64,000 nt of DNA from a virus (Duplodnaviria; Caudoviricetes). Of the stretch, positions 1 to 64,000 are shown piece after piece. The position numbers and the translations under genes are program-made. The stretch lies in the IMG/VR virus record IMGVR_UViG_3300037420_001376, positions 8,329 through 72,328 of that record; one strand, written 5' to 3'. The notes under the pieces were generated by a model, which worked only from the letters and a program-made list of their open reading frames with translations, was not told the DNA's origin and did not search any database. Within the stretch, counting starts at the first letter, position 1; the number at the start of each line of letters is the position of its first letter.

Positions 1-158
1 ATTGTGTGAGTCCTCTCACCCGTTGGCGTTTCAGGCCCGTTATCTAAAATTACGCTATAGTTCATTTGGTGAAAATCAACATAAGCTTCATGCATTTTTT
101 CTATGCTGTCTAACACCCAGCGCTTAAAGGTAAGTTCCGCTGTAATTTCTTCAGCCAT
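1..158 (-). CDS. Partial tail-region protein (runs off window edge)
   Basis: ATG at 158 overlaps the TAA of the upstream minor tail gene (TAATG); frame is open to position 1 (MAEEITAELTFKRWVLDSIEK...). Confidence 0.6.
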   Translation of the reverse strand, partial: MAEEITAELTFKRWVLDSIEKMHEAYVDFHQMNYSVILDNGPETPTGERTHT

Positions 159-2050
159 TACGCTATCTTTCTATCGGATGCAGCAAACACACCAACATCT
201 GCTGGTTTTCTTTGGAAATAAAGCCAATATGCAATAGCGACACCGGCAACTCTTGTCATTGCCGGGAAGCGATAGCTGGCTCCAAGAGCTGAAACATTAC
301 CTGTATCAGTTTTATCTAATACTGTCAGACCATTGCGCAAGAATAATAACTGCCGGTTATGGACTGACGTACCAAAACGGAATTCAAGTGTGTCTCCGTC
401 ATTTAAAGTAATGCCGGTAACAGGTGTGCCAATTTGTGTATAGGTGCCTGCTACAGAGCACCCGGCAACTAAAGTAAAAGGGCCATCGAAATTTCTTGTT
501 ATCGAGACTTCTACCCACGTATCTTTAGCAGAATTCATTCTACCTTGTAACTTAATTACGGGAGGTGTGGGATTAGCAAATTCCATTGCCTGGTTCCACA
601 CAATTGCTACAGTCCCAAAATCAGTGCCTAATGGAGTATTGTGCTTTTCTAAAACTCCACGCCACGCGGCACCATTTTCATTCCAACTAAGATTTCCCTG
701 TCCGTCAATGCCATCATTTCCAGCACCAGGACCAAAATAGACCGTTTCAAAACTTGATGGCGGCGAAGACGATTGCGCGCCATTAAAGTCCTCAACTACA
801 GTCACACCACCGGTCGCATTGCTACCATTTAATGTTGCCCAAATCGCGGTGACTTGTGAGTTAGCAGTATTAGCTGAACCCTGAGCGTTATTTCCGATTC
901 CTAAAAGTCCATTGATTACATCAAAGATAGGCTTGATATAATCGCCAATAAATGGCAGCCCCTCAAAGGCCGACTCAATAGTTAGAATAATATCGGAAAC
1001 AATTTTTGGTGCCTGGAAATCTGGAAGTAATCCTGTTATCGGGTCTAGCCAAGCCAACAAACCTGTCGGCTTGAACATTACGTCAATAACGGTTTTCCAG
1101 ATTTCTAGTGGATTAAAGTCTCCATTTAGCCATCCGGTGATATTAAATAGCTGCAGGAAATTATAGACAAACATCAAGATGGGGTTAGCCCCACCTTCAC
1201 CCAAAGTAAATGGAAGATTGAGCGGTAAGTTGTTGGCAAAATTTATTACAGCATTTGGGAAGCTTGTTATAAGTGAAACCAAGTCGGCCCAAAAGTCAAT
1301 CACATCAACAATCAGATTGACAAAGGGGATGCTCCACTGAGCAATAATGTGGAAAACTGCCGTGAAATCAGGTAACTCAACGCCATCGAGTGCAGCAGAT
1401 ATTGCATCCCAAATAGGCTTTAATGGACCAAAGAAATCTCCAATGCCTTCGATATTATCAATATCAATATTAAAGGCGTCAAAGAAGGCATCTATGGCTG
1501 CTGCAATCGGGCTTAAGATATCCCGAATTTCGCTAATAATTACGGCTAATTGCTGAAGAGCTTGCCCAACAATCGGAACTTCGCCAAAGATATCAAGAAT
1601 AGAGGCGATTGCTCCGTCGATAATAAAGTCCATAAGGTCTTTAAAGTTATCAACCGGAACAATATAGGTTGAAAAGAAATGCCATGCAGCTTGAAAAAGG
1701 TTTATTGGCAATACGCCTTGGTCAAACCCAAATAAAGCTCCAACAGCCTGCAACAAATATTTTAAATCACCGAAATCTAAGCCGGTATCCCCGCCACCAC
1801 CTAGCAGCACAAGAAAGTCAGTGAGCAGACTTTGAATTTGCTGAACAAAGTTTTGATTTGCCTCGTCAATGCCTTTCTGCATTTTGCGCATCATGCCGCC
1901 CATAAACGACACGTCGCCAACGAGTTTAGAAACTACCTTTGTCTGATCCCGATAATCATAGGATTCGGGTGTAATTTTACCTAGTGCCCGTAAAGTTGGA
2001 GACTGATAGCTATAGCCTCCGTAAAGTCCTGGAATTCCACCGGCTGTCAT
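158..2050 (-). CDS. Minor tail protein, 630 aa
   Basis: Position after hub/Dit genes; hydrophobic helical N-half and beta-rich C-terminal domain typical of actinophage minor tail proteins. Confidence 0.75.
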   Translation of the reverse strand: MTAGGIPGLYGGYSYQSPTLRALGKITPESYDYRDQTKVVSKLVGDVSFMGGMMRKMQKGIDEANQNFVQQIQSLLTDFLVLLGGGGDTGLDFGDLKYLLQAVGALFGFDQGVLPINLFQAAWHFFSTYIVPVDNFKDLMDFIIDGAIASILDIFGEVPIVGQALQQLAVIISEIRDILSPIAAAIDAFFDAFNIDIDNIEGIGDFFGPLKPIWDAISAALDGVELPDFTAVFHIIAQWSIPFVNLIVDVIDFWADLVSLITSFPNAVINFANNLPLNLPFTLGEGGANPILMFVYNFLQLFNITGWLNGDFNPLEIWKTVIDVMFKPTGLLAWLDPITGLLPDFQAPKIVSDIILTIESAFEGLPFIGDYIKPIFDVINGLLGIGNNAQGSANTANSQVTAIWATLNGSNATGGVTVVEDFNGAQSSSPPSSFETVYFGPGAGNDGIDGQGNLSWNENGAAWRGVLEKHNTPLGTDFGTVAIVWNQAMEFANPTPPVIKLQGRMNSAKDTWVEVSITRNFDGPFTLVAGCSVAGTYTQIGTPVTGITLNDGDTLEFRFGTSVHNRQLLFLRNGLTVLDKTDTGNVSALGASYRFPAMTRVAGVAIAYWLYFQRKPADVGVFAASDRKIA

Positions 2051-4218
2051 CGCAACACCCTTACGTCATCCCAGAAAGAAATGCCCCCTGTCACAGCGGA
2101 ATTGACTAAAAGGCTAACTGAAATTTCACCAACACCAGTGGCAGGAACGGTAAAATCTCCACTCATTGGAGTAAATGGTCCGGTGCCATCATGAGTAAAA
2201 CTATCCACGATTATTCCCCGTGTTACATCACCCCCATTAAGATGGGTATTAACTGCAACAGCAAAGGTGTATGGTGGAGTTCCAGTTTGAACTAATTCCT
2301 GATAACGAACAGCCGCTTGAATGTGTAGCGTTTCCCCAGGTATGATTGAAATCTTGTTTGACTGAAACTCTTCGCCATCGTCGTCAAGGTCTACTCTTAC
2401 GCAACCATCTGAGGTGTATCCAAAGGCGGCGGTACGGAACCATTGCCCCCGAACGGCTTTCCATCCCGAGAGATTATTTGTAAAGTATCCATTGGATAAA
2501 AGATTTGGATCTTCAGTAGGTTGCTGATCGTAATCAGGGTTGAATTCAATTGGATCGTAGTTAAAAGCTCCCTCAACCTTTAATCCAAGTTCTACGAGAG
2601 GCTCATCACCTTTAACTGTAAAACTAGTGATTCTATGCCATTCTTTAATATCACCGTGCCATGGATAATCTGGTGCTTCAACATAAATTGAATCTCCCAC
2701 CCACCATGTACCAAAAGGAGCATGTGAATGTTCGGGATCAATTGTAATTTTAGAAAAAGACTTAGGAATATTGCGGCGAGTAAGTTTTCTTTTCGCCCAA
2801 GCCGCAGCGCGCTCGCTGCTCGTAATGGAAGCGTCCTCTTCCATAATCACACGACGGGCACGTGTCATATCTGCATTGCCAAGCGTCGCGCTATAAACTC
2901 GTCCAGGTGCCCAACTACGAATAATAACATCTGATACGGGTTCAATATCTAGCTCTTCGGCTTTCTCAGCATTTATAACATTTTCGCCTAAACGGAAAGC
3001 CAGTCCGTTTTGAACAAATCCTCCAAGCGGATAAGCAATACGTAATGTCTTATTGATTTCTGTACGAAGTTCAATTTCTTTTGTTAGTAATATATCATCA
3101 AATCTGACTGTACCGGTAAGAGATTTTTCTCTAACAGCAATTCCGGCCGATACATATCTAACACCGGTAGGCACTGTGAATGTTGGACAAGTTAGCTTTT
3201 CCCATGCAGACCCACCAGGGGATGCCGGGTTGATTGGATAACCAAAACTGGGCCAGTCAACATGGCTGTGAGAATCATCAAAACTTTCAATATATAAATA
3301 AACAGGGTCGGAAGATCCATCATGGGTAAACCCATTTGATCTTATCCATCCTGATAAATTAATTTTATCGCCTGGTGATACAGCAATTTGCTCACTGGAA
3401 GCACCTTGAAAAGTACCATTAGCAGTAAACAAAATTGAGCCATTAGAATCATGACCCTGTGAATTATCCCAGCTTTCACCAGTGCCAGACCAATTATTCA
3501 AATTAAAATTAAAAGAACCATTGTTAAGAAGATTCGGCCCTGGTCCACGATTCCACGACACTTCTTCAAACATATCAAAAGGCAAATCTCTTGACAATGC
3601 CATCATTTGATCGCCACAGTCAGGAAAATCAACAGCCCTAATAAATAAGGCAAAGAAATCGAAGCTTAAGATGTTCCCATCGAATCCATAACCGGGAAGC
3701 ATCTGAGTTCCAGTAGAAGACGGCTGGACATCGATTCCAAGATTAGCGTGTGGAAAAGACTGTAGGTGTGCCCAAATTCGCTGAATTACTTCTGCAGGAT
3801 CAACGGCGATGGGGTTAAAGTTTTCTAGCCATGGAATTTCTTTTGGATAACCCATAAAACCAGTGCCATCGATAACCATATCGCCTGACTCTGGATCGAC
3901 TTTATTGTCGGTAACCATTTGAGCGCCAAGGCAGAATCGCCCAATATGAGTCTCAATTTCTGGGATGATCCATTGTCCATAATTTTTCCAATTAATTCCA
4001 TATGCAGACTGGCCAATCTGAGCTTGGCCTTGGTCAATTTTAAATCCGCACCTAGAAGGCGCAGAAAGCTGTACCGTAACCTCTGGCTCTTTGACTACTA
4101 AATCACGAGTAAGAATATTATTGGTATTCACTTCAATGATTGTGAAACGTAAGCGATCTTTAAACCATGAAGATGAATAATCTGGTGGAGAAAAACTCTC
4201 AATGATTGGTGTGCTCAT
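2047..4218 (-). CDS. Minor tail protein (baseplate hub/Tal-like) with two carbohydrate-binding-like domains, 723 aa
   Basis: Second gene after tape measure; two NLL-x-NG-x-F...W...FxDD(I/V) beta-sandwich-like segments. Confidence 0.75.
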   Translation of the reverse strand: MSTPIIESFSPPDYSSSWFKDRLRFTIIEVNTNNILTRDLVVKEPEVTVQLSAPSRCGFKIDQGQAQIGQSAYGINWKNYGQWIIPEIETHIGRFCLGAQMVTDNKVDPESGDMVIDGTGFMGYPKEIPWLENFNPIAVDPAEVIQRIWAHLQSFPHANLGIDVQPSSTGTQMLPGYGFDGNILSFDFFALFIRAVDFPDCGDQMMALSRDLPFDMFEEVSWNRGPGPNLLNNGSFNFNLNNWSGTGESWDNSQGHDSNGSILFTANGTFQGASSEQIAVSPGDKINLSGWIRSNGFTHDGSSDPVYLYIESFDDSHSHVDWPSFGYPINPASPGGSAWEKLTCPTFTVPTGVRYVSAGIAVREKSLTGTVRFDDILLTKEIELRTEINKTLRIAYPLGGFVQNGLAFRLGENVINAEKAEELDIEPVSDVIIRSWAPGRVYSATLGNADMTRARRVIMEEDASITSSERAAAWAKRKLTRRNIPKSFSKITIDPEHSHAPFGTWWVGDSIYVEAPDYPWHGDIKEWHRITSFTVKGDEPLVELGLKVEGAFNYDPIEFNPDYDQQPTEDPNLLSNGYFTNNLSGWKAVRGQWFRTAAFGYTSDGCVRVDLDDDGEEFQSNKISIIPGETLHIQAAVRYQELVQTGTPPYTFAVAVNTHLNGGDVTRGIIVDSFTHDGTGPFTPMSGDFTVPATGVGEISVSLLVNSAVTGGISFWDDVRVLR

Positions 4219-4221
4219 ATA

Positions 4222-5124
4222 TCACAACACCTGATAAGTGTCGCGCCACTGAACAGCAAGTGCTGAATTGCCGTCCATTCCGGTAGCTGCTAATTCAATG
4301 TCGATATTCTGATTAAAGTTAAACTGTAATTTATCTAAATAAGGCGTCTCTCCAATAAGCTTGGCGGGCAACGATAATGGCGGATCATCGTTAGACACCA
4401 CCCGGCGCGACCATGGCTCAGAATTAATTTCAACTATTTTTCCCGAAGGAATATTGTAGTTGAAATCAATAACAATATCGCCTGTAGTTTGATATAAATT
4501 GCTTAATGTAATAATAGGGTGATTCATTGGCCCTTGAAGTAAAAGCTTCAGCCACGATGGAGCTTGACCATTTGTCCCATTAATACTTGTCGCTGTAAGA
4601 GCTTGCGTCATGACAATAGAATTATAATTCAAACCATAAGCATAAGTGTCCGCGCGTCTAAATTCTGCAACAACCTTGACAACTTCTCCGTGATCAAACA
4701 TGTCATCTTGAGTTTCCCCGAATTGACCTGTACGACCAAGAATAACTTTATGAAGCTCGTCATATTTAGAGCAAAGAAAAATAGGCTTCATTTGGTTCCA
4801 AATTTTACGAACCTCGTCAGCCCGCCACTCCCTTTTTAGATCAACAATGGACGGCATAGAGTGCCAAAAATTTGGTTTAGTATCTTCAAAGCCTGGTAAC
4901 AAATAGTTGTGAAGCACTTCAAAAGTGAACTCGATAGTGGTCGGCTTCCAACTATCTTTGCCAAAACTCACTTCGTCAGCACGGGCACGTTGATAATCTT
5001 GTGCATCAATATCGTATGGATTATTGTTAACCGTCTCTACCAGAATATTTGTTCCACGACCCATGACAATATCCCCGATTTGCCATTGACCGGGAACCAA
5101 ATTTCTATAGTAAGTTGTTGGCAT
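4222..5124 (-). CDS. Distal tail (Dit-like) minor tail protein, 300 aa
   Basis: Immediately follows tape measure (TAATG coupling at 5124); size and GP..NP motif fit Dit. Confidence 0.75.
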   Translation of the reverse strand: MPTTYYRNLVPGQWQIGDIVMGRGTNILVETVNNNPYDIDAQDYQRARADEVSFGKDSWKPTTIEFTFEVLHNYLLPGFEDTKPNFWHSMPSIVDLKREWRADEVRKIWNQMKPIFLCSKYDELHKVILGRTGQFGETQDDMFDHGEVVKVVAEFRRADTYAYGLNYNSIVMTQALTATSINGTNGQAPSWLKLLLQGPMNHPIITLSNLYQTTGDIVIDFNYNIPSGKIVEINSEPWSRRVVSNDDPPLSLPAKLIGETPYLDKLQFNFNQNIDIELAATGMDGNSALAVQWRDTYQVL

Positions 5125-8100
5125 TATTGTCCTGTAGGCGCTGTCATTTGATTCATCTTAATCTGCAGCATCATTTGTCGAGTATTATCTCGTGGGTCTT
5201 GTCCTGGTCCACCGAATACATAAATATCTCGCGCTAATTGATTTCTACTATCTGTATTACGCGAACCACCAACACCCTCATGCGTACGCTTATCTAATGG
5301 ATTATCTTGGCTGTATGACAATAATTCATTGGTCTGTGTATCAAGCAGGAACTTAATATTTCCTCGCAGAGAATCTTGGCCACCAACCAGGAATCCTAAG
5401 AAATCACCAACATAGGTGCCGATAATTCGGTATGCTTCTTGCCCTAAATCAATGACGGCATTAACCGTTTCCAGTGCTGACTGAATTATTCCTGCAATTT
5501 GCGCAACACCCTGCACCGCTGCTTTTGCAGCACTTGTGCCGCCGAAATCTGCGCCACCAGCAGAGGGAATGGCGCTGCCAATGGCGTTAGCTATCGAAGA
5601 CACCGCACCGGCAATATCTGCACCTAGCTGAATATACTTCTGAAAATCATCGATCATTCGGAAGATATCTTCGGTATTGCTCGGATACCGAATTAAAGTA
5701 TCAGTAATATCCTTTGTTGCACCAACTGCTTCAATAGCAGAATTAACGACTTTGAAGATATCGCCAGCAACACCAGCAATATTGGAGATAACGCTTGATG
5801 CCTGATCTATCGCGTTCGGACCCTCTGTTAATCCATAGTCGCCCATTATCTGAGAGCGCATACTTCCCAGAGAATCGATAATAGCTTTGCTTTGCGGAGT
5901 GTTATTATTATTCTGATCTGCAATTAATGAATCAATTTGCTGCAAAGCAGTAACGGCTTCATCTTGACTCTTTATATTACGAGGATCAGGCACACCAATA
6001 TCTTGCAGTGCTTGTGGAAGTGGAGCAAGATTTCCATCGATATCAGTTAATAAATCGTTGGTGGTACTTAATGAATTATTTGGGCTCATAGAAGCCGTAG
6101 GGGGAATACTTGTCAAAAGATTCCCATTTTGATCACGAACTTCAGTAACGCCAGTTGTGCCAGCTGGTACCGTTGTAATTGGGTTACCGTTTTGGTCCAC
6201 AACCTTAACTTCGACAGGCGTATTTTGTGCAGTCTCAGTAGGTGAAGTCAAAGCGCCTGGCGGCAAATTATCTGGTTGGAAACCCGGTTTGAAAGTTAAA
6301 TGAACATGATCAAAATGGCCTGCTGTTGGACCTTGGGATGCTCTACCTAAAGAATTTCCTTGACCACCGGGAGGCTGCCAAAAGTCTTGCCAAATAGTAT
6401 CTTCTAGGCCAAGTTTATCGGCATTTGCTAAAGCCCACGCTTTAATCTGGTCGCCCAAAAGTTTTCCTTGTGGATTAGCACCGCCCATTGTGCTACCACC
6501 TGGAATCATTATGTCAAGAGCGCGGCCTTCTGGATGATAAGGCATTGAATCCGGACGTGCCCCACCAATATTTGAAATTTGTGGGAAAAGTTGTTCAATT
6601 AAATTAGCGGCATTAATTGATGCAGCTTGAGATACTTTTCCTCCGGTATCATGTAAAACCCCTGGCCGTACTGGCCCTGGCGCTTGACTTGCACTTGTTG
6701 CACCTAATAAACCTTGTCTTAATAAGTCTTCGTTTTCACGTCCACCCCAAGGATCAACACCTTGATCTAGGAAAATTTTAGTGGCAATTTCTGCCTGTTG
6801 TTGAGGCGTAGCCTCACCTGCTGTGGGCGCGTATTTCGTACCACCATTAGATGCCCAAGTGCCTTTTGCAATTTGGAATAACCCAGATGCTTCATTACCC
6901 CCAGTATTAGAATCAGTAATTTCTTGTTTCCTATTTGCAACCCCACCGGATTCTCGGGCAATAAGTTTTGCCCACTCAGGATTACTAGATGTCCAGGTTC
7001 CATCAGGTTTTTGAACTAATGGAATTTGGCCACCAGCAGCAGTTGGTTGTCCCGAAGGCATACGCAAATTACTAGGTGTGCCCTGTGGATTAAATGGAGC
7101 CAACCTATTTCCACGACGACGATCAGCAGTAGGATCAGGAATATATTGCTTGGGGGCTAATCGACCACCGCTGAAAGTATTAGCTAGCTGCGCAACATTA
7201 ATCGCAATATCAGCAATGCTGGTAAAGGCGTCAAGAATATGCTGGCCAAAACTAGATAGATCTTTAAGCTGCTTTAAGAAATTATCCATGCCACCGGCTT
7301 GAGGATCATATGATCCTGTTGCTACGGCAGCTTCACCCGCCACGCCAGATACAGCACCTTTAACAGAACCGGCTTCAGAAGTAATACCTTGTGCCCAAGA
7401 TTTCGAGAAAGTTTTTCCTCGATAAAGTGTCCAACCTCTGCCAGATAATGGACCGTATTTTGCAGGTGAATGTCCTAGTCCATCACCAGCTAATTCAGCT
7501 AATTCCTCGATGGCTCTTTTAACTGCGGGGTCACCATCTTTAATACCTTGCGCGAAAGCTTCTGAGAAACTTTGCCCTTGCTCTGCTGCCTTTTCTGTGT
7601 ACGGACCTAAAATCTGTGCAATATCAGGATGTGATGCAAAAATCTGCGTTAGCTGATCATCACTCAGTTTTCCTGCAATTTCTGCAGCATTTGGTGCAGC
7701 GGGCGCTGTCGGTGGAGGTAATGGTTGCGGAGCCGGTAAAGGCAATCCTGCGCCTGCGCCTGGCCCTGTGCCCGGTAATCCAGAATTAGACCACCATCCG
7801 TGAGGTTGCACACCTGGCATATTCGGGTCAAATACAGATGGAATATGTAATTTGCCATCAGGGCCAACGATTTTATTGAGAATATCCTCGTTGGTGCTAA
7901 GCAGATTTAATACCGAATCAAGCTTGGCAGGATCTTGATGGAAAATATCTTCAATAGTTTTCCTGGGATCAGCGCTTGACATGGCATCTTTAAGGCCCTG
8001 CTGGAAAGCATCTGCCGGGAAATACGTATTAATAATTTGTTGCTGTAAATTCGGATCAGTAATGTTAAACTGATTGAGAAGTTCTTTCAAAACGTCACTA

Positions 8101-11100
8101 GTATGCTGATATGCCTCTTCCGGTGTTGCATCCCCAGTGGCAACTAATGCCGCGCTGTCCTGAACTAATTGACGAATAGTTTTTGAAAGCTCTCGACCGT
8201 TTTTGGAGTTCTGGTCGATTCTGCCATTTTGTAAAACAAGAGCGGCACCCGTTTTATCTAAAGCATCAACGAGATTTGCTTGATAACCAATAGCTTGCTC
8301 TACGTCATCTTGATACTTAGCTAATGCGTCATCATTAGGGAGTTTGCCAAGATTTTCAAGAGACTTAATAAAGTTTTGTGCTCGCTGATCAGCATCAATC
8401 GTTTGATCACTAAAGTCACGAATGGCATCGGTCAACTTCTTGACTTGGCTGCCACCATTTTCAAATTGATCACGCATTTGCTTAAGCGTATCAATTAATG
8501 CTTGCGGCGCTTTCTTGTCAGCCAGCATTTTCAGGAATTCTGCGAACTGATCCGCGCTTCCCTGAATTGCATCTGCCGCAGACTTAGCGTCAACGTCTAG
8601 TTTTGCCAAAGCCTCTTCAACTGGACTGACAGCCTTACTAACTTCATCCGTTGATGGAGGCTTAATGTTTGGCGTAATGCTTGGCAGTGTATTTGGATCA
8701 GCCTTTTTATTAGTGGTGTCAATACCATGCTGATTAAGTGTATTAATTAAATTCTGAAGAGAGGTCGGATTTAACTTAACGTCTGGCTTAAGAACTAAAT
8801 TGGTGCCATGCAAATCAAGTACATCTTGCCCTATAGCGGCTTCAATCTGCCTCTCTAAATCAGCCTGAGACTGCGGTGTGGCATCTTTAAATGTAATCGG
8901 AACAGCAACGCCACCATTAGCAATTGCCTGCAAACTAATAAGCAGTGTTCCAAGTGCTTGTGTTAGTTGATCTTTTCCTTCAATCTGAACTGCAATCTTA
9001 ATCGGCTCAGGAACAATACCTTCATAATTCTTGATAAATTCCCGAAGTTGATCGACAGAAATTCCAAGTTGTTTGGCAACATCCGGTAACTGTGCATTCA
9101 GTTGAGCAAACATTTCATCAACGTTGCCACCACTAGAAGCAAACGTTAAGAAATTCTGGGACAACTCCCCAAAGACGCCAATGAGATTACGGCCAGTTTG
9201 TGTGTTCTCATTGAACTTATTATTTACATTATCCCAAACGTTATTCAGGCCATCGCCGGAAGAGATAGCTTCAGAAACTTTTTGAGACAGATTCTGGATA
9301 GCATCTGCATAATTTGATGCAGCTTCCAAAGCGTCTGTCTTCAGGAACCCTAGCGCCTGTAAAACTAACTTAAGGCCATCAAGTTTAGTTGTTGCGTCTC
9401 CTGCAGCATTTTTGATTTTATCAATGCCTGCAGCTAATTGAATACCACCGGTGCCTAATTCTTGGGCAGATTGTGCAGCTTGGTTAAATTGATCACGTAA
9501 TGCATCTACCTGTGCTTTTGCCTGATCAGCACCAGCACCGGCATCATAAAGTCTTTTAACTAAATCATTATACGCATCTGCAGAACCAGATATCGCTACG
9601 CGCAATTCATTCTGAGTTACGCCAGCGGATTTAAAATTATTTAGTGCTTGTTGTGCGTCAGCAGCAGATTTTTGAATAGCGTTTAATTGATTCGACTCAC
9701 CACCGAGAAAACCGAATAATTCTTGTGACCAACTTTTACCAGCATCATTGGTAAAGTTTGTTCTGATAACATCGCCAATATGAGATATAATTCCTGGCAT
9801 TGCCTCAGATTTAGCTTGTAAATCCGAGAACATTGTGTCAAGACTCTGAGTGATCGCGTCCATAACCGTATGTCCGGCCACGCCACGATCATCGATAAAC
9901 GCATTTCTAATATCTGTTCCCGCCTGCTTTATATGAGCAGCGGAATCATTTATTGCGTCTAAACCTTTTTTAACCGTCTTATTTCGTTCGTCCCACGCTA
10001 ACCAACCAGCGCCAACTACAAGTAAAACCCCAGCAATAGGACCAGCTAATCCAGCAAGAGTGCTGATAACCCCCGACAAAGACGTACGGACGTTTGAAAT
10101 AGATTGAGATGCTTTTTTGCCAACAGGCCCAAAATTATCAAGAACACTAAGAACTTTAAGTAATGCAGTATCTAAACCACTAATAATTTTACCAGCGTTT
10201 CTCAAGGTTAAGAAAACGCCAACAAAAGTCTTGATGGTATTAATGCCAACCATGGCAATATGATCGAATATCTTCCATGCAGCAATAATGCCAAGCAGCC
10301 TACCAAGAACTTCATCAAGTCCTAGCGCGTGCTTTAGTTCAGCCATTGCGCTAATAAACTGCATTAAACTTTGAAGCGCTGGCAAAAACTCTGCAGAAAA
10401 TGCATCGGCAGTTGACTTGATAACCGTGTAGACATTTTTCATCATGTCTACAAAATCATGGAAGGTGTCTTTGAAATCTTGTAAACGGTTGCCACCGGGA
10501 TCAGACATTTCCCGAACAGCGTTACCGATATCTCGTAAGGTTCCAGCCGCCGCTGATTTTTGAACGGACTGATTGAACCGTTCCATTGAATCGGCAAATC
10601 GAGCGAGGAAATCCCCACCCGTGTTGGTTCTAAATACTGTGAGTAGACTCCACACAGCCTTTGTTAAGCTGGTGAATCCAGAAATTAAATCCTTAACTCC
10701 CTGGCGGGCATCCTGCATCCACTTAAGTAAATTACCATTTTGCCGATTAACATTAGCCCATTGTGCAAATTGATTAATAAGATTTGGTAACCCGCCACTC
10801 AAATCCCTAATAAAGCTACTACCGACAGCAGCGATATCTCGCAGTCCATCTAAAGCAGGGCGAATAGCCTTTGCTAAAGTTTCAATAGTTCCAGCGGTAT
10901 TAGTGAAAAGCGTGGATACATCTTTTTGCGTTTGGCCTGCCTGCGCAAAACCAACCAACGCATCTTTGGCGTCACGTAAGGCGGCAACAACTTTTGTCGC
11001 GCCACCTTCCCAAATTGGGAAATACGTTTGGCCCAGTGCTTTAATTTGATCTGCTGCACCGGCAAAAGCTGTGCCTCGCAATGATTCCTGAAGTTCTTTC

Positions 11101-12305
11101 CACTTCGGAATTAAACTGTCAATAGCATCTGCAACCGGTCGCAAAGATTTTGGAAGCTTGTAGTAAGCCTGCAGCGCTTTGATAGGATCGTCAGAAAATA
11201 CGTCTTTAAATTTATCTTTTAATCCAGCGAACACCGGGACCAGCGATGCAGCCACCGCGCCTATGCTGGCGAAGACTCCCGGCAGCACTAGCAGGCCGCC
11301 GCTCAACTGACGCACGCCGTCTGCTAAGCCCAGCAATAGGTTAGAGGTACCCGAGAGCGCTTTAGATAGAACTGATAAGGCTAAAGGTAAAGTTTGACTG
11401 ATAGTTAACGCCAAACCCTTAAGAATAGGTGTCGGGATTCTCTTCAAAAATTGGAATTTAGATATGATTCCATCGACGCCAGACTTAATTAAGGCAACAC
11501 CGGTAATGAATCCACGTGTTGCCTTGGCGAAATCAGCTATGGGCTGAAAACCTCTGTTGAAAGCATCAAAAGCCCTAGGTATTTTTTCTACAGTTCTGAA
11601 TACTCGCTCGGCACCTACTGCAAATCTCTCATTGGCTAAAATCATTTTACGAATAGGGCCAGTATTCGCAAATTGATTAACCCACTTGGTAATAATTCCA
11701 GTTCTAGATATACGACCTATTGCTAAACCTGCAGACCCAAGAACTGCTAATTTCGTGGCGAATCTATTAATATTTTGTGTCCATAGCGGCATGTCTCTAA
11801 CAGCTTCTTTAATACCCAAGAAGTTAGAGACATAACGCCTCAAAATATTATTATATACGCCTGCGCCAGACAGAGCTTTGTTAAAGCGAAGCAGTCCATT
11901 GGTTGGACCGTCAAACCTCACTTTCTGCATTAAATCTAAAACACGATACGCTCTATTTAATGGTTGATACCACGAGTTAGCGCGTTCAATAACAGATGAT
12001 AGTCTGTTAAAGTTATCGTATAAATCCCTAACGTCTCGTGAGAAACGAGTTACAGATTTATTGGCGGCAAAAACTCCGCTGGCAAATCCTCTGGTCGCCT
12101 TAGTTGTACGATCTATAGATTTAGCTGTGTGTTCAAAAGTATTGTCAGTTGACTTAAGCGTCTTTTCAATGCGTCCAAGACGCTTATTCATTTCATCAAA
12201 TTGACGAGAAAGCTTAACTAAGGTTTGTAGAAGTTTTCCTGAAGCCCTGTCTTCTAGGTCAATGCGAATAGAGCCATGAGCGGTACCTAAATTATCATTA
12301 GGCAT
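5124..12305 (-). CDS. Tape measure protein with C-terminal Rpf-like transglycosylase and Zn-peptidase-like motifs, 2393 aa
   Basis: Longest ORF; Ala/Gly-rich helical; follows tail assembly chaperones; N-terminal LGTAHGSIRID motif. Confidence 0.95.
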   Translation of the reverse strand: MPNDNLGTAHGSIRIDLEDRASGKLLQTLVKLSRQFDEMNKRLGRIEKTLKSTDNTFEHTAKSIDRTTKATRGFASGVFAANKSVTRFSRDVRDLYDNFNRLSSVIERANSWYQPLNRAYRVLDLMQKVRFDGPTNGLLRFNKALSGAGVYNNILRRYVSNFLGIKEAVRDMPLWTQNINRFATKLAVLGSAGLAIGRISRTGIITKWVNQFANTGPIRKMILANERFAVGAERVFRTVEKIPRAFDAFNRGFQPIADFAKATRGFITGVALIKSGVDGIISKFQFLKRIPTPILKGLALTISQTLPLALSVLSKALSGTSNLLLGLADGVRQLSGGLLVLPGVFASIGAVAASLVPVFAGLKDKFKDVFSDDPIKALQAYYKLPKSLRPVADAIDSLIPKWKELQESLRGTAFAGAADQIKALGQTYFPIWEGGATKVVAALRDAKDALVGFAQAGQTQKDVSTLFTNTAGTIETLAKAIRPALDGLRDIAAVGSSFIRDLSGGLPNLINQFAQWANVNRQNGNLLKWMQDARQGVKDLISGFTSLTKAVWSLLTVFRTNTGGDFLARFADSMERFNQSVQKSAAAGTLRDIGNAVREMSDPGGNRLQDFKDTFHDFVDMMKNVYTVIKSTADAFSAEFLPALQSLMQFISAMAELKHALGLDEVLGRLLGIIAAWKIFDHIAMVGINTIKTFVGVFLTLRNAGKIISGLDTALLKVLSVLDNFGPVGKKASQSISNVRTSLSGVISTLAGLAGPIAGVLLVVGAGWLAWDERNKTVKKGLDAINDSAAHIKQAGTDIRNAFIDDRGVAGHTVMDAITQSLDTMFSDLQAKSEAMPGIISHIGDVIRTNFTNDAGKSWSQELFGFLGGESNQLNAIQKSAADAQQALNNFKSAGVTQNELRVAISGSADAYNDLVKRLYDAGAGADQAKAQVDALRDQFNQAAQSAQELGTGGIQLAAGIDKIKNAAGDATTKLDGLKLVLQALGFLKTDALEAASNYADAIQNLSQKVSEAISSGDGLNNVWDNVNNKFNENTQTGRNLIGVFGELSQNFLTFASSGGNVDEMFAQLNAQLPDVAKQLGISVDQLREFIKNYEGIVPEPIKIAVQIEGKDQLTQALGTLLISLQAIANGGVAVPITFKDATPQSQADLERQIEAAIGQDVLDLHGTNLVLKPDVKLNPTSLQNLINTLNQHGIDTTNKKADPNTLPSITPNIKPPSTDEVSKAVSPVEEALAKLDVDAKSAADAIQGSADQFAEFLKMLADKKAPQALIDTLKQMRDQFENGGSQVKKLTDAIRDFSDQTIDADQRAQNFIKSLENLGKLPNDDALAKYQDDVEQAIGYQANLVDALDKTGAALVLQNGRIDQNSKNGRELSKTIRQLVQDSAALVATGDATPEEAYQHTSDVLKELLNQFNITDPNLQQQIINTYFPADAFQQGLKDAMSSADPRKTIEDIFHQDPAKLDSVLNLLSTNEDILNKIVGPDGKLHIPSVFDPNMPGVQPHGWWSNSGLPGTGPGAGAGLPLPAPQPLPPPTAPAAPNAAEIAGKLSDDQLTQIFASHPDIAQILGPYTEKAAEQGQSFSEAFAQGIKDGDPAVKRAIEELAELAGDGLGHSPAKYGPLSGRGWTLYRGKTFSKSWAQGITSEAGSVKGAVSGVAGEAAVATGSYDPQAGGMDNFLKQLKDLSSFGQHILDAFTSIADIAINVAQLANTFSGGRLAPKQYIPDPTADRRRGNRLAPFNPQGTPSNLRMPSGQPTAAGGQIPLVQKPDGTWTSSNPEWAKLIARESGGVANRKQEITDSNTGGNEASGLFQIAKGTWASNGGTKYAPTAGEATPQQQAEIATKIFLDQGVDPWGGRENEDLLRQGLLGATSASQAPGPVRPGVLHDTGGKVSQAASINAANLIEQLFPQISNIGGARPDSMPYHPEGRALDIMIPGGSTMGGANPQGKLLGDQIKAWALANADKLGLEDTIWQDFWQPPGGQGNSLGRASQGPTAGHFDHVHLTFKPGFQPDNLPPGALTSPTETAQNTPVEVKVVDQNGNPITTVPAGTTGVTEVRDQNGNLLTSIPPTASMSPNNSLSTTNDLLTDIDGNLAPLPQALQDIGVPDPRNIKSQDEAVTALQQIDSLIADQNNNNTPQSKAIIDSLGSMRSQIMGDYGLTEGPNAIDQASSVISNIAGVAGDIFKVVNSAIEAVGATKDITDTLIRYPSNTEDIFRMIDDFQKYIQLGADIAGAVSSIANAIGSAIPSAGGADFGGTSAAKAAVQGVAQIAGIIQSALETVNAVIDLGQEAYRIIGTYVGDFLGFLVGGQDSLRGNIKFLLDTQTNELLSYSQDNPLDKRTHEGVGGSRNTDSRNQLARDIYVFGGPGQDPRDNTRQMMLQIKMNQMTAPTGQ

Positions 12306-12322
12306 TCACAACCCCTTTCTAC

Positions 12323-12712
12323 CTAGAAGCCCTTCATAACAATGACTGAAGTGTCTTTTTCGCGAGACTGTTTTTTGCCGTCAGTGCCAACATCTAAATT
12401 GCCCTGGACATTTCCAGGATCGCGGTGTCGTTTAATGGGTACACCGAGATTCTTTTCCAAGGCAGCGAGGCGAGCAGCATTTGCAAGCCTGTCGGCAGCG
12501 ATTCCTGCTTTTCTGCCTTTTCTACTTCTGGCTTCTGCAGCATTCATATCACCTTCGACTTTTCTACCGAAGTAGAAAACACCCCTATTGAGATAAAACC
12601 CCTTCGGTGTCCTATGGTCGTAACTCGGCCACAGGTCCGTCGGCAGACAGTGATATTCCCTGCACATCTGCCACGTTTCCCACACCAGTCTCTTGTTCTT
12701 GGCGAAAGTCAC
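12323..12712 (-). CDS. Tail assembly chaperone, downstream (T-like) frameshift segment
   Basis: Overlaps the end of the G-like ORF in the +1 frame; lies just before tape measure. Confidence 0.8.
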   Translation of the reverse strand: MTFAKNKRLVWETWQMCREYHCLPTDLWPSYDHRTPKGFYLNRGVFYFGRKVEGDMNAAEARSRKGRKAGIAADRLANAARLAALEKNLGVPIKRHRDPGNVQGNLDVGTDGKKQSREKDTSVIVMKGF

Positions 12713-13184
12713 TCAGCCCTTCCGTTTCAAAAATCACGGAGAATAACTCCATACGATCTTCAAAAGAAATGGCATCGACGTAGAATAAGCCTTTTTGTCG
12801 AGCATTTTCATGCTCTGGCTTTTCATAAATCTTCGGCTCAACAATGCCCTTCTGCACAATTTTGTTAATCATGATTTCCATTTTGGCAAAATTGGCAGCT
12901 TTTTTAATGGCATTTTCTAGGGCCTTAGCCGCGTTTGCCTCACCGTCTTTATCAGCGGGGGCATCTGATGACATTAGTGCTCTGGACATAAAATCCATTT
13001 CCTCGGCCAAGCCAAGTTTTAGCACATCTGCCATATCTAGGCGAACAATTCTAACGATCTGATTGTCGCCATCGTAGGCTTCTACTTGCTCTTCGGTAAT
13101 AACGCCTTTTCCTACCAAGTAGTAAAAGGGTACCTTAAAGTCTTTATTCATCTCCCACTTGCGAGAGATTTTTAATTCAACCAT
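12612..13184 (-). CDS. Tail assembly chaperone (G-like), 190 aa
   Basis: Between major tail and tape measure; AGGAG RBS upstream of ATG 13184. Confidence 0.85.
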   Translation of the reverse strand: MVELKISRKWEMNKDFKVPFYYLVGKGVITEEQVEAYDGDNQIVRIVRLDMADVLKLGLAEEMDFMSRALMSSDAPADKDGEANAAKALENAIKKAANFAKMEIMINKIVQKGIVEPKIYEKPEHENARQKGLFYVDAISFEDRMELFSVIFETEGLSDFRQEQETGVGNVADVQGISLSADGPVAELRP

Positions 13185-13229
13185 CCTGCGCTCCTAGGCG
13201 TCCTTTTGGATTATATTTAATTGGGAGTT

Positions 13230-13279
13230 CCCCGACGCACAGTAACCTTACGGGGGGCGAAAGTTACTGTGCGCCGGGG
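13230..13279 (-). terminator. Strong hairpin after major tail gene (no U-tract)
   Basis: CCCCG-A-CGCACAGTAAC / GTTACTGTGCG-C-CGGGG inverted repeat in the intergenic gap. Confidence 0.6.
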
Positions 13280-13289
13280 TAGCTTAGAA

Positions 13290-14132
13290 TTACGAAGTGG
13301 TAACCGTAATCGGCGGGCAAGGATCAGACTGTTCCGAATCAATAATTGTAGAGACTCGGAATTTATACTGAGTTCCTGTAGTAAGAGAAGCTGCCGTGCC
13401 ATTTGCCACAGTGGGATTGGTCATTGCCGAAGTCCACGTAGTAAACGGAGAAACAGATTTCTCAACTAAATAAGCGTCTGCACCAACAACCGGGCTCCAC
13501 GATAAAGCAACAGAAGTTGAGGTAACTGTACCTGCAGCTAAATTAAGTGGAGAGGGAATCGGGTTGGGATCAGGCGTTAAAGTAAGAGCCTCTGTAGTTT
13601 CACGACGGAAAATCGAATACAGAAGATCATTGGTGTCATCCAATAACGGATAACCAACGCCAGTCACAGACGACGTTTGGAATTCGCCATCCGTAAAGTT
13701 AGCAGTAATATCACCGTTCGCTCGGCAACGATAAATGCGAACCAGAACGTCGCCACCAGAATCAGAAATAATCTTGCCATCAATACGGAACCAGGGGCGT
13801 GCCTGAGTAGCCTTTTTCTGAAGTTCAATTTCACGATTCGGCTCAAGTCCGCGCTCAATGACAGAACCACCGGTAAACACCGCCCATGCAGCAATTGGTA
13901 AACCACCGGATTCCAAATCCCAGTTCACCATAGAACCGCGACCACGAGTAGTGATGAGCTTGTCATCGCCTCGCAGTTCTGCGAATTCCTCAGCCTCAGT
14001 AAAGTTTAAAGTCTGAATGTAGGGAAGATCGACAGAAGCTGTTCCCAAAACCATTCCAAGAGCATCAGTGTACTGCGTGAGTTTTACGTCACGCACGCCA
14101 TAAGGTAAACCGTCAGTGACCGGTGCAGACAT
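13290..14132 (-). CDS. Major tail protein with C-terminal fibronectin type III domain, 280 aa
   Basis: LPYGVRDVKL and LRGDD motifs; C-terminal P.NL....TSTSVALSW...Y...L..GTQYKFRV FN3 pattern. Confidence 0.9.
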   Translation of the reverse strand: MSAPVTDGLPYGVRDVKLTQYTDALGMVLGTASVDLPYIQTLNFTEAEEFAELRGDDKLITTRGRGSMVNWDLESGGLPIAAWAVFTGGSVIERGLEPNREIELQKKATQARPWFRIDGKIISDSGGDVLVRIYRCRANGDITANFTDGEFQTSSVTGVGYPLLDDTNDLLYSIFRRETTEALTLTPDPNPIPSPLNLAAGTVTSTSVALSWSPVVGADAYLVEKSVSPFTTWTSAMTNPTVANGTAASLTTGTQYKFRVSTIIDSEQSDPCPPITVTTS

Positions 14133-14144
14133 ATTATATTCTCC

Positions 14145-14363
14145 CTATATTTTTGGTTGCTTATGAAATTTTGTGTCGAAGGGGTAGATACAACCATCTT
14201 CACTTGTTTTCTCAAGATTAAAGTAATGCTCTGCAACAGGTGGTGTTTGACCCTCTGGTACTTCTGGTTTACACAACTTACTGTTGCATCGAATTACTAA
14301 AATCCCTATTGAGTTGTCACTAACTACACCATGAAGGCGAAATCCACACCGAATTTCTGGCAT
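14145..14363 (-). CDS. Small zinc-ribbon (Com-like) protein, 72 aa
   Basis: EIRC...LHG...RCxSxLC...HYF pattern; directly upstream of major tail gene. Confidence 0.6.
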   Translation of the reverse strand: MPEIRCGFRLHGVVSDNSIGILVIRCNSKLCKPEVPEGQTPPVAEHYFNLEKTSEDGCIYPFDTKFHKQPKI

Positions 14364-14366
14364 GGT

Positions 14367-14744
14367 TTATTCTTCGTTTACATACTCGAAACTAGTGGGG
14401 TAATTCTTGGTCAGGAATTCAGCAACATCGGAGGGAACCTGACCATTTCCATCACCGACAACCAAGGTGCCATATTCACGCTTGGTATCAAATTTCAAAG
14501 TATGTTTTAACTCAGGACCACCGGCTGTAGAAACATCAACAGGGCGAACCTCAATTAAAGTTCCACGGTCACCGGATTTAGTAATTACTGCCGGAATTCC
14601 ACGAACTCGTTTTCCACTTAATTTCGGCGATGCAGCGCGCGGAGACACGTCTGCGGGGTCCACAATGTTGCCAGAGCCGTCCTCGGTAGCGGCTCCACGC
14701 AGCTTGGGGGCAGCCTCGGTGCTCGGTCGATCAGTAGCCATCAT
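14367..14744 (-). CDS. Hypothetical protein in head-tail module, 125 aa
   Basis: Fills gap in the co-directional operon; GC-richer codons. Confidence 0.65.
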   Translation of the reverse strand: MMATDRPSTEAAPKLRGAATEDGSGNIVDPADVSPRAASPKLSGKRVRGIPAVITKSGDRGTLIEVRPVDVSTAGGPELKHTLKFDTKREYGTLVVGDGNGQVPSDVAEFLTKNYPTSFEYVNEE

Positions 14745-14774
14745 TCCTCCTGGTCAGGTACCTATTCTAAGTGA

Positions 14775-15212
14775 TTACGCGGCAAATTCGTCGTACAACA
14801 CGCCGTAGACAGTGGTGGCAGTTATCGTCTGCCAACCCTCATCATGGGCGGGTCTAGAACGTCCTCGCCGTTTTACTTCAGTAATTCTTATTCCATCTGT
14901 TCCTTTTACCTGTTCTATTGGTAAAAGAATTTCATCCACCCTATTCAGAATGGAAATCAGTGTTGAGATATCTCTATCGATTTCCCAAGGATGATGAACA
15001 GCTATAGTTAAAATACGCGGGCCTTTAGCCAACGCACTAACTGCGCTCATCGACATTTCTTCAAAAGTAATTGAAAGCCAATATCCATCTGTAGGACGCG
15101 GTAAAAGAGGTGTCCCCCATGAATAAGATTCGGCGATTCGAGTACCGCTGCCCAGCAGAGTAGTTAATTGAGAATCAGCATTAAGCAACTGAGGGATAGC
15201 ATTTGGCATCAT
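14775..15212 (-). CDS. Tail terminator-like protein, 145 aa
   Basis: Synteny (after neck gene) and size. Confidence 0.6.
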   Translation of the reverse strand: MMPNAIPQLLNADSQLTTLLGSGTRIAESYSWGTPLLPRPTDGYWLSITFEEMSMSAVSALAKGPRILTIAVHHPWEIDRDISTLISILNRVDEILLPIEQVKGTDGIRITEVKRRGRSRPAHDEGWQTITATTVYGVLYDEFAA

Positions 15213-15586
15213 CTGTCAAAATCCCTCCTACTCATTTCATTGAGCATATATCGCATATCAGCCAATAATGCTTCGCCAGCAATTCTCATCATGGGCGTAA
15301 TGATGGCGTATTTTCTGTCGTGGGCAACTTCCAACCAAATGCCATACGTGACGCTATACGCCATAAATATTTCTTCATACGTGCGTCCATGAATGGGAAT
15401 TGCGACAAGACCAGAACGAGCCGCGCCGGTACGGTCAGTCCACCGCGCTTGTGTTTTAAGATCAGTTGTTGTAATTGCTGCACGACGATCAGTAATAACG
15501 GAAAGATTGCGACGAACATTGCGATTAAAATTGCGAACGTTCCTGCGTAATTGTTTATCATCAAACTTTGCCGTTATTTTCGCCAT
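15209..15586 (-). CDS. Neck / HK97 gp10-like protein, 125 aa
   Basis: ARWTDRTGAARSGL and YGIWLEV motifs common in actinophage neck genes. Confidence 0.75.
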   Translation of the reverse strand: MAKITAKFDDKQLRRNVRNFNRNVRRNLSVITDRRAAITTTDLKTQARWTDRTGAARSGLVAIPIHGRTYEEIFMAYSVTYGIWLEVAHDRKYAIITPMMRIAGEALLADMRYMLNEMSRRDFDR

Positions 15587-15795
15587 ATCGTCTGTAACTC
15601 ACGGTTCTCGTCCATAATAATTCCGCACTTTAAATCGCGAAAACAGGAACCACAAATACGGCCTTTACCCGCCACGAAGACGCCAGCTAGTCCGACTTCG
15701 CGCTCACAATGAGGATTGACACAAATATCATCTTTTTCGGGATGCTCGTCTAAATCCTCAAGTGTTGCCGGGATTCGAGCCATGGGATACTCCAC
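15574..15795 (-). CDS. Small Cys-rich hypothetical protein
   Basis: CVNPHC...CGSC putative Zn site; true start may be downstream (MARIPA). Confidence 0.5.
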   Translation of the reverse strand: MEYPMARIPATLEDLDEHPEKDDICVNPHCEREVGLAGVFVAGKGRICGSCFRDLKCGIIMDENRELQTIWRK

Positions 15796-16141
15796 CGGCT
15801 TTTACCTCATAATCGTTGTAGGGATAAATGTAGGTAATAACGTATTTATTGTCGCCTATGGAAAACGTATCTCCAATTTCGACGGTTGCATCGTGGACTC
15901 CGAGCAAAATAAAATCGAATCGTCTTGCGCCATCTGGTGTTTCTCTAAAAATTCCTGACTGCTCGCCCCAGATAAGTTTGAATTGTTGAGGCTCTCTAGA
16001 AAATCCTGCTCCCGATACGACGGTGCCATCAACTACACTCCCACCTTGAGTTTTTAAAACAATCGTTGTTGGATCAGCATTAATAAACCGTAAAGTGTTT
16101 TTACGGTGAATGTTTTTCTCTAAGGTAGAGGAAAGCGCCAT
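15758..16141 (-). CDS. Head-to-tail stopper-like protein, 127 aa
   Basis: FINADPTTIVL...DATVEIGDTF pattern; synteny. Confidence 0.65.
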   Translation of the reverse strand: MALSSTLEKNIHRKNTLRFINADPTTIVLKTQGGSVVDGTVVSGAGFSREPQQFKLIWGEQSGIFRETPDGARRFDFILLGVHDATVEIGDTFSIGDNKYVITYIYPYNDYEVKAGGVSHGSNPGNT

Positions 16142-16468
16142 TTACACTCGATTCGCTGTGTAAATGCGTGCAGATTCTTTAGCGACTACACCGCCTGCTA
16201 AATCTTCGTCTTTAACAGCTTGGGTCCATACGTCAATTAACTGTTTGATATTGTCAAAGAATCGGCTAGTCCTGGACGACCCTGATTCTGAAATGTCTTC
16301 AAAGCTCGACGCTTTCGCCGATATTCCTCGTAAGACAGCCAGAATAGTGCGAGATTGGCTAAGACCCGAATCAAGTAAATTACCAATTGCCGTTGAGTCA
16401 TATCCAAGTTCTTCGGCTTCATCAGGTAACTGCAGCTTTACCGCATTTATTGCTGTATCGCTTGCCAT
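16142..16468 (-). CDS. Head-to-tail adaptor-like protein, 108 aa
   Basis: DISESGSSR motif; synteny after capsid. Confidence 0.65.
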   Translation of the reverse strand: MASDTAINAVKLQLPDEAEELGYDSTAIGNLLDSGLSQSRTILAVLRGISAKASSFEDISESGSSRTSRFFDNIKQLIDVWTQAVKDEDLAGGVVAKESARIYTANRV

Positions 16469-17035
16469 TTAGCTCTCGCTTAAATTGATTTCCTCACCGG
16501 CATCGCGTTTATCCTGCAAAGCAACAGCTAGGCGTTCTTGTAATTTTGCTTTATCGTCGTCAGAAGAGTATTCAACTCCCTCTTCATCTAAGCGAGCCTT
16601 AAGCTTATCTTTTGTCTGCGACCGAGCTAAAACGAATTCGGCAATATCTTCATCGATATCATCACCATCATCACTGCGGCCATAATCAGGATCACGCTGA
16701 GCGCTTAAATCAGAACCAGAATGATGCAAACCCATTCCCACGGGTTCAACAATTACGCCATTATCCCGATCATAAACTCGCCCAGTATCCTTATCTAAAA
16801 CTGTACCGGGAAGTGGAGCACCACCTACGTCATAAACCGCCTTGTCACGAACGTCTGAATCGTAGAAAGAATTAACGGAAGGCTGTCCTGCCTCTTCCCC
16901 AGGGGCAGGCGTAGCATTTCCATCAACACCAAAACGACGTTCGTTTGCGGGAATTAAATATCCTCGACCGCGAGAGATAAGATATTCTTTATCTTCTGCG
17001 CTAAGCGGTGAATCTAAGTCAACCTTGCGGCCCAT
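16469..17035 (-). CDS. Acidic hypothetical protein with C-terminal HeH-like motif, 188 aa
   Basis: TKDKLKARLDEEGVEYSSDDDKAKLQERL resembles a HeH/LEM-like bihelical motif; first gene after capsid. Confidence 0.65.
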   Translation of the reverse strand: MGRKVDLDSPLSAEDKEYLISRGRGYLIPANERRFGVDGNATPAPGEEAGQPSVNSFYDSDVRDKAVYDVGGAPLPGTVLDKDTGRVYDRDNGVIVEPVGMGLHHSGSDLSAQRDPDYGRSDDGDDIDEDIAEFVLARSQTKDKLKARLDEEGVEYSSDDDKAKLQERLAVALQDKRDAGEEINLSES

Positions 17036-17050
17036 GATTTCTCCTTTTGG

Positions 17051-17098
17051 TCGGGGGAGTCGGTCACCCGGAATAGTTTATTTTCCCGACTCCCCCGA
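17051..17098 (-). terminator. 13-bp perfect hairpin after major capsid gene
   Basis: TCGGGGGAGTCGG (17051-17063) / CCGACTCCCCCGA (17086-17098). Confidence 0.65.
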
Positions 17099-17106
17099 AG
17101 CTTTAA

Positions 17107-18321
17107 TTAACCTGCAAGGAATCCGGTGCCACGCTTGTACTGCGTGGGAATATCGTAAGTACCAGAAGCTTTAATCTGCATAATTGCAGCACCGCCGCGC
17201 TGACGAATACCCGAACCAAAGCTGCGGGCATAAAAACCGTCAACGAGAGGATAGCGCTGGTAGTTACCAGGAATAATGCGAAGACCCTGCATTGCCGGAT
17301 TGGCGTGCTGGCGTAAACCAATCGGGTTACCGAGATTAAATCGGCCACCATAACCAATACCAACAAGATAACCGGGAGGAATATAATCCTCTTCAACAAT
17401 ATTCCAGAAACCGTACGAGCCGATTACCGCTAATCCACCAAAAGTAGGTGCAGGCTGATTTCCTAATAAACCTTCGGCATTAGGCAGCATCATTGCTGGC
17501 TGAGTGGGCGAAGGAATAAAGTCATATCCTGCAGTCTGACCATTGTTATTCACAACACCACGACGGAACTGGCGAATAACGTCTGTCTCTGCTTTATTTG
17601 CCAAAAGCAAGAAACTGGTTCCGGCCTGCGGTGAATAACCATGCTCTGCAATAAGCTCCATTAAATCTTCAACATCAGAAGAGTCAACGGTGCTATTGCC
17701 AGAAACAACGTAATGGCTGTGATTTTCGGTAAAGGTGTTGTTCTTAAAGCGTGGCGGTGCAACACCCTCACCGTTATACAGCGGGTAAACGTTGTACGCC
17801 TGGTTACGAATATTGGCCCGACGAGTACGATTGTCAAAAAGGGCTTCCATAACCTTTTTGAAAATAAGTCGCTTATCGGCCCAGAGAATGCTTTCGTGAA
17901 TTGCCTCAACCTGGCGGGCGTCGGCTTCAGCTAAAAACATCCATGTATAGGCAGTACGCTTGTCGTAGTGACGTAAATCGTAGCCCATTTGGAAAACTTC
18001 AATCGGCAAACCACTACCACGAGGAATGCCCATTTCGGTGGCTTCCTCGAACGTGGTTTCGCCAATTTGCACCACAGGCTCAACCGGTGTAGTAACCGGA
18101 TAAGTCAAAAGTGCAATTAGGTCATCCATTGCCTCATTGTAAATCGCAATGGATTCTGCGAAAGAATTCCACAGAGCATTTAAATCAATACCGTCAGCGG
18201 TAACCGTAACCAAATCGCCTTGGGTAAGAATACCTTCTTGGCGAACCGGTGCAGTACCACCGAAAATAGGACCAACGGGAATGCCCTTGACGAACAATCC
18301 GTTTTTCTTATATGCCATCAT
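17107..18321 (-). CDS. Major capsid protein (about 404 aa; ORF track extends to 18372)
   Basis: DGIDLNALW and FEEATEMGIP motifs; GAAGGGA RBS before ATGATG at 18321/18318; followed by hairpin. Confidence 0.88.
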   Translation of the reverse strand: MMAYKKNGLFVKGIPVGPIFGGTAPVRQEGILTQGDLVTVTADGIDLNALWNSFAESIAIYNEAMDDLIALLTYPVTTPVEPVVQIGETTFEEATEMGIPRGSGLPIEVFQMGYDLRHYDKRTAYTWMFLAEADARQVEAIHESILWADKRLIFKKVMEALFDNRTRRANIRNQAYNVYPLYNGEGVAPPRFKNNTFTENHSHYVVSGNSTVDSSDVEDLMELIAEHGYSPQAGTSFLLLANKAETDVIRQFRRGVVNNNGQTAGYDFIPSPTQPAMMLPNAEGLLGNQPAPTFGGLAVIGSYGFWNIVEEDYIPPGYLVGIGYGGRFNLGNPIGLRQHANPAMQGLRIIPGNYQRYPLVDGFYARSFGSGIRQRGGAAIMQIKASGTYDIPTQYKRGTGFLAG

Positions 18322-18349
18322 GGCATTCCCTTCCAATCTGACTTTAAAA

Positions 18350-19042
18350 TTACGGAGTCGCGTCAAGAACATTAACGATTAAACGATCTTTTTCTGCGGT
18401 ATGTCCAACATAAACACCGTCAGAACCCTTTGTTGCGGTAACGGAACCGTCAGCATGTGCGTAATAATTCTGACCTGCAACCGGAGTGGTTGCACCAGCG
18501 GTTACCGTTGCACCGGTTCCTGCAGCTAAAGTAAATCCATCGGCCACTTGCGCCGAAAAATTAGGTGCAGTTCCAGTAACAGTGACATCGGCATCAACCA
18601 TATTGTCGTCAACGGCAACAATTGCTGCCTCAACAGCAGTATTAGTTGCGTTAAACGCAATATTGCCGGTAACTTTTCCGTTTACCGTTAAAGTGAAGCT
18701 GCCAGAACCAACGGTTACAACAATCGCGTAAGTACCGTCAGCTGGATTTGCAACAAAGTTAACGATTTCACCATGTTTGCCAACGTCACATGGATCACCA
18801 GATTGGTTATTAATTCCACCGTCTAAAAGGTTTCCATGAATATCTGCGCCAACCGGCACAATCATTAAACCTTTAATTCCGGTTTGACCACTTCCGATTA
18901 CAACTGCACCATCAGAATTTAATCCGACACCGAGAACCACATTGGCTTCAGTATCTAAATCAATATCTTCGGCCAGAACACCACGAAAGTTGCCCATGTA
19001 GCCGTCGTATTTATCCCAACGCGGCTTAGTCGCCAGAGCCAT
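18350..19042 (-). CDS. Capsid decoration-like protein with inserted beta-rich domain, 230 aa
   Basis: Between scaffold and capsid; RWDKYDG...FRG N-terminus; internal GSFTLTVNGKVTGNIAFNATNTAVEAAI segment. Confidence 0.6.
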   Translation of the reverse strand: MALATKPRWDKYDGYMGNFRGVLAEDIDLDTEANVVLGVGLNSDGAVVIGSGQTGIKGLMIVPVGADIHGNLLDGGINNQSGDPCDVGKHGEIVNFVANPADGTYAIVVTVGSGSFTLTVNGKVTGNIAFNATNTAVEAAIVAVDDNMVDADVTVTGTAPNFSAQVADGFTLAAGTGATVTAGATTPVAGQNYYAHADGSVTATKGSDGVYVGHTAEKDRLIVNVLDATP

Positions 19043-19119
19043 GTGAATCCTCCATTAGAGTTGTTCGGCAGCAATAGTATCAATCTTGTGTCCTGAAACT
19101 CGGGAGGACACGCGGCGTG

Positions 19120-19884
19120 TCACCCTAAAGCTGCACGTCCAGAAGCAATCACCGGCCACTTGGCTTCCAGTTCCTTGCGGCGTTGGGCTGCAGTGGGATT
19201 GGTCGGTGCCGGTCCTGGGGGATTTCCGGTAGAACGGCGTTGACGCGATGGTGGCGGATTATCGTCAATCGTGGGCTTTTTCACCAAATATGGATAATCT
19301 TTAGCAATACGAGAAAGTTCATTTTCAATACCACTAGCTGTTGCTCTTCCGGCTTCTAAATCAACCTCAAGATCATAACCACCGGCGTCTAATTTAGAAA
19401 TCACATCATCGACATTATGAAATTGAAGATTCTCATTTCCCTGAATTGCGTTCACCACTGCAAGGCGCTTAATAACTTGATCCATACGATCAATTGTTTC
19501 CTGAGCCTTAGTTAAATCCTCAGTTAAGGCTTCTTCGCGACCAAGGCTTTTCTTGCGCTCGTCCTCTTCTTTAGTCTGATATCCTTGAAGCGTCTGAGTA
19601 AGCTCAGTATTTTTCTGAGTTAATTGAGCAACCTGCGTAGTTAATTGCGCAAATTGTTCTGGCGTAATTTCTTTTGTACCATCCCCGCCACCTGAACTTG
19701 TGGCACTATCGTCAGGATCACCAGAAGGTTTATTTTCGGCGGGAGTAGAACCAGCGGGCTCGGCTGAGGTTCCACCGAAAATCGGCAAAGCTGCTTTAGC
19801 TGCTTCTAAAGAATTAATCTTTACAGAAAAATCAAAACTATTTGCAGGTGTTAATCCGCTGTATTTGGTTTGGAAGGGCATCAT
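19120..19884 (-). CDS. Scaffolding protein (start uncertain, 19884-19926)
   Basis: Acidic/Gly linker, coiled-coil middle, Pro-rich C-terminus; upstream of capsid. Confidence 0.8.
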   Translation of the reverse strand: MMPFQTKYSGLTPANSFDFSVKINSLEAAKAALPIFGGTSAEPAGSTPAENKPSGDPDDSATSSGGGDGTKEITPEQFAQLTTQVAQLTQKNTELTQTLQGYQTKEEDERKKSLGREEALTEDLTKAQETIDRMDQVIKRLAVVNAIQGNENLQFHNVDDVISKLDAGGYDLEVDLEAGRATASGIENELSRIAKDYPYLVKKPTIDDNPPPSRQRRSTGNPPGPAPTNPTAAQRRKELEAKWPVIASGRAALG

Positions 19885-19915
19885 TTCATGTTCTTTCATG
19901 GGCTGGGTAGAGCGT

Positions 19916-20848
19916 TTACGCTGCATTGCTAATCCAATCGTTATAGTACCCGGCTGTCAAGTTTCTAGTGAACACATCAAGAGATTCGACCTGCGGTGTC
20001 ACAAAGCACCGGCATTGCGGGTGGGGTTTGGGAGGTACGTTGTCAACGTCAAACAATTGTTCTTTGTAACGATCACAAATTTCTATTACGCCATCTTCAA
20101 TTTCATGCGTTTGTGAAGTGTGCCAAACCATGCCTTGAACCCATGGACGATCTTGTGCAAGTGCAACACTAGTAGCATGAAAAGCATTATTAAGCTCGGT
20201 GCGACCGAGACGAAGGGCAGCATAACTGACCCCACCAGGGGTATTTGGCCTAATTGATCTTCTAACTTTTTCTGCAATTTCTTTCGCACTAGCGCCCCTA
20301 ACTATTCCAGAATTAATTTCTCTTTGCACCCACGTATTTGCCATACGCCGGGTTCGATAAACTCTAGTAGATAATGGCTGATTTGATTTTTCGAGGCGCG
20401 ACACCAAGTTTGCCACTGATAATTCTGCCTGCACGTATTGGGATTGAATAAAGCCCTCAACGTTCCCTCTAGAGTTTTTAGCTGATTCAGCGAAAGCTCT
20501 GGAAAGAAAGTCTCTATCAGTTTCTGAGAAGGCAGTAACGGCTGCTCTAGCGGATTCTTTAGACCCGGCAGTAATGAGGGGGATTTGTTTTTTGAAGAGG
20601 TCATTGAGAACCTCGTTGACTATTTTCATCACTAGTCGCAATTGCGCAGTGCGGACACCCGATGAAAAAGTTGAGTTTGTGCTCAAAGCAGAGACTTCTT
20701 GTGCTGCATCTTGCGCTGCTTGGATTAATGCGGTACGAACCTTTGTATCGTGCCGGGACTGTATCATCAGATATTTCGTAAGCCATCTTTTCCTCAAAGT
20801 TTCAAAATCATCATTTAAACCCCCATCTAACGGAGTCGGCCTAGTCAC
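19916..20848 (-). CDS. MuF-like head morphogenesis protein, 310 aa
   Basis: LRLGRTE and C-terminal ICD...PHPQCRC motifs. Confidence 0.85.
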   Translation of the reverse strand: MTRPTPLDGGLNDDFETLRKRWLTKYLMIQSRHDTKVRTALIQAAQDAAQEVSALSTNSTFSSGVRTAQLRLVMKIVNEVLNDLFKKQIPLITAGSKESARAAVTAFSETDRDFLSRAFAESAKNSRGNVEGFIQSQYVQAELSVANLVSRLEKSNQPLSTRVYRTRRMANTWVQREINSGIVRGASAKEIAEKVRRSIRPNTPGGVSYAALRLGRTELNNAFHATSVALAQDRPWVQGMVWHTSQTHEIEDGVIEICDRYKEQLFDVDNVPPKPHPQCRCFVTPQVESLDVFTRNLTAGYYNDWISNAA

Positions 20849-21281
20849 CCAGTAACCTCCACTCCGTTACGTCACCCCTGCTGACCAGGAAATACCGCCA
20901 ACCCAGCGCCGGATTGGGCCAACCCACCAGATCACGCGGGCTCGGCCAGGGGTAGCCGTTGGGATGGGTATGATAAATACCTAAAATCTCAGTTTGCTTT
21001 TTTCCATAAATTTCGTCTAACACCCATTCAGTGTCTTTTGGGTGCATATAAAAATTCATGCGCGGTTCTAAATGTGAATTTAAAACACCGATCACTTCAA
21101 ATTCAGACGTAATGAATCCGCATCGTTCTTCTGAATGTCTAAAGCACTCGTCCAATAATTCAGAACGAGTGCTTTCAGGCAAAGGATTATGAGAGTAGAA
21201 AAGCTGTTCGGCTTGTCTACCCTTAGATGAAATTAAATAATTACTATGTCCAGGGTGCGCTGGATTATTAAGGTCCAACAT
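20841..21281 (-). CDS. JAB/MPN (JAMM) metalloprotease, 146 aa
   Basis: Upstream E (EERCG) plus exact H-x-H-x7-S-x2-D motif (HTHPNGYPWPSPRD). Confidence 0.85.
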   Translation of the reverse strand: MLDLNNPAHPGHSNYLISSKGRQAEQLFYSHNPLPESTRSELLDECFRHSEERCGFITSEFEVIGVLNSHLEPRMNFYMHPKDTEWVLDEIYGKKQTEILGIYHTHPNGYPWPSPRDLVGWPNPALGWRYFLVSRGDVTEWRLLGD

Positions 21282-21293
21282 GATGCTCCGCGT

Positions 21294-21869
21294 CTACTTA
21301 CCACGTCTTTGTGGCCTAACTACTTTTTTACCAGCAATGGCTCGCATTCTCGTGTCGTATTTTTTCACCCCTTTTCGAGTCTGAGTAAGCGGTGTTTTAT
21401 GCTTCCCACGACGTAAAATAATCGTAGGACCGGCTCCGCGAGAACTACCAAGGCGAGCCTGGTGTCTACCGACATTTGCTCGAATTGTGGGATTTGTAAT
21501 CGTAACGTTTTCTTTGAAATATTTCCTGACTTTACCTCGGGTAGTTCCATAGGGCATCGCCTTATTTCCAGCTTTAGCTAATGCTTTATCGATTGCGCCT
21601 TTACGGTTGGTGTTTTCGACCCGAACGTATCCACCAAACACAAGGCGTTTGCCAGTTCCAGGCAAAATTGAGCCGGTATTAAATCCTGCAGTTTGGCTCC
21701 TTTTATTGGCTCGAAGATATGGCACAGTGTTTTTTGTAAAACCATGCTTACCAACCCCACGAGTTACAGGATTACTACCATATAATCTTTTAGACTTTCT
21801 TTTACGTGCTCTACGAGCCTTTGCTAGCGCTGCCGCTCTAGCAGGTGTAAAGACATAGGCTCTAGTCAT
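21294..21869 (-). CDS. Highly basic protein, array member, type A motif, 191 aa
   Basis: YVFTPARAAALAKARRARKRK N-terminus. Confidence 0.8.
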   Translation of the reverse strand: MTRAYVFTPARAAALAKARRARKRKSKRLYGSNPVTRGVGKHGFTKNTVPYLRANKRSQTAGFNTGSILPGTGKRLVFGGYVRVENTNRKGAIDKALAKAGNKAMPYGTTRGKVRKYFKENVTITNPTIRANVGRHQARLGSSRGAGPTIILRRGKHKTPLTQTRKGVKKYDTRMRAIAGKKVVRPQRRGK

Positions 21870-21871
21870 GA

Positions 21872-22240
21872 TTACCGCACTCTACTACGAATTCTTGTTC
21901 CTGTGTGCCTACCAGAGATGTGTGTTGCTCGCCCACGACCGTAGTAACGGAGCGGTTTATGATTTGAACGCAAAGCCACGCCGGGGGCATTTGGATCGAC
22001 CCGTGGTCCTTTAGATAAATAACCTTTGACCGCTTTATAATGTTTAGGAACTAATTGAGGATTGCGTGCATAATTATTTGCATGATGAACTAAAGCACCT
22101 ACGGCAACCGTACCCGCCACGGAGCCAACAGCTTTTAATCCACCAATAACAGCGCGTTTACGCCTTTTTCGTGCGCTCGCTTTTTGTGCTCGTGCTAAAG
22201 CTGCGCGACGTGCAGGGGTCATGCGATAGCGTTTAGCCAT
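21872..22240 (-). CDS. Highly basic protein, array member, type A motif, 122 aa
   Basis: YRMTPARRAALARAQKASARKR followed by Gly/Ala/Val hydrophobic stretch. Confidence 0.8.
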   Translation of the reverse strand: MAKRYRMTPARRAALARAQKASARKRRKRAVIGGLKAVGSVAGTVAVGALVHHANNYARNPQLVPKHYKAVKGYLSKGPRVDPNAPGVALRSNHKPLRYYGRGRATHISGRHTGTRIRSRVR

Positions 22241-22241
22241 A

Positions 22242-23036
22242 TTATTCTCCGAAGTCTTTAATCCACTGCTCTAAAGCTTTAGCCTCAAGAGTTTGTTTTG
22301 GTTGGCCCTTGCGCGTAACACCTGCACGAGAATTAACTGGTTTAATGGGTGGCTTTTTACCTTTTAATTTCTTACCGGCATATACGCGAGTCACCGAACC
22401 GTCAGCGATCATGGAATGCAAAATGCCAGAAGCATCAACATCTTCGCCAGTAATTTTTCCTTTAGCCTGCGCATGTGCGTCTACTGCACGAGAAGCGGCA
22501 TTGCCGGTAACTCGCTTTCCATAAACCAAACCTTTAACGCCTTTAGGTAAAAATTTATCAACGTTATATGGCCGATCAGAACCGGAAATAAGTTTATTGG
22601 TAACTTCTACATCTCGTTGTTGACGTGGGAAAGCATTATTGCGCGATGGATCAACAATATTGGGATTAACTTTTCCAAGGTCAATGCGCGTCATGGTTTT
22701 TGCGCCCTTGGTAGCAGCGGTTTTCTTGGTAGGCTTTTTAATTAAATTTCCACCAATAGCATTGGCTAAACGAACTCGTTCTTTAGAACCCGGTTGCACT
22801 GCGGCTTTCCAACGAACCGAAGTTGCCTGAATACTGGATCTATTTTTATATCCATAGATCGCTGCGGCTCCGACACCAGCAATGGTTGCGCCGACAATTG
22901 CACCTTTAATCGCTGAATTGCGGCGGCCCTTGCGTTTTCTCGCGCTAATTGCCTGCGCTCGTCTAAGCGCGACAGCACGCTTTTGTGTATATCTATATTG
23001 GCCTCGCCGCACATTTCGCCCTCGTTTCTTAGCCAT
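22242..23036 (-). CDS. Highly basic protein, array member, type A motif, 264 aa
   Basis: YRYTQKRAVALRRAQAISARKR plus hydrophobic stretch. Confidence 0.8.
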   Translation of the reverse strand: MAKKRGRNVRRGQYRYTQKRAVALRRAQAISARKRKGRRNSAIKGAIVGATIAGVGAAAIYGYKNRSSIQATSVRWKAAVQPGSKERVRLANAIGGNLIKKPTKKTAATKGAKTMTRIDLGKVNPNIVDPSRNNAFPRQQRDVEVTNKLISGSDRPYNVDKFLPKGVKGLVYGKRVTGNAASRAVDAHAQAKGKITGEDVDASGILHSMIADGSVTRVYAGKKLKGKKPPIKPVNSRAGVTRKGQPKQTLEAKALEQWIKDFGE

Positions 23037-23704
23037 TATCGCCTCTTTAAGTTTCTCAAGTAAACATCTAAAGGTTGACCATTGACTGTTGCCACACTTC
23101 TTGGTCGTTTCGGAACGAATTTTTTATCTTTGTAGTCATCACTTAATCGAATATCTCGACTGGGCAAACTAACCGATTTTCCTTTAGCAAAAGTATATCC
23201 CGGAAAAATCTCTTTTCCACCAAGTGTTTTAATTGGTGTTTCTTTAGGTAATCGTTTACCACCAGAACCATATCCACGAGTGGATTCTTTTCTATACTTT
23301 GGTGCAAATGGATTCTCAAAATGCTGACTGGCTAAAAGTCTATTGGTAGTTGTAGTGCCCAAAACCTGCTTCATGGTTACCGGAGAGTGATTATAAGAAA
23401 GCCTTGTTTTAGTTGCACCTTTAGCACGAATTAAAGAAGCACCAGCTCTATTAACCGCAAATCGTGTACCACTAGGCAACTGTTTTCCTGTGACACTAGA
23501 AACGTTGGCGTGTGTGGTTTTAGAAAAACTAGAGCCCGAAAGACGATGGCGGGCAACAACACCTGCTGTCGTTAAAGCGCCAACACTGACGGCACCAACG
23601 CCAATAGCAATTCTGCGATTACGCTTCTTGCGTGCTTGAACTAAATTCCTACGCGAAGCAACACGCTGTCTTGCAGTAGTTCTTTTACGTCTACGACTAG
23701 CCAC
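23036..23704 (-). CDS. Highly basic protein, array member, type B motif, 222 aa
   Basis: TARQRVASRRNLVQARKKR plus hydrophobic stretch. Confidence 0.8.
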   Translation of the reverse strand: MASRRRKRTTARQRVASRRNLVQARKKRNRRIAIGVGAVSVGALTTAGVVARHRLSGSSFSKTTHANVSSVTGKQLPSGTRFAVNRAGASLIRAKGATKTRLSYNHSPVTMKQVLGTTTTNRLLASQHFENPFAPKYRKESTRGYGSGGKRLPKETPIKTLGGKEIFPGYTFAKGKSVSLPSRDIRLSDDYKDKKFVPKRPRSVATVNGQPLDVYLRNLKRR

Positions 23705-24146
23705 GTCTTGCTCGCTTTCGTCTTTGTGTTCTCGGGCTCATTCCATCATATTTAGAACGAATCTTTTTCTCATAACCTGGCACCAATCCGGCTCTGCGCT
23801 TTGCATCATATAAACCACGCGGCCTACGCACATACGTTGCCTCACCAGAAGAATTAACTTTAAATGCACCTTTTCGCGCAGGAATTGGCCGTTTAACAGT
23901 ACGAACTTTGGTGACATTTCTGCCCGGTGGCAAAGCTAATTGATGGGTGGGATGAAAAGCAGATGGGCGATATGGCCTGCGTAAATGATTAACGTAGCTT
24001 CTACCGGCTACACCCAAAACCGTTGCGGCACCAATGGTTCCAACAATACCTGCGCCAATGGCAATTCTTTTATTTCTTTTACGGCGCGCAGCAATCAAGT
24101 TGCGCCGTGACGCAACTCGCTGTTTTGCACTACGCCGTTTAGCCAT
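23697..24146 (-). CDS. Highly basic protein, array member, type B motif, 149 aa
   Basis: SAKQRVASRRNLIAARRKR plus hydrophobic stretch. Confidence 0.8.
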   Translation of the reverse strand: MAKRRSAKQRVASRRNLIAARRKRNKRIAIGAGIVGTIGAATVLGVAGRSYVNHLRRPYRPSAFHPTHQLALPPGRNVTKVRTVKRPIPARKGAFKVNSSGEATYVRRPRGLYDAKRRAGLVPGYEKKIRSKYDGMSPRTQRRKRARRG

Positions 24147-24367
24147 TAACGTCTACGTCTGCGCTTTCTGTTCTCAATATCATTAATCTCTTTAAGATTA
24201 ACGATCATACCCGCCACGCCTAAAGTGGCTTTATTTCCAGCCCTACGAACACCTTTAGCAATCCAATAACCAACCTGATTTTTGGCGCTGGTGTGTTTCT
24301 TTCGCGCAGAAATCCTTTGGGCCTTTAAAATGGATTGCCTTCGTTTAGGCGTTAAACGATAGGCCAT
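24146..24367 (-). CDS. Highly basic protein, array member, type A motif, 73 aa
   Basis: YRLTPKRRQSILKAQRISARKK; TAATG coupling at both ends. Confidence 0.75.
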   Translation of the reverse strand: MAYRLTPKRRQSILKAQRISARKKHTSAKNQVGYWIAKGVRRAGNKATLGVAGMIVNLKEINDIENRKRRRRR

Positions 24368-24726
24368 TATCGCCTCTGCTTTGCATAAGCGCTATAAACT
24401 TGAGCGTGGGTTAAGTGCTTTACTTTCTTTTTAGATGTTTTGCGCTTCTTTGGTCGTAAAACCCCAACAGCAACGTTGTGTCTACCTACGCGACCACGAA
24501 CGGCAACATGTTGAGAGCTTCTATGAGCACTAATTCTTTTAGTTTTCTTTCTAGACTTAGAATGAGAAACTTGTGCTCGATAACCTTTTTTATGCGCTAA
24601 ATATGCAGCACCACCTGCTAACGCAACACCGGTGGCTACTCCTGCAGCTATACGACGTCTGCGTCGTTTCTTTCGGGCTTTTTCTAGATTTCTCCTAGAA
24701 GCAGCTTTTTGCCTAGCGGTCGCCAT
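24367..24726 (-). CDS. Highly basic protein, array member, type B motif, 119 aa
   Basis: TARQKAASRRNLEKARKKR; 38 K/R against 1 acidic residue by hand count. Confidence 0.8.
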   Translation of the reverse strand: MATARQKAASRRNLEKARKKRRRRRIAAGVATGVALAGGAAYLAHKKGYRAQVSHSKSRKKTKRISAHRSSQHVAVRGRVGRHNVAVGVLRPKKRKTSKKKVKHLTHAQVYSAYAKQRR

Positions 24727-24727
24727 A

Positions 24728-25165
24728 TTAATATCGCGTTCTTACAGAAACCGATCCATGACGGCTTGCAACAAACACACGATTATGCTTGGTAGCACCG
24801 CGACTACGCGCGACGGGGCGTGTATTTGAATAGTGCACTCTGCGCTTTTTATCTTGCTTTAAATGTGCGGCATAGTCGTTATAGAACTTTTTAGAATTAG
24901 CGCTGTACTTTTTAGCAGCGGCTTGGCCTTTTTTATGTTTGCCATAAGCGTGTGCAACATGGGCTGCGCCATAAGCGACTAATGCAGCGCCAGCAACATA
25001 ATTTCCAGCATTGCGCCGTAAATGTCCTTTTACGCCACCACCAGAAATTTTACGATTGGCAGCGGCTAATTTGCCTTTACCTTTTCCACGGCGTTTTCGT
25101 GCAGAAGCGGCTTGAGCTTTTTTCAACGCCGCTCTACGAGCAGGCGTCATTCGATGTGCTGCCAT
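24728..25165 (-). CDS. Highly basic protein, array member, type A motif, 145 aa
   Basis: HRMTPARRAALKKAQAASARKR plus hydrophobic stretch. Confidence 0.8.
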   Translation of the reverse strand: MAAHRMTPARRAALKKAQAASARKRRGKGKGKLAAANRKISGGGVKGHLRRNAGNYVAGAALVAYGAAHVAHAYGKHKKGQAAAKKYSANSKKFYNDYAAHLKQDKKRRVHYSNTRPVARSRGATKHNRVFVASRHGSVSVRTRY

Positions 25166-25332
25166 TATCGCCGCCTAACAGTAAACCTCGGTCCACCACC
25201 AATAAATAATAAGTACACCCCATACACACACAGCAATATCCCAGCAATGAGCAGAATAATATGCAATACGTAGGGCATTACGACTAAAAAAGCGATAAGT
25301 AAACAGGCGATTCCAGCAAGTAACGCTCCCAT
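25165..25332 (-). CDS. Small two-TM membrane protein, 55 aa (below ORF-track cutoff)
   Basis: Hand translation MGALLAGIACLLIAFLVVMPYVLHIILLIAGILLCVYGVYLLFIGGGPRFTVRRR; TAATG coupling at both ends. Confidence 0.75.
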   Translation of the reverse strand: MGALLAGIACLLIAFLVVMPYVLHIILLIAGILLCVYGVYLLFIGGGPRFTVRRR

Positions 25333-25517
25333 TAGCGTCTACCTTTCTTTCCAGAATGCTTGGATTCGGGCAGGCGGCGATACCTTATTTTTTTGCCGCC
25401 TTTAGTGCGATGGGCCATGCGATGCGCGAATTCTTTTTTGTTCGCGAAAGCCCATTTCCATTGCTTTTTCGAGAAGAAGCCAGTTTTGCGACCTTTACGC
25501 TTTTTCTTTTTTGCCAC
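25332..25517 (-). CDS. Small basic protein, 61 aa
   Basis: FFSKKQWKWAFA motif; first gene after portal. Confidence 0.75.
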   Translation of the reverse strand: MAKKKKRKGRKTGFFSKKQWKWAFANKKEFAHRMAHRTKGGKKIRYRRLPESKHSGKKGRR

Positions 25518-25556
25518 GTCACATCACCTGAAGTGTTGATCATCGTGGCTAAGATT

Positions 25557-27209
25557 CTACGCGGTCACACCCAAATCAACGGTTTGCTCATCCGGCGTGT
25601 TGGGCACGGGATTGCCCTGGTCATCGACGCTTTGGCCCTGATCTTGGCCACCTGCGCCCAACGCGAACGGATCTAGCGCTGCGGCCTGGGCAGCACTTTG
25701 AGATACCAACATTTCTGCTAAATCATCATCGGTTAACGGATTTCCCAAAGCATCATGAGTTGGCCACTTCCATCCTAATTCTCTTAGCTTTTGAATCATC
25801 ATTACTGTGAGAATCATATTGGATGAATATAAAAGTTGTGTCTCGGTGATTTCAGTATCACGGTTTTTCGGCATGGGATCATCAAACACACACACCACGG
25901 TAAGCTCTGCCATTTTTGCCGCATCGCCAAACATTTCTGGCTCATAGGCGGGCAACCATTGCGTGGTAATATCGAAATGCATCTGATCTAAAATCATGAG
26001 CATTTCAAGTTCTAGCTCTTCATTAGACGCCAACAAAGGCATCATTTGAAGTTGTAGCGATATTCCGCTTTCAGCAACCGCCACATCAACGCGACCAATC
26101 GCAATTTCAGGCGTACCTGAAGATTCGCTAATACCTTTTTCATCAATCCAATTCATGTGTTCTTGGAATGGGGAAACCGAATCCACACCAGTAACTTTGT
26201 CAAATTTCTGTTCTTGACCAATTTCAATGACTTGTTTCGGCCCAATATTCCAATCGGTGGGATTGCCATTATCATCTTTGGGTCTACCGGCAGTGGTGAC
26301 ATACATGCCCAAACCCTGAAAAACAATGGTGCAATCTTCATCCGTTAAAGATTGATTGATCGCATAAAGGAGTGTTTCAAGCCCCGTAAGTATAGAGTGT
26401 CCCCAAGTAGAATTTTGAGGCGCTCTTGTTCTCCATTTATAGATGGGAAGATTTGTGATGGGCACAGAATCAGACCCAATGAATTCCGGATCTTCGTCTT
26501 GATCACTATTGACAACTCGTTCTTGGTCTTCACGAGCTTTAACACTGCGATCATCCCATTTCCCTAATTCATAAAACTTCAGTTCGCTAGTGACGCCAGT
26601 GACCGTGCCGGTTTCATCATAGACTTTGCGAAAAGTACGAACTTTAGCCACTTGCTTATCGGGCTTATCCGGTTCACGGAAGTCCTGAACTTTTTCAACA
26701 ATATGATAACCACTTACTTCTTTGGCATCATGGGGAGACTCATTGATTTCAAAGATAAATCGGGGATCGAGTTCTTCGATACAAATTCGTTTTCCAGAAG
26801 TTTTATTAGGTTTGGCGTATACATAAAAGGCTGCATCTCCACGGACGAGGCCCCATCGTTTGTTTGACTCAAATTTACTCCTAATGCCTTCGCGCTTATA
26901 CGTATCTGCCCACCAAGCATCAACTGCTAATTGTGCAGCTTCATCACCAGTAGCATCAACAAACCATTGAAGATTTTTACCAAGAAAACGAGTAGTCGCC
27001 TCTACAATCTTTTTAGCATTGGGAACAATCAGGGGAACTTGATCTTCACCACGTAAATTCAGCGCAAGATTTATAGTAGAGTTAATATATAAATCTTCGT
27101 AATAATCGTACGCCTGAATGCGCTTTAAATCCCACGGGTCAACAATATTATCGTCGCCAGTTGTCAAAAAATCTAAAGCGGCTTCATATTGCTTATTATT
27201 GTAGGGCAT
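25557..27209 (-). CDS. Portal protein, 550 aa
   Basis: Follows terminase; RIQAYDYYEDLY and AESGISL motifs. Confidence 0.9.
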   Translation of the reverse strand: MPYNNKQYEAALDFLTTGDDNIVDPWDLKRIQAYDYYEDLYINSTINLALNLRGEDQVPLIVPNAKKIVEATTRFLGKNLQWFVDATGDEAAQLAVDAWWADTYKREGIRSKFESNKRWGLVRGDAAFYVYAKPNKTSGKRICIEELDPRFIFEINESPHDAKEVSGYHIVEKVQDFREPDKPDKQVAKVRTFRKVYDETGTVTGVTSELKFYELGKWDDRSVKAREDQERVVNSDQDEDPEFIGSDSVPITNLPIYKWRTRAPQNSTWGHSILTGLETLLYAINQSLTDEDCTIVFQGLGMYVTTAGRPKDDNGNPTDWNIGPKQVIEIGQEQKFDKVTGVDSVSPFQEHMNWIDEKGISESSGTPEIAIGRVDVAVAESGISLQLQMMPLLASNEELELEMLMILDQMHFDITTQWLPAYEPEMFGDAAKMAELTVVCVFDDPMPKNRDTEITETQLLYSSNMILTVMMIQKLRELGWKWPTHDALGNPLTDDDLAEMLVSQSAAQAAALDPFALGAGGQDQGQSVDDQGNPVPNTPDEQTVDLGVTA

Positions 27210-27218
27210 CGCACTAGC

Positions 27219-28871
27219 CTACTTGCTCATCCAGTTAGACCTGCGCTTATTAGTGTGGCGTGTCGCAATCCCAGCAGGTGTCGACCCATACCCATCACCA
27301 GTTCTATACCGGGTATTTCCCAGATTCGACAGAAACTTAGCCTTAGAAATTCTAGTACCACCACCATACTGTTCAGAAGCACTGTGGTAACGACTTGCTA
27401 AAAATCTACCTAAAGCTTCTGGCGTATGGTCATCTTTTTTGAGTGGTAATTCAAACCTTTTAACCGAAGTTTCTTGTTGCTCGTCCTTTTTCTCAGGATA
27501 CCGGTATTCACCGAATTCATATATCGTATGTGGACATTTGGTCGAAATCATTAATCTTGGTCTTTTAACATCCTGCCTCGGAGGATGAGATTTCCAATTT
27601 GTCTTATTGACTTCCGTATCGTTTACTCGATCTTTTAACGCTAAGCGAATAAGGTTGAGTCGATCTTGTAATTCGCCGCCGGTGTGGGGCCTAGCTCTAA
27701 TTTGTTTCCCAGCTCGCAAAAATATATTTTCCAAGGTTCTGGTATCCCCGGGTAGTGCAGGGTCGGGGAAGAATTCTTGACAGCTATCGGGTAACAAGCC
27801 TCTTCGGAGAACTTCTTTTGCGAATTCATCAGGCGCTAACGTGTCTTGATATAATTCATCGATAACATTTATTTCACCCCAAGGACCAATTTGAATAAGC
27901 AGCCATACCGAAGGATTGCGATATCCATAGTCAACAGCAGCCACCGTTTCCCAACTCGGATTGTATGGTAATAGTCGAGTGTGTGTCTCTTCGTTGTATT
28001 CCTTAAATACCTTTCCAACGAAATCTGTAAAGTCAGCGGCAATTTCCTGCTGAAACTTAGGGATGGTAAGGGCATCTGCTTGAACCACGATTTCTGAATC
28101 AATTGTCAATCCTTGCATGGCAACTATTTCAGCAGCGGTGTATTCAGGGTTTTCCTGCATCATGTAAAGCATTTGCTTCACATGAGCATCAACAGTTTCT
28201 TCAAGATAAACGTATGGATTATACCAACTAGGAATTCTATGAGCGCTCCATAATTCTTTCCTACGAGCGTCCATAAATAACTTATAAAACCAATTTTTAC
28301 CTTCTGGTGTGGAAGTGAATTTAGCCCATCCCTTATTATCCGAAAGCGACGGCATCACATACTGCGTCCACACCTCTTCTTTAAGTTTTGCCGCCTCTTC
28401 CATATGCACACCGCTTAACGCCTCGCCAACCAGCGTGTCAGGGTGCTGTGCAGATTTTGCGCTATAAATAAAACGACCATCCCACAATGAGATAGTCATT
28501 TGGCCAGAACCAGGAGAATTATATGATCCTGGTTTATCCATGGGAATTTCTAATCTACGACATAAATCCCAAAAGACACGAAAGGGCTTCTCAGAGTCAG
28601 AATACTGTGGACCTACTGACCAAAATTCTCTACGCTTGCCTTCGGCTTTTAAATGATGAGCGATCTTTTGAGTCAGTGCCGCTTCTGGCAATAACTCATT
28701 GGCCACCATTTTAGATTTACCAAAACGTCGTCCACAAGAGGCAACCAAAAAACGGGCTGGATCTTCCATTAAACGCAATTGTGCGCGATGAGGATCGAAG
28801 ACTTTTTCTTCTCTACCGTTTTCTGGATTTACATAATCTCTATCCAGTATGGCCCACTTTGAGAATCCCAT
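27219..28871 (-). CDS. Terminase large subunit, 550 aa
   Basis: Walker A CGRRFGKS, Walker B HMEEAA, STPEG motif III, nuclease AVDYG...DDHTPEA. Confidence 0.95.
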   Translation of the reverse strand: MGFSKWAILDRDYVNPENGREEKVFDPHRAQLRLMEDPARFLVASCGRRFGKSKMVANELLPEAALTQKIAHHLKAEGKRREFWSVGPQYSDSEKPFRVFWDLCRRLEIPMDKPGSYNSPGSGQMTISLWDGRFIYSAKSAQHPDTLVGEALSGVHMEEAAKLKEEVWTQYVMPSLSDNKGWAKFTSTPEGKNWFYKLFMDARRKELWSAHRIPSWYNPYVYLEETVDAHVKQMLYMMQENPEYTAAEIVAMQGLTIDSEIVVQADALTIPKFQQEIAADFTDFVGKVFKEYNEETHTRLLPYNPSWETVAAVDYGYRNPSVWLLIQIGPWGEINVIDELYQDTLAPDEFAKEVLRRGLLPDSCQEFFPDPALPGDTRTLENIFLRAGKQIRARPHTGGELQDRLNLIRLALKDRVNDTEVNKTNWKSHPPRQDVKRPRLMISTKCPHTIYEFGEYRYPEKKDEQQETSVKRFELPLKKDDHTPEALGRFLASRYHSASEQYGGGTRISKAKFLSNLGNTRYRTGDGYGSTPAGIATRHTNKRRSNWMSK

Positions 28872-28931
28872 TTAGCCCGCCACGCGATCTATCCTTTAAC
28901 GAGATAAACGCTAATGATAGTAAACGCGGAA

Positions 28932-29012
28932 AACCACTCTAGGACGCGGATGAAACTAGAGTGGTTCCCCTAAGCCAAAAAGATTCTCACCGGACGAAGA
29001 GTGAGAATCTTT
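28932..29012 (-). terminator. Two tandem intrinsic terminators upstream of terminase large subunit
   Basis: 12-bp stem 28979-29012 and 11-bp stem 28932-28966, each followed by a short T-run on the minus strand. Confidence 0.7.
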
Positions 29013-29035
29013 GAGGCCAGTTTACGATCCGCGTT

Positions 29036-29347
29036 TTATTCCATTTCCTGCAAACCAGTAGCAGGATTAAAAGTACCGCTTCGATTATTAATTACGTTTC
29101 CTGGTGCGCCAGTAACTTTTGTACCAAAAACTGCATCCGCTCCACCGGGCCTGGGTCCGGTCGTCGGGAAATTAACAGCCGAAGTTTTCGGTTTTTGATC
29201 GGCAGCCGCAGCGGCAATCGCACGACGTTCGCCCGAATCGACAATAATCGGAATTGGCCTGGTTGCCACATTTCTACCGTCATACATCTTTTTCATTGCC
29301 GGTTTCACACCCTGTGTCGAGGGGCTCACCGTTCGGTTCTTCGCCAT
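29036..29347 (-). CDS. Hypothetical protein, 103 aa
   Basis: Co-directional ORF with RBS; ends before the terminators. Confidence 0.65.
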   Translation of the reverse strand: MAKNRTVSPSTQGVKPAMKKMYDGRNVATRPIPIIVDSGERRAIAAAAADQKPKTSAVNFPTTGPRPGGADAVFGTKVTGAPGNVINNRSGTFNPATGLQEME

Positions 29348-30659
29348 TTTCGTCTCCTACCTGAACTTGAGAATCCTCGTCTACCTCGGGATATAGCAGG
29401 GATAGTACCAGATCGGTATCGGCATTGGTCGCTTCGACACGCGCCAGCCTAGCCTCAGTCAAATCATCAGGATGAATTAACCGACACATTAATTTCCCAG
29501 CCAAGGAACCCGTTTTAATTATTTTAAACTCTAAAAAATACGGAAGTCGATCTAAACTAGTAGCTCCCACAGCTCTAGCGGCGAATCGTCGCTGTTTTGC
29601 TTTTTGTCGGGCTTTGCGTAATCTTTCTTTCTCATCCCGATACTCAGTGCGTTTTTCACCATGGACAGTAAGCCCGGTATCCGAATCTCGTCCATCCCTG
29701 GCTTCAAATGAATTTGTAGACTCCCCGGCACCCGGTACGGATTCGCTAAATCCGCGTACTCCACTCTGTCCAGAATTCCCCAATCCTGAAGTTTCACTTC
29801 CATCCGAACTTCCATATCCGACAATTCCCGGCGAAGCTTCAAGATCATCTTCTTGTCCATAAATATAATCCTCTTCAGTTTCTGCGTCCAGTATCTCACT
29901 GGCAGAATTATTTCTGCCTCGTTGATTCGATCCGGAATCATCCAAACTTTCACCACGAGACGATTCAATAGATTTTCGATAATCTTCTCGACTACCAGAC
30001 TCAACCGAAGTGTCAAAAATCGTTTCATAAACTTTGCTCGCATCTCCGGTAAGTAATACTTCAGGAGTTTTACCAATAACTCTTTCAGCCAACCATGTAG
30101 CAGCTTTAAATCTGTCGCCAGGTTCAACTAATTCAGAATCAGCGATTTCAAAAACAACCTGGATGGCCCGCATACTCTTAGATTTAATATACTCATTAAG
30201 TCTAAGAGATAGTTCTTTATTTAACTTGGCTTGAAATCGTCCAGCAGTCCCGCCACTGGCTCGTGAACCAGAACTGTTTTCTATAACAGCAAAGGGAACC
30301 TTGAAAAACCCATGTCCAGCCGGGAGAACCTTATCGCTATCTCCAAATTTTTGCTCATTGAGAATGTATCTTCCCATAAGCTCATCATCGGTTAAATCTT
30401 TTGGGTCAAGAAAACCTTTAATAAACTTGGTGACTCGATCTAGCTTAGAAACCTCAACATCGGTGATGCCTCGTTTTTTCTCCTGATACTGTCTTTTACG
30501 ATCCTCATTGACACATACTTTACATTTAGAAAACTTACCATCCGAAGCTGAATGATTGTCGTAAAAATCTGACAGAGGCTTATCAACCCCACATTTTTTG
30601 CAGGTTTTTAAATCCTCATACTGCGAGGTTTCATCATCAACTTCAACATCAACCGACAT
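29280..30659 (-). CDS. Putative terminase small subunit with N-terminal Zn finger and long acidic linker, 459 aa
   Basis: CKKC...PLSDFY...CKVC; central WLAERVIGKTPE helical region; location upstream of TerL. Confidence 0.55.
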   Translation of the reverse strand: MSVDVEVDDETSQYEDLKTCKKCGVDKPLSDFYDNHSASDGKFSKCKVCVNEDRKRQYQEKKRGITDVEVSKLDRVTKFIKGFLDPKDLTDDELMGRYILNEQKFGDSDKVLPAGHGFFKVPFAVIENSSGSRASGGTAGRFQAKLNKELSLRLNEYIKSKSMRAIQVVFEIADSELVEPGDRFKAATWLAERVIGKTPEVLLTGDASKVYETIFDTSVESGSREDYRKSIESSRGESLDDSGSNQRGRNNSASEILDAETEEDYIYGQEDDLEASPGIVGYGSSDGSETSGLGNSGQSGVRGFSESVPGAGESTNSFEARDGRDSDTGLTVHGEKRTEYRDEKERLRKARQKAKQRRFAARAVGATSLDRLPYFLEFKIIKTGSLAGKLMCRLIHPDDLTEARLARVEATNADTDLVLSLLYPEVDEDSQVQVGDENGEEPNGEPLDTGCETGNEKDV

Positions 30660-30689
30660 TTAAAAATCAGCCCTAAACCTTAGAATTCA

Positions 30690-31040
30690 TCATTCTTGCC
30701 GATCCACTGAAGTACGAATTTTTGGTTGTTTAAACTTTGCGGGACTTCTCTGCGGTTTCGTTTGAACCATTGGTGCATCGGGACCAAAAGCGTCAGGATT
30801 GCCCCGAACATATAACATTGATTCTTCGGTTTCATCACTTCTTGTCGAATCCATCCGATTTTGGGCCTGTCTAATCATGTCGCCCGTCATTCCACCCCGT
30901 TTCGACCCGCCACGGCGGCTGGCGATGGTCCAGGGCAGCTTTCTGGCGCTCTGGTAGTCACTATCGGGATGGGCGAATTTGCCTGGTCCGTGACTGCGTT
31001 CTGACCGGCCCGGCGTATCTGACGATAACGGTGCGCTCAT
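30690..31040 (-). CDS. Hypothetical basic protein (about 116 aa; track start 31337 likely too long)
   Basis: ATG at 31040 (MSAPLSSD); the upstream extension merely translates the repeat cluster. Confidence 0.6.
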   Translation of the reverse strand: MSAPLSSDTPGRSERSHGPGKFAHPDSDYQSARKLPWTIASRRGGSKRGGMTGDMIRQAQNRMDSTRSDETEESMLYVRGNPDAFGPDAPMVQTKPQRSPAKFKQPKIRTSVDRQE

Positions 31041-31076
31041 AATGTCGATTTTACCCCTACCTGCGGTTTTTCTATA

Positions 31077-31320
31077 GGTAGCACATTTGGTAGTAGAAAA
31101 GGTAGTACAAAAAACATGCTCTGACCTGCAAGGTAGTACAGGTAGCACAAATTTGTTGGTTCGCTCTATACGTGAGAAAAAGAGGGCGTGTAGTAGTGCT
31201 TTGGTTGTGTTTCTCTCATGTGTGTAGTTATAGATATTTGTACTACCTTCTACTACTCTACTACCTTGATATATTTGACCTGCACTTTTACAGGTAGCAC
31301 ATCGGGTAGTAGGTAGTACA
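31077..31320. repeat. Iteron-like GGTAG(C/T)A(C/G) repeat cluster, putative replication origin
   Basis: Direct copies at 31077, 31089, 31101, 31132, 31141, 31293, 31305, 31312; inverted copies at 31240 and 31258; abuts primase-helicase stop. Confidence 0.7.
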
Positions 31321-31323
31321 TAT

Positions 31324-34194
31324 TCACTTTGTACCATTGTTCATACCACTGTCTGCGCTGCTTTTATCAAATGGAATTACATTTGATCCCGTAAACTTCA
31401 CATTTAAAAAGTAATTATCTACGATGCCATTTACTTTCTTTTGTTTCTGTGGAAAATCTAAAGCCTTTAGTCTCCGAGTTAATAATGGCTGCGATGCAGT
31501 ATCTTTTCTTTGAATATTATTAAGATCACACCACTCAAGATATTTTATTTTTACATCTTTTGGCCTAAGATAAGATTCAACGCCAACCTTAGTTAAGCAC
31601 TGAGAAGCAAAGGTTGAAATGTGATCTAAGCCGTTAACAAAATCATCTGTTTCTGCTTCAATTAATTTAGATGTAGGCAGTTCTCCTAAGTTGCGATACT
31701 GCTTGTATCCGTCAATGAGCCATGAAAGTACGGCAGTTGCACATACGTCTTTAACGACTCTGGAAAAAGATTTATCAATGTTTCTCGGTGTAACATCGAA
31801 CGGTATGACAAGCAGGCGATTGCGCAATGCTTTGTCTGCACCAGAAATTTGTGGGACGGCATTCGTCGCCAATATGGGAACGAATTGCGGCACACCCTCA
31901 ATTGTAGTATTTGACCCTTTGAGTTCAGCCTGGATCTTATCTGAACCACCAGTGAGCCTTTTGACTTGAGAAGCAGAAAGCTGATCTTTTTCGTCAAATT
32001 CAGAACATACAATGATTCGTTTGGTAAGTGAGTTTGCCAAAACTGGGTTAAGTTTGTGATTCTGAAATATAGTTTGGTTAACACTTTGCGCATAATCTCC
32101 TAACGCAGACTCAAGTGCAGAAATCATTGTTGACTTACCAGTGTTTGGATCACCCTTTAAAACGACCATAATTTTCTCAGGATTGCCTCCAATAATGGTA
32201 TGTCCTAATACCACCTGAACAATACGTTGTAGCTCAGGATCAGGCAGAAAAGTATCTAAATACTCCTGCCACTTTTGTGCCGCAAAATCTGTTGGCTGCT
32301 CCCATTTAATGTTAGTATTTAGTGTAATAAAATCATCTAATTGAGCTTTTCGTAATCTAACTTCGTCACGGTCAAGCTCTACTACTCCATTGGCAACACC
32401 TAAAAGCATTTCATTTTTATCTAAATCGTTGACAGATATAGACACCCCAGTAATCGAGGTTGCAGCCTTCAAAGCATTTTCTGCTTGTCGATTATTTCCG
32501 CTCAGTTCCGCCCATTTTTGCCATTTTTGATACTTCGCTCTCGCTAAAATTAAATCTGCCGGTGCATTTTGGCCAGAAGTAGGTTGTCCGCCACTGATGG
32601 CAGCTTGTAATTTATTATCAAAATCAGCTTTTAAAGCATCAACATAAGCTTTTTGGCGCTCTTTTACTTTGTGCCACATTCGCCTAACTTGTTGATTTCC
32701 TAATTCATCGCGTTGCCAATGAGATTCAACATCGCTGCTACCATCATGCCAAACAATCCAGCCATAACCTTCTGCGAATCTAACAGAAGGGCCGTGAGCA
32801 AGAGAACTAAACATATCCACAAAATGTGCAGCATTACCATCGTCGTTAGTTTCATATTCTTCTATCGCCTTTAAAGCGCCTTTAGGAACATCATCTAATT
32901 CATCGGGTGGGTCTAACGATCCATCATTATCACTATCCAATGATGATAAAGAATTCCGTTGGTCAGAAGCATCCCCAGCCAAAACGCCAGAATTATGTGA
33001 TACGTCGGACCCACTAGAAACCACAGAAAGTTTCGGACTTTTCGATCCGCAGATGCCCACTTTAATGCAAAGCGGGTCCACAGCTTTTGCGCCGATTTTT
33101 CTTCTTTCGTCGGATTTCCCTTTAATCTGCCGTAGAGCCTGTATTCTGCTTCTAAAAATCTCTCCGTGAACTTCTGATAATCCACGCTTCCCGCGAGCCA
33201 CGGTGATTTCTTCAAACTTTTGCTCCAACTCATTAATCGCCGCGTTCCAGCCCAAATGTCCCTCGAAGGCCAAATGGAGCAAGTTCCAGTGCGCGTTAGT
33301 GAGCTTGTCATGAGAAGTTGCCTCATCTTCAATTAACCTCAAATGTTTATCTAGTTTGGATCGCATTAATTCACACGGCAGAGTGAAATCTCCACACGCC
33401 GTTGATTCGTCACACTCAAAAAGCTGACCGTTTTCATCTAAATCTGGATGACGGCAATCGTCTTTATGAAAAGTATCGGTAGCCCAGTCGTAAATTTCTT
33501 GAACCGCTGAATCAACATCAATAATTTCATCTTCAACGGCTAAAGTTCCACCAGAAGTTAAAAAATCTATCCATTTTTCAGGAAGTAGGGGCATCTTTCG
33601 CGCATCTGGAAGCACCCCGTTCCACAAGGTTCGCTCGGATTTTCCAGGCGACACGGAAGGCGCAAACCACCAGTAGATTCCTCCCTCGGGGTGAATACTG
33701 GGCCAGACGACGGCAAATCGGTGTCCTTTTCGGATGACTTCGATATCTTTGTCAACCTTCCCACGAAACGCCAATCCGCGCGGTACGCGGAAATACCGAA
33801 TACCACTTTTTCCATCGGTTCTTGCCGAGGAAATCCATGTCGGTGGTAAAGTCCCAAGCGTAGTCTCCAATTTTTGAAGCTGACTATAACCCTCTTTTTT
33901 CTTTCCACCTTTAGGGTAATCATCTACATCTATTCCAATCAATTCATGGTGTTCATCAACACCCGCCAGTCGAACACAAATATTATGCTTTTTACCGTCA
34001 TTGCACCATTCCTCGAAGTCTTCTAGACCAGGATATGGTGCGCGTTGACCGGTGAAATCGACCGGTGGGGGGAATTTATCTTTATAAGGAATCGGCAATG
34101 GGCCTCTAAACCCAGCCTTTAAATACTTCTCATAAGTATCTTTATAAGGATTTAAAACTCTGGGAACATTATTATTTCCATCGTTTTGAACCAA
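31324..34194 (-). CDS. DNA primase/polymerase-helicase (PrimPol + D5-like SF3 ATPase), 956 aa
   Basis: IGIDVD and GIRYF PrimPol motifs; Walker A GDPNTGKST; CSEFD and ILATN; GGAGG RBS before TTG. Confidence 0.92.
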   Translation of the reverse strand: MVQNDGNNNVPRVLNPYKDTYEKYLKAGFRGPLPIPYKDKFPPPVDFTGQRAPYPGLEDFEEWCNDGKKHNICVRLAGVDEHHELIGIDVDDYPKGGKKKEGYSQLQKLETTLGTLPPTWISSARTDGKSGIRYFRVPRGLAFRGKVDKDIEVIRKGHRFAVVWPSIHPEGGIYWWFAPSVSPGKSERTLWNGVLPDARKMPLLPEKWIDFLTSGGTLAVEDEIIDVDSAVQEIYDWATDTFHKDDCRHPDLDENGQLFECDESTACGDFTLPCELMRSKLDKHLRLIEDEATSHDKLTNAHWNLLHLAFEGHLGWNAAINELEQKFEEITVARGKRGLSEVHGEIFRSRIQALRQIKGKSDERRKIGAKAVDPLCIKVGICGSKSPKLSVVSSGSDVSHNSGVLAGDASDQRNSLSSLDSDNDGSLDPPDELDDVPKGALKAIEEYETNDDGNAAHFVDMFSSLAHGPSVRFAEGYGWIVWHDGSSDVESHWQRDELGNQQVRRMWHKVKERQKAYVDALKADFDNKLQAAISGGQPTSGQNAPADLILARAKYQKWQKWAELSGNNRQAENALKAATSITGVSISVNDLDKNEMLLGVANGVVELDRDEVRLRKAQLDDFITLNTNIKWEQPTDFAAQKWQEYLDTFLPDPELQRIVQVVLGHTIIGGNPEKIMVVLKGDPNTGKSTMISALESALGDYAQSVNQTIFQNHKLNPVLANSLTKRIIVCSEFDEKDQLSASQVKRLTGGSDKIQAELKGSNTTIEGVPQFVPILATNAVPQISGADKALRNRLLVIPFDVTPRNIDKSFSRVVKDVCATAVLSWLIDGYKQYRNLGELPTSKLIEAETDDFVNGLDHISTFASQCLTKVGVESYLRPKDVKIKYLEWCDLNNIQRKDTASQPLLTRRLKALDFPQKQKKVNGIVDNYFLNVKFTGSNVIPFDKSSADSGMNNGTK

Positions 34195-34517
34195 CTTCTG
34201 ACCTCCGCGTTACCTAACTCAGCGGCTCCAATGCCAACTGACAGGAAACGTCCAACTTAACATATGCCCTGCTCAGGGCCACTATTTACTAGATCTATGG
34301 GGTGTCGGGCAAAGCCACCACTACAGGTTGTGCTTGCACGAGCAAACAAACCCCCTTCCCTCTTCAAACATTTATTTGCTTACTGATCGAAATAATTCTA
34401 AAAAATCCATAATCATATTTGTTGCCACTTCTTGCCAAGATTCTCTCATTCGTTTTCCAGTACATATTCAACCCCTATGGGGTGTTTAGACTATCTACCC
34501 CAATATGTTGTGGTTGG

Positions 34518-34703
34518 TCATTTTTCCATCTGACTCTTTATAAAACCTTGGATAACTTTTTCAGAATCCACAGGCCAATAAATAAAATTACTTTTAGTAA
34601 AGTTGCAGATACTTAGTTCTCTATCGCTTAAATACCTTAAGAAGTCATTCAAGAAAATTTCTGACTTATCGCAACACATTCCCCTAATACTGTCGCCGCT
34701 CAT
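34518..34703 (-). CDS. Hypothetical protein, 61 aa
   Basis: ATGA coupling to upstream gene. Confidence 0.5.
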   Translation of the reverse strand: MSGDSIRGMCCDKSEIFLNDFLRYLSDRELSICNFTKSNFIYWPVDSEKVIQGFIKSQMEK

Positions 34704-35098
34704 GACAACCTTTCTCCGTTCACCCGATCCACAGTTTCTTTATACTCATTCAGCATAGAAGAGTTTTTCATAATAGCTAAAGCATCACAGATGCCACGAA
34801 TATAATTGTCTATAAAAATAGGTAAATCACTAGGAGCTAATTTCTTTTCAACCTCATAATCTAAAGCCGTCAGAAAACGTCTCTGGTGATAGTCAGCAAG
34901 TTCCTCTAACCGCTTAATAATACTTTTTCCTGGCGGTACTGAGTGCCCTTCCATTTGTGCCGAAGATTTGCGAACTCTTACTGATTCTCGTTCTTTGACT
35001 CCGGTAATAAGATAATCGCTTTCCACAGGATCAACTTCAACTACCTGTCCAAAAGAAATTCCATGGTCTTCCAGAGCATCTTTGATAAGTTTTTCCAC
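34700..35098 (-). CDS. Hypothetical protein (about 132 aa; GTG start at 35098)
   Basis: GGAGG RBS precedes GTG 35098; track start 35203 lacks an RBS. Confidence 0.65.
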   Translation of the reverse strand: MEKLIKDALEDHGISFGQVVEVDPVESDYLITGVKERESVRVRKSSAQMEGHSVPPGKSIIKRLEELADYHQRRFLTALDYEVEKKLAPSDLPIFIDNYIRGICDALAIMKNSSMLNEYKETVDRVNGERLS

Positions 35099-35179
35099 GA
35101 TGTTACCTCCAAAATTTCTTGAATGATTTTTGCGAACGTCGAGCCTGTAGGCTAGCCCACACTTAATCAGTTTAACCCC

Positions 35180-35209
35180 TTGCGCTAGCACATACTCATG
35201 CACTATCGT
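35180..35209 (+). promoter_or_regulatory. Candidate sigmaA-type promoter for the ncRNA
   Basis: TTGCGC (35180-35185), 18-nt spacer, TATCGT (35204-35209); predicted +1 near G35217, the first base of the first hairpin. Confidence 0.45.
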
Positions 35210-35216
35210 AGGTATC

Positions 35217-36173
35217 GCTGTTGATTGAACGGGTCACAGCAAACCCGGTGAGAACACGAAAGACGGCAGAGGCATCCCCGAAGCACGCGCTCACCGGGTC
35301 TGAACTTTCATAACTCCATCGAAAAGCTTTGGGGCATGGCCCTATAACTACGGGCAACCGTAGGAAAGGCTGGCATGACACCCGGCCACTACACCCTCTC
35401 GCCTTCGGGCGAAAGGCTCTGTAGCAAACCATGCACGGCAGTCCTTAAAAATTCAACTGAGGTTGGATTTGGATATCGACCGGAACTGTGTGAAACACCA
35501 ACTAGCGTAAAAAACTAGAGTTTCAGCCATTGCGAGAATGCGGCAAGTTGGCAGCAGGGAAAAGGAAGATAATCTTGGAGTGCGGGGAACGTTTTTAAAA
35601 CTGCGAGTAGGCATACAAGTGGGCGTTTCAGGAAATTCTGGGCTAGGCAGGCATGTCTAGGAAGTACAGAAAAGTACAGAGAAAGTAGACCGCAAATCGA
35701 AATCTCCGTTGGCGTGAAGCATTCCGTAGCTTAAAAGGGTACGGAACTTCATGGGGAAGCACGTCAACAGTCCGGAGTTATCCGTTAAATATCACACGCT
35801 GTGTTAGCTCAATTTGGCGAGAGCATTCTGTTAGGGACAGAAATGTTGGTGGTTCGATTCCTCCACACAAAAAGCAAAAGTCTTTCCCCTTCGTTAACGA
35901 AAGCGTCATCTAAGCCGTAGCGCGTAAGCGAACTACGGAATCTCTGAGCCGCAAGCAATATGGGATTTTCATAAACAAGTAGTTGTAGGCAGTGGGCGGC
36001 CACCTATTGTTGAAACGAAAGTTGTGGAGTAGTTAACGAGAGAAAACGAGTGGTTTACGTTCCCCACTAAAAACTACTTCGGTAGGTTTGAAAAGGAAAA
36101 CAAACCGGGCGTGGTGATTACAAGTGAGAGCTTGTGGAAAAGTTGCTAAACCATAAGGCAACGAAAGATCACT
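35217..36173 (+). ncRNA. Candidate large structured ncRNA (GOLLD/ROOL-like class) with embedded tRNA-like domain
   Basis: About 1.1 kb without a credible ORF; many hairpins and junctions; cUUCGg x2, GCAA, GTAA and GAGA tetraloops and G-U pairs valid only on +; ends at a terminator. Confidence 0.72.
35798..35872 (+). tRNA. Degenerate tRNA-Pro-like element, anticodon AGG
   Basis: D-arm GCTC/GAGC, anticodon stem TTCTG/CAGAA with loop TTAGGGA, T-loop TTCGATT; only 5 of 7 acceptor pairs, no CCA. Confidence 0.7.
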
Positions 36174-36206
36174 AAAAGAGGCGGGTATTCTCACCGCCTC
36201 TTTTTT
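36174..36206. terminator. Bidirectional intrinsic terminator
   Basis: AAAAGAGGCGG / CCGCCTCTTTTTT; T-runs on both strands, between the ncRNA (+) and gene 36232 (-). Confidence 0.85.
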
Positions 36207-36231
36207 AGTGCCTAAAATCCGATAAAACCGA

Positions 36232-36477
36232 TTATGTCGGGTTGGCGTCGTACTCCACCGCAGCGGCGGCAGTGACCTTGCCGACGTGCTCTACCAGCAG
36301 CGGAATGCCGTCAATGCTCGACGGAACCTCACCCGCTGGCGGATTCAGCGTGTTGACCTTGAGCACCCAATCGTTCTCGCCCTTGCCATCCAAGGTCAGC
36401 CCAAAGCCGGTGGGCTTTGCTTCTATCAGGTTGTACCAACGTCTCTTGAGGTCACGGACCTCCGACAAGCTAGCCAT
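36232..36477 (-). CDS. Hypothetical protein, 81 aa, about 60% GC
   Basis: AGAGGA RBS; hand count 139/230 G+C. Confidence 0.7.
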   Translation of the reverse strand: MASLSEVRDLKRRWYNLIEAKPTGFGLTLDGKGENDWVLKVNTLNPPAGEVPSSIDGIPLLVEHVGKVTAAAAVEYDANPT

Positions 36478-36526
36478 ATGTTTCCTCTCTGCTGATAATT
36501 TCGCCTTACGTCAACTATCCTTAGTT

Positions 36527-36697
36527 TTATTTCCTGCTATTAAGTGTCGGCATTTTTCTGTTATAAGCGTCGGCATCTCGCATAATGTTTGCCAATTCTA
36601 CAACGTCACCGGCTGTCAGTGATTGAGCGTCTTTAAGATCAAATTCAAGAGCATATCTTTCAAGAAGATCCCTGGCCTGTTGTTCGTAACTTTTCAT
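36527..36697 (-). CDS. Hypothetical protein, 56 aa (not in track)
   Basis: Hand translation MKSYEQQARDLLERYALEF...; TGATG coupling. Confidence 0.6.
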   Translation of the reverse strand: MKSYEQQARDLLERYALEFDLKDAQSLTAGDVVELANIMRDADAYNRKMPTLNSRK

Positions 36698-37377
36698 CAC
36701 CACCTCCTTGGTTGACCACTGGGATAAAAACGTTGCTTAGAGGCTTGGCCACGAAAAATCTCTGGCGCTTGTGGAGACGTAACCGCCTGAAGTTTTTGAA
36801 TATCCTCTTCGGTTAATTTCTTACGAGGTGCAGAAAATTCTACTGATTCTTCAAAAGGACCAACAATACTTTCAACATGTTCTGCCAAAGTCATATCTTT
36901 TTCTTGAATAACCTTGGCGTTAGCACTGGCATCACGCATTTTAAATTCAACATCTTCTGCGTTCCAGCCAATACAATCTGGACACCACGGCGCGTTATGC
37001 TCGTCATAAACAATATCTTTTGGATCAGTTACTCTTCTTTTACACGGTGGTTGATGATATTTGCAGCCTGATGGATGATGCCACACTGCCGGGGCATTAT
37101 TTTCTTTAAAACGCATAATTCCGGCACCATCGACATAACAGCCTGGAACGACTTGCATTCCTTTTGGCACGTTAACCCATGCACCCACCGGCACGTCCAC
37201 CGATTCATAGACGGGTGCGCCTCCGTAATGGGAGCCGCTGTCGGTACGCCCTACCTCATAAATGCCTTGGTCTTGCCTCATCCCTACCGGCACCGGCGTT
37301 AGATGGGGCTTTTTCTCGCTAGAATCCCCGGGTGGCGTCTCAACGAATTTTTTCTTCTTACCTTTTCCCCGGCTCAC
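36697..37377 (-). CDS. Hypothetical protein, 226 aa, Cys/His cluster
   Basis: Long co-directional ORF; HHPSGCKYHQPPC...WCPDC. Confidence 0.7.
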   Translation of the reverse strand: MSRGKGKKKKFVETPPGDSSEKKPHLTPVPVGMRQDQGIYEVGRTDSGSHYGGAPVYESVDVPVGAWVNVPKGMQVVPGCYVDGAGIMRFKENNAPAVWHHPSGCKYHQPPCKRRVTDPKDIVYDEHNAPWCPDCIGWNAEDVEFKMRDASANAKVIQEKDMTLAEHVESIVGPFEESVEFSAPRKKLTEEDIQKLQAVTSPQAPEIFRGQASKQRFYPSGQPRRW

Positions 37378-37479
37378 ATTGACTCCAAAATTTCCAATTG
37401 ATCCTGGGTAATAATGCCTGACATTTTAACCTCTACCATTCCAGCCCATTCGCCCTCTTCAATAATTTTAGACTCTATA

Positions 37480-38508
37480 TTAAGCATTACACTCTACCTT
37501 TTCCCTTTCTTTTTCTACTTGCTTTTTAGCCCACTCAGTTATTTCGCGTAGCGCTGCAATATGTCCAATGAGAGAATGTTTGGAAAACGTGAGAGTTTCA
37601 AACTGATCATCGCTCATGGTTTTACTGTCGCGCTCCAAAATAGCTTCTTCGCGCTGCAATTCCGCATAAAGTTTATTGGCTGTCTCCTGACAATAATCCA
37701 CAAGCTCTTGGCGGGTAATCCACCCATCATATTTACGCGGAGAACTAATAGCACTAGTCATTCTTCAGGAAACCCCACATACTCAACTTGCATTGTCATT
37801 ACTTGATCTTCCCAATTCAGCCCGCCTTCACCACTGAATCTAAATCGGCACTCAACATCACCGATTCTTAGATATATAAATTCATAACGCAATGCTCCTG
37901 ATTTCTTAATAACAGTCAGATTACCGTTATCATCGTATTCTGAATCAGGGTAAAGATTTTTAACTAAAGCCTTATAAAAACGGCTGCCGTCGTCAGCAGC
38001 CAATTCCAGTGTCATTTTAGGCCGAGCATGTCGACGTTCATAAGTATCAATGACGCGCTTTTGGAATTCTTCGTAGGTTTCCCCTTGCCTACGGTTATCT
38101 ATATCATCATTTCCACTGAAGCCATGTGTGCCCACAGTTACCACATTCTCTCATTAAGTGCTTTGAACGTCTCGGGACTCTCTCTTGCATATATGCAAAG
38201 CTAAATTTTTGACACTTAGGGCATTCTTGATAAGCCTGGAACTGATTTAGCTCCCGCTCTCTTCTTAGTATCCAGTCATCATAAAGTTCTATTGGGATAT
38301 TTTGAGTAAGGGTAATCTCTTGGGCTAACTCTTTTACTGAATCTGTAGCATCAGGTAAAACCGTTACTGCGTATCTATTTCTAATTGCGGTTTTATCTTT
38401 CTTATGTGCTTTTCTAGCGTCCGATTTGTAACTGTATATTGCAGTCACTGAACAAGTAAAAGCGCATATCCATATAATGAGCATAACCCGGCCTTGAGAA
38501 TCGCCCAT
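37480..38508 (-). CDS. Three small hypothetical genes (37480-37761, 37758-38144, 38107-38508); the last has a TM segment and a Zn ribbon
   Basis: Overlapping or abutting ORFs; CPKC...CGNCGHTW in 38107-38508. Confidence 0.6.
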
Positions 38509-38678
38509 TAGAACATACCGTTGAGCTTTAGACCATCTATTAAAAGCTTTCTCCCAGCCTCACTGAAGCTAAAGAAATTGCCGTGTTTTTGATAGTTTTT
38601 AATAGCATCAGCTAAAGATTCTTCGATGTAAATCTTTGCATGAAAATCCTTCTTTTCTAAAGGATCGATTGTCGCCAT
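38508..38678 (-). CDS. Ribbon-helix-helix-like DNA-binding protein, 56 aa (not in track)
   Basis: GGAGG RBS; MATIDPLEKKDFHAKIYIEESLADAIKNYQKHGNFFSFSEAGRKLLIDGLKLNGMF has a strand-helix-SxSE-helix pattern. Confidence 0.6.
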   Translation of the reverse strand: MATIDPLEKKDFHAKIYIEESLADAIKNYQKHGNFFSFSEAGRKLLIDGLKLNGMF

Positions 38679-38726
38679 TGTCCTCCCTTCTACCCTCGTG
38701 CCAACTGCTGGCCTTTTGTATTCAGC

Positions 38727-39577
38727 TTACCCTTGGGCTAGCCCACGCGGCAACGATTGAGCCACTGCTTCGGCGGCTGCTTGGGCGGCTCGTCCTATTG
38801 CCTCTAGACTTTGCACAAATGCATCCACGTTGACCGACAGTTCAGCCAAAGCTTTTGCTTGGATTTGGGCTAAAGGAATACACATTCCATCTTCGGCAAC
38901 AATATATTCAGTGATCGAATCATTGCGCATCAACTCTATCCACGCAATATGTTCTAAATCAGATAAAGGTAAAGGCGTCCATGAAACCCAGCGATAAAAC
39001 TTATGGGTAATATCTATGATTCTTTTCATCATAAGGAACTATATCCCATCCGTTAGCCGTCATATATTTAATAAAGTCAGATGCTGCCTTGTTGTATTTA
39101 ATTTCCCTAGTGCACCCAAGGTCTTCAAACATATCTTCTATCCACCCGGCTATATCTGCACGCTTATCTCTGTAAGTTTCGCTTTGGGTCATTACTTGTC
39201 GACAACCTCGGCAACAATTTCATCAGAGTCAGGGTCATTAATTATCACAATCTCTTCTCGGGTTACCCGCCACACCCGAACACGACCGGTGTTAGCACCA
39301 TAGGCAATAATCAATTCCTTTTCCCACTCTTCATAAGTAGGCGGTTTTTCCTCACTGCTATAACGCTGGACAAACTCTTCATAATCTGCGGTACGACTTG
39401 GCTCAGCCATACGGCCAGCTTGAAATTCAAGATGATGCCTAATTGTCATTTACTGTTCTTCTTTCTTAAATATTCTATCGTTGGTTGAGCAGCGTGAGTT
39501 TGTCGCTTGTGCTTATGATGCCATGCGCCACGATGATAATAAATCTCTTGTGGATTTACTATGCACCATTTGCACAT
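38727..39577 (-). CDS. Four small hypothetical genes (38727-39032, 39001-39192, 39192-39449, 39446-39577)
   Basis: Translationally coupled ORFs; the last (43 aa) by hand translation. Confidence 0.55.
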
Positions 39578-39579
39578 TA

Positions 39580-40347
39580 TCACTTAGCAAACCTTACTCT
39601 TTCTCCCTTGGCAATTCGCCTGGGCTTCAACGGTTTTGATTCTAAACTATCCTCTGGCTCTCGACTACTACCAGTGAATTGACTATAACGCTCTTGTTTC
39701 CACGGGTCACCGAATTTGTCTGGCCATGCGCGCCAACGGTTTTCGGCTGATTTTTGACCTCCACCATGACACGTCCGCAAAAAATAAAAGGCGTGTCTAG
39801 TCGCGTCTCGTGCGTGTCTGCCTCCGGTGCGATCGAATAGCCCCCAGCGTTGCAGGCGCTTGTCGGCGCAGGTGGTTTTTGCCATAGAGCGGTTTTGGAT
39901 GAAAAGCTTTGAGTAGAACGGCATTTCAGCGTCGATATACATCGCATAGGACAGCATCGACATAATGCGAACCGGACTCAGCGTGTGGCGGGCTTGGTCG
40001 ATTTTGGAGAAGTCAATAATGAAGTCTTCCACCACAATTGCTGGATCGGGTAGTTTCCAAATAAGGTCCATCATTTTGGAAACACCGACTGCCTCAGCGC
40101 CAAAAGAGATTCCGGCGTGTTTATGCACGACGTCATCCCAACCACCGGTACCGACACAATCAATTTGGCCGTAATCGATATAGGCAATGCCGTGTTGTAA
40201 TTCTTTGAAAGCCCCTGGACCACCGATTAATTGATCGGGGTGTATGCCCATCACACACCAGCCGGTGGTTTCACCGGGATCAAAAGCTACGACATGACAA
40301 AGCTTTTGAGGATCAACCGTTCCAATCCCTCTGCGATAATCAGGCAT
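39580..40347 (-). CDS. RuvC-like Holliday junction resolvase, 255 aa
   Basis: VVAFDPGETTG, IVVEDF and HARDA RNase H-fold acidic triad. Confidence 0.85.
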   Translation of the reverse strand: MPDYRRGIGTVDPQKLCHVVAFDPGETTGWCVMGIHPDQLIGGPGAFKELQHGIAYIDYGQIDCVGTGGWDDVVHKHAGISFGAEAVGVSKMMDLIWKLPDPAIVVEDFIIDFSKIDQARHTLSPVRIMSMLSYAMYIDAEMPFYSKLFIQNRSMAKTTCADKRLQRWGLFDRTGGRHARDATRHAFYFLRTCHGGGQKSAENRWRAWPDKFGDPWKQERYSQFTGSSREPEDSLESKPLKPRRIAKGERVRFAK

Positions 40348-40872
40348 TTACGCGCCCACCTTTTTAAGCAATTGATTGAGCTTGGAAAGCAGTCCATCGC
40401 GCAAGGTCAATTGCTCACCATTGGCGTTGAGTCCCCAGCTAGGCCAGTGTGGATCGGTAGAAGTCGAGCCCACCGGCGATGGCCCGAATTGCGCTAAAAC
40501 CTGATCAAGCTTTGTGTTAATGGCATTGAGTAATTCGCGATCCTCGGGTGTCATTTCTAAGTCCCTATTGTTGTAGTAGTAAAAGTATTCAGAGGCTTTA
40601 TCGATATGTGGATAGATGTATCGCTTTTTGAAGTCTTGATAAAAGGTGGTTTCAACATGAAAATATTCTGCTAAAGCATATCCTTGGTCAATATGCTTTG
40701 CAGAAACAGATTCAAAGTTTTTAACGAATTCTTCTACGTTATAACCGTTATTCCATTCAGCCTCTATTGCCCAAGCTAGAACGTGAATAGTAGCTGCCGG
40801 TTGAATCGGTAGAACTTCACAGGCTTTACATATTCTTTCATAGTCCATCTTGAACCTTTGGTTTGCGTACAT
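40348..40872 (-). CDS. Hypothetical protein whose C-terminus resembles actinophage lysin C-terminal motif, 174 aa
   Basis: DQVLAQFG...WPSWGLNANGEQLTLRDG. Confidence 0.55.
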   Translation of the reverse strand: MYANQRFKMDYERICKACEVLPIQPAATIHVLAWAIEAEWNNGYNVEEFVKNFESVSAKHIDQGYALAEYFHVETTFYQDFKKRYIYPHIDKASEYFYYYNNRDLEMTPEDRELLNAINTKLDQVLAQFGPSPVGSTSTDPHWPSWGLNANGEQLTLRDGLLSKLNQLLKKVGA

Positions 40873-40881
40873 TATCCATTA

Positions 40882-41681
40882 TTACCCACCCATTTCTTTT
40901 AACGATTCCCTGTCTTTTGTGGTGTCTAACTTTGGTTTGCGCGCATTATCTAACATCATATCGGCGAAATGTTCTTTCCAAATAAATTGCCAATTCCACG
41001 CAGCTAAGAAAGCTTCGCCAATTTTCTTAGCGTCATCAGGCTGCAGGAATTCATCTCTGTCATCTTTAAAATCAACAGTCCACTTATCATCTTGTATGGC
41101 ATAAGTTGCAATAACAGACACAGTGTCTAAAATAGGTTCCCATACCCATTGATATGTATATTCTGCTACTAATTGGCTCTTAGGCAAAGGTAATTGCCCT
41201 TGCGCTTGGGGAGTTTCGTCGGCATCGTTTTGAGATTCGGTGGCCTTTTCTTTAGCCTCTTCTGCAACCTTGGCCAGAATTTCTCTAAGACCTTGGCCTT
41301 TAGCATTACGAGGAAATTGTGATTTATTACTCATGATTTTGTTCCAGGCATTGACATGTACCGAATTTTATTTGGGTCGTCTACATCTGTGTATGACTTA
41401 CCGCCATCTGTTGAAAACATACGAGAACAACGACGGTTTTGCCACATGCCGTAACCAACTTCAATCCAGTCTTCAGGATTATCGGTTAACGGAGCCAGGT
41501 TTTCAAATTGCAATAACTTATTGATAGTAGGAATAGCAACTGACGCTGAACCACCTGAATGGCCCATATCAGCAAAGGCTTGAATTACCTTGAGATAACC
41601 TTTAATGGTTTCAGGTTCTTCTCCTATTAATTCTAACTCTCGTTTTGCATGAATAACTAAATTACTATCTTCACCACTCAT
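40882..41681 (-). CDS. Two hypothetical genes (40882-41334, 41331-41681)
   Basis: Coupled ORFs; the second has GHSGGSA...PLT...WQNRRCSRMFS. Confidence 0.7.
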
Positions 41682-41689
41682 TTTTCCTC

Positions 41690-44600
41690 CTAATCCGGAT
41701 CGAAAACCCAGAGGTTTCGGGCTTGTATTCTATTTGGTCGCCCGGTAAAAGTTCTTCCCCAGACAACGACAATACTGTCGTTTTCGACAATGTTTGAGAT
41801 TGCCTCACTGAGATTATCGTAGACCCACCGACTAACATTGATTGATACTTCTGCTGATTCATCGTAAGCAAATAGCGTGGCTTTCTTGGATTTATCCGGC
41901 TCATCCATTTCAGCACGAATTTCTTCAACCGATTTTCCGGTTTTGACTCGCAATGTGTCGATTTCATCTTTTTCATGAATGTTGGAAACCAATCCAACCC
42001 ATGCCACCCAGTTTTCTTCGCCAGGTATATCTGACCCTCCGGTGAGTTCAGAAACTTCCTCAGACGAACTGCTTCCGGCGAATTCACTAGCTGTTGTGCC
42101 CACGAATTGGTCGATATCGGGGAGACCGATTTCTGCGAATTCTCCATTAATCAACTGCTTTCTAAATAGTCCTAATTGATGCGATGTTTTGAAGATTTCC
42201 AGAGGATCATCTTTACAGCAGAACATGATCATTTTTTCAACTGTTGGCAGCCCAATACCTTTGATTTGTATGAGGCTTGCCCAACCAGCGGCATCATCAG
42301 TTAACCCGCCACGGGTTTCTATGAAGTCACCAATGTCTTTTGCGGTGAATTCTCCAATAGTTTCAATCTGCTTATAGCCGGGGATAATGCACGGGTGTCC
42401 ATCTATTTTATTATCTAAAGTTCCGACATACCAATTGCCTCGCATAAGGTTTGGTGTCATCGGAGCAATAGAATACCCGTGCTCGATATAGTCTTGCAGA
42501 ACTTTTGTACGGCGCGCTATATCGTTTTTGCCGTCTCCATTTTTCGCTAGAGTTGCAGCATAAAATTCTAATGGATGATGAATTTTAAAGTACGCTTGCC
42601 ACCAGGCTACGAGGGCATAGCTATAAGCGTGTGAAGTATTGAATGCGTATCCAGCAGCAGTTGTGATTCCACTCCATACTTTGCTAGCAGCGTCTTCTGA
42701 AACACCGTTACTCGCGCAACCGTCTCTGAATTCTCCCCACAATTCTTTGAATTGAAATTCTCCAAGCTTCTTTCCGATAATCTTACGAACCTTGAGAACT
42801 CGTTCCGTAGAGAATCCAGCAAGGTCACGGAGAATCCACATGATTTGCTCTTGATAAACAATCTGGCCATATGTCCATTCGACATGTCTATCGAAGCCAG
42901 TTGGATGTATACGTTCCCAGTCTCGTTCGCCATTTTTTACCTTAATGTATTCACTAGTCTGTCCTCCGTACAGTGGTCCAGGGCGAGATAATGCGTTACA
43001 TGCGGCTAGTTCATCGAAATTATCTGGTTGCACGTCCCTTGTGACTTGCCGGGTAGTTCCACCTTCATATTGGAAGATGCCGGTAATGTCATCATCTCTA
43101 AAAAGCTGCAATATTCTATCGTTTTCGCCGTATGATACGTTCTCGGAATTGGAATAAAAAAGACTATAAAGTTCATCTAAACTCATTCCCGTCCATTTAC
43201 GACATAAGCCGATCATCCCCATGGTCGTTAGACCAAGGAAATCCATTTTGAGAAGGTTTAAGTATTCTGCGTCTCGTTTTTCATAGGGAATGACTTGAAC
43301 AGAAACTCTCGCACGCCCTGTACCTTTTGTTTTTTCATAAATTGGGCATGTTTCCGGTATGGGTTGTGACGAGATAACAAATCCCCCAGCATGAATACCC
43401 ATTGAGTGTTCCATGTCTTCGAGTCGCATTGCTTCATTAATCTTATCCCAATGACTATCAAGAAGTTCTGATATTTTAGGATGATTGCGATACGCCGTGA
43501 TCGTATCTTCAATTGAATCAGCAAGGCGCTCGTCAGTTTCGACTCTATCGGGAATTCTCTTACCGATTTCGTTGAAAAAGTTGCGCGGCAAACCATAAGC
43601 TGCCGCAACACCAGCCAAAGCGGCTTTTCCTCGATACTTGTTATGGTTGGCGACGTGGCAGACGTTTTCTGGTCCATATATTTCTTGAGCTCTTCCGACA
43701 ATATGCTCTCGTTTTTCATCATCAAAATCCAAATCTATATCGGGCATATCAGTTCTGGACGGGTCAATAAATCGCTCGAAAATCATGCGAGAAAACGTCG
43801 GGTGCAACGGGTCTATCTCGGTGATACCGAGTACATAGCATATGAGCGAACCGGCTGCTGAGCCGCGTCCCGGCCCAACGGTGATGTCCTGGGCTGGTTG
43901 CTTGCACCAGGCGACTAGATCGGCCACAGATAAAAAATAATCGGCAAAGTCCTTGTCAGCAATTACTTTAAGTTCGTGTTGGATTCTTTTATTGTATTCG
44001 GCACGCCGGGATTGTAAATCGGGCCGCTGTTCACATCGTTTCTTCCACCCTCGCTTGATAAAATCTTTAAGAGTAAGGATGGCGGCGAATCCGGCAATAG
44101 TATCCCTATCGGCTTCGCTGGGTTCGCCTTTTCCGCAAGCAAAACCCCCGGCTTTAACACCTGGAAAGCGAAGTTTCTTCGCTTTCGGTAATTCCACAGT
44201 GCATTTCTCAGCGAGGTTTGCACTTGCCTGTATCGCGGCTTTGGAATCCTTACGATTGAGTCCCGTGGCAACCAAGTCATCTTCTATTTCCTTATCGCTT
44301 TCTGGATAAGTTAACTTAGCGTTGAGTTCCCAACTTGCGTCTTGTGCGAATTCGGGTTGAGTATTTGCCCAGCGGCTCGCATGCAAAATCGCTTGAATAC
44401 GCCGGTCTGCAATGTGGGGATAATGTACGTCAGCCGTAGCAATAAGGGATATTCCGAAATCTTTTGCCAATTGTGCGAACGTCGGATTGAGCGCACAAGT
44501 ACGCTCATAGTAAGGAAATCTCTGAACTTCCAAGAAAAATCTGTCGGGACCAAATACATCAATGAACCATTGTAATTTCCGATTAACACGCTCCCTATCG

Positions 44601-45091
44601 CTGGGAGATAAACCGTGTGTCCGTAATGTTTCAGGCTCCCTTCTCTCACCAAGGAACTTTCCACCCAACAGTGTGCATGATATGAGAGAATCTGCACATC
44701 CCGACAAAACAACGATTCCCTCATTATACCTCTTCAAACTAGAAGGTGAAACTGTGGGCCATTTATTAAAAGTGTTCTGATAAGACTCAGTGACTATTTT
44801 GTTGAGGTTGTGGTAACCCTCTTGGTTTTGCGCAAAGATTGTAAGGTGCGTTTTCGAGCGCGTTTGTTTTTCTCCGACTGGGCCAAAATACGCCTCAAGT
44901 CCGAAGATCGGTTTAATCCCCGCTTCTTTGCAGTGTCTTTCAAGTGCTGCATGTGAGTTAACATTGCCGTGTTCGCTAACAGCAAGGCTAGACATACCAA
45001 GATCAGCGACACGTTTGACATGTTGTTCTACCGTTCCAAATCCATCAGCATGAGAATGTGTGGTGTGAGTATGAAATGATACCCATTTCAT
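41690..45091 (-). CDS. dnaE: DNA polymerase III alpha subunit (DnaE-like), 1133 aa
   Basis: PHP FHTHTTHSHADG; GPGRGSAAGS; MPDIDLDF; KMDFLGL; GIFQYE; YAFNTSHA. Confidence 0.95.
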   Translation of the reverse strand: MKWVSFHTHTTHSHADGFGTVEQHVKRVADLGMSSLAVSEHGNVNSHAALERHCKEAGIKPIFGLEAYFGPVGEKQTRSKTHLTIFAQNQEGYHNLNKIVTESYQNTFNKWPTVSPSSLKRYNEGIVVLSGCADSLISCTLLGGKFLGERREPETLRTHGLSPSDRERVNRKLQWFIDVFGPDRFFLEVQRFPYYERTCALNPTFAQLAKDFGISLIATADVHYPHIADRRIQAILHASRWANTQPEFAQDASWELNAKLTYPESDKEIEDDLVATGLNRKDSKAAIQASANLAEKCTVELPKAKKLRFPGVKAGGFACGKGEPSEADRDTIAGFAAILTLKDFIKRGWKKRCEQRPDLQSRRAEYNKRIQHELKVIADKDFADYFLSVADLVAWCKQPAQDITVGPGRGSAAGSLICYVLGITEIDPLHPTFSRMIFERFIDPSRTDMPDIDLDFDDEKREHIVGRAQEIYGPENVCHVANHNKYRGKAALAGVAAAYGLPRNFFNEIGKRIPDRVETDERLADSIEDTITAYRNHPKISELLDSHWDKINEAMRLEDMEHSMGIHAGGFVISSQPIPETCPIYEKTKGTGRARVSVQVIPYEKRDAEYLNLLKMDFLGLTTMGMIGLCRKWTGMSLDELYSLFYSNSENVSYGENDRILQLFRDDDITGIFQYEGGTTRQVTRDVQPDNFDELAACNALSRPGPLYGGQTSEYIKVKNGERDWERIHPTGFDRHVEWTYGQIVYQEQIMWILRDLAGFSTERVLKVRKIIGKKLGEFQFKELWGEFRDGCASNGVSEDAASKVWSGITTAAGYAFNTSHAYSYALVAWWQAYFKIHHPLEFYAATLAKNGDGKNDIARRTKVLQDYIEHGYSIAPMTPNLMRGNWYVGTLDNKIDGHPCIIPGYKQIETIGEFTAKDIGDFIETRGGLTDDAAGWASLIQIKGIGLPTVEKMIMFCCKDDPLEIFKTSHQLGLFRKQLINGEFAEIGLPDIDQFVGTTASEFAGSSSSEEVSELTGGSDIPGEENWVAWVGLVSNIHEKDEIDTLRVKTGKSVEEIRAEMDEPDKSKKATLFAYDESAEVSINVSRWVYDNLSEAISNIVENDSIVVVWGRTFTGRPNRIQARNLWVFDPD

Positions 45092-46523
45092 TTGCTCACC
45101 CTGGTTGCAGTGTGAAAGCGATAATCACCTATGAGTGGAACGCTACTAAATTCATTAAAAACGCCTTGAATTTCTTTCCCTATTCCATCTTCTATATGCC
45201 TTAAAGCATCACAGGCGTCTTTGAACTTACCGATTTCCAATGCATCATCGTCCATCTCAAGCCAAACACTTATTTCCAACCTACCGTGATTCTTAGTTCG
45301 TTTACGAGGATCGGATGGAATATTGGTGCCAGGTACTTTTGGTTCTTCTCTAACAGGCATATCTTGTTCATCACTCATTGCAAACCACCAAACAAATCGC
45401 TTAAACTTGTGCTGCCAAAACCAGGGCGCTCACGTCGCCCACCGTTAGCCTTACGACGTGCAGTCAAATATCCGTAAGCCACAGCTTTGGGCATATTTTC
45501 AGTGAGCTTTCTTTCTGCCTCACTCAAACCCATTTTTTCCAACAAAAACTCATACTGTTCCGGAAGCACTTTTTACCTTTCCATTCCACATTTCATGCAA
45601 GACAGTAAGTGCCATGAATTAACCCAATTACATTTTAGGCATTTCCACATTTTCCGCAGCCCTTTTCTGGTCTATTTCAGTTTGTCGTTTGGAATATTCT
45701 TGCGCCATACCCCGCCAGCGGACCACTAATTCACGTAATGCTTGCGCTTTATACGCAGAACTTAAACCACTGTCTAGGGCTTGCTCTAAACCACTAGCGC
45801 AACCGCTTAAAGTTCCTGATAGGTGAGCATAAACAGAATTATCAGAGGTTTCATCTGGCGCTATTTGATTGGCAATTCGATGAATATCGTCACAGAGGCG
45901 AGAAAACAATTCAAATTCAGGGTTGGTAACAATGCTCTTTTTTATCGGCACTCTGAAACCTTCTGGCGGCCCAGGATCAGGACGTGGAAAACGCAATTCA
46001 TCATTCTCTAAGTCATTCATCAAACGCCCACCCAGCTATCGTGGCGGGAAAAACTTGAATAGTTTTCTTAGCAGTTACCAGTAAAGGGCCATCGACGCTA
46101 GCTTTAAACTCAATAAAGGGAACGCCTTTATTGGTTTTATAAAGTTTAAATGAGCCTTTGACAATTTCAATCCACTCACCGCTGGCCATTTTAACGTGAG
46201 TGATTTCTTGGGAATGGGCTTGTGGAGCCTCAGTTGCGTTCCCGCCTTGAGCTAACTCCGTGAAGTCTACTGCTGGTTCCTTGGTCCCGGCTTCCTTCAT
46301 TGCCTATTCCTCCAAATTGTTCTTGATTAATCTCAGTAATACTTGTTGTTTCTGTTTCCAGTAAGTCGAGTTGAGTAGTCGCTGTTTCCTCAATATAAAA
46401 ACCCTTGTCAACAAGGGCTTTAGCTTTATCTTGATCTTCAGCGAAGACAAAATATCCAGTGGCTTGCAAGACTGTATCTTGTTTAACAACTAAAAAGAGT
46501 CTCTTGTCAACCACGATGATCAT
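45088..46523 (-). CDS. Five small hypothetical genes (45088-45378, 45375-45569, 45628-46023, 46013-46300, 46230-46523)
   Basis: Co-directional, mostly coupled ORFs. Confidence 0.6.
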
Positions 46524-46671
46524 TCCCCTGCGCGCTAATATTGCGAATATCAGTCACACTGGGTAATTTAGTATTCTCCGCTATTTCAGATAATTTCCCA
46601 TAAATGGTCGCACTCACTATAAATGTCCACACAAACTGTAAAATCGTAAACACCATTATGGTAGTTAACAT
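46507..46671 (-). CDS. Small membrane protein, 54 aa (not in track)
   Basis: Hand translation MLTTIMVFTILQFVWTFIVSATIYGKLSE... Confidence 0.55.
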   Translation of the reverse strand: MLTTIMVFTILQFVWTFIVSATIYGKLSEIAENTKLPSVTDIRNISAQGNDHRG

Positions 46672-46717
46672 TCGTTTCTCTTATCCTTTCCTTTTTTATC
46701 TTTGATTTGTGGTAATT

Positions 46718-46793
<76 letters not shown>

Positions 46794-46962
46794 TCGCACC
46801 GAAAAGTGAAGGGATGCCCCAAAGATTATGAGTCTTTGTTGCCACTTTTCGGATTGACCACATTTTTCCAGACCCTCATCCGGTGGTTATGTGGAACCAG
46901 GAATTCGGGGTAACCCGTGTCAGTTGCGTATCTGACCTCATTCCGTCTACCCTGCCTTTCCG

Positions 46963-47047
46963 TGTCTCCGGTGGGACTTGAACCCACAAAGTCTTTCGAC
47001 CGACAGATTTTAAGTCTGTTGCGTTTGCCAAATTTCGCCACGGAGAC
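46963..47047 (-). tRNA. tRNA-Leu(UAA)
   Basis: GTCTCCG/CGGAGAC acceptor, loop CTTAAAA, long variable arm, GGTTCAAGTCC; CCA not encoded. Confidence 0.92.
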
Positions 47048-47126
47048 AAAGGAATTGGTGGGACTTACAGCCCCTTTGCGACCCGGCCAACCCGGCGCAG
47101 CACGCCCACCAATTCCGGCTATTTAG

Positions 47127-47795
47127 TTAATCCTCCAACAATTCCTCATCAGCGGAATCATCGTCGTCATCCAATTCTTCATCGGCATCAACATCTACCG
47201 AATCATCCAACTCTTCTTCTTCAACTTCAGGAACTTCTGGGCCACTGGAACCATTACGTGACCCGCCAGAAACTTCGGCATCAGATAGATAAGAGGTAAT
47301 ATCCGTTGAAACTCCGGATCGCTTGGTTTTTTCATCAAACCACGGTGTAGCTTTCAACGAAATCTTAATGGGCAACTCACCCTTGGGCGAATTGATATTC
47401 ACTCGACCAATCTTGAGCACATGCTTTTTGCGCTCATCGGTAACAAAACCTTTATCAAAAGCGGCCTTGATGGCAGCGAATTGCTTATCTGATCCATCGG
47501 TCAGTGCCAGCAAAAACTGGTTAATAAAAGCCTCTGAACCATCAATAAGATTCAGGTGACCCCATGCGGTGTAACCGTCGTACTTACCGTCAACAGTATC
47601 GGTAAGCTCAACTCCGATAAGGAACTTGGGCTTTCCCCTATTTTCAGGCTTGGCGTTATCGCCAATGTACTTAATGGCAACCGTGCGCAAAATTCCCGAA
47701 TACGAACCGCTCGGAGGAATTTCACCTTCCCACTGCTTACGACCTTCAGCGGTACCCTTGTCAGAAACTTTAACGCCAGTCTTAAAAGTAGCCAT
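47127..47795 (-). CDS. Putative ssDNA-binding protein, 222 aa
   Basis: Very acidic C-terminal tail; follows AAA ATPase in the recombination module. Confidence 0.65.
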   Translation of the reverse strand: MATFKTGVKVSDKGTAEGRKQWEGEIPPSGSYSGILRTVAIKYIGDNAKPENRGKPKFLIGVELTDTVDGKYDGYTAWGHLNLIDGSEAFINQFLLALTDGSDKQFAAIKAAFDKGFVTDERKKHVLKIGRVNINSPKGELPIKISLKATPWFDEKTKRSGVSTDITSYLSDAEVSGGSRNGSSGPEVPEVEEEELDDSVDVDADEELDDDDDSADEELLED

Positions 47796-47859
47796 GATAA
47801 AACACTTTCTTTAATGTGATTGTCTAAATTGACTTTTGGTTGAGCTAAACTGCTATGCT

Positions 47860-48858
47860 TTACGCATCAATTGCATCTAATTCAGCGGCTACCCCCTTGA
47901 TTTCTGGTGCTCCATCACTCAAATCTGGCTCTGGGCTTAACTTTACCTGATCGTCAGCCTTTGGGCTAGCCTGAGCCTCAACCTTTTTCACTGCTGGTCG
48001 CTTAGCCGGTGCTTTCTTGGCAGGCGCATCATTTTGAACACGGTTAACAAGTCTTCCCTCAGAATTGCGAACCATTTCTCCGCTGACAGCCTTACGAATT
48101 GCAGCAAGAGTAGGTTGAATAATAAACGGCTTGAGCTTATTCGTCCTATCCTTACCGCGCTTTGTTCCGGTGTCCTCGAAGTAAATAACCCGGCGCTTAA
48201 CGGACTTAAATTCCGGCTCGTTACTATCGCCATCTTCTTTAGAAACAGGAACTTCATGAATCTCGGTTTGCATATAGCCAAACGAAGTCATGAGTGAAGC
48301 GATTTTCATCGCTACACCGTAATCCTTTTTGCCCTGCAAATCTGGCACTAGGAATTCATTGCCGTCAGCATCTTCCACCTTCTTTGCTGTGGCAGTATAG
48401 AAGACATTGATAGGCAGATCGTTAATGCGCCTGATAATGTCTTCTAGCATTTCGTGCATTTCCCCGTAGTCCTGAATTTGCATTTTCTCAGGGTCTTGGT
48501 TCTTACGGCGCTTGTCTTCGGCATTCATGCGAAGCACGTAATCCTTTGTGAGATACTGCATTTCGCTCACAGAATCCACACTCAAGACATCCCATTGATC
48601 AAGCTCATTTTGGTTTTCCTCATACCATTCAATGGCATTGAGAAGTGTTTCCAAGTCAGGCATGAGAATTCGATCAGCAGTGGTGCCCTTGCCAAAAGTT
48701 TGTGCGCTCATAATGCCGTCAACTTCTGGCACCCACATTAGGACTTTAGCGTCACTTGAAGCCAATACCGTTTTTCCGGCACCGGGATCAGCGTAAACCC
48801 AAATATTCCATTTGAGCAGATCGTCTTTAATAGGTTTAACTACGGGTCGTGTTGCCAC
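47860..48858 (-). CDS. AAA ATPase (Sak4/RecA-like recombinase), 332 aa
   Basis: VYADPGAGKT Walker A; LSVDSVSE Walker B; IQDYG. Confidence 0.8.
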   Translation of the reverse strand: MATRPVVKPIKDDLLKWNIWVYADPGAGKTVLASSDAKVLMWVPEVDGIMSAQTFGKGTTADRILMPDLETLLNAIEWYEENQNELDQWDVLSVDSVSEMQYLTKDYVLRMNAEDKRRKNQDPEKMQIQDYGEMHEMLEDIIRRINDLPINVFYTATAKKVEDADGNEFLVPDLQGKKDYGVAMKIASLMTSFGYMQTEIHEVPVSKEDGDSNEPEFKSVKRRVIYFEDTGTKRGKDRTNKLKPFIIQPTLAAIRKAVSGEMVRNSEGRLVNRVQNDAPAKKAPAKRPAVKKVEAQASPKADDQVKLSPEPDLSDGAPEIKGVAAELDAIDA

Positions 48859-49275
48859 TTATTTCCCCTTATCTGAATCTTCTGAATCTTCTGTGCCATT
48901 CTTAGGCTTGTATTCACAAATTACGAAATGATTCTGTGCGAACGTTTGGAACGTGTATCGTTCTGGGAAATCACCAAACACTCCGTTTTCCCAGTCAAAA
49001 TTATTCGGCTCCCATTCGGGCACCCCCTCCGCGCTAAAGAATCCGTTGACGGCTCCACCGGCCCTATCGTATCCCTCGCCACCGACAGCTACGACCTCTC
49101 CGTTGGGGGCTTCTTTAGTCCATCGCCACTGCCATTCGCTACGAGTATCAGAAATTGCCTCTCTGCCCTTTTTAAAATGAGTCCTGCTGACTAACGTTTT
49201 TTCATCATAACCGGTCACTTTATTTACACCTATAAACCTTTCGTATTCTCCTGGACCCCACATTGATTTAGCCAT
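48859..49275 (-). CDS. DUF1508/YegP-like protein, 138 aa
   Basis: EWQWRW...PNGEVVAVGGEGY motif. Confidence 0.55.
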   Translation of the reverse strand: MAKSMWGPGEYERFIGVNKVTGYDEKTLVSRTHFKKGREAISDTRSEWQWRWTKEAPNGEVVAVGGEGYDRAGGAVNGFFSAEGVPEWEPNNFDWENGVFGDFPERYTFQTFAQNHFVICEYKPKNGTEDSEDSDKGK

Positions 49276-49838
49276 CTTTACTCATGGCCCCAATCTTCAT
49301 AATTTCTGCTAAACGCTTAACCATCATTGCCAACCTAGTGAAATCTTCATCACTTGGATTTTCAACATGCTCAAGAAGACCAGCTTCATTAATAATATCA
49401 TCTAGGCTCATTTCGTTTCTCCAATCTTCATTTTATTCCAAATCGTCTGGCTCTTGACCTATTGGAAAAGCAACTTTCTTGTGATGAATATCTGCGATAT
49501 GTTGCCCCAGTCTTTTTCTAGCCGTAGCTGATTGATCTTTCATATGCCAATCACAATACGGACACCAAATAGCCTTGGTAGGGTCTGGCGGGTGTTCCCT
49601 AACTGGCTCAAAATTGGTTTTCCTACCACGCTCTCTCATGTCACTCTTTATAATTATGTCGACTAGCCCTAATTAGTCGTACACCTAAATCCATGGCTTC
49701 TTGACAAGTCATTTTTACATGGACACCTTTAGGGAAATTATGGACTCCGTTGTAGTTATATATCTCCACCTCATCAATACCTAGTCCTAAATGAGTGTTT
49801 CTTTTAACCTCAAGTCGTTCTGTATCTATAATCTCCAT
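49268..49838 (-). CDS. Three small genes (49268-49411, 49433-49639 C2H2 Zn finger, 49641-49838)
   Basis: CPYC...HIADIH in the middle gene; the first by hand translation. Confidence 0.55.
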
Positions 49839-51092
49839 TTATGTTATTCCTGTCTTTTTCTTTGATGCTACGCTTTCTTTAGAGTTAATTGCACCCTCTC
49901 TGTGGTCTGCATAGCGATCTTCTTTTTTGAAGAAATCGTTAAGAAATGTTTCGGTATCCCCGCCATCCTCGTCGATGTCACACACATCATTAAAGGTACA
50001 CCAGTTACAATGATCACCGGGATTTTTAGTTATCGGTAATATTCCATTTCGTACACTGGCCATGACCTGTGCGTCATCAGCGATACGCGATATTTGCCTA
50101 AGTCGATTAGCTTTATTTCTACGAACGATATCTCTCCAAAAAAGCGCAGCTCCCTGATTTTTCGAGATTTCTCCATAGACTTTTATCCCGGCTTTAGCAG
50201 CAATAGCTGCAAGTTGAGTTAGATTGATCCCTTTAAAATCTGATTCTGACATAAATGTCAAAGCTTCTTTGTAATGTTTAATCTGAGGATTATTTCTCAG
50301 TCGCCCTTGTTCGTCTCTGACGCCATCCATAGGCTTAGCCTTGCGAGCAAACGAGAAAATAAAATCTCGGACCTCTTCGTCTTTGTTGATTAAGCCCTTT
50401 GACTTCAGAAACGAATTAATGACAGAAATATATGTGCCTAGTTGATCGTCTTTATTGAGCGATTTCATGGTGCGCCGGTCGCGCGTGGTCTTCCAGTCGA
50501 TCACCTTGGGCTGGCGCTTTCCAGAGGCGTGATCGAACACGGTCAGGTCGAACGTGCCAATGACCGTGACGATGTGGTCGCCAGCGTGCGGACCTCGGGG
50601 GTACCCAAACCCACCCCAGAAGTCTTTAGATGAGGCTTCTTTTTGACGACTATTAAAAGGTACGTTGAAACGGAATCTTTGTTCTGGCGCGATGACTTCC
50701 CAAGCCGGATCTAAATTCCACTGAGCAAGTTGTCCATTGATCATAATATGCCCAAGTTCCTGGGCATCAACAAAATCTCTTTCTGCATCCTCATCAAAAT
50801 ATGGAAAAGCTGCTATTTTTACATAAGCATCTTTCATGATGGTATCCCACAGTTCATGAATTTCTGAGTGATTAGAAATGCCACGAACAAAACCATCATT
50901 ACCAGGGGGCGTGTAAACTTCTGCCCACAATAGGTGCCAACATGTTCCAAACCATGCAGCGTTTTGTAGTGGTGCTTTAGGTACCCAACCTTCTTCCCAT
51001 CCCCACCACCATTTTTGCTGACATTCTTTAAAGTCTTTACGCTCACTATTTCGCAACAAAGGCGTGCCACTAAAAATATTATTATTGGTCAT
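49839..51092 (-). CDS. Cas4-like PD-(D/E)XK exonuclease (about 417 aa)
   Basis: RNSERKDFKEC N-terminal Cys; GTFDL...VIDWKT; C-terminal CNWCTFNDVC; ATG 51092 coupled to upstream stop. Confidence 0.85.
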   Translation of the reverse strand: MTNNNIFSGTPLLRNSERKDFKECQQKWWWGWEEGWVPKAPLQNAAWFGTCWHLLWAEVYTPPGNDGFVRGISNHSEIHELWDTIMKDAYVKIAAFPYFDEDAERDFVDAQELGHIMINGQLAQWNLDPAWEVIAPEQRFRFNVPFNSRQKEASSKDFWGGFGYPRGPHAGDHIVTVIGTFDLTVFDHASGKRQPKVIDWKTTRDRRTMKSLNKDDQLGTYISVINSFLKSKGLINKDEEVRDFIFSFARKAKPMDGVRDEQGRLRNNPQIKHYKEALTFMSESDFKGINLTQLAAIAAKAGIKVYGEISKNQGAALFWRDIVRRNKANRLRQISRIADDAQVMASVRNGILPITKNPGDHCNWCTFNDVCDIDEDGGDTETFLNDFFKKEDRYADHREGAINSKESVASKKKTGIT

Positions 51093-51811
51093 AGCCGCCT
51101 CGAATCTCCAACGACACAATACACTTGCCAGTCCTTACGTAAAGGATATAAAACCACAGTTCTTACGAAAAATGTTTGATCTTGTGGTTGGTCATCACTA
51201 ACAGAAAAGTCTATTTCAGTATTTACTGTTGGAATAGCATCCATTTCTACAATATAATTAATATTACCTCTAGCGGAACCGACACCAGTAAAATAAACCT
51301 TCATTTTCACACCTCCACAAGTAGTGGGCATTCATAAGCTTCTGCATTAAATGGACCAAATGGGATAATTCTTACAGCGTTTCCTACAATCCCTGCTTTA
51401 TGTAGTGCAGCGAAAAGACCTTCGTGTTCAGAATAATCCCCATAGATAAGAATATTACCCTCATCAGGACTTATTCCGTAATCGACAAGATTAACCGTAG
51501 CTGTCATGAGCGGTTCACCAATAGCATTTTTAATGACCAAAGCCGTTTGACCGTTAGAATATTTTCCGCTTTCAACGATAGCCTGATCCGCCACAGCATA
51601 CTTAGTTTTAAAACCGTGAATAATTCTACTCATCCAAGAACCTCTTCAACTCTCTGTAATGGTCTGGGCACAAGTCTCTTTCTTTACCCAAAAGAACTTC
51701 TTCTACCAACCACCCATTATCTTTTGCATAGTTTTCACCATATGCTGTAAGAGTTTCTGGGCAATCAGGGATATCACATTCCCAAGTAAACGCAGTTAAA
51801 GATTTGCGCAT
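51089..51811 (-). CDS. Three small hypothetical genes (51089-51331, 51307-51633, 51626-51811)
   Basis: Coupled ORFs; the last has CDxPxC...DLCP. Confidence 0.6.
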
Positions 51812-51846
51812 TAAAACGAATTTCCGTTCGCTCGGTTTAAGTTAGA

Positions 51847-51896
51847 GGAAATCCCTGCCAGGGGAGGTCAGTCACCCCGGCAGGGATTCCTTTTTT
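51847..51896. terminator. Hairpin terminator downstream of AT-hook gene
   Basis: ATCCCTGCC-A-GGGG / CCCC-GGCAGGGAT; T6 on the + strand. Confidence 0.7.
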
Positions 51897-51923
51897 AGCG
51901 TAGATCCATTACGCTAAACTTTT

Positions 51924-52442
51924 TTACTTCTTGCGAGTAATCCGACGCTTTTCGCCAGAATCAGAACCATTTTGAGCGGATTCAACTGCAGCGGCCAAAT
52001 CTGCGCCACTTAAATCCTTACCCTCACGCAATGCAGCCGCGCGTGCCAGGGCCTCTGCCACCTTTGCCTGCATTTTCTGAGCGGTACGCTCAGCCCGACG
52101 AGCGGCTTTCTCAGCCTTAATTTCCTCATCAGACATTCCGGCAAACTGCTTCTTTTCCTCTTCACGCTGACGCTTACGCTCTTCACGCTCAGCCTTGCGC
52201 TCGGGAGTATCGGCCCATTCAGTACGGAGAGCCAAAACAGCCTTTACAAGATTCGGAGAAATCTCCAAACCGGCTTCTTTTACCTTTTCGTCTGCGTTAA
52301 TGTAGTTGGCTAAAGACTCATGAGCCTCGGTGTACTTTGTGAAATCGCGCTCCTGCTTCTCACCCTTGGGACGACCGCGCTTTTTCGGTGCCTCGGTAAC
52401 CTCGGTGCTCTCGGGAGCCTCTGCCTCAACAGTTGCAGTCAT
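51924..52442 (-). CDS. AT-hook-containing DNA-binding protein, 172 aa
   Basis: PKKRGRPK motif then charged coiled coil; GC-rich codons. Confidence 0.7.
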   Translation of the reverse strand: MTATVEAEAPESTEVTEAPKKRGRPKGEKQERDFTKYTEAHESLANYINADEKVKEAGLEISPNLVKAVLALRTEWADTPERKAEREERKRQREEEKKQFAGMSDEEIKAEKAARRAERTAQKMQAKVAEALARAAALREGKDLSGADLAAAVESAQNGSDSGEKRRITRKK

Positions 52443-52545
52443 GTTCTTTCCTATCTATCTGTAGTGCTCTACTCAAGTTCTCCGCGTCTTTCGTCTTCGG
52501 AGTCGCTTTCTAACCTAGTCGATTGCATCAAATGATGCAAGGAAA

Positions 52546-52893
52546 TCAAGAATCTTTTTCGGGTCGATTTTGACCAAACGGGCCACGCCGTTTGAACCTA
52601 AGCCCACTGCTTCTATATGAGGGCGCTCGCGCTATGTTGCGCACGACTGCCGGTGGTCCAGAATCCTCACGTGGCGGGTATGGCATGTTCGAGTCAAATG
52701 CTTCTCTGCGACGCGCTGATCTTTCTAATTCAGCATCGATAACATCTGGATCGGTTAAAATGTCTATCCTTTCTTGTTTCTCTCGTTCTAGAATTTCTAC
52801 TTGACGCCAAAGAATAAATAGCATCCGGCCATACACTAACGCGAACAAACCCACGCCAATTAAAACTGTGACAACCACTTCTCCATTACTCAT
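52546..52893 (-). CDS. Membrane protein, 115 aa
   Basis: N-terminal TM VVVTVLIGVGLFALVYG. Confidence 0.65.
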   Translation of the reverse strand: MSNGEVVVTVLIGVGLFALVYGRMLFILWRQVEILEREKQERIDILTDPDVIDAELERSARRREAFDSNMPYPPREDSGPPAVVRNIARAPSYRSSGLRFKRRGPFGQNRPEKDS

Positions 52894-53044
52894 GAACCTT
52901 CACACTTTCTATATTACACACTTTTGAAGCAAAACAGCAATTGCAATTAACCCAAACTAAACCTCGTTTAGTGTTAACTTTTTCTATAATTCCTGAAAAT
53001 GATCCTCGCCCATCAGTAACTATTACATAGTCACCTTTTTTCAT
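52886..53044 (-). CDS. Small KOW/SH3-like protein, 52 aa (not in track)
   Basis: Hand translation MKKGDYVIVTDGRGSFSGIIEKVNTKRGLVWV...; ATGA coupling. Confidence 0.55.
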   Translation of the reverse strand: MKKGDYVIVTDGRGSFSGIIEKVNTKRGLVWVNCNCCFASKVCNIESVKVHE

Positions 53045-55065
53045 GCCACTTTCTTTTCTTGTCGCTTCTTTGTCATTTGGATCAACTGTCGTACATAAAT
53101 TACGCCACGTTGCTTGTCGAGAATTGATTTGGCAGAATCTTCTCGTTGAACATTAGTTATTGCGATATCTTCGTCAATGGTCCCAAGCGAAGCAAGATAC
53201 CAAACCGTGACATTGTGATTTCTACTAACCCGATATGCACGGTTTTCGACTTGCTCTTGATCGTCCGGTATCCAGGTTTGGTCGCAGATAACCACATCAT
53301 CGGCGGCGTCCAACGTAAGTGAAACACCACCAGCCTTGGTATTAATAAGGACCACCATTTCGTCTTGGTTTGAATCATCTTGGAATCTATTTTTGATGTA
53401 AGACCGTTCATCAGGCTTAGTTTTTCCTGTCAGTGTGAAGTGCTTTATTTTCTTGCTGTCCAAATACTCACTAAGTGCATCAATAAATCCTGTAAACTGG
53501 CTAGCAACAATCGTTTTAGTTCCTGCGTCAATACGATCAACCAAAAATTGTTCAATCCACTCAGCCTTATTGGACAAAATTTCATTATTCTTTTTAATAA
53601 TCGGCTTGACATCGTAATTAGAATTACGCTCCAAACAAGCATTGGCAACTTGTTTGAGCCTGGTCATTTCCGCTAGCACACCATTAACATCAATGGTGTC
53701 TCCCATTTCATCAATGGTGAGCAATGCGTCATCAACAACTTTGTCATACTGAGCCTGTTGTTTTTGACCCATAGGCAACCACACAGCAATGGGGGAATTT
53801 AAATCATGAGGATGCAGATGTGTACCACCGTTAAACTTCTCACCTATTTCAATTAACTTTTTCGCCTTAAGTTCAGTATATGTACGGCGTACCATATAAG
53901 GCTGAAGCTCTTTGAAAAATCTTTTTTCGTCAAGAATACTTCCGCCTTTGGCAATTCCTGATCCCCATTGACTCCCGGTATTGACGATTCCATAATGTCG
54001 CTTTACCCAATTCCAATAAGAAGTATATTTTTTAGGAGCCAGCCAATTTAGGGTTCCCCAAAGATTTTCAGTCTTTCCACGAAATGGCGTGCCACTAATT
54101 GCGATCTGCAAGCCTCCATCTTTAATGGTAAGGGCGCCCAAGCCCAATCTTTGTGCAGATTGTTTTTTCTTATTTCCAGATGCACCTGCCAATGTTTGAT
54201 GGGACTCATCAACGATAACCGCAGACCATCTAATAGCGAACAGATCAGCAAGTCCCTCGTTGACTGTGCGAACAATTTTGTGTCCTTTAGCATCATATTT
54301 ATAGTTGCCATAGTCGTCTAACTCCGGTCTAATACGTAAATAATTAGGACCACATAACACCCACACGCGAAGATTAGGATTGGATGCACAATGATCTGCT
54401 ACCGCCTTAAGAGTTAGTTTTCTCTCTAAAGGTTTCATATCTCCGGTAATAGGAAAAACCAACTCATCTTCAACTTCATCCAAACCTAGCCATTGTTCGA
54501 TTTCATCGGGCCACGTGACGTGCACCGCCGACTTTGGGGCCACCACCAAAATTGGTCCACGTATGTCGCGCTCAGCCACAGCGGCAAGGGTTTGAATCGT
54601 CTTACCTAACCCCGGCACATCAGCCAGCAGCACATTAGATTGACCCACCATAAAAGCTGCACCGGGAATTTGCCACGGTTTTTTCTCCATTGCAGCAATT
54701 AATTTTGGGCGTTCTTTACGTAAACGAGGTAGCCACTGTGACTGATCTGCGAGAAAATCGTCAGGTTTGAGTAAGTTGGCGTAACGTTGTTTTTCCCCTC
54801 GTATCCAATTTGCAAGGGGGCCGTCAATAAATAATTTTCCCCCAAAATACTTCGCAACTGATGCGATATCCTTTGCGGTTTCCATATCGAGTGGCGCATG
54901 AAAAAACCCAGCTCCCTTGTCATACCGTAAACCCGCCACACGTTCTTTGAGCAGCGGTCCAACTTCTACGCCATTAACGGCAAAAGGAAAATCAATCCAG
55001 ATTCTATCCTTTGAGTCACGCAGTCCGATTCGCCACTGCGACGGTAAGGTCATTAGCGACACCAT
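53041..55065 (-). CDS. SNF2-family helicase, 674 aa
   Basis: LLADVPGLGKT, VIVDESH, SGTP, TKAGGVSLTL, QVENRAYR. Confidence 0.93.
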   Translation of the reverse strand: MVSLMTLPSQWRIGLRDSKDRIWIDFPFAVNGVEVGPLLKERVAGLRYDKGAGFFHAPLDMETAKDIASVAKYFGGKLFIDGPLANWIRGEKQRYANLLKPDDFLADQSQWLPRLRKERPKLIAAMEKKPWQIPGAAFMVGQSNVLLADVPGLGKTIQTLAAVAERDIRGPILVVAPKSAVHVTWPDEIEQWLGLDEVEDELVFPITGDMKPLERKLTLKAVADHCASNPNLRVWVLCGPNYLRIRPELDDYGNYKYDAKGHKIVRTVNEGLADLFAIRWSAVIVDESHQTLAGASGNKKKQSAQRLGLGALTIKDGGLQIAISGTPFRGKTENLWGTLNWLAPKKYTSYWNWVKRHYGIVNTGSQWGSGIAKGGSILDEKRFFKELQPYMVRRTYTELKAKKLIEIGEKFNGGTHLHPHDLNSPIAVWLPMGQKQQAQYDKVVDDALLTIDEMGDTIDVNGVLAEMTRLKQVANACLERNSNYDVKPIIKKNNEILSNKAEWIEQFLVDRIDAGTKTIVASQFTGFIDALSEYLDSKKIKHFTLTGKTKPDERSYIKNRFQDDSNQDEMVVLINTKAGGVSLTLDAADDVVICDQTWIPDDQEQVENRAYRVSRNHNVTVWYLASLGTIDEDIAITNVQREDSAKSILDKQRGVIYVRQLIQMTKKRQEKKVA

Positions 55066-58024
55066 CCTTTATATGAAATTGATTCCAAGGATTATCAAAA
55101 TAATTCTCGCCAAGATATGTTATTTCACTAGAGTAGGACTCATAAAACTCTGGCAGCTCTAAGTGATAGCGTCCATAATCGCGCTTAACCATTTTCTTTT
55201 CTCGTTGGCTATAAACCATTTCTGCAAAAGTGATGACTTCCTTGTTCTTAAACTTCTTCTTCTCTCGACCGTCAACAACAAATTTACGACGAGGTCTAGC
55301 GTTATGCGTCTCACAAGCGCGCTTTGCCGATTTCATTCGACTAATAGTGTAAGTATGTGGTAGTCGACGCCATATGCGTTTTGCAGGGTCTTTGGTGTAA
55401 TACATATAAAAAGCTTCCCACTGGATACCCTCGCCAATAACCTTATACTTATATTTATTGACGTAATACGTTGTCTCATAGTGACCGGCATAAATTCGAT
55501 CCCAATAAAGATCAGTCATTGTCTTTTTCTGCCTCTCGGTTAACCCTATCAATTCTTTCAGGGCAATTTTGTGCTTGAGGGAATAGACAGTGTTCAAACA
55601 TTCCGCATTCCTGACATTGACTTGGCCTAGGCATTATTACTCCTGATAATCTGCAATACGAATAGGCTGAAATGCAACAGGAATTAGTTCAGAACCTCTA
55701 ACCTTAAACTCTTCTGGAAAATGTCTAAACCTATCAGTAATAGATTTATTCAGGTTACACTGAGGACTCATATATGGTGAACGTGGCGGACCATAAAATA
55801 ACACTTCGTCATTCTCAGTCACCACCCACCAACGATTGGTCATTCTAAAAAAATAACCTTCTTTGGTAGGAGAAATTAACTCGGTAATAGGCATAGGTGT
55901 AAAAATGTAATTTTTCATTTCAGCCTCTTACCATTAATGTCATCTGGTATGCCAAGGATTCGACGCAAAGCAAACAATGCTTCAATGTATTTTTCTTTAG
56001 ATACATTGTCCCACCATTCTGACTCAGCGTTTCTAGTGCTATTTGTTTCCAAGTAAATGTGGTACATCAACTGACCTCTAAAATGTCTGTAACGTAGCAA
56101 GCGTGAAACCCAAAATTATTGGCGAAGTTCAGAACACGCTTGCCGGTTTGTGTTGTGTGGAGCTTAAAAGCCACGTTACCCATGTTTGATTCTTGTGGGC
56201 AAAATTCATTTCGTTCTCGGATAATTCCATGGGCGTTACTAACCCAGCGAATGTCTCGATCTAATACAGCCAACATTATGTCTATAGCCGGAACGTCATC
56301 GTGAGGCCATGGAACCATTCTTTCCTTTAGGAATTCTTCATAAGTTTTCTCACTAAGCTTACCTTTATCTTTAGCTGAAAATTTCTTTGGATCAGGCTTC
56401 CCCCTGAAAAGCCTAACAACCCCGCCACGCCAAGCTGGATACAAATGATAATCCCCATAAGCATAATGTGCTGACACCTGAGAATTACCGTGCCATTCAA
56501 CATACATGGTTTCCTGATCACGTTTTGCATACAGCTTATAAATCAAATCATGAAAACTACCGGAAATTTCATACTCAGAAATATCCGGTATTACCACTGC
56601 TTCCCAGTTGTTTTCTTGTGCGATCAGGCACATAGAATCAGCGCCGTGAAGATCATTGGTCATTTATTCGCCCTTCTGGTTAAACCAAACATACGCTGAC
56701 AAAATTCTCAACAGAGCAGGGGATTCTAACTCTGCTAAATGATTGAGTAGACGAGCATAGGCGAAGATTTCAGGATCGCCTTTTTGTTCGCCCATTTCGA
56801 TAACTTCTTTAAACTCAGAGGCAAGTTTTTGAGCCTCTTCTTCAGCAATAGAAAGTTTGGCCTTAAGCCATTTTTCTATTTCATCATCAGGGACAGGCTC
56901 AACCCCTATATCTTTTGGCATTAGTCATCAACAGTTTCGCCCATAGGTGTTTGTTCTTCTTCATAGGAATCAAGAACATCTTCAATAGAATTAGATAAGT
57001 CGGCCATTATCAAAGCCCAATTATCTAAAAGATATTTACCTTGAGCCAAACTATCTACATAAATATTTACCCCACAATGAATTGCGGAGTGATGTTTGTC
57101 TAAATTTTCTGGCTCACGAACTACCACAGCACGCGGTTGGTCGTAATGGATACGGCCAACGGGATTAGGTGTAGGCATTATTTTTTATTCCAATCTTTAG
57201 GCAAAAAACCGCCTTTACACAACCAGTCATCTAAATCTTGAAAAGCGTGAACTAATTCAATATCGGCAGAATCGCCATCGTTGATTAGTTCTCTAATTCT
57301 CTCTAGTGCCGCATCAGGGTCCATTTTTCCAGGCATCCCTTCTCCTAAATTAATTTTTGACAGACCACGCCACCTTGCACACTATCAGGTGACGGGTCAG
57401 TCAACCTTAAGAAATCTCTGTGAAAAATTCAGTCATCGTCGCTATCCTCATTAGTAACGTCAAAAGTTATTGATGACAGAAAAATATATCTTAACTGCTC
57501 TCCGGTTGGTGATTCAATGTCTCTACACGTTATAGTTGCTTCCCATCTCAGCATTGGGCTGCCACCCTCCTTTATTTTGATATCTTTGACAAGAATTCCA
57601 ATATGCAGGTTTACATCTATCCCTGTAAATATTTTGATTTGGCATATCGTTATAACCCAATGTGCCCATCCATCGTGGGCGACCACATTTCTTACAGTGA
57701 GAAAAGAAACTGGAAAACTTCATTGTTAGTGGCTGAGCAGTATCATTTTCCATAAGGTAAATACGGAATTGCTCGCGTTCTTCTTTAGTATTGAAAATAA
57801 ACTTTGCCTCAAGAACGAACGTTTCTTTAGGTTCCGGTATTCCAGTCATTAACTTCCTTTTCTTTCCAATATTCATCCACTACTTTTTGCGCCATGATCT
57901 TCAGCGTTTTCCAATCTGAGCGATTTGGCCACTTTCGTTTATCTGGCGCAGCATTAATTTGCATATCGAGAATATTGATTTTCATATCCAATTTTTCAAT
58001 AGCAGCTTGCAAATCAGACTTCAC
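55016..58024 (-). CDS. Cluster of small hypothetical genes (55016-55597, 55637-55918, 55915-56100, 56067-56663, 56664-56921, 56921-57178, 57178-57336, 57523-57876, 57827-58024)
   Basis: Co-directional, mostly abutting ORFs; 57178-57336 (MPGKMDPDAALE...DDWLCKGGFLP) by hand translation. Confidence 0.55.
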
Positions 58025-58361
58025 CGGTAGAACCTATCGCTGGGCATAATTCCGAGTTTGTTATCAAAATAATTTCATAAGCATCTGCCATATAGATTCC
58101 AGAACCAGTTGTCAGCACAATTTTTGAAGCAATAGCAGACAGCGGAATACCTCTGGCTTCTAGCTGGCAAATATCGTAACCCATATTTACCCACTTATAA
58201 ATTGGGCCAGTATAACCAGAATTAGCTAGTGTATTCAGATACGAGGTTTCATCAGCCTTAGAATCTGAAGCTGAAAACAAGAGAACGACATATAGTCCAA
58301 AAACTATTGTCGCCCCAACAAACATAGACACGAGAATCTGGCGAAGCTTTTCTTTGCTCAC
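58014..58361 (-). CDS. DUF732-like exported protein, 115 aa
   Basis: N-terminal hydrophobic signal then ADETSYLNTL...MGYDIC...C. Confidence 0.65.
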   Translation of the reverse strand: MSKEKLRQILVSMFVGATIVFGLYVVLLFSASDSKADETSYLNTLANSGYTGPIYKWVNMGYDICQLEARGIPLSAIASKIVLTTGSGIYMADAYEIILITNSELCPAIGSTGEV

Positions 58362-58486
58362 TTTTTAATCCATTCTAATTGGACGATTTGGTTGAGCGTG
58401 ATAAGTATGCGCTCCCCACTATTTTTAGGGCGCTAGCCGAGTTGGCCGACGTACGAAGGAACGTCACCCGACTAGCGCCTGTCTTT

Positions 58487-59746
58487 TTACTTAGCTGCTG
58501 CTGCAGCACGCTTTCCACGTGGAGTGGTGACAGGAACACTGACTTTTTCAGCCTGGATTTGAGTAATAATATCCAGTGCTCGCAAATCCTCGTTCATAAA
58601 TGAACCCTTGGAGAAAGGATTCGCCATCTTATCAAAGTTCTTATCAATACGAACGTTGACCTTGGCTGCCACCTTTTCCTCTTCGGTTGCATCCTTTCCT
58701 GCATACTTGGAAGTAACCTTAATTCCCGACTCATGCTGCTGGAATGTATTCCACAGTTGCAAAATCTTTGCACGTGAATCCGGCAAATCCTTTACACGGT
58801 GATCATCAGTCCACATCTTAATCAGCTTTGCCTGAGTATTGAGCGCAGCCGTTTGAGCGTGAGTAGAAACGTTTTTAACCTTAAACTTCTCTCCCGTTTC
58901 ACTCAACATTTCTTTAACGGTTTCCTTTGGGCCGGGATCAGGGACCATTTTCTTAACCCACTGCGCAAATTCGTCGGTAGAAACTTCAATGTTTGCCAGC
59001 TCAGTAAGCCATGCATCCATTTGTTCTGCCTCTTGAGTCAGGATTCCCAGAACTGCCTTGGCGTCTGCCAAACGATTCGCAGAATTCTTGGTATGCCGCA
59101 GGACGAAATGTCCATCCTTTTCACCGGCACGAACCAACTCTGCGTTCAAAGTATTGTCGCAAACTGGCACACCATGAGTGCGAACATACTTTGTTGCAAG
59201 CGTCTGATCATAAGAAGTAACCACCGTCAAAATCGGTCGAAACTCCAAACCAGTTGCATCATTGCGCAGATTTTGAGGAACAGAGAATGAGGCAAACAAT
59301 CTCCTGCCCCACTTCAATTCTCCAAGAGATTCGCAACCAATGTTATCCCCGCCATCGAACAGCGCAGCAACATTTTGAATGAACACCTGCTGTGGGTTAT
59401 GGACGCCATAATCAATATTGGCAATGTCCAAAACCTTATCGGCGCCAATTTCCTCCCCTTCGGGAATACCGTTGACAATCCAGTCAGAACGACCAATGGC
59501 CTTAAATCGCGGGCAAGGGACAACATACTCTTGCCCGTTGATAACGAACTTGGCCAAAATTTCTACCGATTCCTCAGCATTCCAACCGAAGAAAGCTCGA
59601 AGCTCAGACAGAGGAATAAACCCCGGATAATGCGAAGGATTATCCTTATCCTCTAGACGAGCGTCATACCACCATGCATATCCCGTGGTATCAGCATTTC
59701 CCTTTTTCATCTTACGGTTGAGATATGCCATTGAATGATAGGACAT
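58487..59746 (-). CDS. DUF932-like phage/plasmid protein (about 419 aa)
   Basis: ESLGELKWGRRLF, TSYDQTLA, PVCDNTL motifs; AGGAG RBS before ATG 59746. Confidence 0.75.
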   Translation of the reverse strand: MSYHSMAYLNRKMKKGNADTTGYAWWYDARLEDKDNPSHYPGFIPLSELRAFFGWNAEESVEILAKFVINGQEYVVPCPRFKAIGRSDWIVNGIPEGEEIGADKVLDIANIDYGVHNPQQVFIQNVAALFDGGDNIGCESLGELKWGRRLFASFSVPQNLRNDATGLEFRPILTVVTSYDQTLATKYVRTHGVPVCDNTLNAELVRAGEKDGHFVLRHTKNSANRLADAKAVLGILTQEAEQMDAWLTELANIEVSTDEFAQWVKKMVPDPGPKETVKEMLSETGEKFKVKNVSTHAQTAALNTQAKLIKMWTDDHRVKDLPDSRAKILQLWNTFQQHESGIKVTSKYAGKDATEEEKVAAKVNVRIDKNFDKMANPFSKGSFMNEDLRALDIITQIQAEKVSVPVTTPRGKRAAAAAK

Positions 59747-59861
59747 TTTATTTCTCCTTTTTTCTCCAACCCAGACTTTCTGGGCTTGAGGTCTAACATC
59801 TTGAGCGTAGCACTCTGGGCTAGCCCAAGCAAGAGACAATATTCAATTGTAAGCTGTAACT

Positions 59862-60750
59862 CTATAGACTTGGCTCGTGCCAGTTCTTTGGGTCAGACAC
59901 CACCTTACGGGGAGGGTCTGACATGCCAAGCTGCTCACGACACATCTTGCAGCCCAGCCAAATCACATTGTTCTGCCCGATCCGATCATGATCATTCCAA
60001 AAGGCATGTTTTCCTATATAACCCTCTGGAGGTTCTTTTTCCTGCCATAAATAGCAACCGTCATCATTCTTTAATCCCCATACTATTTTTCTATGACTCA
60101 TGACGACGCTCTACCTTCGGGGTCCACTCCGTAATAAACCTTCCCAACCCAACCAGCCACATAACCATGAGGCAGATCAAACGTGGATTTATAATTTTCT
60201 TCATTAAACGGCACGTTACTTCCGCCACACAATTCCCACAATTTATCGCGTTGCTTTGTGGTCATGCGGTGATAACCATTAGCAAACTCCCAAGTTTCCT
60301 TTAACGGTTCGACACCTTCGCCACCATATTCATATAAAGCTTCTTGAACATCGTAAGCGTCGATTTCGTCTTTAACTGTAATGATAAAACGGTGACTCAT
60401 GCTGGCGTTACCTCCGCTTCGGGAAATCCTTGAAATACATAGGACTTCTGCCTGATATTTAATCCAACGATACTTCCATCGCCTCTAGTAGCCTTTCGGT
60501 TAGTGAGATAATCACGTATGACGCAAAAATCACTGCTAGTGGCACCAAAGTGTAAAGCTCCATTAGTAGCGATTTGGTTAAGCTTTTCACGTGGAATCTC
60601 CACTCCCTCTGGGCTAAATTCAAACAGATCAACCACAAGTTTTTCTCGTCGTCCAATTTTCCTGATTCTAACATGCACCTGCGATTGATCAACCCACTTG
60701 GACCAAATATCCAAAGTCTTCCCCAGTGATGAGAAGTTTTCTTGGGCCAT
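59862..60750 (-). CDS. Three small hypothetical genes (59862-60101, 60098-60400, 60397-60750)
   Basis: ATGA-coupled ORFs. Confidence 0.6.
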
Positions 60751-60771
60751 GGTGATACCTTTCTTTAGTTG

Positions 60772-60802
60772 AAAAAATAGACCCCGTATCTAACGGGGTC
60801 TA
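60772..60802 (-). terminator. Intrinsic terminator
   Basis: TAGACCCCGT / ACGGGGTCTA 10-bp stem followed by T6 on the minus strand. Confidence 0.8.
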
Positions 60803-60830
60803 GGGGGCATAGGTTACCTGTGAAGCTTCG

Positions 60831-60998
60831 TTAGCTCTCTTCTTGCTTCTCACGTTGAGCACGGGTCAGCTTGCGGGCACTTTTAATCATGCCGCGCTTG
60901 AGGGCAGTTTTACCTGATTTAACCGTCCCATCGCTTTTGTCTCGCTTCATCTCGACAATGCTAACTTTTCCATTCGGGGCACTGCACGGTCCCGGCAT
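60831..60998 (-). CDS. Small basic protein, 55 aa (not in track)
   Basis: AGAGGA RBS; MPGPCSAPNGKVSIVEMKRDK... Confidence 0.6.
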   Translation of the reverse strand: MPGPCSAPNGKVSIVEMKRDKSDGTVKSGKTALKRGMIKSARKLTRAQREKQEES

Positions 60999-61076
60999 TA
61001 CTATTTCCTCTCTGACTCGTTACTGGGCTTCACGAGTCATAGCACTGTGGCGGGCTTCGACACCCGCCACAGTCTC

Positions 61077-62887
61077 CTAACTTTGCTGCGCCTTCATTTC
61101 GCAGGCGATGGAATACGTAGAAATTTCTTCGGAGTTTTGAACTGCCCACTCATTTACATGCGGGGGAAACATTTCAAAATTCCCGTCTGTAAATGCACCT
61201 CGTATATGAATTTTGTACGACTCTTGTGAAGCGTACAAAAATGCAAATAGCGATTGTGACGCTTTGTCGAGATTGGGCAATTCATTCGGTCCACCAGAAA
61301 TATCGTTACCATCGTAACGCCATTTCTCGGTGATGATCGAATAGCTATATCGTGGCTTATAAGCTTCTGTCTTCGGGTCGTAGTCGCGACCCTCACACCA
61401 AACTTTTACCACAGAATCGCCATCAAAATCCGGAAACTCAAAAGTTCTGAGTTGCGGATAAATTGGCTCGCCTTCGATCTTCTTCTTTGGCAATTTCTCT
61501 CCTAATGCTGCGTGAATCTGGTTTGCCAAAGTATCTTTCTATGAAATCATCTGCAACGTCAGCCTCCCTTTCTGTTAGCCCCCATTGTGATGAGGTTCCA
61601 TCTTCCCATTCAATTACTAGTTTTGCCATGCCGTCTCATCTTTCTATTCGGCACAAAAACATTCTTTTCTCTGTTTGGCTTCTGGTACAAAGCATCCACC
61701 AAACGATTATCGCAAACCTTCGGGAGCTCTCTCATTTCTTTAAAATACCAAGCATGAGCAGGACAGCTCATATTCATCACATTATTCTCAAGATCGCATA
61801 TACAATCCATCAGTACGGCTCCTGTACTCGACCCATCGATGGCGACCACATACGTTCGTTGATCTTGAATTTTACATGCTCTCCGTCGATTGCGATACGC
61901 AATTTCTTGGCTCCCATAGCCACACCATTGCCACGCAACTCCATAATAAGTTTCTGCAACTCTTCACCATCAACGATAAACATTTGATCCATCACACAAT
62001 TCCTTTCGACCAGTATTTAATGCCAAGCTGCTTAAAAGCTGCTTCTGCGCCAGGGCCACCTAAAGGAATGGAACTGGCTGTCACAAAATCTTTGTCAGCA
62101 TCATAATAAACAAATGATTTGCGCACATCATTATGATATGAGCCATTTTTGTTTATCCATGCCACCATTAAACCCTTATTCATTTCTTTTTGCATAGGGT
62201 TTGTCTCAGTGATTTCCTCCAGAGAAGTCTCTGGAATCTTTTCACCGTTCCACTCGCCAATTTCATTCACCATTTTTCTCTGCCTCTCTGTACTGACGAG
62301 CCACGAAATTTTCGTGGTCAATGCCATTATCTTTCAGATAATTGTCTTGCTCTTCCAAATCATCTGCATCATCATAGGCTCTCATCATTAAACCTTCCCA
62401 TTAATGTTCTCGGGAGAAACCTTACGAACCTTACCGCTTCGATCCATTTTCACGTGCAGGTAAAAGCGACCAATTTTTTCAACCGTGCCGTAACGGTCGC
62501 CCATCATCCATGCATCTGTGGCGGGATGCAATTCCACTCGATCCTTAATTTTGAAATCTGAGAGCAACAAGTTTGTTTGGTCGCTCATTTTATCTTTGGC
62601 GTTGTCCATCATTTTGACTCCCTCTCAAACTTTTGATTCTCCAAGTAATTACCGCCCTTTAAAGAATAATTAGGGCAGGCATTATCAAGCATCCTATGCT
62701 TACCTAAGCGCTTACCACAATTTTTGCAGATTGTGGTAAATGGAAGCATTTTGGTGTGCTTCATTATTTCACCACCGAATATCCATAGGCCGCTGCTGCA
62801 AAAATTCCATAAGCAGCAACACCAACCCAGAAAAAAGTCATTTTGCAACTCCTGTGCGTAGGTAGCGAAACCTATTGGTTTCGCCAT
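61077..62887 (-). CDS. Cluster of small early genes (61077-61493, 61438-61629, 61610-61849, 61810-61995, 61992-62327, 62388-62612, 62609-62887)
   Basis: Co-directional ORFs; 62388-62612 has an HPATDAWMMGDRYGTV SH3-like pattern. Confidence 0.55.
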
Positions 62888-62946
62888 ACGCGCGCCATAG
62901 GTAACCTATCGCGAGCGCGCGAGAAAAATGTGTGAAACGCAGAAAT

Positions 62947-62972
62947 CCCCGACACCAATTAAGGTGCCGGGG
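62947..62972 (-). terminator. Hairpin terminator
   Basis: CCCCGGCACC / GGTGTCGGGG on the minus strand (one G-U), followed by ATTTCT. Confidence 0.6.
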
Positions 62973-62993
62973 AAATCCGGTATGCAATCGTCG

Positions 62994-63581
62994 TTAGACG
63001 ATTGTCTTGTTAAGGCCGAACGCTCCATTGGAGCGTTCCACGATCTGCACCAGCTTGCCACCAATCGAGAGAACGTCTCCGACGTTCACCTCGATTGCTG
63101 TAGCCTTGGCGATTTCCTCAACGGTTTCCGTTGAGGAATGATTCTCAGCAACCGTCGGTTGCTGACCGGCCAACATCGCCTGAATTGCTGCAAGCAGCAA
63201 TTCTTGGGTCAAACCGTTCTCAGCCTTCGGCTGACCCTTTTTGAAATTCCGGCCATTGCCGGAATTCTTTACTGGCATGGCCTTCAGCTTCGGAATCCAT
63301 TCCGAAGCTGTATCCTGGCTCAGCCGGTGAACCTCGACGTAATCGGTTCCGGTGGAACCGTTACGTCGGACGACGTTTTCGGTGCGAGAATCCAAGATTT
63401 CCTGAAAGGAAATCTGGCCACCGTCCATCGTGGGCACGATGGTGCCCAGATCGACCTGCTTGGAATTCAGCAGTCGAACAAGTTCGACAGCTGATCCAAC
63501 AGCGATTTGCTTTTGCAGCGGAGCTGCAATTTTGCCGTTTGCAATCAAAGATTGCAGTTGCTCGATAATAGAAGCAGACAT
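62994..63581 (-). CDS. Hypothetical protein (about 195 aa), GC-rich codons
   Basis: GAGG RBS before ATG 63581 (MSASIIEQLQ). Confidence 0.7.
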   Translation of the reverse strand: MSASIIEQLQSLIANGKIAAPLQKQIAVGSAVELVRLLNSKQVDLGTIVPTMDGGQISFQEILDSRTENVVRRNGSTGTDYVEVHRLSQDTASEWIPKLKAMPVKNSGNGRNFKKGQPKAENGLTQELLLAAIQAMLAGQQPTVAENHSSTETVEEIAKATAIEVNVGDVLSIGGKLVQIVERSNGAFGLNKTIV

Positions 63582-64000
63582 TTTTCTGACCTCACTGAAC
63601 GAAGAAGAGAACCAAGACAGGAACTCAACCCAGCGGTGCCGGGCTGACTTAACCAGACCATGTCCCGGCCAAATCCGCAAAAACGCCAGGTCAGAGCGGT
63701 GTTTAGCTGATCAAAATAAGGGCAGCCTAACCAGGGCTTTTTGCCTCGCGCGATATTACGCGCAAACAAAAGTCTTGATGGTTTTAACGCGCAGCCCTGT
63801 ATATGATCGCGCATTATGCATGAGAAAAATTTCGGCTTCTGTAATCGGCGCACGTTTTATTATTAAACGCACGCGCGCCGATTCGTATTACGCAGCCCTG
63901 ACAGGTACCTCAAATAAAAGACATTAGTCTATGATGGTGCTTCCATCTGGGATGGATTTGCAGTTTGCCAATTTTCATTCACTAGCGAGCGCGCTTCATC

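Follow-up and report, generated by a model that had tools for sequence, protein, structure and literature searches.

A candidate role for a phage-encoded JAB peptidase in removing Gly-Gly leaders from the scaffold and capsid proteins of a Patience-like phage

Why should the scaffold and the major capsid protein of one phage carry the same hexapeptide near their N-termini, and could a JAB peptidase encoded just upstream be the enzyme that acts upon it? The question is raised by a 64 kb stretch of DNA (the window) from a soil phage related to mycobacteriophage Patience, belonging to a virus record of 72,328 bp that CheckV rates as 100% complete. All genes of the window, and all coordinates given here, are on the (-) strand, and the head module runs in the order portal, basic genes, JAB, MuF, scaffold, minor capsid protein and major capsid protein (MCP). 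The portal gene (25557..27209; phrog_64, E 3e-45) forms the upstream boundary of the module. Also encoded are a very basic virion protein of 191 aa homologous to Patience gp18 (21294..21869), a stand-alone JAB/JAMM (MPN+) zinc peptidase of 146 aa homologous to gp19 (20841..21281), a MuF-like minor head protein of 310 aa (19916..20848), the scaffolding protein, a gp21 homologue (19120..19926; Pfam Phage_scaffold, 41.2 bits; phrog_4866, E 6e-35), a minor capsid protein homologous to gp22 (18350..19042; phrog_5042, E 4e-46, and the annotation of the Patience record), and an MCP with a Patience-like HK97 fold (17107..18321; phrog_3990, E 1.5e-173), which matches the Patience capsid structure (PDB 8GIU) with E 6e-245.

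The first-pass annotation of this DNA had noted the hexapeptide PIFGGT in both scaffold and MCP, and a search of six-frame ORFs of at least 40 aa confirms that these are its sole two occurrences in the 64 kb window. It is found in the scaffold ORF at nt 19768-19785 (AALPIFGG/TSAEP, the slash marking the predicted cut) and in the MCP ORF (17107-18372) at nt 18253-18270 (PVGPIFGG/TAPVR); the chance expectation of a hexamer common to proteins of 268 and 421 residues is approximately 0.002, assuming uniform composition. We have revised the MCP start to ATG 18321, which is likely the true start and has the ribosome-binding site GGAAGGGA ahead of it, giving a 22-residue leader (18256..18321) that ends in PIFGG and a predicted mature N-terminus at Thr23 (TAPVRQEG...). 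The scaffold leader (19771..19926) also ends in PIFGG, with a predicted cut at Gly52/Thr53 when counted from ATG 19926; this start codon is uncertain, and the leader measures 37-52 residues depending on the Met chosen. Throughout the Patience-like family, scaffold and MCP sequences carry a common site consisting of a hydrophobic residue, Gly, and Gly, Ala or Ser, followed across the bond by Thr, Ser, Asp or Glu. Among 12 MCPs (44-87% identity), whose N-terminus is otherwise variable, the P2 Gly never changes, nor does it in 22 scaffold leaders, where a P5 Pro is nearly invariant as well. Each phage has its own version of the site, the same on both proteins, such as KFFAFGGDGG in Suzy, IFGA/E in Apeppi, DIVGA/D in Kurnik and IWGG/[DE]G in the relatives L087 and L090.

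Published work on Patience itself bears directly upon the removal of these leaders. The N-terminal-most peptides of Patience gp21 detected by mass spectrometry begin at residue 35, after a Gly, and gp21 is among the proteins listed as N-terminally acetylated (Pope et al. 2014, PMC4324244). A peptide start at residue 35 corresponds to no tryptic cut and to no site of translation initiation, and in the gp21 sequence (...LPIFGG34/T35) it coincides with the predicted cut. The 2.4 Å model of the Patience capsid begins at Thr20 (Podgorski et al. 2025, PMC11965321), again the predicted cut (...PIFGG19/T20 in gp23), with the proviso that this cut is read from a model start and that missing cryo-EM density alone could mean disorder. 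G34/T35 is homologous to the scaffold bond of the window, and Thr20 to Thr23 of its MCP. These two datasets had never previously been connected, and both match the predicted cuts exactly; Pope et al. (PMC4324244) offered no explanation for the gp21 N-terminus and put the capsid cut at residues 82/83, which the 2025 structure (PMC11965321) contradicts. As such, the published work on a close relative lends good support to cleavage of scaffold and MCP after Gly-Gly; the processing data are those of Patience, and for the window phage the cut positions are predicted from an identical site. The earlier proposal that the phage JAB cuts GG/T leaders thus stands strongly supported as to the position of the cut, while the JAB as the enzyme is what we infer from the evidence below.

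That the window encodes a stand-alone JAB with a complete catalytic site, overlapping the start of MuF, is borne out by its translation and by a profile match to Pfam Prok-JAB (PF14464, MEROPS M67-like; 39.1 bits against a cut-off of 25, and 39.2 bits in the genome scan). The JAMM site comprises E52 (21126-21128) and the motif H104-T-H106-x7-S114-x2-D117 (20931..20972), both read from the translation, and the JAB and MuF genes share 8 nt, spanning the stop of the one and the GTG start of the other. The protein is 55.8% identical to Patience gp19, and E52, C54, G55, H104, H106, S114 and D117 are invariant across 22 JAB homologues. Its AlphaFold2 model (pLDDT 88.7) has an MPN fold for which the best Foldseek match is Pyrococcus furiosus JAMM1 (5LD9/5LDA; for 5LD9, E 1e-6 and TM 0.61-0.69), and the closest solved relative by sequence is this same enzyme, solved with the ubiquitin-like protein SAMP2 bound to it (E 5.5e-14). 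JAMM1, an archaeal enzyme, cuts SAMP2 after its C-terminal Gly-Gly. A JAB occupies the head module in 55 of the 59 nearest IMG/VR relatives with enough upstream DNA, and the portal-to-MCP order is likewise kept in 55 of 59; it retains this place and its catalytic residues across MCPs that are only ~40% identical to one another. JAB and MCP divergence are correlated (Mantel r 0.78, p 0.001, 52 loci), although genes of a single module co-diverge regardless of function.

A complex predicted from the JAB, a 70-residue scaffold leader and Zn gave an ipSAE of 0.82, versus 0.19 for the best control; of 80 solved complexes, 58 reach the mark applied to this score, as do 2 of 110 mismatched pairs. Between runs, at least 57% of contacts are the same, and the partner pLDDT is at least 48. 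On the JAB side the interface comprises E52, C54, H104, S114, D117 and strand 75-79, and on the leader side residues 22-39, consisting of a helix and PIFGG/TS, with the predicted substrate tail pairing with strand 75-79 beside the zinc site. The fold of JAB with leader suggested in the first-pass annotation accordingly passes its controls, with the Gly-Gly region predicted to sit at the active site, but JAMM-ubiquitin complexes have been solved and the pass may in part reflect memory of that binding mode.

Given the position of the JAB in the head module, the lack of any other recognisable protease in the genome, its invariant catalytic residues, its kinship to JAMM1 and the predicted complex, it is reasonable to postulate that the JAB hydrolyzes the Gly/Thr bond in the scaffold and MCP leaders with a JAMM style of binding, a reading to which we assign a probability of roughly 0.55. 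Scaffold and MCP would each be made with a short N-terminal leader whose end reads Pro, hydrophobic, aromatic, Gly, Gly, cut, Thr, and the JAB, encoded just upstream and probably translationally coupled to MuF, would bind the extended C-terminal tail of the leader as JAMM enzymes bind the Leu-Arg-Gly-Gly of ubiquitin-like proteins. Hydrolysis of the Gly/Thr peptide bond would then yield an MCP beginning TAPVRQEG and a scaffold beginning TSAEP, presumably during or after procapsid assembly. By analogy with phage 80alpha, the leader may have a function in assembly, and its removal may not be essential. Some considerations count against the JAB as the cutter. Known JAMM substrates are folded beta-grasp proteins and not leaders of 20-50 residues; those considered here are only 22 and 37-52 residues long and are modelled as a helix with an extended tail rather than a beta-grasp, and no ubiquitin-like gene was found among the head-module proteins scanned. 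Furthermore, P1 varies across the family, being Gly, Ala or Ser, and rarely Asn, Cys or Phe.

The alternative that survives best is that an actinobacterial host protease removes the leaders, as Prp does in 80alpha, and that the phage JAB has another substrate or role. It draws its strength from more distant relatives, where the JAB slot holds different small putative peptidases or nothing recognisable. The complete (100%) genome L160 has IWPVAGA/S on its scaffold and NVAGG/A on its MCP with no detectable JAB, and similar Gly-[Gly/Ala] motifs stand on both proteins in five further relatives with no detectable JAB (L144, L167, L170, L174 and L176). One lineage (L123, L127, L129 and L133) combines YPIMGG/A sites with a slot that holds no more than a small HExxH protein. 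Other occupants of the slot speak for the JAB reading. In two relatives (L079 and L089) the leaders are present without a JAB, and a DUF6527 (PF20137) protein lies exactly in its place, although this arrangement rests on one lineage and the DUF6527 family is widespread in unrelated phage contexts. Ye et al. (bioRxiv 10.1101/2024.11.21.623953) report this family as BubE, a Ser-His protease whose cut in bacterial ubiquitin-like proteins follows the C-terminal Gly. Where the slot contains no protease, in L093 and L096, MCP and scaffold are both leaderless. The first-pass annotation had named equally common PIxGG leaders in relatives lacking a JAB as a refuting outcome, and this has in part come about: 55 of 59 near relatives have the JAB, but relatives with no detectable JAB, complete genomes among them, keep similar motifs. 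Such leaders can therefore exist in the family without a JAB, and a host protease could serve the whole of it. From these sequences, a host or unrecognised protease is a possible cutter, and the 80alpha precedent, in which a common leader is cut by a host enzyme and the cut is non-essential (PMC5744158), favors the idea. However, no host enzyme of this specificity came to light in this analysis, and phages of Mycobacterium smegmatis differ in their sites (PIFGG/T in clusters U and H, PFGG/E in R, GLSG-HD in D), which fits phage-specific enzymes better. The retention of the JAB's position and catalytic residues across divergent MCPs, and the predicted complex that passes its controls, also speak against a host enzyme, which we regard as unlikely though well worth weighing. 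A speculative variant would have a host JAMM (e.g. of Mec+ type) acting in the JAB-less phages, with JAB-bearing phages carrying a copy of their own.

A role in counter-defence, the alternative named in the first-pass annotation, could also be argued: like a deubiquitinase, the JAB would strip virion proteins of ubiquitin-like modifiers attached by the host (Bil, Bub or CBASS Cap2 type), in which case its place in the head module would be incidental and the leaders would be cut by something else. Its fold is close to those of Cap3 and other JAMMs specific for ubiquitin-like proteins, and DUF6527/BubE, which reverses the attachment of ubiquitin-like proteins, occurs widely among phages and in varied settings. 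Accessory genes of counter-defence tend to be patchily distributed, however, whereas the JAB is fixed in its slot (55 of 59) and co-diverges with the MCP. Such a role fits poorly with this fixed synteny and co-divergence and, as the genome has no other protease, the Gly-Gly cuts would be left unaccounted for. We therefore consider it improbable.

Slighter still is the chance that another phage protein is the protease, be it MuF, the basic gp18-like protein or the leader-bearing proteins themselves by autoproteolysis. PHROGs and RefSeq give the MuF-like and gp18-like families the label 'head maturation protease', and MuF is present in most family members. Such labels seem to have been carried over in annotation: for the basic protein of 191 aa (21294-21869) Pfam gives no match, and a Foldseek search with its model yields nothing that resembles a protease (best E 0.018, TM at most 0.27). 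Suzy has the strongest common leader and a JAB yet lacks MuF, and the long MuFs of relatives bear toxin domains rather than proteases. Profile searches of the complete 72,328-bp record for Peptidase_S78, CLP_protease, Peptidase_S49, Peptidase_S77 and Peptidase_Prp returned nothing at E<=1, in line with the earlier remark that no conventional prohead protease is recognised in the head module, and the record contains a single JAB. Finally, that the leaders stay uncut in the window phage, the motif being a conserved assembly or interaction element that is attached and disordered, gains something from the ambiguity of missing density and from the dispensability of cleavage in 80alpha (PMC5744158), but is very hard to credit against the non-tryptic, acetylation-listed Thr35 N-terminus of Patience gp21 and a cleavage site that is identical in the two phages.

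Maturation by the JAB, as we favor it, shares features with several known systems. Like the enzymes of HK97 (gp4/S78) and T4 (gp21/S77) and those of the ClpP-like S14 and S49 types, the JAB is encoded between portal and scaffold/MCP, and the conventional enzymes likewise have scaffold and MCP N-termini to process. The filling of the slot by different small putative peptidases in different relatives also recalls the displacement of conventional prohead proteases within late operons. Unlike them, it has no homology to S78, S77, S14 or S49 (E<=1, complete genome), and one defined bond would be cut and a short leader removed, with no digestion of a delta domain or scaffold. In Staphylococcus aureus phage 80alpha, scaffold and capsid have a common N-terminal leader that is removed by the host protease Prp (Kizziah et al. 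2017, PMC5744158). Both systems place a short leader with a common motif on scaffold and MCP, and have neither an HK97-type delta domain nor a conventional prohead protease. They differ in the Gly-Gly motif, which is distinct from the 80alpha/L27 site, in the actinobacterial hosts, and in the candidate enzyme, a phage JAB rather than a host cysteine protease, no Prp being encoded by the phage. The tail protein K of lambda (JAB plus NlpC/P60) is a precedent among phage morphogenesis genes: its JAB is predicted to act on a virion-assembly protein, the ubiquitin-like tail assembly protein I, with the cut following a conserved Gly (Iyer, Burroughs and Aravind 2006, PMC1779556). The window JAB matches lambdoid K-like tail-assembly genes at ~33% identity and PHROG 'tail protein' families, a label that is carry-over for a gene in the head module; unlike K it is stand-alone, with no NlpC/P60 and no ubiquitin-like partner. 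With JAMM1-SAMP2 (5LDA), CBASS Cap3 (9ILD), Rpn11 and AMSH it shares the fold and the E...HxHx7Sx2D zinc site. Cleavage by JAMM/MPN+ enzymes falls immediately behind a C-terminal Gly-Gly or Gly, in agreement with where the cut is observed. The proposed substrate differs from theirs, being a leader of 20-50 residues at the N-terminus of a structural protein instead of a beta-grasp domain, and the bond is a linear peptide bond inside a precursor; the JAB gene itself has head genes as neighbors, with no E1 or E2 genes adjoining. In GenBank, Patience gp19 and proteins homologous to it bear the labels 'protease', 'metalloprotease', 'capsid maturation protease' or 'JAB/MPN domain protein', which show that a head-protease role had already been guessed from position and domain, with no substrate, cleavage site or evidence attached. 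Leader removal by the JAB would add a novel form to the known kinds of head-maturation proteolysis, one that those labels foreshadow.

The genes of the head module all lie on the minus strand, beginning in transcription order with the portal (25557-27209), which is followed by a run of small genes with very basic products (21294-25517) whose homologues in mycobacteriophage Patience are virion proteins (Pope et al. 2014, PMC4324244). The last of this run encodes a 191-aa basic protein resembling Patience gp18 (21294-21869), and next to it lies the gene for a stand-alone JAB/JAMM zinc peptidase of 146 aa (JAB; 20841-21281), the homologue of Patience gp19, whose stop is overlapped by 8 nt by the start of the MuF-like gene (19916-20848). 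The scaffold (19120-19926), a minor capsid protein (18350-19042) and the major capsid protein (MCP; ORF 17107-18372) complete the series, the MCP most likely starting at the ATG at 18321, which is preceded by the ribosome-binding site GGAAGGGA. The DNA of this module is approximately 74% identical to its counterpart in Patience (cluster U), with Barnyard and Konstantine (cluster H) and several Gordonia phages as more distant relatives. The first-pass annotation had proposed that scaffold and MCP share a hexapeptide near their N-termini, that the JAB site is complete, and that a conventional prohead protease is lacking, and each of these observations holds. PIFGGT occurs exactly twice in the full set of six-frame window ORFs, near the N-terminus of the scaffold (19768-19785, minus strand) and of the MCP (18253-18270, minus strand). 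JAB carries E52 and H104-x-H106-x7-S114-x2-D117, passes the Pfam Prok-JAB cut-off, and is the only such protein in the complete genome (72,328-bp parent record, CheckV completeness 100%), in which no match to Peptidase_S78, S77, ClpP, S49 or Prp was obtained.

Published data on Patience bear directly upon the fate of this motif, which reads LPIFGG34/T35 in the scaffold (gp21) and PIFGG19/T20 in the MCP (gp23), the slash marking the proposed cut. The N-terminal-most peptides of gp21 have residue 35 as their first residue, behind a Gly (Pope et al. 2014, PMC4324244), a position explained neither by trypsin cleavage nor by translation initiation; gp21 is placed among the N-terminally acetylated proteins in that work, and the residue-35 start is not explained there. 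The 2.4 A model of the Patience capsid begins at Thr20 because residues 1-19 have no density, and contacts of Thr20, Glu26 and Asp40 are described (Podgorski et al. 2025, PMC11965321). A capsid cut at 82/83 was inferred by Pope et al. 2014 (PMC4324244) and is superseded, as the model of the mature capsid includes residues 20-82 (PMC11965321); the inference arose in the stretch of gp23 from R24 to R98, where tryptic coverage is impossible because Lys and Arg are absent between the two. The shared motif, the JAB gene and both N-termini are connected in neither Pope et al. 2014 nor Podgorski et al. 2025, and the database record of gp19 says 'protease' and nothing more. Scaffold and MCP are very probably both cut after the Gly-Gly of a common leader in Patience-type phages, the window phage included. 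As a separate observation, gp24 of Patience is present in virions as its N-terminal half only and in infected cells at full length (Pope et al. 2014, PMC4324244), which suggests another assembly-linked cut; [ILVMF]FGG, FGG[TS] and related Gly-Gly patterns do not occur inside the window homologue of gp24 (16469-17035).

The leader site recurs across the family in versions particular to each phage. In most of a reference set of 12 phages (Mycobacterium clusters U, H, R and D, and phages of Gordonia, Nocardia, Micrococcus, Microbacterium and Arthrobacter), scaffold and MCP carry a common version, the least clear cases being Nocardia P3.1, Krampus and Wollypog. PIFGG/T of the window phage and Patience is replaced by WPIFGG/S and SLGGG/T in Barnyard, IFGA/E in Apeppi, PFGG/E in Send513, GL(A)LSG-HD in PBI1, DIVGA/D in Kurnik and KFFAFGG/DGG, with ten identical residues, in Suzy. 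The Gly two residues before the cut is invariant in the MCP alignment, in an otherwise variable N-terminus, and also in 22 scaffold leaders, where the Pro five residues before the cut is nearly so. The pattern recurs among 80 IMG/VR relatives (e.g. IWGG/[DE]G on both proteins of the loci L087 and L090), and the consensus reads hydrophobic, Pro, hydrophobic, aromatic, Gly, then Gly, Ala or Ser, followed after the cut by Thr, Ser, Asp or Glu. A shuffle test for an 8-mer common to the MCP leader and the N-terminal part of the scaffold was significant for many loci; it has too little power for short motifs where scaffolds are of low complexity, and was not used to call leaders present or absent. 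The tape measure gene (5124-12305, minus strand) also encodes YVFGG/PGQ 31 residues before its C-terminus and ADFGG/TSAAK approximately 140 residues before it (window 5208-5219 and 5535-5546), both of which are possible additional Gly-Gly sites. In lambda, the tape measure protein (gpH) is known to be trimmed at its C-terminus.

With respect to the enzyme, JAB is the foremost candidate. An ORF of this type lies in the head module of 55 of the 59 IMG/VR loci with enough upstream DNA, and the catalytic residues are invariant in 22 homologues sharing 21-58% identity with the window protein. Pairwise identities of JAB and MCP correlate across 52 loci (Mantel r 0.78, p 0.001), some correlation being given by linkage alone. 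The nearest solved relative, by both sequence and fold, is P. furiosus JAMM1, solved with the ubiquitin-like SAMP2, followed by CBASS Cap3 and AMSH-type enzymes; JAMM1-type enzymes cleave SAMPs behind their C-terminal Gly-Gly. The complex of JAB, a 70-residue scaffold leader and zinc was predicted alongside three controls, and it reached an ipSAE of 0.82 (best control 0.19). Of 80 solved complexes 58 attain that mark, as do 2 of 110 mismatched pairs. The runs had 57% or more of their contacts in common, with a partner pLDDT of 48 or higher. In the predicted interface, E52, C54, H104, S114, D117 and strand 75-79 of JAB meet leader residues 22-39, which comprise a helix and PIFGG/TS. As JAMM-ubiquitin complexes have been solved, this fold conveys a likeness to that binding mode and is not proof of binding.

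Phages seemingly lacking JAB in the slot were searched for it elsewhere. In Shrew, JAB lies approximately 10 kb away from the head genes; the Krampus-type Microbacterium phages have only sub-threshold JAB-like genes (16-21 bits, HxHx6SxxD), as does Wollypog, where the gene is RadC-like with an insertion. In Kurnik (L014:1483-1830; OR756649 ~13564-13911) the annotated ORF (91 aa) is in the wrong frame, the real gene encoding a 115-aa JAB with HTHPSGDLVPSDSD between portal and MuF. Labels given by database annotators already include 'protease', 'metalloprotease' and 'capsid maturation protease', and in the literature searched we found mentions of a JAB/JAMM prohead protease only at the level of annotation, with no substrate, site or evidence.

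The strongest alternative, and a live one, is that a host or unrecognised protease cuts the leaders, and it is the relatives devoid of JAB that keep it so. The first-pass annotation had held that its proposal would fail if leaders were equally common in relatives lacking the gene, and this was found in part, as JAB-less relatives keep putative motifs on both proteins; JAB therefore cannot be the universal enzyme for them. A second scan, centred on distant MCPs, yielded approximately 30 more loci in which the interval from portal to MCP is complete and contains no JAB. Among them, L160 has no recognisable peptidase and yet carries canonical-looking motifs (IWPVAGA/S and NVAGG/A), and L144, L167, L170, L174 and L176, likewise devoid of a recognisable peptidase, carry such motifs on both proteins too. 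A Prok-JAB scan of 23 JAB-less records gave one sub-threshold match, and none in the six with a completeness of 90% or more, L160 included; putative Gly-Gly/Gly-Ala motifs persist in that genome all the same.

The near relatives without JAB are four in number, and their slots speak for JAB as the enzyme. In two of these (L093 and L096) the interval from portal to scaffold holds no candidate protease, and both their MCPs, which begin MPKGYN and MTSPVYHSG, and their scaffolds are leaderless. The other two (L079 and L089) keep the motifs (MCP LPM[VQ]GG/A, scaffold WPILGA/SEDD), and a DUF6527/PF20137 protein occupies the exact position of JAB, overlapping the MuF start. According to Ye et al. (bioRxiv 10.1101/2024.11.21.623953), DUF6527 (BubE) is a protease of the Ser-His type, hydrolysing both peptide and isopeptide bonds behind the C-terminal Gly in ubiquitin-like proteins of bacteria, and the Bub operons in which it occurs often have no JAB. 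PF20137 is absent from the window genome, Patience, Krampus, RikSengupta, Shrew, Wollypog, L093 and L096. The arrangement looks like a swap of one Gly-specific peptidase for another, although it comes from a single lineage and DUF6527 is common in unrelated phage contexts. Some distant loci have small HExxH proteins of three types (121-167 aa) in the same slot between portal and MuF, with sub-threshold SprT-like scores (14-19 bits). Several of these (within L117-L142) bear another, longer common leader, ..LLxAGDIEGLLxLxRxxFGGxxMM/A; one HExxH lineage (L123, L127, L129 and L133) keeps the canonical sites YPIMGG/A and IAGG/A. In L122 and L124 the longer leader is on the scaffold only. Strict mutual exclusion of slot proteases was rejected, since some loci with JAB or DUF6527 also contain homologues of HExxH type A at positions other than the slot, and a reading of the HExxH proteins as displacements is weak for the same reason. 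Taken with the JAB-less relatives, which weaken it, the best single explanation is that the phage JAB makes the Gly-Gly cut, to which we assign a probability of about 0.55.

Two other proteins are labelled 'head maturation protease' by PHROGs and RefSeq. The label on MuF is without support, as Suzy has JAB and the strongest common leader and no MuF. The long MuFs of relatives carry ADP-ribosyltransferase or glutamine-deamidase toxin domains: gp14 of Krampus (L005:4734-6152) ends in the former, the L167 MuF (L167:4009-6333) has a papain-fold glutamine deamidase, and an 808-aa protein directly downstream of MuF in L144 (L144:5027-7450) has a C-terminal ADP-ribosyltransferase domain, all of which fits the known polymorphic-toxin theme of MuF proteins. 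The basic gp18-like protein was rejected as a protease, having no Pfam match and, for its model, no protease-like fold match (AlphaFold2 model of moderate confidence, pLDDT 73; Foldseek against the PDB returned nothing at E<=0.001 and nothing protease-like). It contains LVFGG/Y at 21630-21641 (minus strand; ISFGGY in Patience gp18), the Gly pair of which is only partly conserved in relatives (VGAY, VGGY, AGAY), which makes a structural strand, as opposed to a cut site, the probable reading.

Head-maturation proteolysis belongs to the textbook account of tailed-phage assembly, and to our knowledge only few families of head-maturation protease are recognised. If JAB is the enzyme, a protease fold of the ubiquitin system would serve in virion maturation with a defined, portable Gly-Gly leader; the gp21 N-terminus and the Thr20 start of the capsid model would both be explained, the published 82/83 cleavage site corrected, and an annotation rule provided for well over 100 actinophage genomes in which the gene is now labelled tail protein, metalloprotease, protease or hypothetical. 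If it is not, the conserved leaders would indicate an actinobacterial protease used by phages, in parallel to Prp in Firmicutes. We tentatively put forward, at slightly under even odds, the broader reading that JAB/JAMM is an unrecognised catalytic class of head-maturation protease acting on a ubiquitin-tail-like Gly-Gly leader, and that the slot in Patience-like phages has been repeatedly refilled (JAB, DUF6527/BubE, HExxH) or lost together with the leaders, which would link virus assembly to proteolysis of the ubiquitin type at C-terminal glycines.

What is new here is the linking of substrate, cut site and JAB, the protease-type labels on the gene being already known, and leader removal with a different motif and candidate enzyme is a variant of head-maturation proteolysis at which annotation had already hinted. 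As in phage 80alpha, a leader common to scaffold and MCP is probably removed; in 80alpha host Prp does so and cleavage is dispensable (PMC5744158), whereas the motif and candidate enzyme of the window phage differ. The window JAB is a true member of JAMM/MPN+ by profile, motif and fold, although its proposed substrate, unlike those of the known enzymes, is not a ubiquitin-like domain. The nearest precedent is the lambda K protein with tail assembly protein I, in which a JAB is predicted to process a phage assembly protein (PMC1779556).

What the first reader, a model, noticed from the sequence alone, without database searches (positions are those of the whole stretch)
21294..25165. Tandem array of eight paralogous ultra-basic proteins between portal and head genes
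Seen: 3.9 kb of abutting or coupled genes (73-264 aa). Five share (Y/H)-x-(M/L/F/Y)-T-(P/Q)-(A/K)-R..A(L)..A(Q/R) followed by SARK or a basic run; three share (T/S)A(R/K)Q(R/K)xASRRNLxxAR(K/R)KR. Most continue with a K/R run, a ~20-aa Gly/Ala/Val hydrophobic stretch and an unrelated basic C-terminus. One member has 38 K/R and one acidic residue in 119 aa. Established: T4 internal proteins share a short N-terminal capsid-targeting sequence with variable cargo; protamine-like core proteins condense viral DNA. Inference: a family of encapsidated DNA-condensing or ejected proteins whose conserved N-terminus is a packaging signal and whose hydrophobic segment may engage the host membrane during entry. 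They are also candidate ligands of the large ncRNA or JAB substrates (speculative).
Basis: partly seen in the sequence, partly recalled or inferred. Interest (0 to 1): 0.8.

Follow-up and report, generated by a model that had tools for sequence, protein, structure and literature searches.

The report
Address-tagged ultra-basic phage head proteins
An uncultured relative of mycobacteriophage Patience has eight adjacent genes for extremely basic proteins that all begin with the same short helix; in Patience the matching proteins are in the virion, so they are probably packed in the head with the DNA, and the family is large and undescribed.

Summary
Eight abutting minus-strand genes (21294-25165) lie between portal and JAB/MuF/scaffold. 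They encode proteins of pI about 12 and net charge +19 to +46. Five start with Y-R-M-T-P-A-R-R-A-A-L-R-K-A-Q-x-A-S-A-R-K-R-R. Three start with the variant T-A-R-Q-R-x-A-S-R-R-N-L. The motif is not a composition effect: real scores are 19-46 bits, shuffles reach 10 at most. Codons differ between paralogues, so selection acts on the peptide.

A profile search found 956 protein clusters with the motif, nearly always at the N-terminus. In the related phage loci fetched, these genes lie between portal and MuF, in 1-10 copies.

The window is a complete 72-kb uncultured phage related to Mycobacterium phages Patience and cluster H. Patience has the same array (gp11-gp18). Published mass spectrometry found the genes inserted between portal and protease, gp9 excepted, in purified virions, with gp15 (probable counterpart of window A6) among the three most abundant proteins.

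Some relatives carry an ADP-ribosyltransferase-like fold behind the same tag, as T4 Alt does.

Best reading (about 0.55): internal head proteins loaded through a shared address helix, binding packaged DNA and probably ejected with it. Head-internal location, tag function and ejection are inferred. The links to GOLLD RNA and to JAB substrates are not supported.

The parts
24728..25165 (-). A1, 145 aa, net +35; type-1 tag (aa 4-25, nt 25091-25156), GKGKGK linker, weak hydrophobic stretch (aa 56-68)
   Evidence: 46 bits. Shares ARKRRGKGKGKLAAANRK with Patience gp11. Hits phrog_28158, unknown function.
24367..24726 (-). A2, 119 aa, 38 K/R and 1 acidic; type-2 tag (aa 2-23, nt 24658-24723); hydrophobic segment aa 26-44 (nt 24595-24651)
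24146..24367 (-). A3, 73 aa, net +19; type-1 tag (aa 3-24, nt 24296-24361); only a 10-aa uncharged stretch
   Evidence: 35 bits. Close counterpart at L008 726-965.
23697..24146 (-). A4, 149 aa, net +38; type-2 tag (aa 5-26, nt 24069-24134); hydrophobic segment aa 28-48 (nt 24003-24065)
   Evidence: KD19 hydropathy 2.01.
23036..23704 (-). A5, 222 aa (GTG start), net +41; type-2 tag (aa 9-30, nt 23615-23680); hydrophobic segment aa 32-51 (nt 23552-23611)
   Evidence: The tail is weakly similar to L008 1948-2613 and L013 755-1390.
22242..23036 (-). A6, 264 aa, net +43; type-1 tag (aa 14-35, nt 22932-22997); hydrophobic segment aa 45-63 (nt 22848-22904); probable counterpart of Patience gp15
   Evidence: Shares the AVQPG(S/A)KE..R(L/V)A signature after the hydrophobic segment, and has a similar size and rank in the array. 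gp15 is one of the three most abundant Patience virion proteins (PMC4324244).
21872..22240 (-). A7, 122 aa, net +29; type-1 tag (aa 5-26, nt 22163-22228); hydrophobic segment aa 37-51 (nt 22088-22132); short conserved tail (N-Y-A-x-N-P)
   Evidence: (phrog_38146, 6.5e-12). Counterparts lie immediately upstream of the A8 homologue in Patience (gp17) and other loci.
21294..21869 (-). A8, 191 aa, net +46; type-1 tag (aa 5-26, nt 21792-21857) followed by a conserved basic domain of about 150 aa; no hydrophobic segment
   Evidence: phrog_12708, 1.3e-64; A1 alignment. AF2 model pLDDT 72. No known fold or protease fold found. Orthologue of Patience gp18.
25332..25517 (-). Context: 61-aa ultra-basic protein (26 K/R), no tag; conserved partner gene right after portal
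   Evidence: (phrog_1375, 4e-25). Counterpart of Patience gp10.
25165..25332 (-). Context: 55-aa strongly hydrophobic ORF between the 61-aa gene and A1
   Evidence: KD19 hydropathy 2.83. No family found.
25557..27209 (-). Context: portal gene, upstream boundary of the array
   Evidence: collinear and similar to Patience gp8.
19916..21281 (-). Context: JAB/MPN gene (20841-21281) and MuF-like gene (19916-20848), downstream boundary of the array
   Evidence: Prok-JAB 7.5e-10; Phage_Mu_F 2.2e-5.

Best explanation
The eight genes encode virion proteins that are built into the phage head and stay there with the packaged DNA. Each is a three-part protein. First comes a helix of about 22 residues with an almost invariant sequence, the address tag. 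Next comes a short K/R linker and, in most members, an uncharged Gly/Ala/Val segment of 15-21 residues. Last comes a divergent, strongly basic tail. I propose that the shared helix binds one common partner during head assembly, so that every paralogue, whatever its tail, is loaded. I propose that the basic tails lie on the DNA and neutralise part of its charge. I propose that the small-residue hydrophobic segment drives self-association or capsid tethering inside the head and may insert into the host membrane when the proteins leave with the DNA. Shown: paralogy, the modular architecture, purifying selection on the tag, conserved placement in the head module across many phages, and (from the literature) virion association of the Patience homologues. 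Inferred: location inside the head, the role of the tag, DNA binding, ejection.
For: Gene position and translational coupling inside the head module. The same array is present in Patience as gp11-gp18. PMC4324244 reports that every gene inserted between portal and protease, except 31-aa gp9, was detected in purified particles, and that gp15 is one of three major SDS-PAGE bands. A6 is the probable counterpart of gp15. The 2.4 A Patience capsid paper describes the shell as major capsid protein, a trimeric minor capsid protein and gp4, and never mentions gp15. An abundant virion protein that is not described in the ordered shell fits an internal location. The tag is highly constrained: T, R, A, A-L, K, A, Q, S, A, K, R are 96-100% conserved in the top 150 cluster representatives, and 956 clusters match at E<=1e-3. 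The tails are mostly unrelated, and codons for identical tag residues differ among paralogues. Tag variants swap on the same cargo: the A8-family domain carries type 1 in the window and Patience but type 2 in L018, L015 and P0041. Some relatives carry an ADP-ribosyltransferase-like tail behind the tag: conserved Y-H-x-T and Y-F-S motifs, an ESM lead to Tox-ART-HYD1, and a VIA top hit on the diphtheria toxin catalytic domain at Z 6.9, rmsd 3.6, 90 aligned, with about 40 of 50 rows being ART folds. That matches the logic of T4 Alt, a packaged and injected enzyme. AF2 predicts the tag as a helix with pLDDT about 82-85.
Against: There is no direct data for this phage. The Patience mass spectrometry was done on whole virions, so it does not separate head from tail or inside from outside. 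The abundance of gp15 rests on an SDS-PAGE band assigned by size. Outside the Patience-like lineage the motif sits at the C-terminus (L039-41, L049) or at aa 32-38 (L051, L053) of basic proteins encoded next to a different terminase. That argues for a position-independent ligand common to unrelated phages, perhaps DNA itself, rather than a lineage-specific assembly partner or a cleaved N-terminal signal. No cleavage site is known. The resemblance to the scaffold C-terminus is weak: shuffle p is 0.24 for the window's own scaffold. Patience already packs about 0.54 bp/nm3 (my arithmetic from the diameter and genome size in PMC11965321), which leaves limited room for much internal protein.
Confidence: 0.55

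Rival explanations
1. Phage protamines with no address function. The conserved helix is itself a nucleic-acid-binding arginine-rich helix. The proteins simply coat and condense the genome, in the manner of adenovirus VII/mu or phiX174 J. They enter the head because they bind DNA or the capsid interior non-specifically.
For: Extreme charge throughout the proteins. The motif occurs at C-terminal or internal positions in basic proteins of unrelated phage lineages next to terminase, which suggests a universal ligand such as DNA. The conserved residues form an R / small-residue / R stripe along one helix face, compatible with lying in a DNA groove.
Against: Generic DNA binding does not need near-invariant T-P, A-A-L, A-Q and S-A positions across 956 clusters. 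Protein cannot follow DNA through the portal, so loading must happen at prohead assembly and needs some protein contact (established knowledge of tailed-phage assembly). The enzyme-like ART tail in relatives fits delivery better than condensation.
Confidence: 0.22
2. Ejection or pilot proteins whose main job is membrane penetration. The Gly/Ala/Val segments assemble into a channel in the host membrane for DNA entry, as T7 gp14-16, P22 gp7/16/20 and phiX174 H do. On this view the charge is secondary.
For: 33 of 66 members in related loci and 89 of 150 representatives have an uncharged segment of 15-23 aa that is about 65% small residues. KD19 hydropathy reaches 2.0. The segment often ends in Tyr. 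The Patience homologues are virion-associated.
Against: A8, A3 and many relatives lack the segment yet keep the tag. These are long-tailed siphophages in which the tape-measure protein usually provides the conduit (general knowledge). gp15-like abundance is far above the 10-30 copies usual for pilot proteins.
Confidence: 0.13
3. External capsid decoration or cement proteins, as proposed for Patience gp15 in 2020.
For: PMC7150772 listed gp15 as a candidate minor capsid or decoration protein on the basis of its abundance.
Against: That paper noted that the gp15 model did not fit the density. The later 2.4 A paper assigns the chasm density to gp4, describes a separate minor capsid protein family shared with Adjutor, and does not mention gp15. 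Eight paralogues with net +19 to +46 on a capsid exterior would be very unusual.
Confidence: 0.03
4. Non-structural late proteins of the producing cell, for example membrane-anchored lysis, exclusion or assembly factors, that contaminate virion preparations.
For: A hydrophobic segment with a more positive N-flank (+7 to +10 against +2 to +5) would allow N-in membrane anchoring.
Against: Every array member in Patience was found in CsCl-type purified particles, and one of them is a major band. The strongly basic tails would have to cross the membrane. The genes are embedded in the head operon in every relative.
Confidence: 0.05

Closest known systems
Bacteriophage T4 internal proteins IPI/IPII/IPIII and Alt with the N-terminal capsid targeting sequence (CTS)
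   Same: Several paralogous or unrelated cargoes share a short N-terminal tag. The proteins are basic, sit in the head with the DNA and are injected. One cargo, Alt, is an ADP-ribosyltransferase, which matches the ART-like tail found here in relatives. This is established T4 knowledge (reviews PMC3012670 and PMC7697877, listed).
   Different: The T4 CTS is about 10 residues, unrelated in sequence, and is removed by the gp21 prohead protease. Here the tag is a 22-residue Arg/Ala helix and cleavage is unknown. It is followed by a hydrophobic segment, and the hosts are siphophages of the Patience/cluster H type. No sequence homology was found.
Mycobacteriophage Patience gp11-gp18 (Pope et al. 2014, PMC4324244)
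   Same: True homologues in the same order and position. A8 is 53% identical to gp18. A1 pairs with gp11, A6 with gp15 and A7 with gp17. All were detected in virions.
   Different: The paper treats them as unrelated 'orphams' inserted in the structural operon. It does not describe the shared tag, the paralogy or the charge. The window's phage has 44% GC, eight members, and three type-2 tags against one in Patience (gp12).
phiX174 protein J, and adenovirus core proteins VII, V and mu
   Same: Very basic small proteins packaged with the genome to neutralise charge. J combines a basic DNA-binding part with a hydrophobic part that tethers it to the coat protein (established knowledge; not tested here).
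   Different: No homology. These are single genes rather than an array, with no shared address tag, in different virus groups. Comparable condensing proteins are not established for tailed phages apart from the T4-type internal proteins.
MuF-domain polymorphic toxins and phage polyvalent proteins (Iyer et al. 2017, PMC5512222, named in earlier scan notes)
   Same: A constant head-associated N-terminal module with swappable C-terminal effectors that are delivered with the DNA.
   Different: In those systems the carrier is a folded MuF or other domain on one large protein. Here the carrier is a short helix on many small separate proteins, most of which have no recognisable enzyme.
P22 scaffolding protein C-terminal coat-binding helix, and encapsulin cargo-loading peptides
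   Same: A short, partly basic peptide is enough to load cargo into an HK97-fold shell (established knowledge). The scaffolds of this phage lineage end in a conserved ..RRxxLxKKFPVIxHGR motif whose RRxAL core weakly resembles the tag.
   Different: The resemblance is statistically weak: median shuffle p is 0.036 for a 7-mer core and 0.24 for the window's own scaffold. It is a lead only.

Membership tests
T4-type internal proteins with CTS | N-terminal CTS consensus of about 10 aa, cleaved after Glu by the gp21-type prohead protease | tested here: not met
   The N-termini read MA..Y-R-M-T-P-A-R-R-A-A-L-R-K-A-Q... There is no Glu-terminated T4-like leader. No gp21-type (U9/S21-like) protease was recognised in the head module. 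Cleavage itself cannot be tested here.
T4-type internal proteins with CTS | Protein is located inside the mature head and ejected with the DNA | not testable with these tools
   There is only indirect support. The Patience homologues are in purified virions (PMC4324244), and gp15 is not mentioned in the paper describing the ordered shell.
Any curated protein family (Pfam-A, NCBIfam) | Score above the curated threshold for any of the eight proteins | tested here: not met
   The best Pfam hits are 11-16 bits, all below their cut-offs. NCBIfam gives nothing above cut-off. PHROGs places the proteins in several 'unknown function' families: 28158, 38146, 31200, 32594, 32101, 35890.
Capsid maturation protease (the GenBank/RefSeq/PHROG 12708 label of the A8 family) | Recognisable protease fold or catalytic motif (HK97 S78, ClpP/S49 or herpesvirus-like S21) | tested here: inconclusive
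   No Pfam hit. The AF2 model (pLDDT 72) has no Foldseek PDB match at E<=1e-3. The best VIA hits are partial beta-barrels at Z<=5.2, and no protease appears among the 50 rows. No conserved Ser/His/Asp/Cys triad appears among the invariant columns. The label has no support, but absence of a match is not proof.
ADP-ribosyltransferase superfamily (tail of the tagged relatives at L022 480-1058, L023 140-868 and L008 4776-5432; not present in the window) | ART split beta-sheet fold | tested here: met
   AF2 domain residues 61-150, pLDDT about 62-78. VIA top hit: diphtheria toxin catalytic domain, Z 6.9, rmsd 3.6, 90 aligned. About 40 of the 50 rows are ART folds, including ExoA, TreTu, RhsP2, Arr, KptA, ParT, PARPs, PT and LT. 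Foldseek's top rows are also ARTs but non-significant. Moderate confidence only, since Z is below 8.
ADP-ribosyltransferase superfamily (same relatives) | Catalytic H-Y-E/D or R-S-E triad | tested here: inconclusive
   Y-H-x-T is invariant on the first strand, and (Y/W/F)-F-(S/T) is conserved on a later strand. No invariant acidic third residue was found. Pfam Tox-ART-HYD1 appears only as an ESM-feature lead at 0.89, not as an HMM hit.
Bitopic membrane proteins | Hydrophobic helix of about 20 residues with charge asymmetry that allows insertion | tested here: inconclusive
   KD19 hydropathy is 1.5-2.0 in five members. The segments are about 62% Gly/Ala/Ser/Thr. Both flanks are positive: +7 to +10 on the N side and +2 to +5 on the C side. 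No transmembrane predictor was available.

The most novel reading that the evidence does not exclude
A widespread, undescribed cargo-addressing system of tailed phages. One 22-residue Arg/Ala helix, found in at least 956 protein clusters and in several phage lineages, directs a variable set of 1-10 protamine-like proteins, and sometimes enzymes such as an ADP-ribosyltransferase, into HK97-fold heads. There they would form a protein-DNA 'phage chromatin' that is delivered to the host. If so, the helix would be a natural, portable encapsidation tag.
Probability: 0.3. Interest if true: 0.8.

Novelty: new variant of a known kind. Interest (0 to 1): 0.62.

Why it matters
Internal head proteins are well studied only in T4, P22/T7-type podophages and jumbo phages. 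For ordinary siphophages they are almost unknown. This report defines a large protein family: at least 956 clusters at 50% identity, no Pfam or NCBIfam model, and 'unknown function' in PHROGs. Its defining feature is a near-invariant address helix on otherwise unrelated, ultra-basic proteins. The family has a tractable cultured representative, Patience in M. smegmatis, whose homologues are already known to be in virions. This makes several questions directly testable. How are proteins loaded into HK97-fold heads without a T4-type CTS? Do tailed phages use protamine-like charge neutralisation to reach high packing density? The Patience capsid is discussed in the literature purely in terms of shell reinforcement. 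Can the helix serve as an encapsidation tag? The report also corrects a propagated database label, 'capsid maturation protease', for the A8/gp18 family.

Tried and rejected
1. Megablast of 10 kb against cultured phages found no match. tblastn with A7 found none either, probably because of the low-complexity filter.

2. A single-protein scan of viral contigs with A8 found nothing. The alignment-based scan worked.

3. Pfam and NCBIfam gave nothing above threshold for the eight proteins.

4. For A8, Foldseek against PDB and the VIA wide search gave only weak partial beta-barrel resemblances. The protease label was therefore rejected as unsupported.

5. GOLLD as a partner: present in this genome but absent from five complete relatives that carry arrays. 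Rejected as a general link.

6. The scan of bacterial and archaeal genomes for the tag gave 162 pattern matches, none confirmed. No prophage copies were seen, so no host could be inferred. The query was only 40 aa, so power was limited.

7. The scaffold C-terminus as the source of the tag gave only a weak signal and is kept as a lead.

8. The ART-like tail had no Pfam hit, no PDB sequence hit and no further homologues in the word-based search. The fold evidence rests on an 8-sequence AF2 model.

9. Gene conversion as the cause of tag identity was rejected, because synonymous codons differ.

The genomic context of the 956 representative hits could therefore not be sampled beyond the IMG/VR loci.

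11. Patience Table S1 (spectral counts) is not held.

Full report
WHAT IS THERE

The window is the larger part of a 72,328-bp IMG/VR virus record that CheckV rates as complete. Its GC content is about 44%, and all genes in this region are on the minus strand.

Reading the minus strand, the order is:
- terminase (27219-28871)
- portal (25557-27209)
- a 61-aa ultra-basic gene (25332-25517)
- a 55-aa very hydrophobic ORF (25165-25332)
- eight genes, here called A1 to A8 (25165 down to 21294)
- a Prok-JAB/MPN gene (20841-21281)
- a MuF-like gene (19916-20848)
- the scaffold gene (19120-19926)
- the homologue of the Patience minor capsid protein (18350-19042)

A1 to A8 abut or overlap by -8 to +2 nt. 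They are 73-264 aa long, 22-32% Lys+Arg, with pI 11.3-12.0 and net charge +19 to +46. One copy of each protein adds up to +288.

THE SHARED MODULE

A1, A3, A6, A7 and A8 begin, after 2-13 residues, with Y/H-R/V-M/L/F/Y-T-P/Q-A/K-R-R-A-A-L-R/K-K/R-A-Q-x-A/I-S-A-R-K-R-R (type 1). A2, A4 and A5 begin with T/S-A-R/K-Q-R/K-x-A-S-R-R-N-L-x-x-A-R-K/R-K-R (type 2).

This is not a composition effect:
- A profile built only from other phages' copies scores the five type-1 proteins at 19-46 bits. 500 composition-preserving shuffles of each protein never exceed 10 bits.
- A profile built from the window's five copies finds 55 more ORFs on the coding strand of related loci and none among 1472 opposite-strand ORFs. 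Every hit starts at residue 3-23.
- Among paralogues, identical tag residues mostly use different codons, for example 4 of 12 to 8 of 19 identical. The paralogues are therefore old, and the peptide, not the DNA, is under selection.

Types 1 and 2 are variants of one module:
- Intermediates exist, such as M-T-A-R-Q-R-A-A-L-R-K-A-Q in Patience gp11 and Barnyard.
- The conserved A8-family domain carries type 1 in the window and Patience but type 2 in L018, L015 and P0041.

After the tag come a K/R run and, in A2, A4, A5, A6 and A7, an uncharged Gly/Ala/Val/Thr segment of 15-21 residues. Its KD19 hydropathy is 1.5-2.0, about 62% of its residues are small, and it often ends in Tyr. The segment is weak in A1 and A3 and absent in A8. 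AF2 predicts the tag as a helix with pLDDT about 82-85.

RELATIVES

A8 is 53-56% identical to proteins of Mycobacterium phages Patience (cluster U) and Predator, Konstantine, Barnyard and Damien (cluster H).

Patience has the same block: portal gp8, small basic gp10, then gp11, 12, 13, 14, 15, 17 and 18 carrying the tag (gp12 has type 2), then JAB gp19, MuF gp20 and scaffold gp21. Individual members correspond:
- A1 and gp11 share the GKGKGKLAAANRK linker.
- A6 and gp15 share AVQPG(S/A)KE..R(L/V)A after the hydrophobic segment, and have a similar size and rank in the array.
- A7 corresponds to gp17.
- A8 corresponds to gp18.

Two scans of IMG/VR gave about 40 loci. Almost all have the same head module, with 1 to at least 10 tagged genes. 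The genes always lie between portal and MuF, occasionally on either side of JAB.

Apart from the A8 family and a few small groups, the tails are unrelated at BLAST level.

A profile of 51 tag segments, searched against 1.84 billion cluster representatives, found 956 clusters at E<=1e-3. The top 150 are 49-322 aa long with a median net charge of +37. In all but three the tag starts within the first 20 residues (P0104 at 87, P0217 at 36; P0152 starts at residue 19), and 89 have the hydrophobic segment. In these 150, positions T6, R9, A12, L13, K15, A16, Q17, S20, A21, K23 and R24 are 96-100% conserved.

None of the eight proteins reaches a Pfam or NCBIfam threshold. PHROGs splits them over several 'unknown function' families. 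No confirmed copy was found in one genome each of 185,579 prokaryote species, though the query was short.

In three other phage lineages (L039-41 and L049; L051; L053) the same motif sits at the C-terminus or at residue 32-38 of an ultra-basic protein. In the two examined (L049 and L051) that gene lies directly after a different large terminase.

WHAT THE LITERATURE ADDS

Pope et al. 2014 (PMC4324244) analysed purified Patience particles by HPLC-MS/MS. [quoted passage not shown] They also state that gp15 (32 kDa), the capsid subunit and the major tail subunit likely account for the three major SDS-PAGE bands. They call most of these genes orphams and do not describe a shared motif.

Podgorski et al. 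2020 (PMC7150772) considered gp15 as a capsid accessory protein but noted that the model did not fit the density.

The 2025 paper on the 2.4 A structure (PMC11965321) describes the shell as major capsid protein, a trimeric minor capsid protein and gp4, and never mentions gp15.

An abundant virion protein that is not described in the ordered shell is what an internal, non-icosahedral protein would look like. This is an inference, not a demonstration.

ENZYME CARGO IN RELATIVES

Eight tagged proteins share a tail with invariant Y-H-x-T and a conserved (Y/W/F)-F-(S/T). They are L008 4776-5432, L022 480-1058, L023 140-868, P0170, P0172, P0185, P0216 and P0252.
- Pfam and PDB sequence searches found nothing.
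- ESM features gave a weak lead to Tox-ART-HYD1.
- The AF2 model is modest (mean pLDDT 58; domain about 62-78).
- The unbiased VIA search put the diphtheria toxin catalytic domain first (Z 6.9, rmsd 3.6, 90 residues aligned). About 40 of its 50 rows are ADP-ribosyltransferase folds.

I take the fold as probable and catalytic competence as open, because no invariant acidic residue was found. The window has no such member. The finding still bears on the tag: the same address heads both protamine-like tails and an enzyme-like domain, as in T4, where the CTS heads both the internal proteins and Alt.

MECHANISM

The most likely reading, at about 0.55, is as follows. These are head-internal proteins. 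The helix is a common address or anchor that binds one partner at prohead assembly. The basic tails lie on the DNA. The small-residue hydrophobic segment mediates self-association or tethering, and possibly membrane insertion after ejection.

The arithmetic, which is my own, runs like this. The genome carries about 144,656 phosphate charges. If A6 were as abundant as the roughly 415 capsid subunits, it alone would neutralise about 12% of them.

The main rival, at about 0.22, is that the helix is itself a DNA-binding arginine-rich helix and no specific address exists. The position-independent occurrence of the motif in unrelated phages favours this rival. The near-invariance of non-basic positions, and the need to load protein before DNA, argue against it.

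A pilot or channel role is the next rival, at about 0.13. An external decoration role and a non-structural role are unlikely.

GOLLD RNA is found in this genome (E 4.8e-56) but in none of five complete array-bearing genomes, so the array does not depend on it.

Nothing links the array to JAB beyond shared membership of the head module.

The 'head/capsid maturation protease' label on the A8/gp18 family in GenBank, RefSeq and PHROG 12708 has no support from Pfam, Foldseek or VIA.

LIMITS

There is no experimental data for this phage. Patience spectral counts are not held. The ART model rests on only eight sequences.

The scan has noted similar 'shared tag plus variable cargo' arrays with different tags in other phages. 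Those notes are unchecked leads and were not used as evidence.

Noticed in passing
window 25332-25517 (-): A 61-aa ultra-basic protein (26 K/R, pI 12) without the tag. It belongs to phrog_1375 and is the homologue of Patience gp10. It is conserved directly after the portal gene in most related loci (FxSKxQWxWAF...GGKKxRYRRLP). Function unknown.
   Followed up: partly
window 25165-25332 (-): A 55-aa very hydrophobic ORF (KD19 hydropathy 2.83) inside the head operon, translationally coupled to both neighbours. No family found.
   Followed up: no
window 21294-21869 (-) and homologues (alignment A1): The A8/gp18 family is labelled 'head/capsid maturation protease' in RefSeq, GenBank and PHROG 12708. 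It has no protease motif or fold in Pfam, Foldseek or VIA searches, so this is probably a propagated mis-annotation.
   Followed up: yes
L022 480-1058, L023 140-868, L008 4776-5432: Tagged proteins in related phages carry a C-terminal domain with conserved Y-H-x-T and Y-F-S motifs. The predicted fold is ADP-ribosyltransferase-like (diphtheria toxin catalytic domain, Z 6.9). No acidic third catalytic residue was identified.
   Followed up: partly
L039 1004-1495, L040 3532-4056, L049 6611-7120, L051 2139-3128, L053 6893-7489: The same K-M-T-x-A-R-K-A-A-L-K-K-A-Q-x-A-S-A motif occurs at the C-terminus or at aa 32-38 of ultra-basic proteins in unrelated phage lineages of 36-44% GC. In L049 and L051, the two loci examined, the gene follows a different large terminase directly.
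   Followed up: partly
window 19120-19926 (-) and scaffold homologues in L008-L045: Scaffold proteins of this lineage end in a conserved ..K-A-x-R-R-x-x-L-x-K-K-F-P-V-I-x-H-G-R motif. Its RRxAL core weakly resembles the array tag: median shuffle p is 0.036, and 0.24 for the window's own scaffold.
   Followed up: partly
L001 12477-13679 (Patience gp23): The published cleavage of the Patience capsid protein lies between Q82 and I83. It is not at the PIFGG|T motif that other notes on this genome propose as a JAB cleavage site. Cleavage at FGG|T would leave 41.9 kDa, not the reported 35.3 kDa.
   Followed up: partly
G000 C1 44035-44525 (window about 35707-36197): GOLLD RNA (RF02032, 191.7 bits) is present in this genome. 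It is absent from Patience, Konstantine, Predator, Barnyard and one complete uncultured relative.
   Followed up: yes
L014 8701-9885: In one relative the A8-like ORF reads on into JAB-like sequence, giving 394 aa. This is a natural fusion, a frameshift or an assembly error.
   Followed up: no

Follow-up and report, generated by a model that had tools for sequence, protein, structure and literature searches.

In a 64,000-nt stretch of viral DNA (hereafter the window; IMG/VR record IMGVR_UViG_3300037420_001376, positions 8,329 to 72,328), two minus-strand genes bound a gap at 35099-36231, and the question raised by this locus is what occupies it. The original prediction had placed a densely folded plus-strand RNA there, either of the GOLLD/ROOL type or of a new class. 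A protein-coding reading was rejected: the longest ORF in the gap has at most 78 aa on either strand, in agreement with the claim that no credible ORF exists, and relatives of the locus carry many indels and retain the base pairs, which is how homologues had been proposed to discriminate between pairing and a reading frame. All 13 helices listed in the original prediction were found where it had put them; Watson-Crick complementarity is perfect in seven, and the other six depend on G-U pairs, which form on the plus strand only. The claimed helix density is also real, as 35217-36206 contains eight perfect inverted repeats of at least 9 nt compared with 1.55 +/- 1.6 in 200 shuffles, none of which attained eight (0/200). 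Strand polarity is seen in the minimum free energies, which are -321.8 kcal/mol (z -4.35) for the plus strand and -284.4 kcal/mol (z -2.38) for the minus strand, with 20 dinucleotide shuffles per strand. One pairing had to be given up: the long-range 9-mers GGGGAACGT/ACGTTCCCC (35584/36057) match perfectly, yet their 3′ half lies inside a 42-nt insertion that is missing in the closest relative (locus L200), so that the pairing is not kept there, and about 1.5 such perfect 9-mers are expected by chance.

The occupant is, with high confidence, a GOLLD RNA of roughly 990 nt (35217-36206, plus strand) carried by a soil phage that has a complete genome of 72 kb and is a relative of Mycobacterium phage Patience. 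The GOLLD family is said to have its source in Weinberg et al. 2009. Its Rfam model (RF02032), which spans the conserved 3′ half only, matches 35707-36197 on the plus strand with 191.7 bits (E 1.8e-52) against a gathering score, the curated cut-off, of 150 bits, covering all 416/416 positions untruncated. The models of ROOL, OLE, HEARO and raiA, which had been named for the same check, give no match in the RNA at E <= 1, and the other Rfam matches at E <= 1 are tRNA (41.5 bits at 35798-35872) and CsrC, the latter at chance level. Because the GOLLD model is matched above its gathering score and none of those four models is matched, the RNA was assigned to GOLLD; it is a further example of a catalogued family, not a new kind of RNA. 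The GOLLD part of the prediction is thereby borne out at full model length and the "new class" alternative is left unsupported, while the remark on tRNAs contained in some GOLLD RNAs finds its counterpart in the tRNA-model match, which falls in the GOLLD linker.

The hallmarks of the GOLLD 3′ domain are all present, namely AAAAAGCAAAAGUCUU, the 8-bp pseudoknot, GAGUAG, GUGGAAAAG and the terminal loop GUAUUCUCA (Table 1), and the locus shares with the family the three-way junction, the terminal GUAnUCUCA loop, a structured and variable 5′ domain, a variable linker capable of holding a tRNA and here containing a tRNA-like element, a phage location and a size of about 0.8-1 kb. The first hairpin (35707-35768) is 83-93% identical to those of GOLLDs from Mycobacterium phages and prophages. 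Base pairing is conserved beyond sequence: the pseudoknot strands are UCGUUAAC/GUUAACGA here and UUACUGAC/GUUGGUAA in L200, so the sequences differ and complementarity is kept with the help of G-U pairs. The present RNA departs from the family by the 42-nt insertion in one 3′-domain hairpin, which replaces four model positions in the Rfam alignment and contains CUAC-UUCG-GUAG (36074-36085).

Table 1. Features of the RNA gene and its immediate flanks, in window coordinates.
Feature	Position	Strand	Evidence or remark
Left neighbour gene	GTG start 35096-35098	minus	GGAGGT Shine-Dalgarno 35105-35110
Candidate promoter, TTGCGC (35180), 18 nt, TATCGT (35204)	35180..35209	+	Sequence reading
5′ leader	35217..35328	+	10-bp hairpin ACCCGGTGAG/CTCACCGGGT (35243-35299) confirmed
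GOLLD 5′ domain	35329..35706	+	14-sequence alignment A1
5′-domain junction, GCATGG/CCATGC	35334-35339 / 35429-35434	+	
GNRA hairpin, CTACGG-GCAA-CCGTAG	35348-35363	+	GAAAGG linker in 5′ domain
Hairpin, GGCUGG/CCGGCC	35368-35387	+	
UUCG-capped arm	35389-35424	+	Lineage-specific
Hairpin	35449-35470	+	
Hairpin, CTAGGCA/TGTCTAG	35643-35660	+	
First 3′-domain hairpin, loop CUUAAAAGG	35707..35768	+	Rfam model positions 1-62
Variable linker (J13/15 in published nomenclature) with tRNA-like element	35769..35868	+	Unaligned insert, Rfam alignment
tRNA-like cloverleaf, anticodon loop UU-AGG-GA	35798-35872	+	Rfam tRNA 41.5 bits; ARAGORN tRNA-Pro(AGG)
Conserved block AAAAAGCAAAAGUCUU	35869-35884	+	Rfam alignment
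Pseudoknot 5′ strand UCGUUAAC	35891-35898	+	Rfam pseudoknot brackets; GAAAG also within 35869..35903
Stem CCGUAGCGC-GUAA-GCG..CUACGG	35915-35938	+	Rfam alignment; central stems 35915..36039
Further central stems: GCAA-capped hairpin; stem-loop with palindrome GGCC in loop	GGCC 35998-36001	+	
GAGUAG	36027	+	Rfam alignment
Pseudoknot 3′ strand GUUAACGA	36032-36039	+	Rfam alignment
Conserved hairpin GGUUU.../...AAACC	36052..36106	+	Bears 42-nt lineage-specific insertion
3′ three-way junction GGUGAUU/GAUCACU	36113..36173	+	Rfam model positions about 330-395; encloses ACAAGU-GAGA-GCUUGU (GAGA tetraloop 36126-36129), GUGGAAAAG (at 36134) and GUUGC...GCAAC
Terminal GOLLD hairpin, 8-bp stem, loop GUAUUCUCA	36177-36201	+	Rfam model positions 400-416; U6 36201-36206
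Right neighbour gene	Stop at 36232	minus	

The 5′ half lies outside any Rfam model and matches most other GOLLD candidates weakly, and both facts would suit an RNA of a new large class, or of the ROOL type, with a superficial likeness to GOLLD. Relatives were used to test this half. Homology to the closest one, L200, extends over about 35220-36209 at 58% identity, and since this homology begins at about 35220, the 5′ end of the RNA was placed near 35217. GOLLD loci were further gathered from viral contigs, metagenomes and genomes by conserved 3′ patterns plus the first-hairpin motif, and a subgroup of about 20 loci has the common first hairpin GGCGUGnAGCAUU..CUnAAAAGG; it comprises Bongo and other cluster M phages, Mycobacterium/Mycolicibacterium prophages, one Streptomyces contig, and contigs from soil and other metagenomes. 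Among the 16 subgroup loci scanned, 13 reach the GOLLD gathering score (150-226 bits). Locus L275 has a score of 136.6 bits, and L304, L296 and L287 have no GOLLD match or end before the 3′ domain. Elsewhere in the subgroup the leader (35217-35328) is unconserved, and its place is often taken by a tRNA; within the family, this leader of roughly 110 nt is common to the present RNA and one relative only.

An alignment of the present RNA with 13 relatives through the 5′ domain (A1, 14 sequences) has as common blocks UUUGGGGCAUGGCC-AUAA, the GNRA hairpin, GAAAGG, another hairpin and CCAUGCAA. RNAalifold predicted 43 pairs on A1, and compensatory changes occur in 27/43 of them, as expected of homologues that conserve pairing. 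Aligned cells are paired in 92.8% of cases compared with 35-43% after displacement of the partners by 1-3 columns, and 0/500 shuffles matched the observed values; the structure is testable in part only, because the MAFFT alignment is poor in the middle of the domain. Some searches were less informative: nhmmer with the 5′ half as a single sequence retrieved L200 as the sole relative among 118 viral-contig GOLLD candidates, the 14-mer AAAGCAAAAGTCTT is unspecific (1/116 matches is a GOLLD), and the 5′ motif GGGCAACCNNNGGAAAGG has 52 matches with GOLLD in 2/52. A profile of the 5′ core matches seven other GOLLD candidates more weakly at the corresponding position (nhmmer E 2e-5 to 4e-3, 7/118), and the 5′ domain is therefore a variant form of the one general to GOLLD, not a foreign domain. 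ROOL RNAs, which occur in phages and prophages and form 6- to 8-mer cages, are likewise large and ornate, often near tRNAs, and have a disordered internal linker, but their sequence and secondary structure are unrelated and their model has no match here. As the whole GOLLD model is matched with a score over the curated threshold, no other family appears at E <= 1 except tRNA and the chance-level CsrC, and variability of the 5′ domain belongs to the traits that define GOLLD (PMC12286853), a new class or a ROOL-type RNA has a practically negligible probability.

What such an RNA may build can be read from solved members of the family. Cryo-EM has revealed that GOLLD RNAs form closed cages without protein, in which env-38 GOLLD is a 14-mer and S. 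agalactiae GOLLD a 12-mer, with caps made of the 5′ domains and rings of the 3′ domains (PMC12286853, PMC12990946). The variable linker is disordered and directed into the cage interior (PMC12286853, Kretsch et al. 2025; PMC12990946). By analogy, the present RNA most likely self-assembles into an RNA-only cage of 12 to 14 subunits, a reading extrapolated from two GOLLD members of differing subunit number (12, 14). Its variable 5′ domain (about 35329-35706) would form the caps and its conserved 3′ domain (35707-36206) the rings, while the variable linker joining the two halves of the 3′ domain would hold its tRNA-shaped fold in the interior. The self-complementary loop GGCC (35998-36001), which is seen in 4/4 aligned relatives, would fit the published symmetric kissing contact, and the GAGA tetraloop (36126-36129) seems consistent with published contact types. 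Compared with the solved GOLLDs (700 and 833 nt), the present RNA is longer, at about 990 nt, its oligomeric state being taken by analogy, and assembly could be altered or prevented by the 42-nt insertion or by the 5′ domain, whose subtype is different. Of the giant RNAs in bacteria and phages, GOLLD is one of few with a known atomic structure, in its case a cage of RNA alone, but no known function.

The linker raises a separate question, that is, whether its cloverleaf is a working tRNA. One answer would be that the unit chiefly carries a tRNA-Pro(AGG), freed by RNase P and RNase Z to read CCU, a codon that is frequent in this AT-rich phage and would be poorly read by a high-GC actinobacterial host. 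The cloverleaf is complete in having D, anticodon and T arms, and its 41.5 bits compare with an Rfam tRNA cut-off of 29 bits. The GC3 of the phage is 0.36 and CCU makes up 29% of its proline codons, so a CCU-reading tRNA would be useful in a high-GC host, and the two free-standing tRNAs, Lys-UUU and Leu-UAA, fit the preferred codons AAA (61%) and UUA (30%). GOLLD-linker tRNAs are also documented (PMC12286853, PMC12990946). However, the D arm is normal and the T loop is UUCGAUU, but only 5/7 acceptor pairs can form because 1-72 is G.A and 2-71 is C.A, the T stem contains a U.U mismatch and CCA is not encoded; judged as a canonical elongator tRNA, the element reaches the score threshold and lacks a 7-pair acceptor and an intact T stem. 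Its 3′ end shares 4 nt with the conserved GOLLD block, and release of the tRNA would therefore sever the GOLLD chain. An anticodon with A34 would in addition be a rarity; to our knowledge, such anticodons in bacteria are essentially limited to tRNA-Arg(ACG).

The subgroup as a whole speaks the same way. Linker cloverleafs occur in ten of its members, with a different anticodon in each, and the present one has the lowest score of the ten (the others reach 46.5-68.6 bits). A full 7-bp acceptor is found in 1/10 linker cloverleafs but in 40/50 other tRNAs of the same loci, that is, the acceptor is incomplete in 9/10 versus 10/50 (Fisher p 5e-5, the ten sequences being related and hence not independent samples; the best 3′ offset was taken for each count, since ARAGORN 3′ ends vary). 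In a broader set, 114/132 tRNAs outside GOLLDs have a fully paired 7-bp acceptor. In an alignment of the ten linker cloverleafs (A2), pairing reaches 100% in the D stem, 98% in the anticodon stem, where 5/5 pairs covary, and 84% in the T stem, while acceptor pair 1 is unpaired in 8/10 and pair 2 in 6/10. Bacterial tRNA-Leu and tRNA-Ser bear a long variable arm, and the 'Leu-UAG' and 'Ser-UGA' linker members are without one. Other subgroup members have a mere tRNA remnant in the linker or none, and among the 118 more diverse viral GOLLD candidates a linker tRNA is found in L200 only. A working tRNA-Pro(AGG) as the chief cargo is thus improbable. The linker 'tRNA' of this actinophage/soil subgroup may instead be a conserved, non-decoding, tRNA-shaped module inside the cage, perhaps serving a tRNA-binding factor as decoy or as docking site, a reading that we put forward tentatively, as possible rather than probable. 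It has been proposed that embedded tRNAs are stored or shielded inside the GOLLD cage (PMC12286853; 2026 review PMC12990946); the subgroup-wide acceptor-stem defect bears on this idea of storing or hiding a tRNA and makes it testable.

The phage that carries the RNA, whose source was probably a soil metagenome sample, is represented by a record of 72,328 bp (CheckV completeness 100%) with a GC content of about 44%. Its major capsid protein is 85.6% identical to that of Mycobacterium phage Patience, the terminase about 62% and the primase-polymerase about 57%. The family gains a member whose phage genome is complete and has relatives in a culturable, well-studied group (Patience, cluster U). 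The minus strand encodes every credible gene as well as the two free-standing tRNAs, and the ORF layout together with these two tRNAs upholds the claim that the RNA is the only plus-strand unit in the window. The distance from the RNA to these tRNAs, which are on the opposite strand, is 10.5 kb. In contrast to many GOLLDs, the RNA is not adjoined by a tRNA array, and it further departs from the family in opposing all genes of its phage. No GOLLD match was obtained in the Patience genome, and its syntenic stretch, from the gp101-like gene to the primase, is densely coding without a gap; therefore, the RNA gene looks like an acquired insert in a variable small-gene region. Since the GOLLD of L200 is co-directional with its neighbours and that of Bongo lies in a co-directional array of tRNAs and tmRNA, the antisense placement is particular to the present phage.

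GOLLD in Mycobacterium tRNA arrays and phages is already in print, according to the accounts of Morgado et al. 2020 (RNA Biol 17:1001) given in PMC12286853 and PMC9569102, and linker tRNAs are known as well. The Mycobacterium type, represented by cluster M phages such as Bongo and by tRNA-array islands, resembles the present RNA in the first hairpin, in the 5′ core running from UUUGGGGCAUGGCC-AUAA through the GNRA hairpin and GAAAGG to CCAUGCAA, and in having a tRNA or its remnant in the linker. Those copies reside in large tRNA arrays, often beside tmRNA and an HNH endonuclease and co-directional with their neighbours, whereas the present one is isolated and antisense in a Patience-like phage with 44% GC. 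Some mild novelty lies in the occurrence of a GOLLD in a low-GC phage of the Patience type, in its isolated position antisense to the genes, in the insertion of 42 nt and in the acceptor defect of linker cloverleafs throughout the subgroup. Close relatives belong to mycobacteriophages of cluster M that can be cultured, which makes it feasible to delete the RNA there and to study its expression.

An isolated plus-strand element that is missing from the closest cultured relative, with no gap in the syntenic region, might also be a decaying, non-functional GOLLD relic, acquired horizontally in the wrong orientation and now drifting. The degenerate linker tRNA, the 42-nt insertion and a score of 191.7 bits, in the lower half of the subgroup range (150-226), could be taken as signs of such decay. 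However, all 416 model positions are matched without truncation, helices are intact even where the sequence departs from relatives, the terminal hairpin and U-tract are intact, the plus-strand fold has a z of -4.35, and near-identical fragments occur in three RNA libraries. A relic is therefore very unlikely, and an intact GOLLD gene remains the preferred reading.

Such a gene would be a self-contained transcription unit opposite to every protein gene, with a weak candidate promoter just upstream, and would end at the conserved terminal GOLLD hairpin and U-tract. The promoter-like hexamers of the original prediction are indeed present on the plus strand, TTGCGC and TATCGT, ending about 7 nt ahead of the first conserved base, but they are weak, and a consensus promoter scan reported none upstream of the RNA; 35180-35209 may thus be counted as a weak candidate. 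The predicted U-tract terminator fared better, as the hairpin at 36177-36201 is followed by T6 at 36201-36206, and it is likely to be the intrinsic terminator of the RNA, which the terminator scan missed because the loop has 9 nt. An A-run precedes this hairpin, so minus-strand transcription could be stopped there too, and the hairpin could halt transcription from both directions.

A hint of expression comes from contigs of three rhizosphere metatranscriptomes (three studies), which match the RNA with 0-1 mismatches at 35353-35536, 35353-35515, 35955-36105 and 36002-36152; the assembled contigs do not distinguish the strands, and some DNA may be present in RNA libraries. For a GOLLD, a discrete RNA that increases during phage lysis would be expected. 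A DNA run marked as the probable source yielded no matching contigs, which can be a false negative and carries no weight. The flanks at 33000-35352 and 36153-38500 are uncovered by RNA-library contigs, which is no sign that they are silent. Several other metatranscriptome contigs match the first hairpin only (35711-35765) and then diverge, and these represent related GOLLDs.

The linker 'tRNAs' of related GOLLDs, which lie in the variable stretch between the two parts of the conserved 3′ domain, share D and T arms, and the anticodon is different in each. A full 7-bp acceptor stem is missing in nine of ten linker cloverleafs (those of the nine listed relatives plus the window's own) compared with 10 of 50 neighbouring tRNAs, and the 'Leu' and 'Ser' linker cloverleafs are devoid of a long variable arm. 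In the linker of locus L298 (about 1084-1146), which follows the first GOLLD hairpin, T-arm-like GGTGGTTCAATTCCATC precedes D-arm-like TTGCTCATTGGCAGCAA; the element is possibly what remains of a tRNA-like fold, in permuted or rearranged form.

Features of the window and of loci (L numbers) carrying related GOLLDs or candidates
Feature	Location	Strand	Remarks
Terminal GOLLD hairpin with flanks	window 36173-36209		AAAAG upstream, UUUUUU downstream
42-nt insertion	window 36059-36100		UUCG-capped stem, within conserved 3′-domain hairpin
tRNA-Lys(UUU), tRNA-Leu(UAA)	window 46718-46793, 46962-47047	-	free-standing, n=2
Linker 'tRNA'	L293:1799-1871
Linker 'tRNA'	L295:1588-1661
Linker 'tRNA'	L296:1452-1526
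Linker 'tRNA'	L299:552-624
Linker 'tRNA'	L300:1712-1784
Linker 'tRNA'	L302:608-680
Linker 'tRNA'	L303:590-663
Linker 'tRNA'	L306:1549-1624
Linker 'tRNA'	L307:1813-1884
tmRNA or tmRNA-like genes	L292:328-730, L306:2505-2945, L300:3239-3321, L302:2381-2465
Type II hammerhead ribozyme match	L295:432-500	-	43.6 bits, cut-off 37

The insertion in the window's GOLLD is missing in its closest relative. ACGUUCCCC (36057-36065), at the 5′ end of the insertion, is a perfect complement of 35584-35592 in the 5′ domain, but the long-range pairing of the original prediction was discarded, such matches occurring at chance frequency and this one lacking conservation. Downstream, the RNA gene and the minus-strand gene ending at 36232 are convergent with the terminal hairpin between them, and this hairpin could, from its sequence, act as a two-way terminator for both.

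The window's phage (44% GC; window 1-64000, whole phage) is a soil relative of Mycobacterium phage Patience, with identities of 85.6% for the capsid, ~62% for the terminase and ~57% for the primase; Patience has no GOLLD gene. Patience belongs to cluster U, and its own GC is unusually low relative to its host. The two free-standing tRNAs of the window's phage decode exactly the A-ending codons that it favours (AAA, 61% of Lys; UUA, 30% of Leu), a pairing that would fit a higher-GC host.

tmRNA or tmRNA-like genes lie 1-2 kb or less from GOLLD in the Mycobacterium cluster M phage Bongo, one Mycolicibacterium prophage and two metagenome contigs. The 64-kb window has no tmRNA. On contig IMGVR_UViG_3300009506_000049, a distance of ~1 kb separates the hammerhead match from the GOLLD.

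What the first reader, a model, noticed from the sequence alone, without database searches (positions are those of the whole stretch)
35798..35872. Embedded tRNA-Pro-like domain with unusual AGG anticodon and broken acceptor end
Seen: intact D-arm, anticodon arm (loop TTAGGGA, anticodon 35833-35835) and T-arm (one T-T mismatch), but pairs 1:72 and 2:71 are mismatched and there is no CCA. It lies on the opposite strand from the two canonical tRNAs. Established: bacterial tRNA-Pro normally uses UGG/GGG/CGG with the same TTNGGGA-type loop; A34 anticodons are rare in bacteria apart from tRNA-Arg(ICG). Inference: a tRNA-Pro(UGG) derivative kept as a structural module, processing signal or anticodon-nuclease decoy inside the large RNA. 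If processed and charged it would read CCU, an AT-rich Pro codon, matching the bias of the UUU and UAA tRNAs.
Basis: partly seen in the sequence, partly recalled or inferred. Interest (0 to 1): 0.7.

Follow-up and report, generated by a model that had tools for sequence, protein, structure and literature searches.

The report
tRNA-like insert inside phage GOLLD RNA
The flagged 75 bases are a real tRNA-shaped module in the known variable linker of a giant cage-forming phage RNA (GOLLD); its frayed acceptor end and odd AGG anticodon are common for such inserts, so it is probably not a working proline tRNA.

Summary
ARAGORN calls tRNA-Pro(AGG) at 35798-35872 (+), and Rfam's tRNA model gives 41.5 bits (cut-off 29). 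D and anticodon arms are intact, the T stem has one U·U, pairs 1:72 and 2:71 are G·A and C·A, and no CCA is encoded.

The "large RNA" is a GOLLD RNA (RF02032, 191.7 bits), about 35320-36206. The host phage is a 72-kb uncultured, integrase-free relative of mycobacteriophage Patience. The element fills the variable linker (J13/15), where published work already reports tRNAs and pseudo-tRNAs.

I parsed about 27 linker inserts from other GOLLD RNAs. In the 19 aligned, D, anticodon and T stems stay paired (92-96% of cells) but the acceptor stem does not (65%). Pair 2:71 is broken in 13 of 19, and seven inserts have no acceptor stem at all. Position 34 looks unconstrained (T6 A5 C5 G2). Mycobacteriophages Rey and Estes show the same double terminal mismatch.

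Best reading (about 0.6): a tRNA-shaped module that stays tethered in the GOLLD transcript. Descent from tRNA-Pro(UGG) and CCU decoding are not supported.

This is a new member of a known kind. The scan holds 48 notes matching GOLLD, tRNA, linker and embedded, in at least 44 genomes; the eight shown all describe GOLLD RNAs with linker tRNAs.

The parts
35320..36206 (+). Full GOLLD RNA gene (about 885 nt). It runs antisense to 64 of the 69 ORFs called in the window.
   Evidence: Rfam RF02032 covers 35707-36197. The 5' domain is conserved with four other GOLLD RNAs from about 35326 onwards (alignment A2). The 3' end is set by the hairpin plus T-run. The 5' end is approximate, and no sigma-70-type promoter was found by the scan, which started at 35100.
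35707..35770 (+). Hairpin that opens the Rfam model (positions 1-62). It carries the internal loop GGGGAAGC and immediately precedes the linker.
   Evidence: cmscan alignment. It is 83% identical to the same hairpin in cluster M mycobacteriophages.
35753..35758 (+). 5' strand (GGGGAA) of a pseudoknot that closes the linker into a loop.
   Evidence: It pairs with TTCCCC at 35884-35889. The pairing covaries across 17 loci: mean helix 6.6 bp against 4.8 when partners are swapped among loci (highest of 200 swaps 5.5).
35771..35797 (+). 5' part of the variable linker, with a small 4-bp hairpin (35773-35784).
   Evidence: This region is an insertion relative to the Rfam consensus. The hairpin appears in the fold of 35765-35880. 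L013 and L122 have a hairpin in the same place.
35798..35872 (+). The flagged tRNA-like module. Acceptor strands are 35798-35804 and 35865-35871 (5 of 7 paired). The D arm is 35807-35824, the anticodon arm 35826-35842 (anticodon AGG at 35833-35835), and the T arm 35848-35864 (one U.U).
   Evidence: ARAGORN; Rfam tRNA 41.5 bits; structural parse.
35872..35880 (+). Conserved anchor AAGCAAAAG that starts the GOLLD 3' domain. It overlaps tRNA position 73.
   Evidence: It is the highly conserved block AAAGCAAAAGUCU of the Rfam consensus. It was used to find homologues.
35884..35889 (+). 3' strand (TTCCCC) of the linker-closing pseudoknot.
35872..36197 (+). Conserved GOLLD 3' domain.
   Evidence: Rfam RF02032 alignment. 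nhmmer with a 12-sequence profile gives 193.6 bits.
36178..36206 (+). Final GOLLD hairpin (GAGGCGG / 9-nt loop / CCGCCTC) followed by TTTTTT. It is a likely intrinsic terminator.
   Evidence: Direct reading. The terminator scan did not call it, and its loop limit is 8 nt.

Best explanation
The element is the tRNA-shaped insert of a phage GOLLD RNA. It is transcribed on the + strand as part of a roughly 885-nt RNA and lies in the variable linker between the 5' and 3' domains. A covarying pseudoknot closes that linker into a loop. In the solved GOLLD cages the linker points into the cage interior (published; inferred to apply here).

The module keeps the D, anticodon and T arms and the invariant elbow nucleotides. 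Its acceptor end is frayed: G1.A72 and C2.A71 are unpaired, position 72 is A rather than G, and no CCA is encoded. Its wobble base is an A that bacteria do not normally use for proline.

I therefore think it is not matured by RNase P and RNase Z into a charged tRNA-Pro. Instead it stays covalently tethered, giving one copy per GOLLD chain inside the cage, as a tRNA look-alike. It most likely descends from a tRNA gene that once sat in this loop.

Shown here: location, anatomy, and the family-wide pattern of arms kept while the acceptor and wobble positions are relaxed.

Inferred: lack of processing and charging, placement inside the cage, and any binding partner such as a tRNA-recognising host protein or the ribosome.
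For: - Location: the GOLLD match is 191.7 bits, and the tRNA falls in the unpaired, AU-rich linker columns of the model.
- Same slot in relatives: about 27 linker inserts were parsed, falling into roughly 20 lineages. They include L009, L013, L122, L110, cluster M mycobacteriophages and prophages, L245, L265, L249/L296, L306, L278, L299, L280/L246, L235 and L276.
- Pairing by helix: on the 19-sequence alignment A1, the acceptor helix is paired in 65.4% of cells. The D helix is 94.7%, the anticodon helix 91.6% and the T helix 95.8%. Pair 2:71 is unpaired in 13 of 19 and pair 1:72 in 8 of 19.
- Missing acceptor: seven inserts have no acceptor stem at all (L013, L122, Bongo, MrMagoo, L227, L249, L296), yet their other three stems are intact.
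- Fold under selection: within lineages the stems change by compensatory substitutions. Examples are L221 against L223 (D and anticodon stems), L249 against L296 (anticodon and T stems), and Rey against Estes.
- Control: free-standing tRNAs in the same GOLLD-bearing loci have 7 of 7 acceptor pairs in 135 of 168 cases, and only 1 of 168 has 5 of 7 like this element. The ARAGORN-called embedded ones reach 7 of 7 in 2 of 13.
- Same defect elsewhere: Rey and Estes show the identical double mismatch at 1:72 and 2:71.
- Wobble base: position 34 among 18 representatives is T6, A5, C5, G2. U33 is kept in 16 of 18 and a purine at 37 in 18 of 18.
- Weak fold: z = -0.32, against -2.9 for the phage's tRNA-Lys.
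- Literature: tRNAs occur in the GOLLD linker and the linker lies in the cage interior (PMC12286853). An 'inhibited storage' role has been proposed for an embedded tRNA (PMC12990946). A pseudo-tRNA inside a Mycobacterium GOLLD gave no separate northern signal while GOLLD itself was detected (PMC6582537).
Against: - No expression or processing data exist for this RNA.
- A 5-bp acceptor helix with an A73 discriminator, U33, G35, G36 and G37 is still present, so partial recognition by tRNA enzymes cannot be excluded.
- Some GOLLD linkers hold canonical-looking tRNAs. L280 and L246 carry tRNA-Arg(UCU) with a 7 of 7 acceptor, an encoded CCA and a conserved anticodon. L235 carries tRNA-Asn(GUU). The slot therefore does not in itself imply a non-functional tRNA.
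- No close relative of this phage was available. Patience has no GOLLD, and G001 and G002 are only distant phages. Selection on this particular copy could not be measured.
- This copy is the lowest-scoring of the inserts that cleared the Rfam tRNA cut-off (41.5 bits against 49.8-66.2; L013 gave no hit at all), which also fits decay.
- Eleven of the homologous inserts were found with a T-loop pattern, which biases T-arm conservation upwards.
Confidence: 0.6

Rival explanations
1. It is a working phage tRNA gene carried within the GOLLD transcript. RNase P and a 3' nuclease would cut it out, and the linker-closing pseudoknot could hold the two GOLLD halves together. CCA would be added, and the tRNA would supply decoding of CCU (with A34, or I34 if deaminated) for an AT-richer phage in a GC-rich host.
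For: - It passes ARAGORN and the Rfam cut-off.
- U33, G35, G36, G37 and A73 are present.
- Some GOLLD linkers contain canonical tRNAs with CCA, namely L280 and L246.
- The phage's other two tRNAs read A/U-rich codons that it uses heavily: AAA is 61% of Lys codons and UUA is the commonest Leu codon at 30%. T is the commonest third base.
- The phage's nearest cultured relatives infect Mycobacterium.
- The pseudoknot across the linker would tolerate excision.
Against: - Two terminal acceptor mismatches occur in only 1 of 168 free-standing tRNAs of comparable loci.
- Position 72 is A. Bacterial ProRS uses G72 and A73 (established knowledge), and the tRNA-Pro genes in related loci have C1:G72.
- There is a U.U in the T stem and the fold is weak.
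- A34 outside tRNA-Arg(ACG) is rare. In the controls only Arg-ACG and Thr-AGU carry it.
- CCU is not the preferred Pro codon: 28% against 31% for CCA.
- The wobble position looks unconstrained across inserts.
Confidence: 0.17
2. It is a neutral, decaying relic. A tRNA gene once lodged in a linker that tolerates any sequence, it has lost function, and it is eroding with no role in GOLLD.
For: - The linker is variable and tRNA-free in many GOLLD lineages (L004, L005, L106, L185/L163 and L102 types).
- Bongo, MrMagoo, L013 and others show progressive loss of the 3' acceptor strand.
- This copy has the lowest tRNA score among the inserts that cleared the Rfam cut-off, a T-stem mismatch, and no thermodynamic signal.
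Against: - D, anticodon and T stems are almost perfectly paired in all inserts, including those with no acceptor.
- These stems change by compensatory substitutions within lineages.
- U33 and a purine at 37 are kept in 16 and 18 of 18 representatives.
- Uniform decay would not spare three helices while removing one.
Confidence: 0.2
3. It is a phage attachment site (attP) core that copies part of a host tRNA gene.
For: Phage attP sites often overlap tRNA genes (established knowledge; also mentioned in PMC10865867).
Against: - No tyrosine integrase (PF00589) and no serine recombinase (PF00239) is present in the complete 72-kb record.
- The element is a whole cloverleaf in a conserved slot of a structured RNA, not a 3' tRNA fragment beside an integrase.
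Confidence: 0.01

Closest known systems
tRNAs and pseudo-tRNAs in the J13/15 linker of GOLLD RNA (Rfam RF02032; PMC12286853; PMC12990946; PMC6582537, which cites Weinberg 2009 for the predicted tRNA)
   Same: - Same RNA family: 191.7 bits against a cut-off of 150.
- Same slot, between the hairpin that opens the Rfam model and the AAGCAAAAG anchor.
- Same strand as GOLLD.
- Same phage setting.
- A pseudo-tRNA with no separate transcript has been reported for a Mycobacterium GOLLD.
   Different: - The anticodon is Pro-type AGG. The published example is described as tRNA-Phe or as a pseudo-tRNA.
- The host is an uncultured Patience-like phage, and Patience itself has no GOLLD.
- This GOLLD is not inside a tRNA array. 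The phage's only other tRNAs lie about 11 kb away on the opposite strand.
Linker inserts of cluster M mycobacteriophages: annotated tRNA-Ser in Rey, tRNA-Leu(tag) in Estes, and tRNA-?(Gln|Pro)(tg) in prophiGD54-2 and prophiT49-2
   Same: - The GOLLD hairpin before the linker is 83% identical.
- Rey and Estes have the same double mismatch at 1:72 and 2:71 with intact D, anticodon and T stems.
- The prophage inserts have a 2:71 mismatch and a loop containing UGG.
   Different: - Their anticodon loops differ: GGA, UAG, and 8-nt loops.
- Rey and Estes also lack the canonical T-loop U55 and the D-loop GG, both of which the window element keeps.
Canonical tRNAs in GOLLD linkers (L280 and L246 tRNA-Arg(UCU) with CCA; L235 tRNA-Asn(GUU))
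   Same: Same slot and orientation, and the same D-arm type (TA GCTC ... GAGC).
   Different: - L280 and L246 have a fully paired acceptor stem and an encoded CCA. L235 has one internal 4:69 mismatch and no encoded CCA.
- All three carry standard anticodons.
- Between the L280 and L246 relatives the anticodon loop is conserved (1 of 7 positions differ) while the stems covary.
- The window element has none of these marks of a working tRNA.
Bacterial elongator tRNA-Pro
   Same: Cloverleaf, U33, G35, G36, G37 and A73.
   Different: - Position 72 is A, so the C1:G72 pair is missing.
- Two terminal acceptor mismatches.
- A34 instead of U, G or C.
- The body is not specifically Pro-like.

Membership tests
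GOLLD RNA (Rfam RF02032) | Covariance-model score above the curated gathering score. | tested here: met
   191.7 bits against 150, model positions 1-416 of 416, E = 1.8e-52.
GOLLD RNA (Rfam RF02032) | Conserved 3' domain, more variable 5' domain, and a variable linker between them. | tested here: met
   - 3' domain: nhmmer gives 193.6 bits.
- 5' domain: aligns with four other GOLLD RNAs from about 35326 (A2).
- Linker: 35771-35871 is an insertion relative to the model.
GOLLD RNA (Rfam RF02032) | Phage or prophage setting, often near tRNA genes. | tested here: met
   It is an IMG/VR virus record of 72,328 bp, rated 100% complete by CheckV. Its primase is 57% identical to that of phage Patience. 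Two tRNAs are present in the window but lie about 11 kb away.
GOLLD RNA (Rfam RF02032) | Self-assembly into an RNA-only cage. | not testable with these tools
   This is known only for env-38 and the S. agalactiae GOLLD (PMC12286853, PMC12990946).
GOLLD-linker tRNA-like insert | A cloverleaf or partial cloverleaf on the GOLLD strand, between the pre-linker hairpin and the AAGCAAAAG anchor. | tested here: met
   Position 73 abuts and overlaps the anchor at 35872. About 27 homologous inserts, in roughly 20 lineages, have the same placement.
Functional bacterial tRNA-Pro | tRNA covariance model and ARAGORN call. | tested here: met
   41.5 bits against 29; ARAGORN calls Pro(agg).
Functional bacterial tRNA-Pro | Acceptor stem of seven pairs. 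| tested here: not met
   5 of 7, with G1.A72 and C2.A71 unpaired. Among free-standing tRNAs of GOLLD loci, 135 of 168 have 7 of 7 and only 1 has 5 of 7.
Functional bacterial tRNA-Pro | ProRS identity set: G72 and A73 with G35 and G36 (established knowledge; C1:G72 is seen in the control tRNA-Pro genes). | tested here: not met
   A73, G35 and G36 are present. Position 72 is A and position 1 is G.
Functional bacterial tRNA-Pro | Anticodon UGG, GGG or CGG. | tested here: not met
   The anticodon is AGG. In the controls, A34 occurs only in Arg-ACG and Thr-AGU.
Functional bacterial tRNA-Pro | Processed, CCA-tailed and aminoacylated in vivo. | not testable with these tools
   This needs RNA sequencing, northern blots or enzyme assays.
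attP tRNA fragment | An integrase or recombinase encoded by the phage. | tested here: not met
   PF00589 and PF00239 give no match in the whole record, and the controls ring.

The most novel reading that the evidence does not exclude
GOLLD cages display a set of tethered, processing-resistant tRNA mimics, one per chain. In some lineages their anticodon loops turn over quickly. In the cluster M lineage, 4-6 of 7 loop positions differ while the anticodon and D stems barely change. The reason would be that the mimics act as decoys or sponges for host tRNA-targeting defence enzymes or other tRNA-binding factors. The frayed acceptor end would then be selected, to stop RNase P and RNase Z from cutting the cage RNA.
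Probability: 0.1. Interest if true: 0.75.

Novelty: new member of a known kind. Interest (0 to 1): 0.25.

Why it matters
GOLLD RNAs form large RNA-only cages whose function is unknown, and what sits in the interior linker is one of the few clues. This case adds one more example. Its comparison set gives a small but testable generalisation. Most linker tRNAs keep the tRNA body while losing the acceptor end and any constraint on the wobble base, whereas a few remain canonical tRNAs with CCA. That argues that the cage often carries tethered tRNA look-alikes rather than releasable tRNAs. It also warns that several phage tRNA annotations are probably not decoders, for example tRNA-Ser in Rey, tRNA-Leu(tag) in Estes and tRNA-Gln(ttg) in prophi86-1. 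As a single locus it is ordinary for the family.

Tried and rejected
- Pro(UGG) ancestry. Body identity to free-standing tRNA-Pro is 0.57-0.73, no better than to Ala, Leu or Lys (up to 0.75) or to other embedded inserts (up to 0.77). This is inconclusive, so the ancestry claim is dropped.
- attP site. Rejected, because the phage has no integrase or recombinase.
- Orthologue-level test of selection on this copy. Not possible. Patience has no GOLLD. The phages holding the most similar GOLLD RNAs (G001, G002) share only 31-41% primase identity and lack synteny.
- Genome-contig scan with the anchor pattern. It gave 79 hits, none of which passed my nhmmer filter as GOLLD. My two nhmmer profiles also missed three GOLLD-like loci (L235, L246, L276), which were later recovered through the pseudoknot pattern. 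The survey is therefore incomplete.
- Promoter and terminator scan. It found nothing.
- Pfam on nine neighbouring ORFs. No hits.
- Shared loop motif. Loop positions 4-7 read [T/G]GGA in the window, L013, L009, L221 and L223. This is too few independent lineages to interpret.
- Morgado et al. 2020 (PMC7549688) could not be read. Its content is cited only through papers that quote it.
The parse was redone from the files.

Full report
**What is there**

ARAGORN finds three tRNAs in the window. One is tRNA-Pro(agg) at 35798-35872 on the + strand. The other two, Lys(ttt) and Leu(taa), are on the - strand. Rfam's tRNA model scores the flagged interval at 41.5 bits (cut-off 29, E = 2.2e-05), against 66.8 and 60.1 bits for the other two.

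- The acceptor strands GCTGTGT and ACACAAA leave G1.A72 and C2.A71 unpaired.
- The D stem has 4 of 4 pairs and the anticodon stem 5 of 5.
- The anticodon loop is TTAGGGA, with AGG at 35833-35835.
- The T stem has one U.U (35850/35862).
- The discriminator is A, and no CCA is encoded.

The missing CCA means little, because the phage's own tRNA-Leu lacks one too. The cloverleaf is not thermodynamically favoured: z = -0.32, against -2.9 for the phage's tRNA-Lys.

**The host RNA**

The same Rfam scan places the element inside a full-length match to GOLLD (RF02032, 191.7 bits, 35707-36197, +). In the model alignment the tRNA is an insertion in the long unpaired, AU-rich stretch. That stretch lies between the first hairpin and the conserved AAAGCAAAAGUCU block.

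Alignment with four other GOLLD RNAs shows a conserved 5' domain starting near 35326 (A2). The RNA ends in a 7-bp hairpin followed by T6 at 36178-36206. The gene is therefore about 885 nt. It covers several small - strand ORFs that must be spurious, and it runs against 64 of the 69 ORFs called in the window.

The record is a complete 72-kb IMG/VR virus. Its primase is 57% identical to that of mycobacteriophage Patience. It has no integrase or serine recombinase. Patience itself has no GOLLD.

**What is already known**

- Kretsch et al. [quoted passage not shown] They also state that the unresolved linker lies inside the 14-mer cage.
- A 2026 review (PMC12990946) describes a tRNA-Phe in J13/15 of a Mycolicibacterium GOLLD and proposes "inhibited storage".
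- Behra et al. (PMC6582537) report a pseudo-tRNA within the GOLLD gene of M. aubagnense. It gave no northern signal of its own, while GOLLD was detected.

The kind of feature is therefore published. This scan's own notebook holds 48 notes matching GOLLD, tRNA, linker and embedded, in at least 44 genomes; the eight notes shown all describe GOLLD RNAs with linker tRNAs.

**Which tRNA occupies the slot in homologues**

I collected GOLLD loci with four pattern scans and one blastn search:
- the anchor pattern;
- the pre-linker hairpin;
- a T-loop next to the anchor;
- blastn against the phage collection.

I filtered the hits with nhmmer.

Many lineages have a short linker with no tRNA: the L004, L005, L106, L185/L163 and L102 types.

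The other linkers hold a tRNA-like insert in exactly this position; I parsed about 27 of them, from roughly 20 lineages. The anticodon loops read as Gln-CUG, a Pro-UGG-like loop, Arg-UCU, Asn-AUU, His-AUG, Met-CAU, Ser-UGA, Ser-GGA, Leu-UAG, Ile-AAU, Lys-CUU, Glu-CUC, Tyr-AUA and Asn-GUU. Several loops have 8 nt.

On the 19-sequence alignment A1, pairing differs sharply by helix:

| Helix | Cells paired |
|---|---|
| Acceptor | 65.4% |
| D | 94.7% |
| Anticodon | 91.6% |
| T | 95.8% |

- Pair 2:71 is broken in 13 of 19 sequences and pair 1:72 in 8 of 19.
- Seven inserts (L013, L122, Bongo, MrMagoo, L227, L249, L296) lack the acceptor stem altogether, yet keep the other three stems.
- Rey and Estes carry the same double terminal mismatch as the window.
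- As a control, 135 of 168 distinct free-standing tRNAs from the same loci have 7 of 7 acceptor pairs, and only one has 5 of 7. Among the ARAGORN-called embedded ones, 2 of 13 reach 7 of 7. The Fisher p of 3e-6 is not corrected for shared ancestry.

**Selection on the fold**

Within lineages the stems change by paired substitutions:
- L221 against L223, in the D and anticodon stems.
- L249 against L296, with 4 of 10 positions changed in each of the anticodon and T stems, all still paired, even though this lineage has no acceptor stem.
- L280 against L246.

The anticodon loop behaves differently from lineage to lineage:
- It is conserved in L280/L246, which have a full acceptor plus CCA and so look like real tRNA-Arg genes.
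- It is also conserved in L249/L296.
- In the cluster M lineage (L228, L245, Rey, Estes) it differs at 4-6 of 7 positions, while the D stem is unchanged and the anticodon stem differs at only 1-3 of 10.

Across 18 representatives, position 34 is T6, A5, C5, G2. U33 is kept in 16 and a purine at 37 in all 18. A34 is thus not special to this locus. It also appears as AUU, AUG, AAU and AUA in other linkers. Free-standing tRNAs in the controls show A34 only in Arg-ACG and Thr-AGU.

**Architecture**

The internal loop of the pre-linker hairpin (GGGGAA, 35753-35758) is complementary to the segment just after the anchor (TTCCCC, 35884-35889). This pairing covaries across 17 loci: the mean helix is 6.6 bp, against 4.8 with partners swapped. 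The linker is therefore a closed loop. This explains why it tolerates inserts. It also means that excising a tRNA would not necessarily separate the two halves.

**Interpretation**

The most likely reading (about 0.6) is a tRNA-derived module that remains part of the GOLLD transcript and is not a decoding tRNA-Pro. Three things count against maturation and charging:
- the double terminal mismatch;
- A72 where bacterial ProRS needs G72 (established knowledge);
- the weak fold.

The family-wide pattern shows that the body, not the acceptor end or the wobble base, is what is kept.

A processed, working CCU reader (about 0.17) is not excluded. The phage is AT-richer than its probable actinobacterial hosts, and its two canonical tRNAs read AAA and UUA, which it favours. 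However, CCU is only 28% of its Pro codons.

A neutral relic (about 0.2) fits this copy's low score but not the preserved helices.

Descent from tRNA-Pro(UGG) could not be shown.

**Limits**

- There are no expression data.
- No close relative of this phage was available.
- The survey of GOLLD loci is incomplete, and part of it was ascertained through the T-loop.
- The statistics are not corrected for lineage.
- The Morgado 2020 paper could not be read.

Noticed in passing
window 35753-35758 with 35884-35889; also loci L102, L110, L235, L246, L265, L276, L306 and others: The internal loop of the hairpin before the linker pairs with the segment right after the AAGCAAAAG anchor, and the two covary across 17 loci. 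This closes the linker into a loop. It probably corresponds to a pseudoknot already drawn for GOLLD, but Rfam's structure line does not include it.
   Followed up: partly
L331 (Rey) 563-636; L333 (Estes) 596-667; L335 (prophi86-1) 582-655; L221 (prophiGD54-2) 1622-1693: Deposited cluster M mycobacteriophage annotations list the GOLLD-linker inserts as tRNA-Ser, tRNA-Leu(tag), tRNA-Gln(ttg) and tRNA-?(Gln|Pro)(tg). They have broken acceptor ends, class I bodies or 8-nt loops, so they are probably not decoders. Small 'hypothetical protein' CDSs (for example Rey gp107 and PEGLEG_94) overlap the GOLLD 5' domain.
   Followed up: partly
L280 385-457 (-) and L246 (linker upstream of the anchor): Two related GOLLD RNAs carry a canonical-looking tRNA-Arg(UCU) in the linker. 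It has a 7 of 7 acceptor, G73 and an encoded CCA. The anticodon is conserved while the stems covary. Some linker tRNAs are therefore probably real, releasable tRNAs.
   Followed up: partly
L249 4061-4133 (-) and L296 12279-12350 (+): These two inserts have no acceptor stem. They keep a Lys-type CUU anticodon loop (1 of 7 positions differ) while their anticodon and T stems change by compensatory substitutions. The loop sequence itself seems to matter in this lineage.
   Followed up: no
window 35196-35432, 35453-35614, 35809-36003, 36033-36194 (all - strand): Four small open frames lie on the opposite strand within the GOLLD gene, so they are almost certainly not genes. The 78-aa frame at 35196-35432, the only one of the four tested, had no Pfam match.
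   Followed up: partly
L226, L229, L231, L232, L233 (cluster M phage and prophage loci): Free-standing tRNA-Thr(AGU) genes with A34 occur in five of the cluster M loci; all but one have a fully paired acceptor stem. This is the only non-Arg A34 among the 168 control tRNAs.
   Followed up: no
anticodon loops of window 35831-35837, L013, L009, L221, L223: Loop positions 4-7 read GGGA or TGGA in five inserts of the GOLLD subclade closest to the window, although their anticodon stems differ completely. There are too few independent lineages to tell shared ancestry from a conserved contact.
   Followed up: no
L013 4327-4411 (-): This insert has a Pro-type UGG loop and an extra 5-bp arm in the variable region, like a class II tRNA. 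It has no 3' acceptor strand, and neither ARAGORN nor Rfam calls it.
   Followed up: partly
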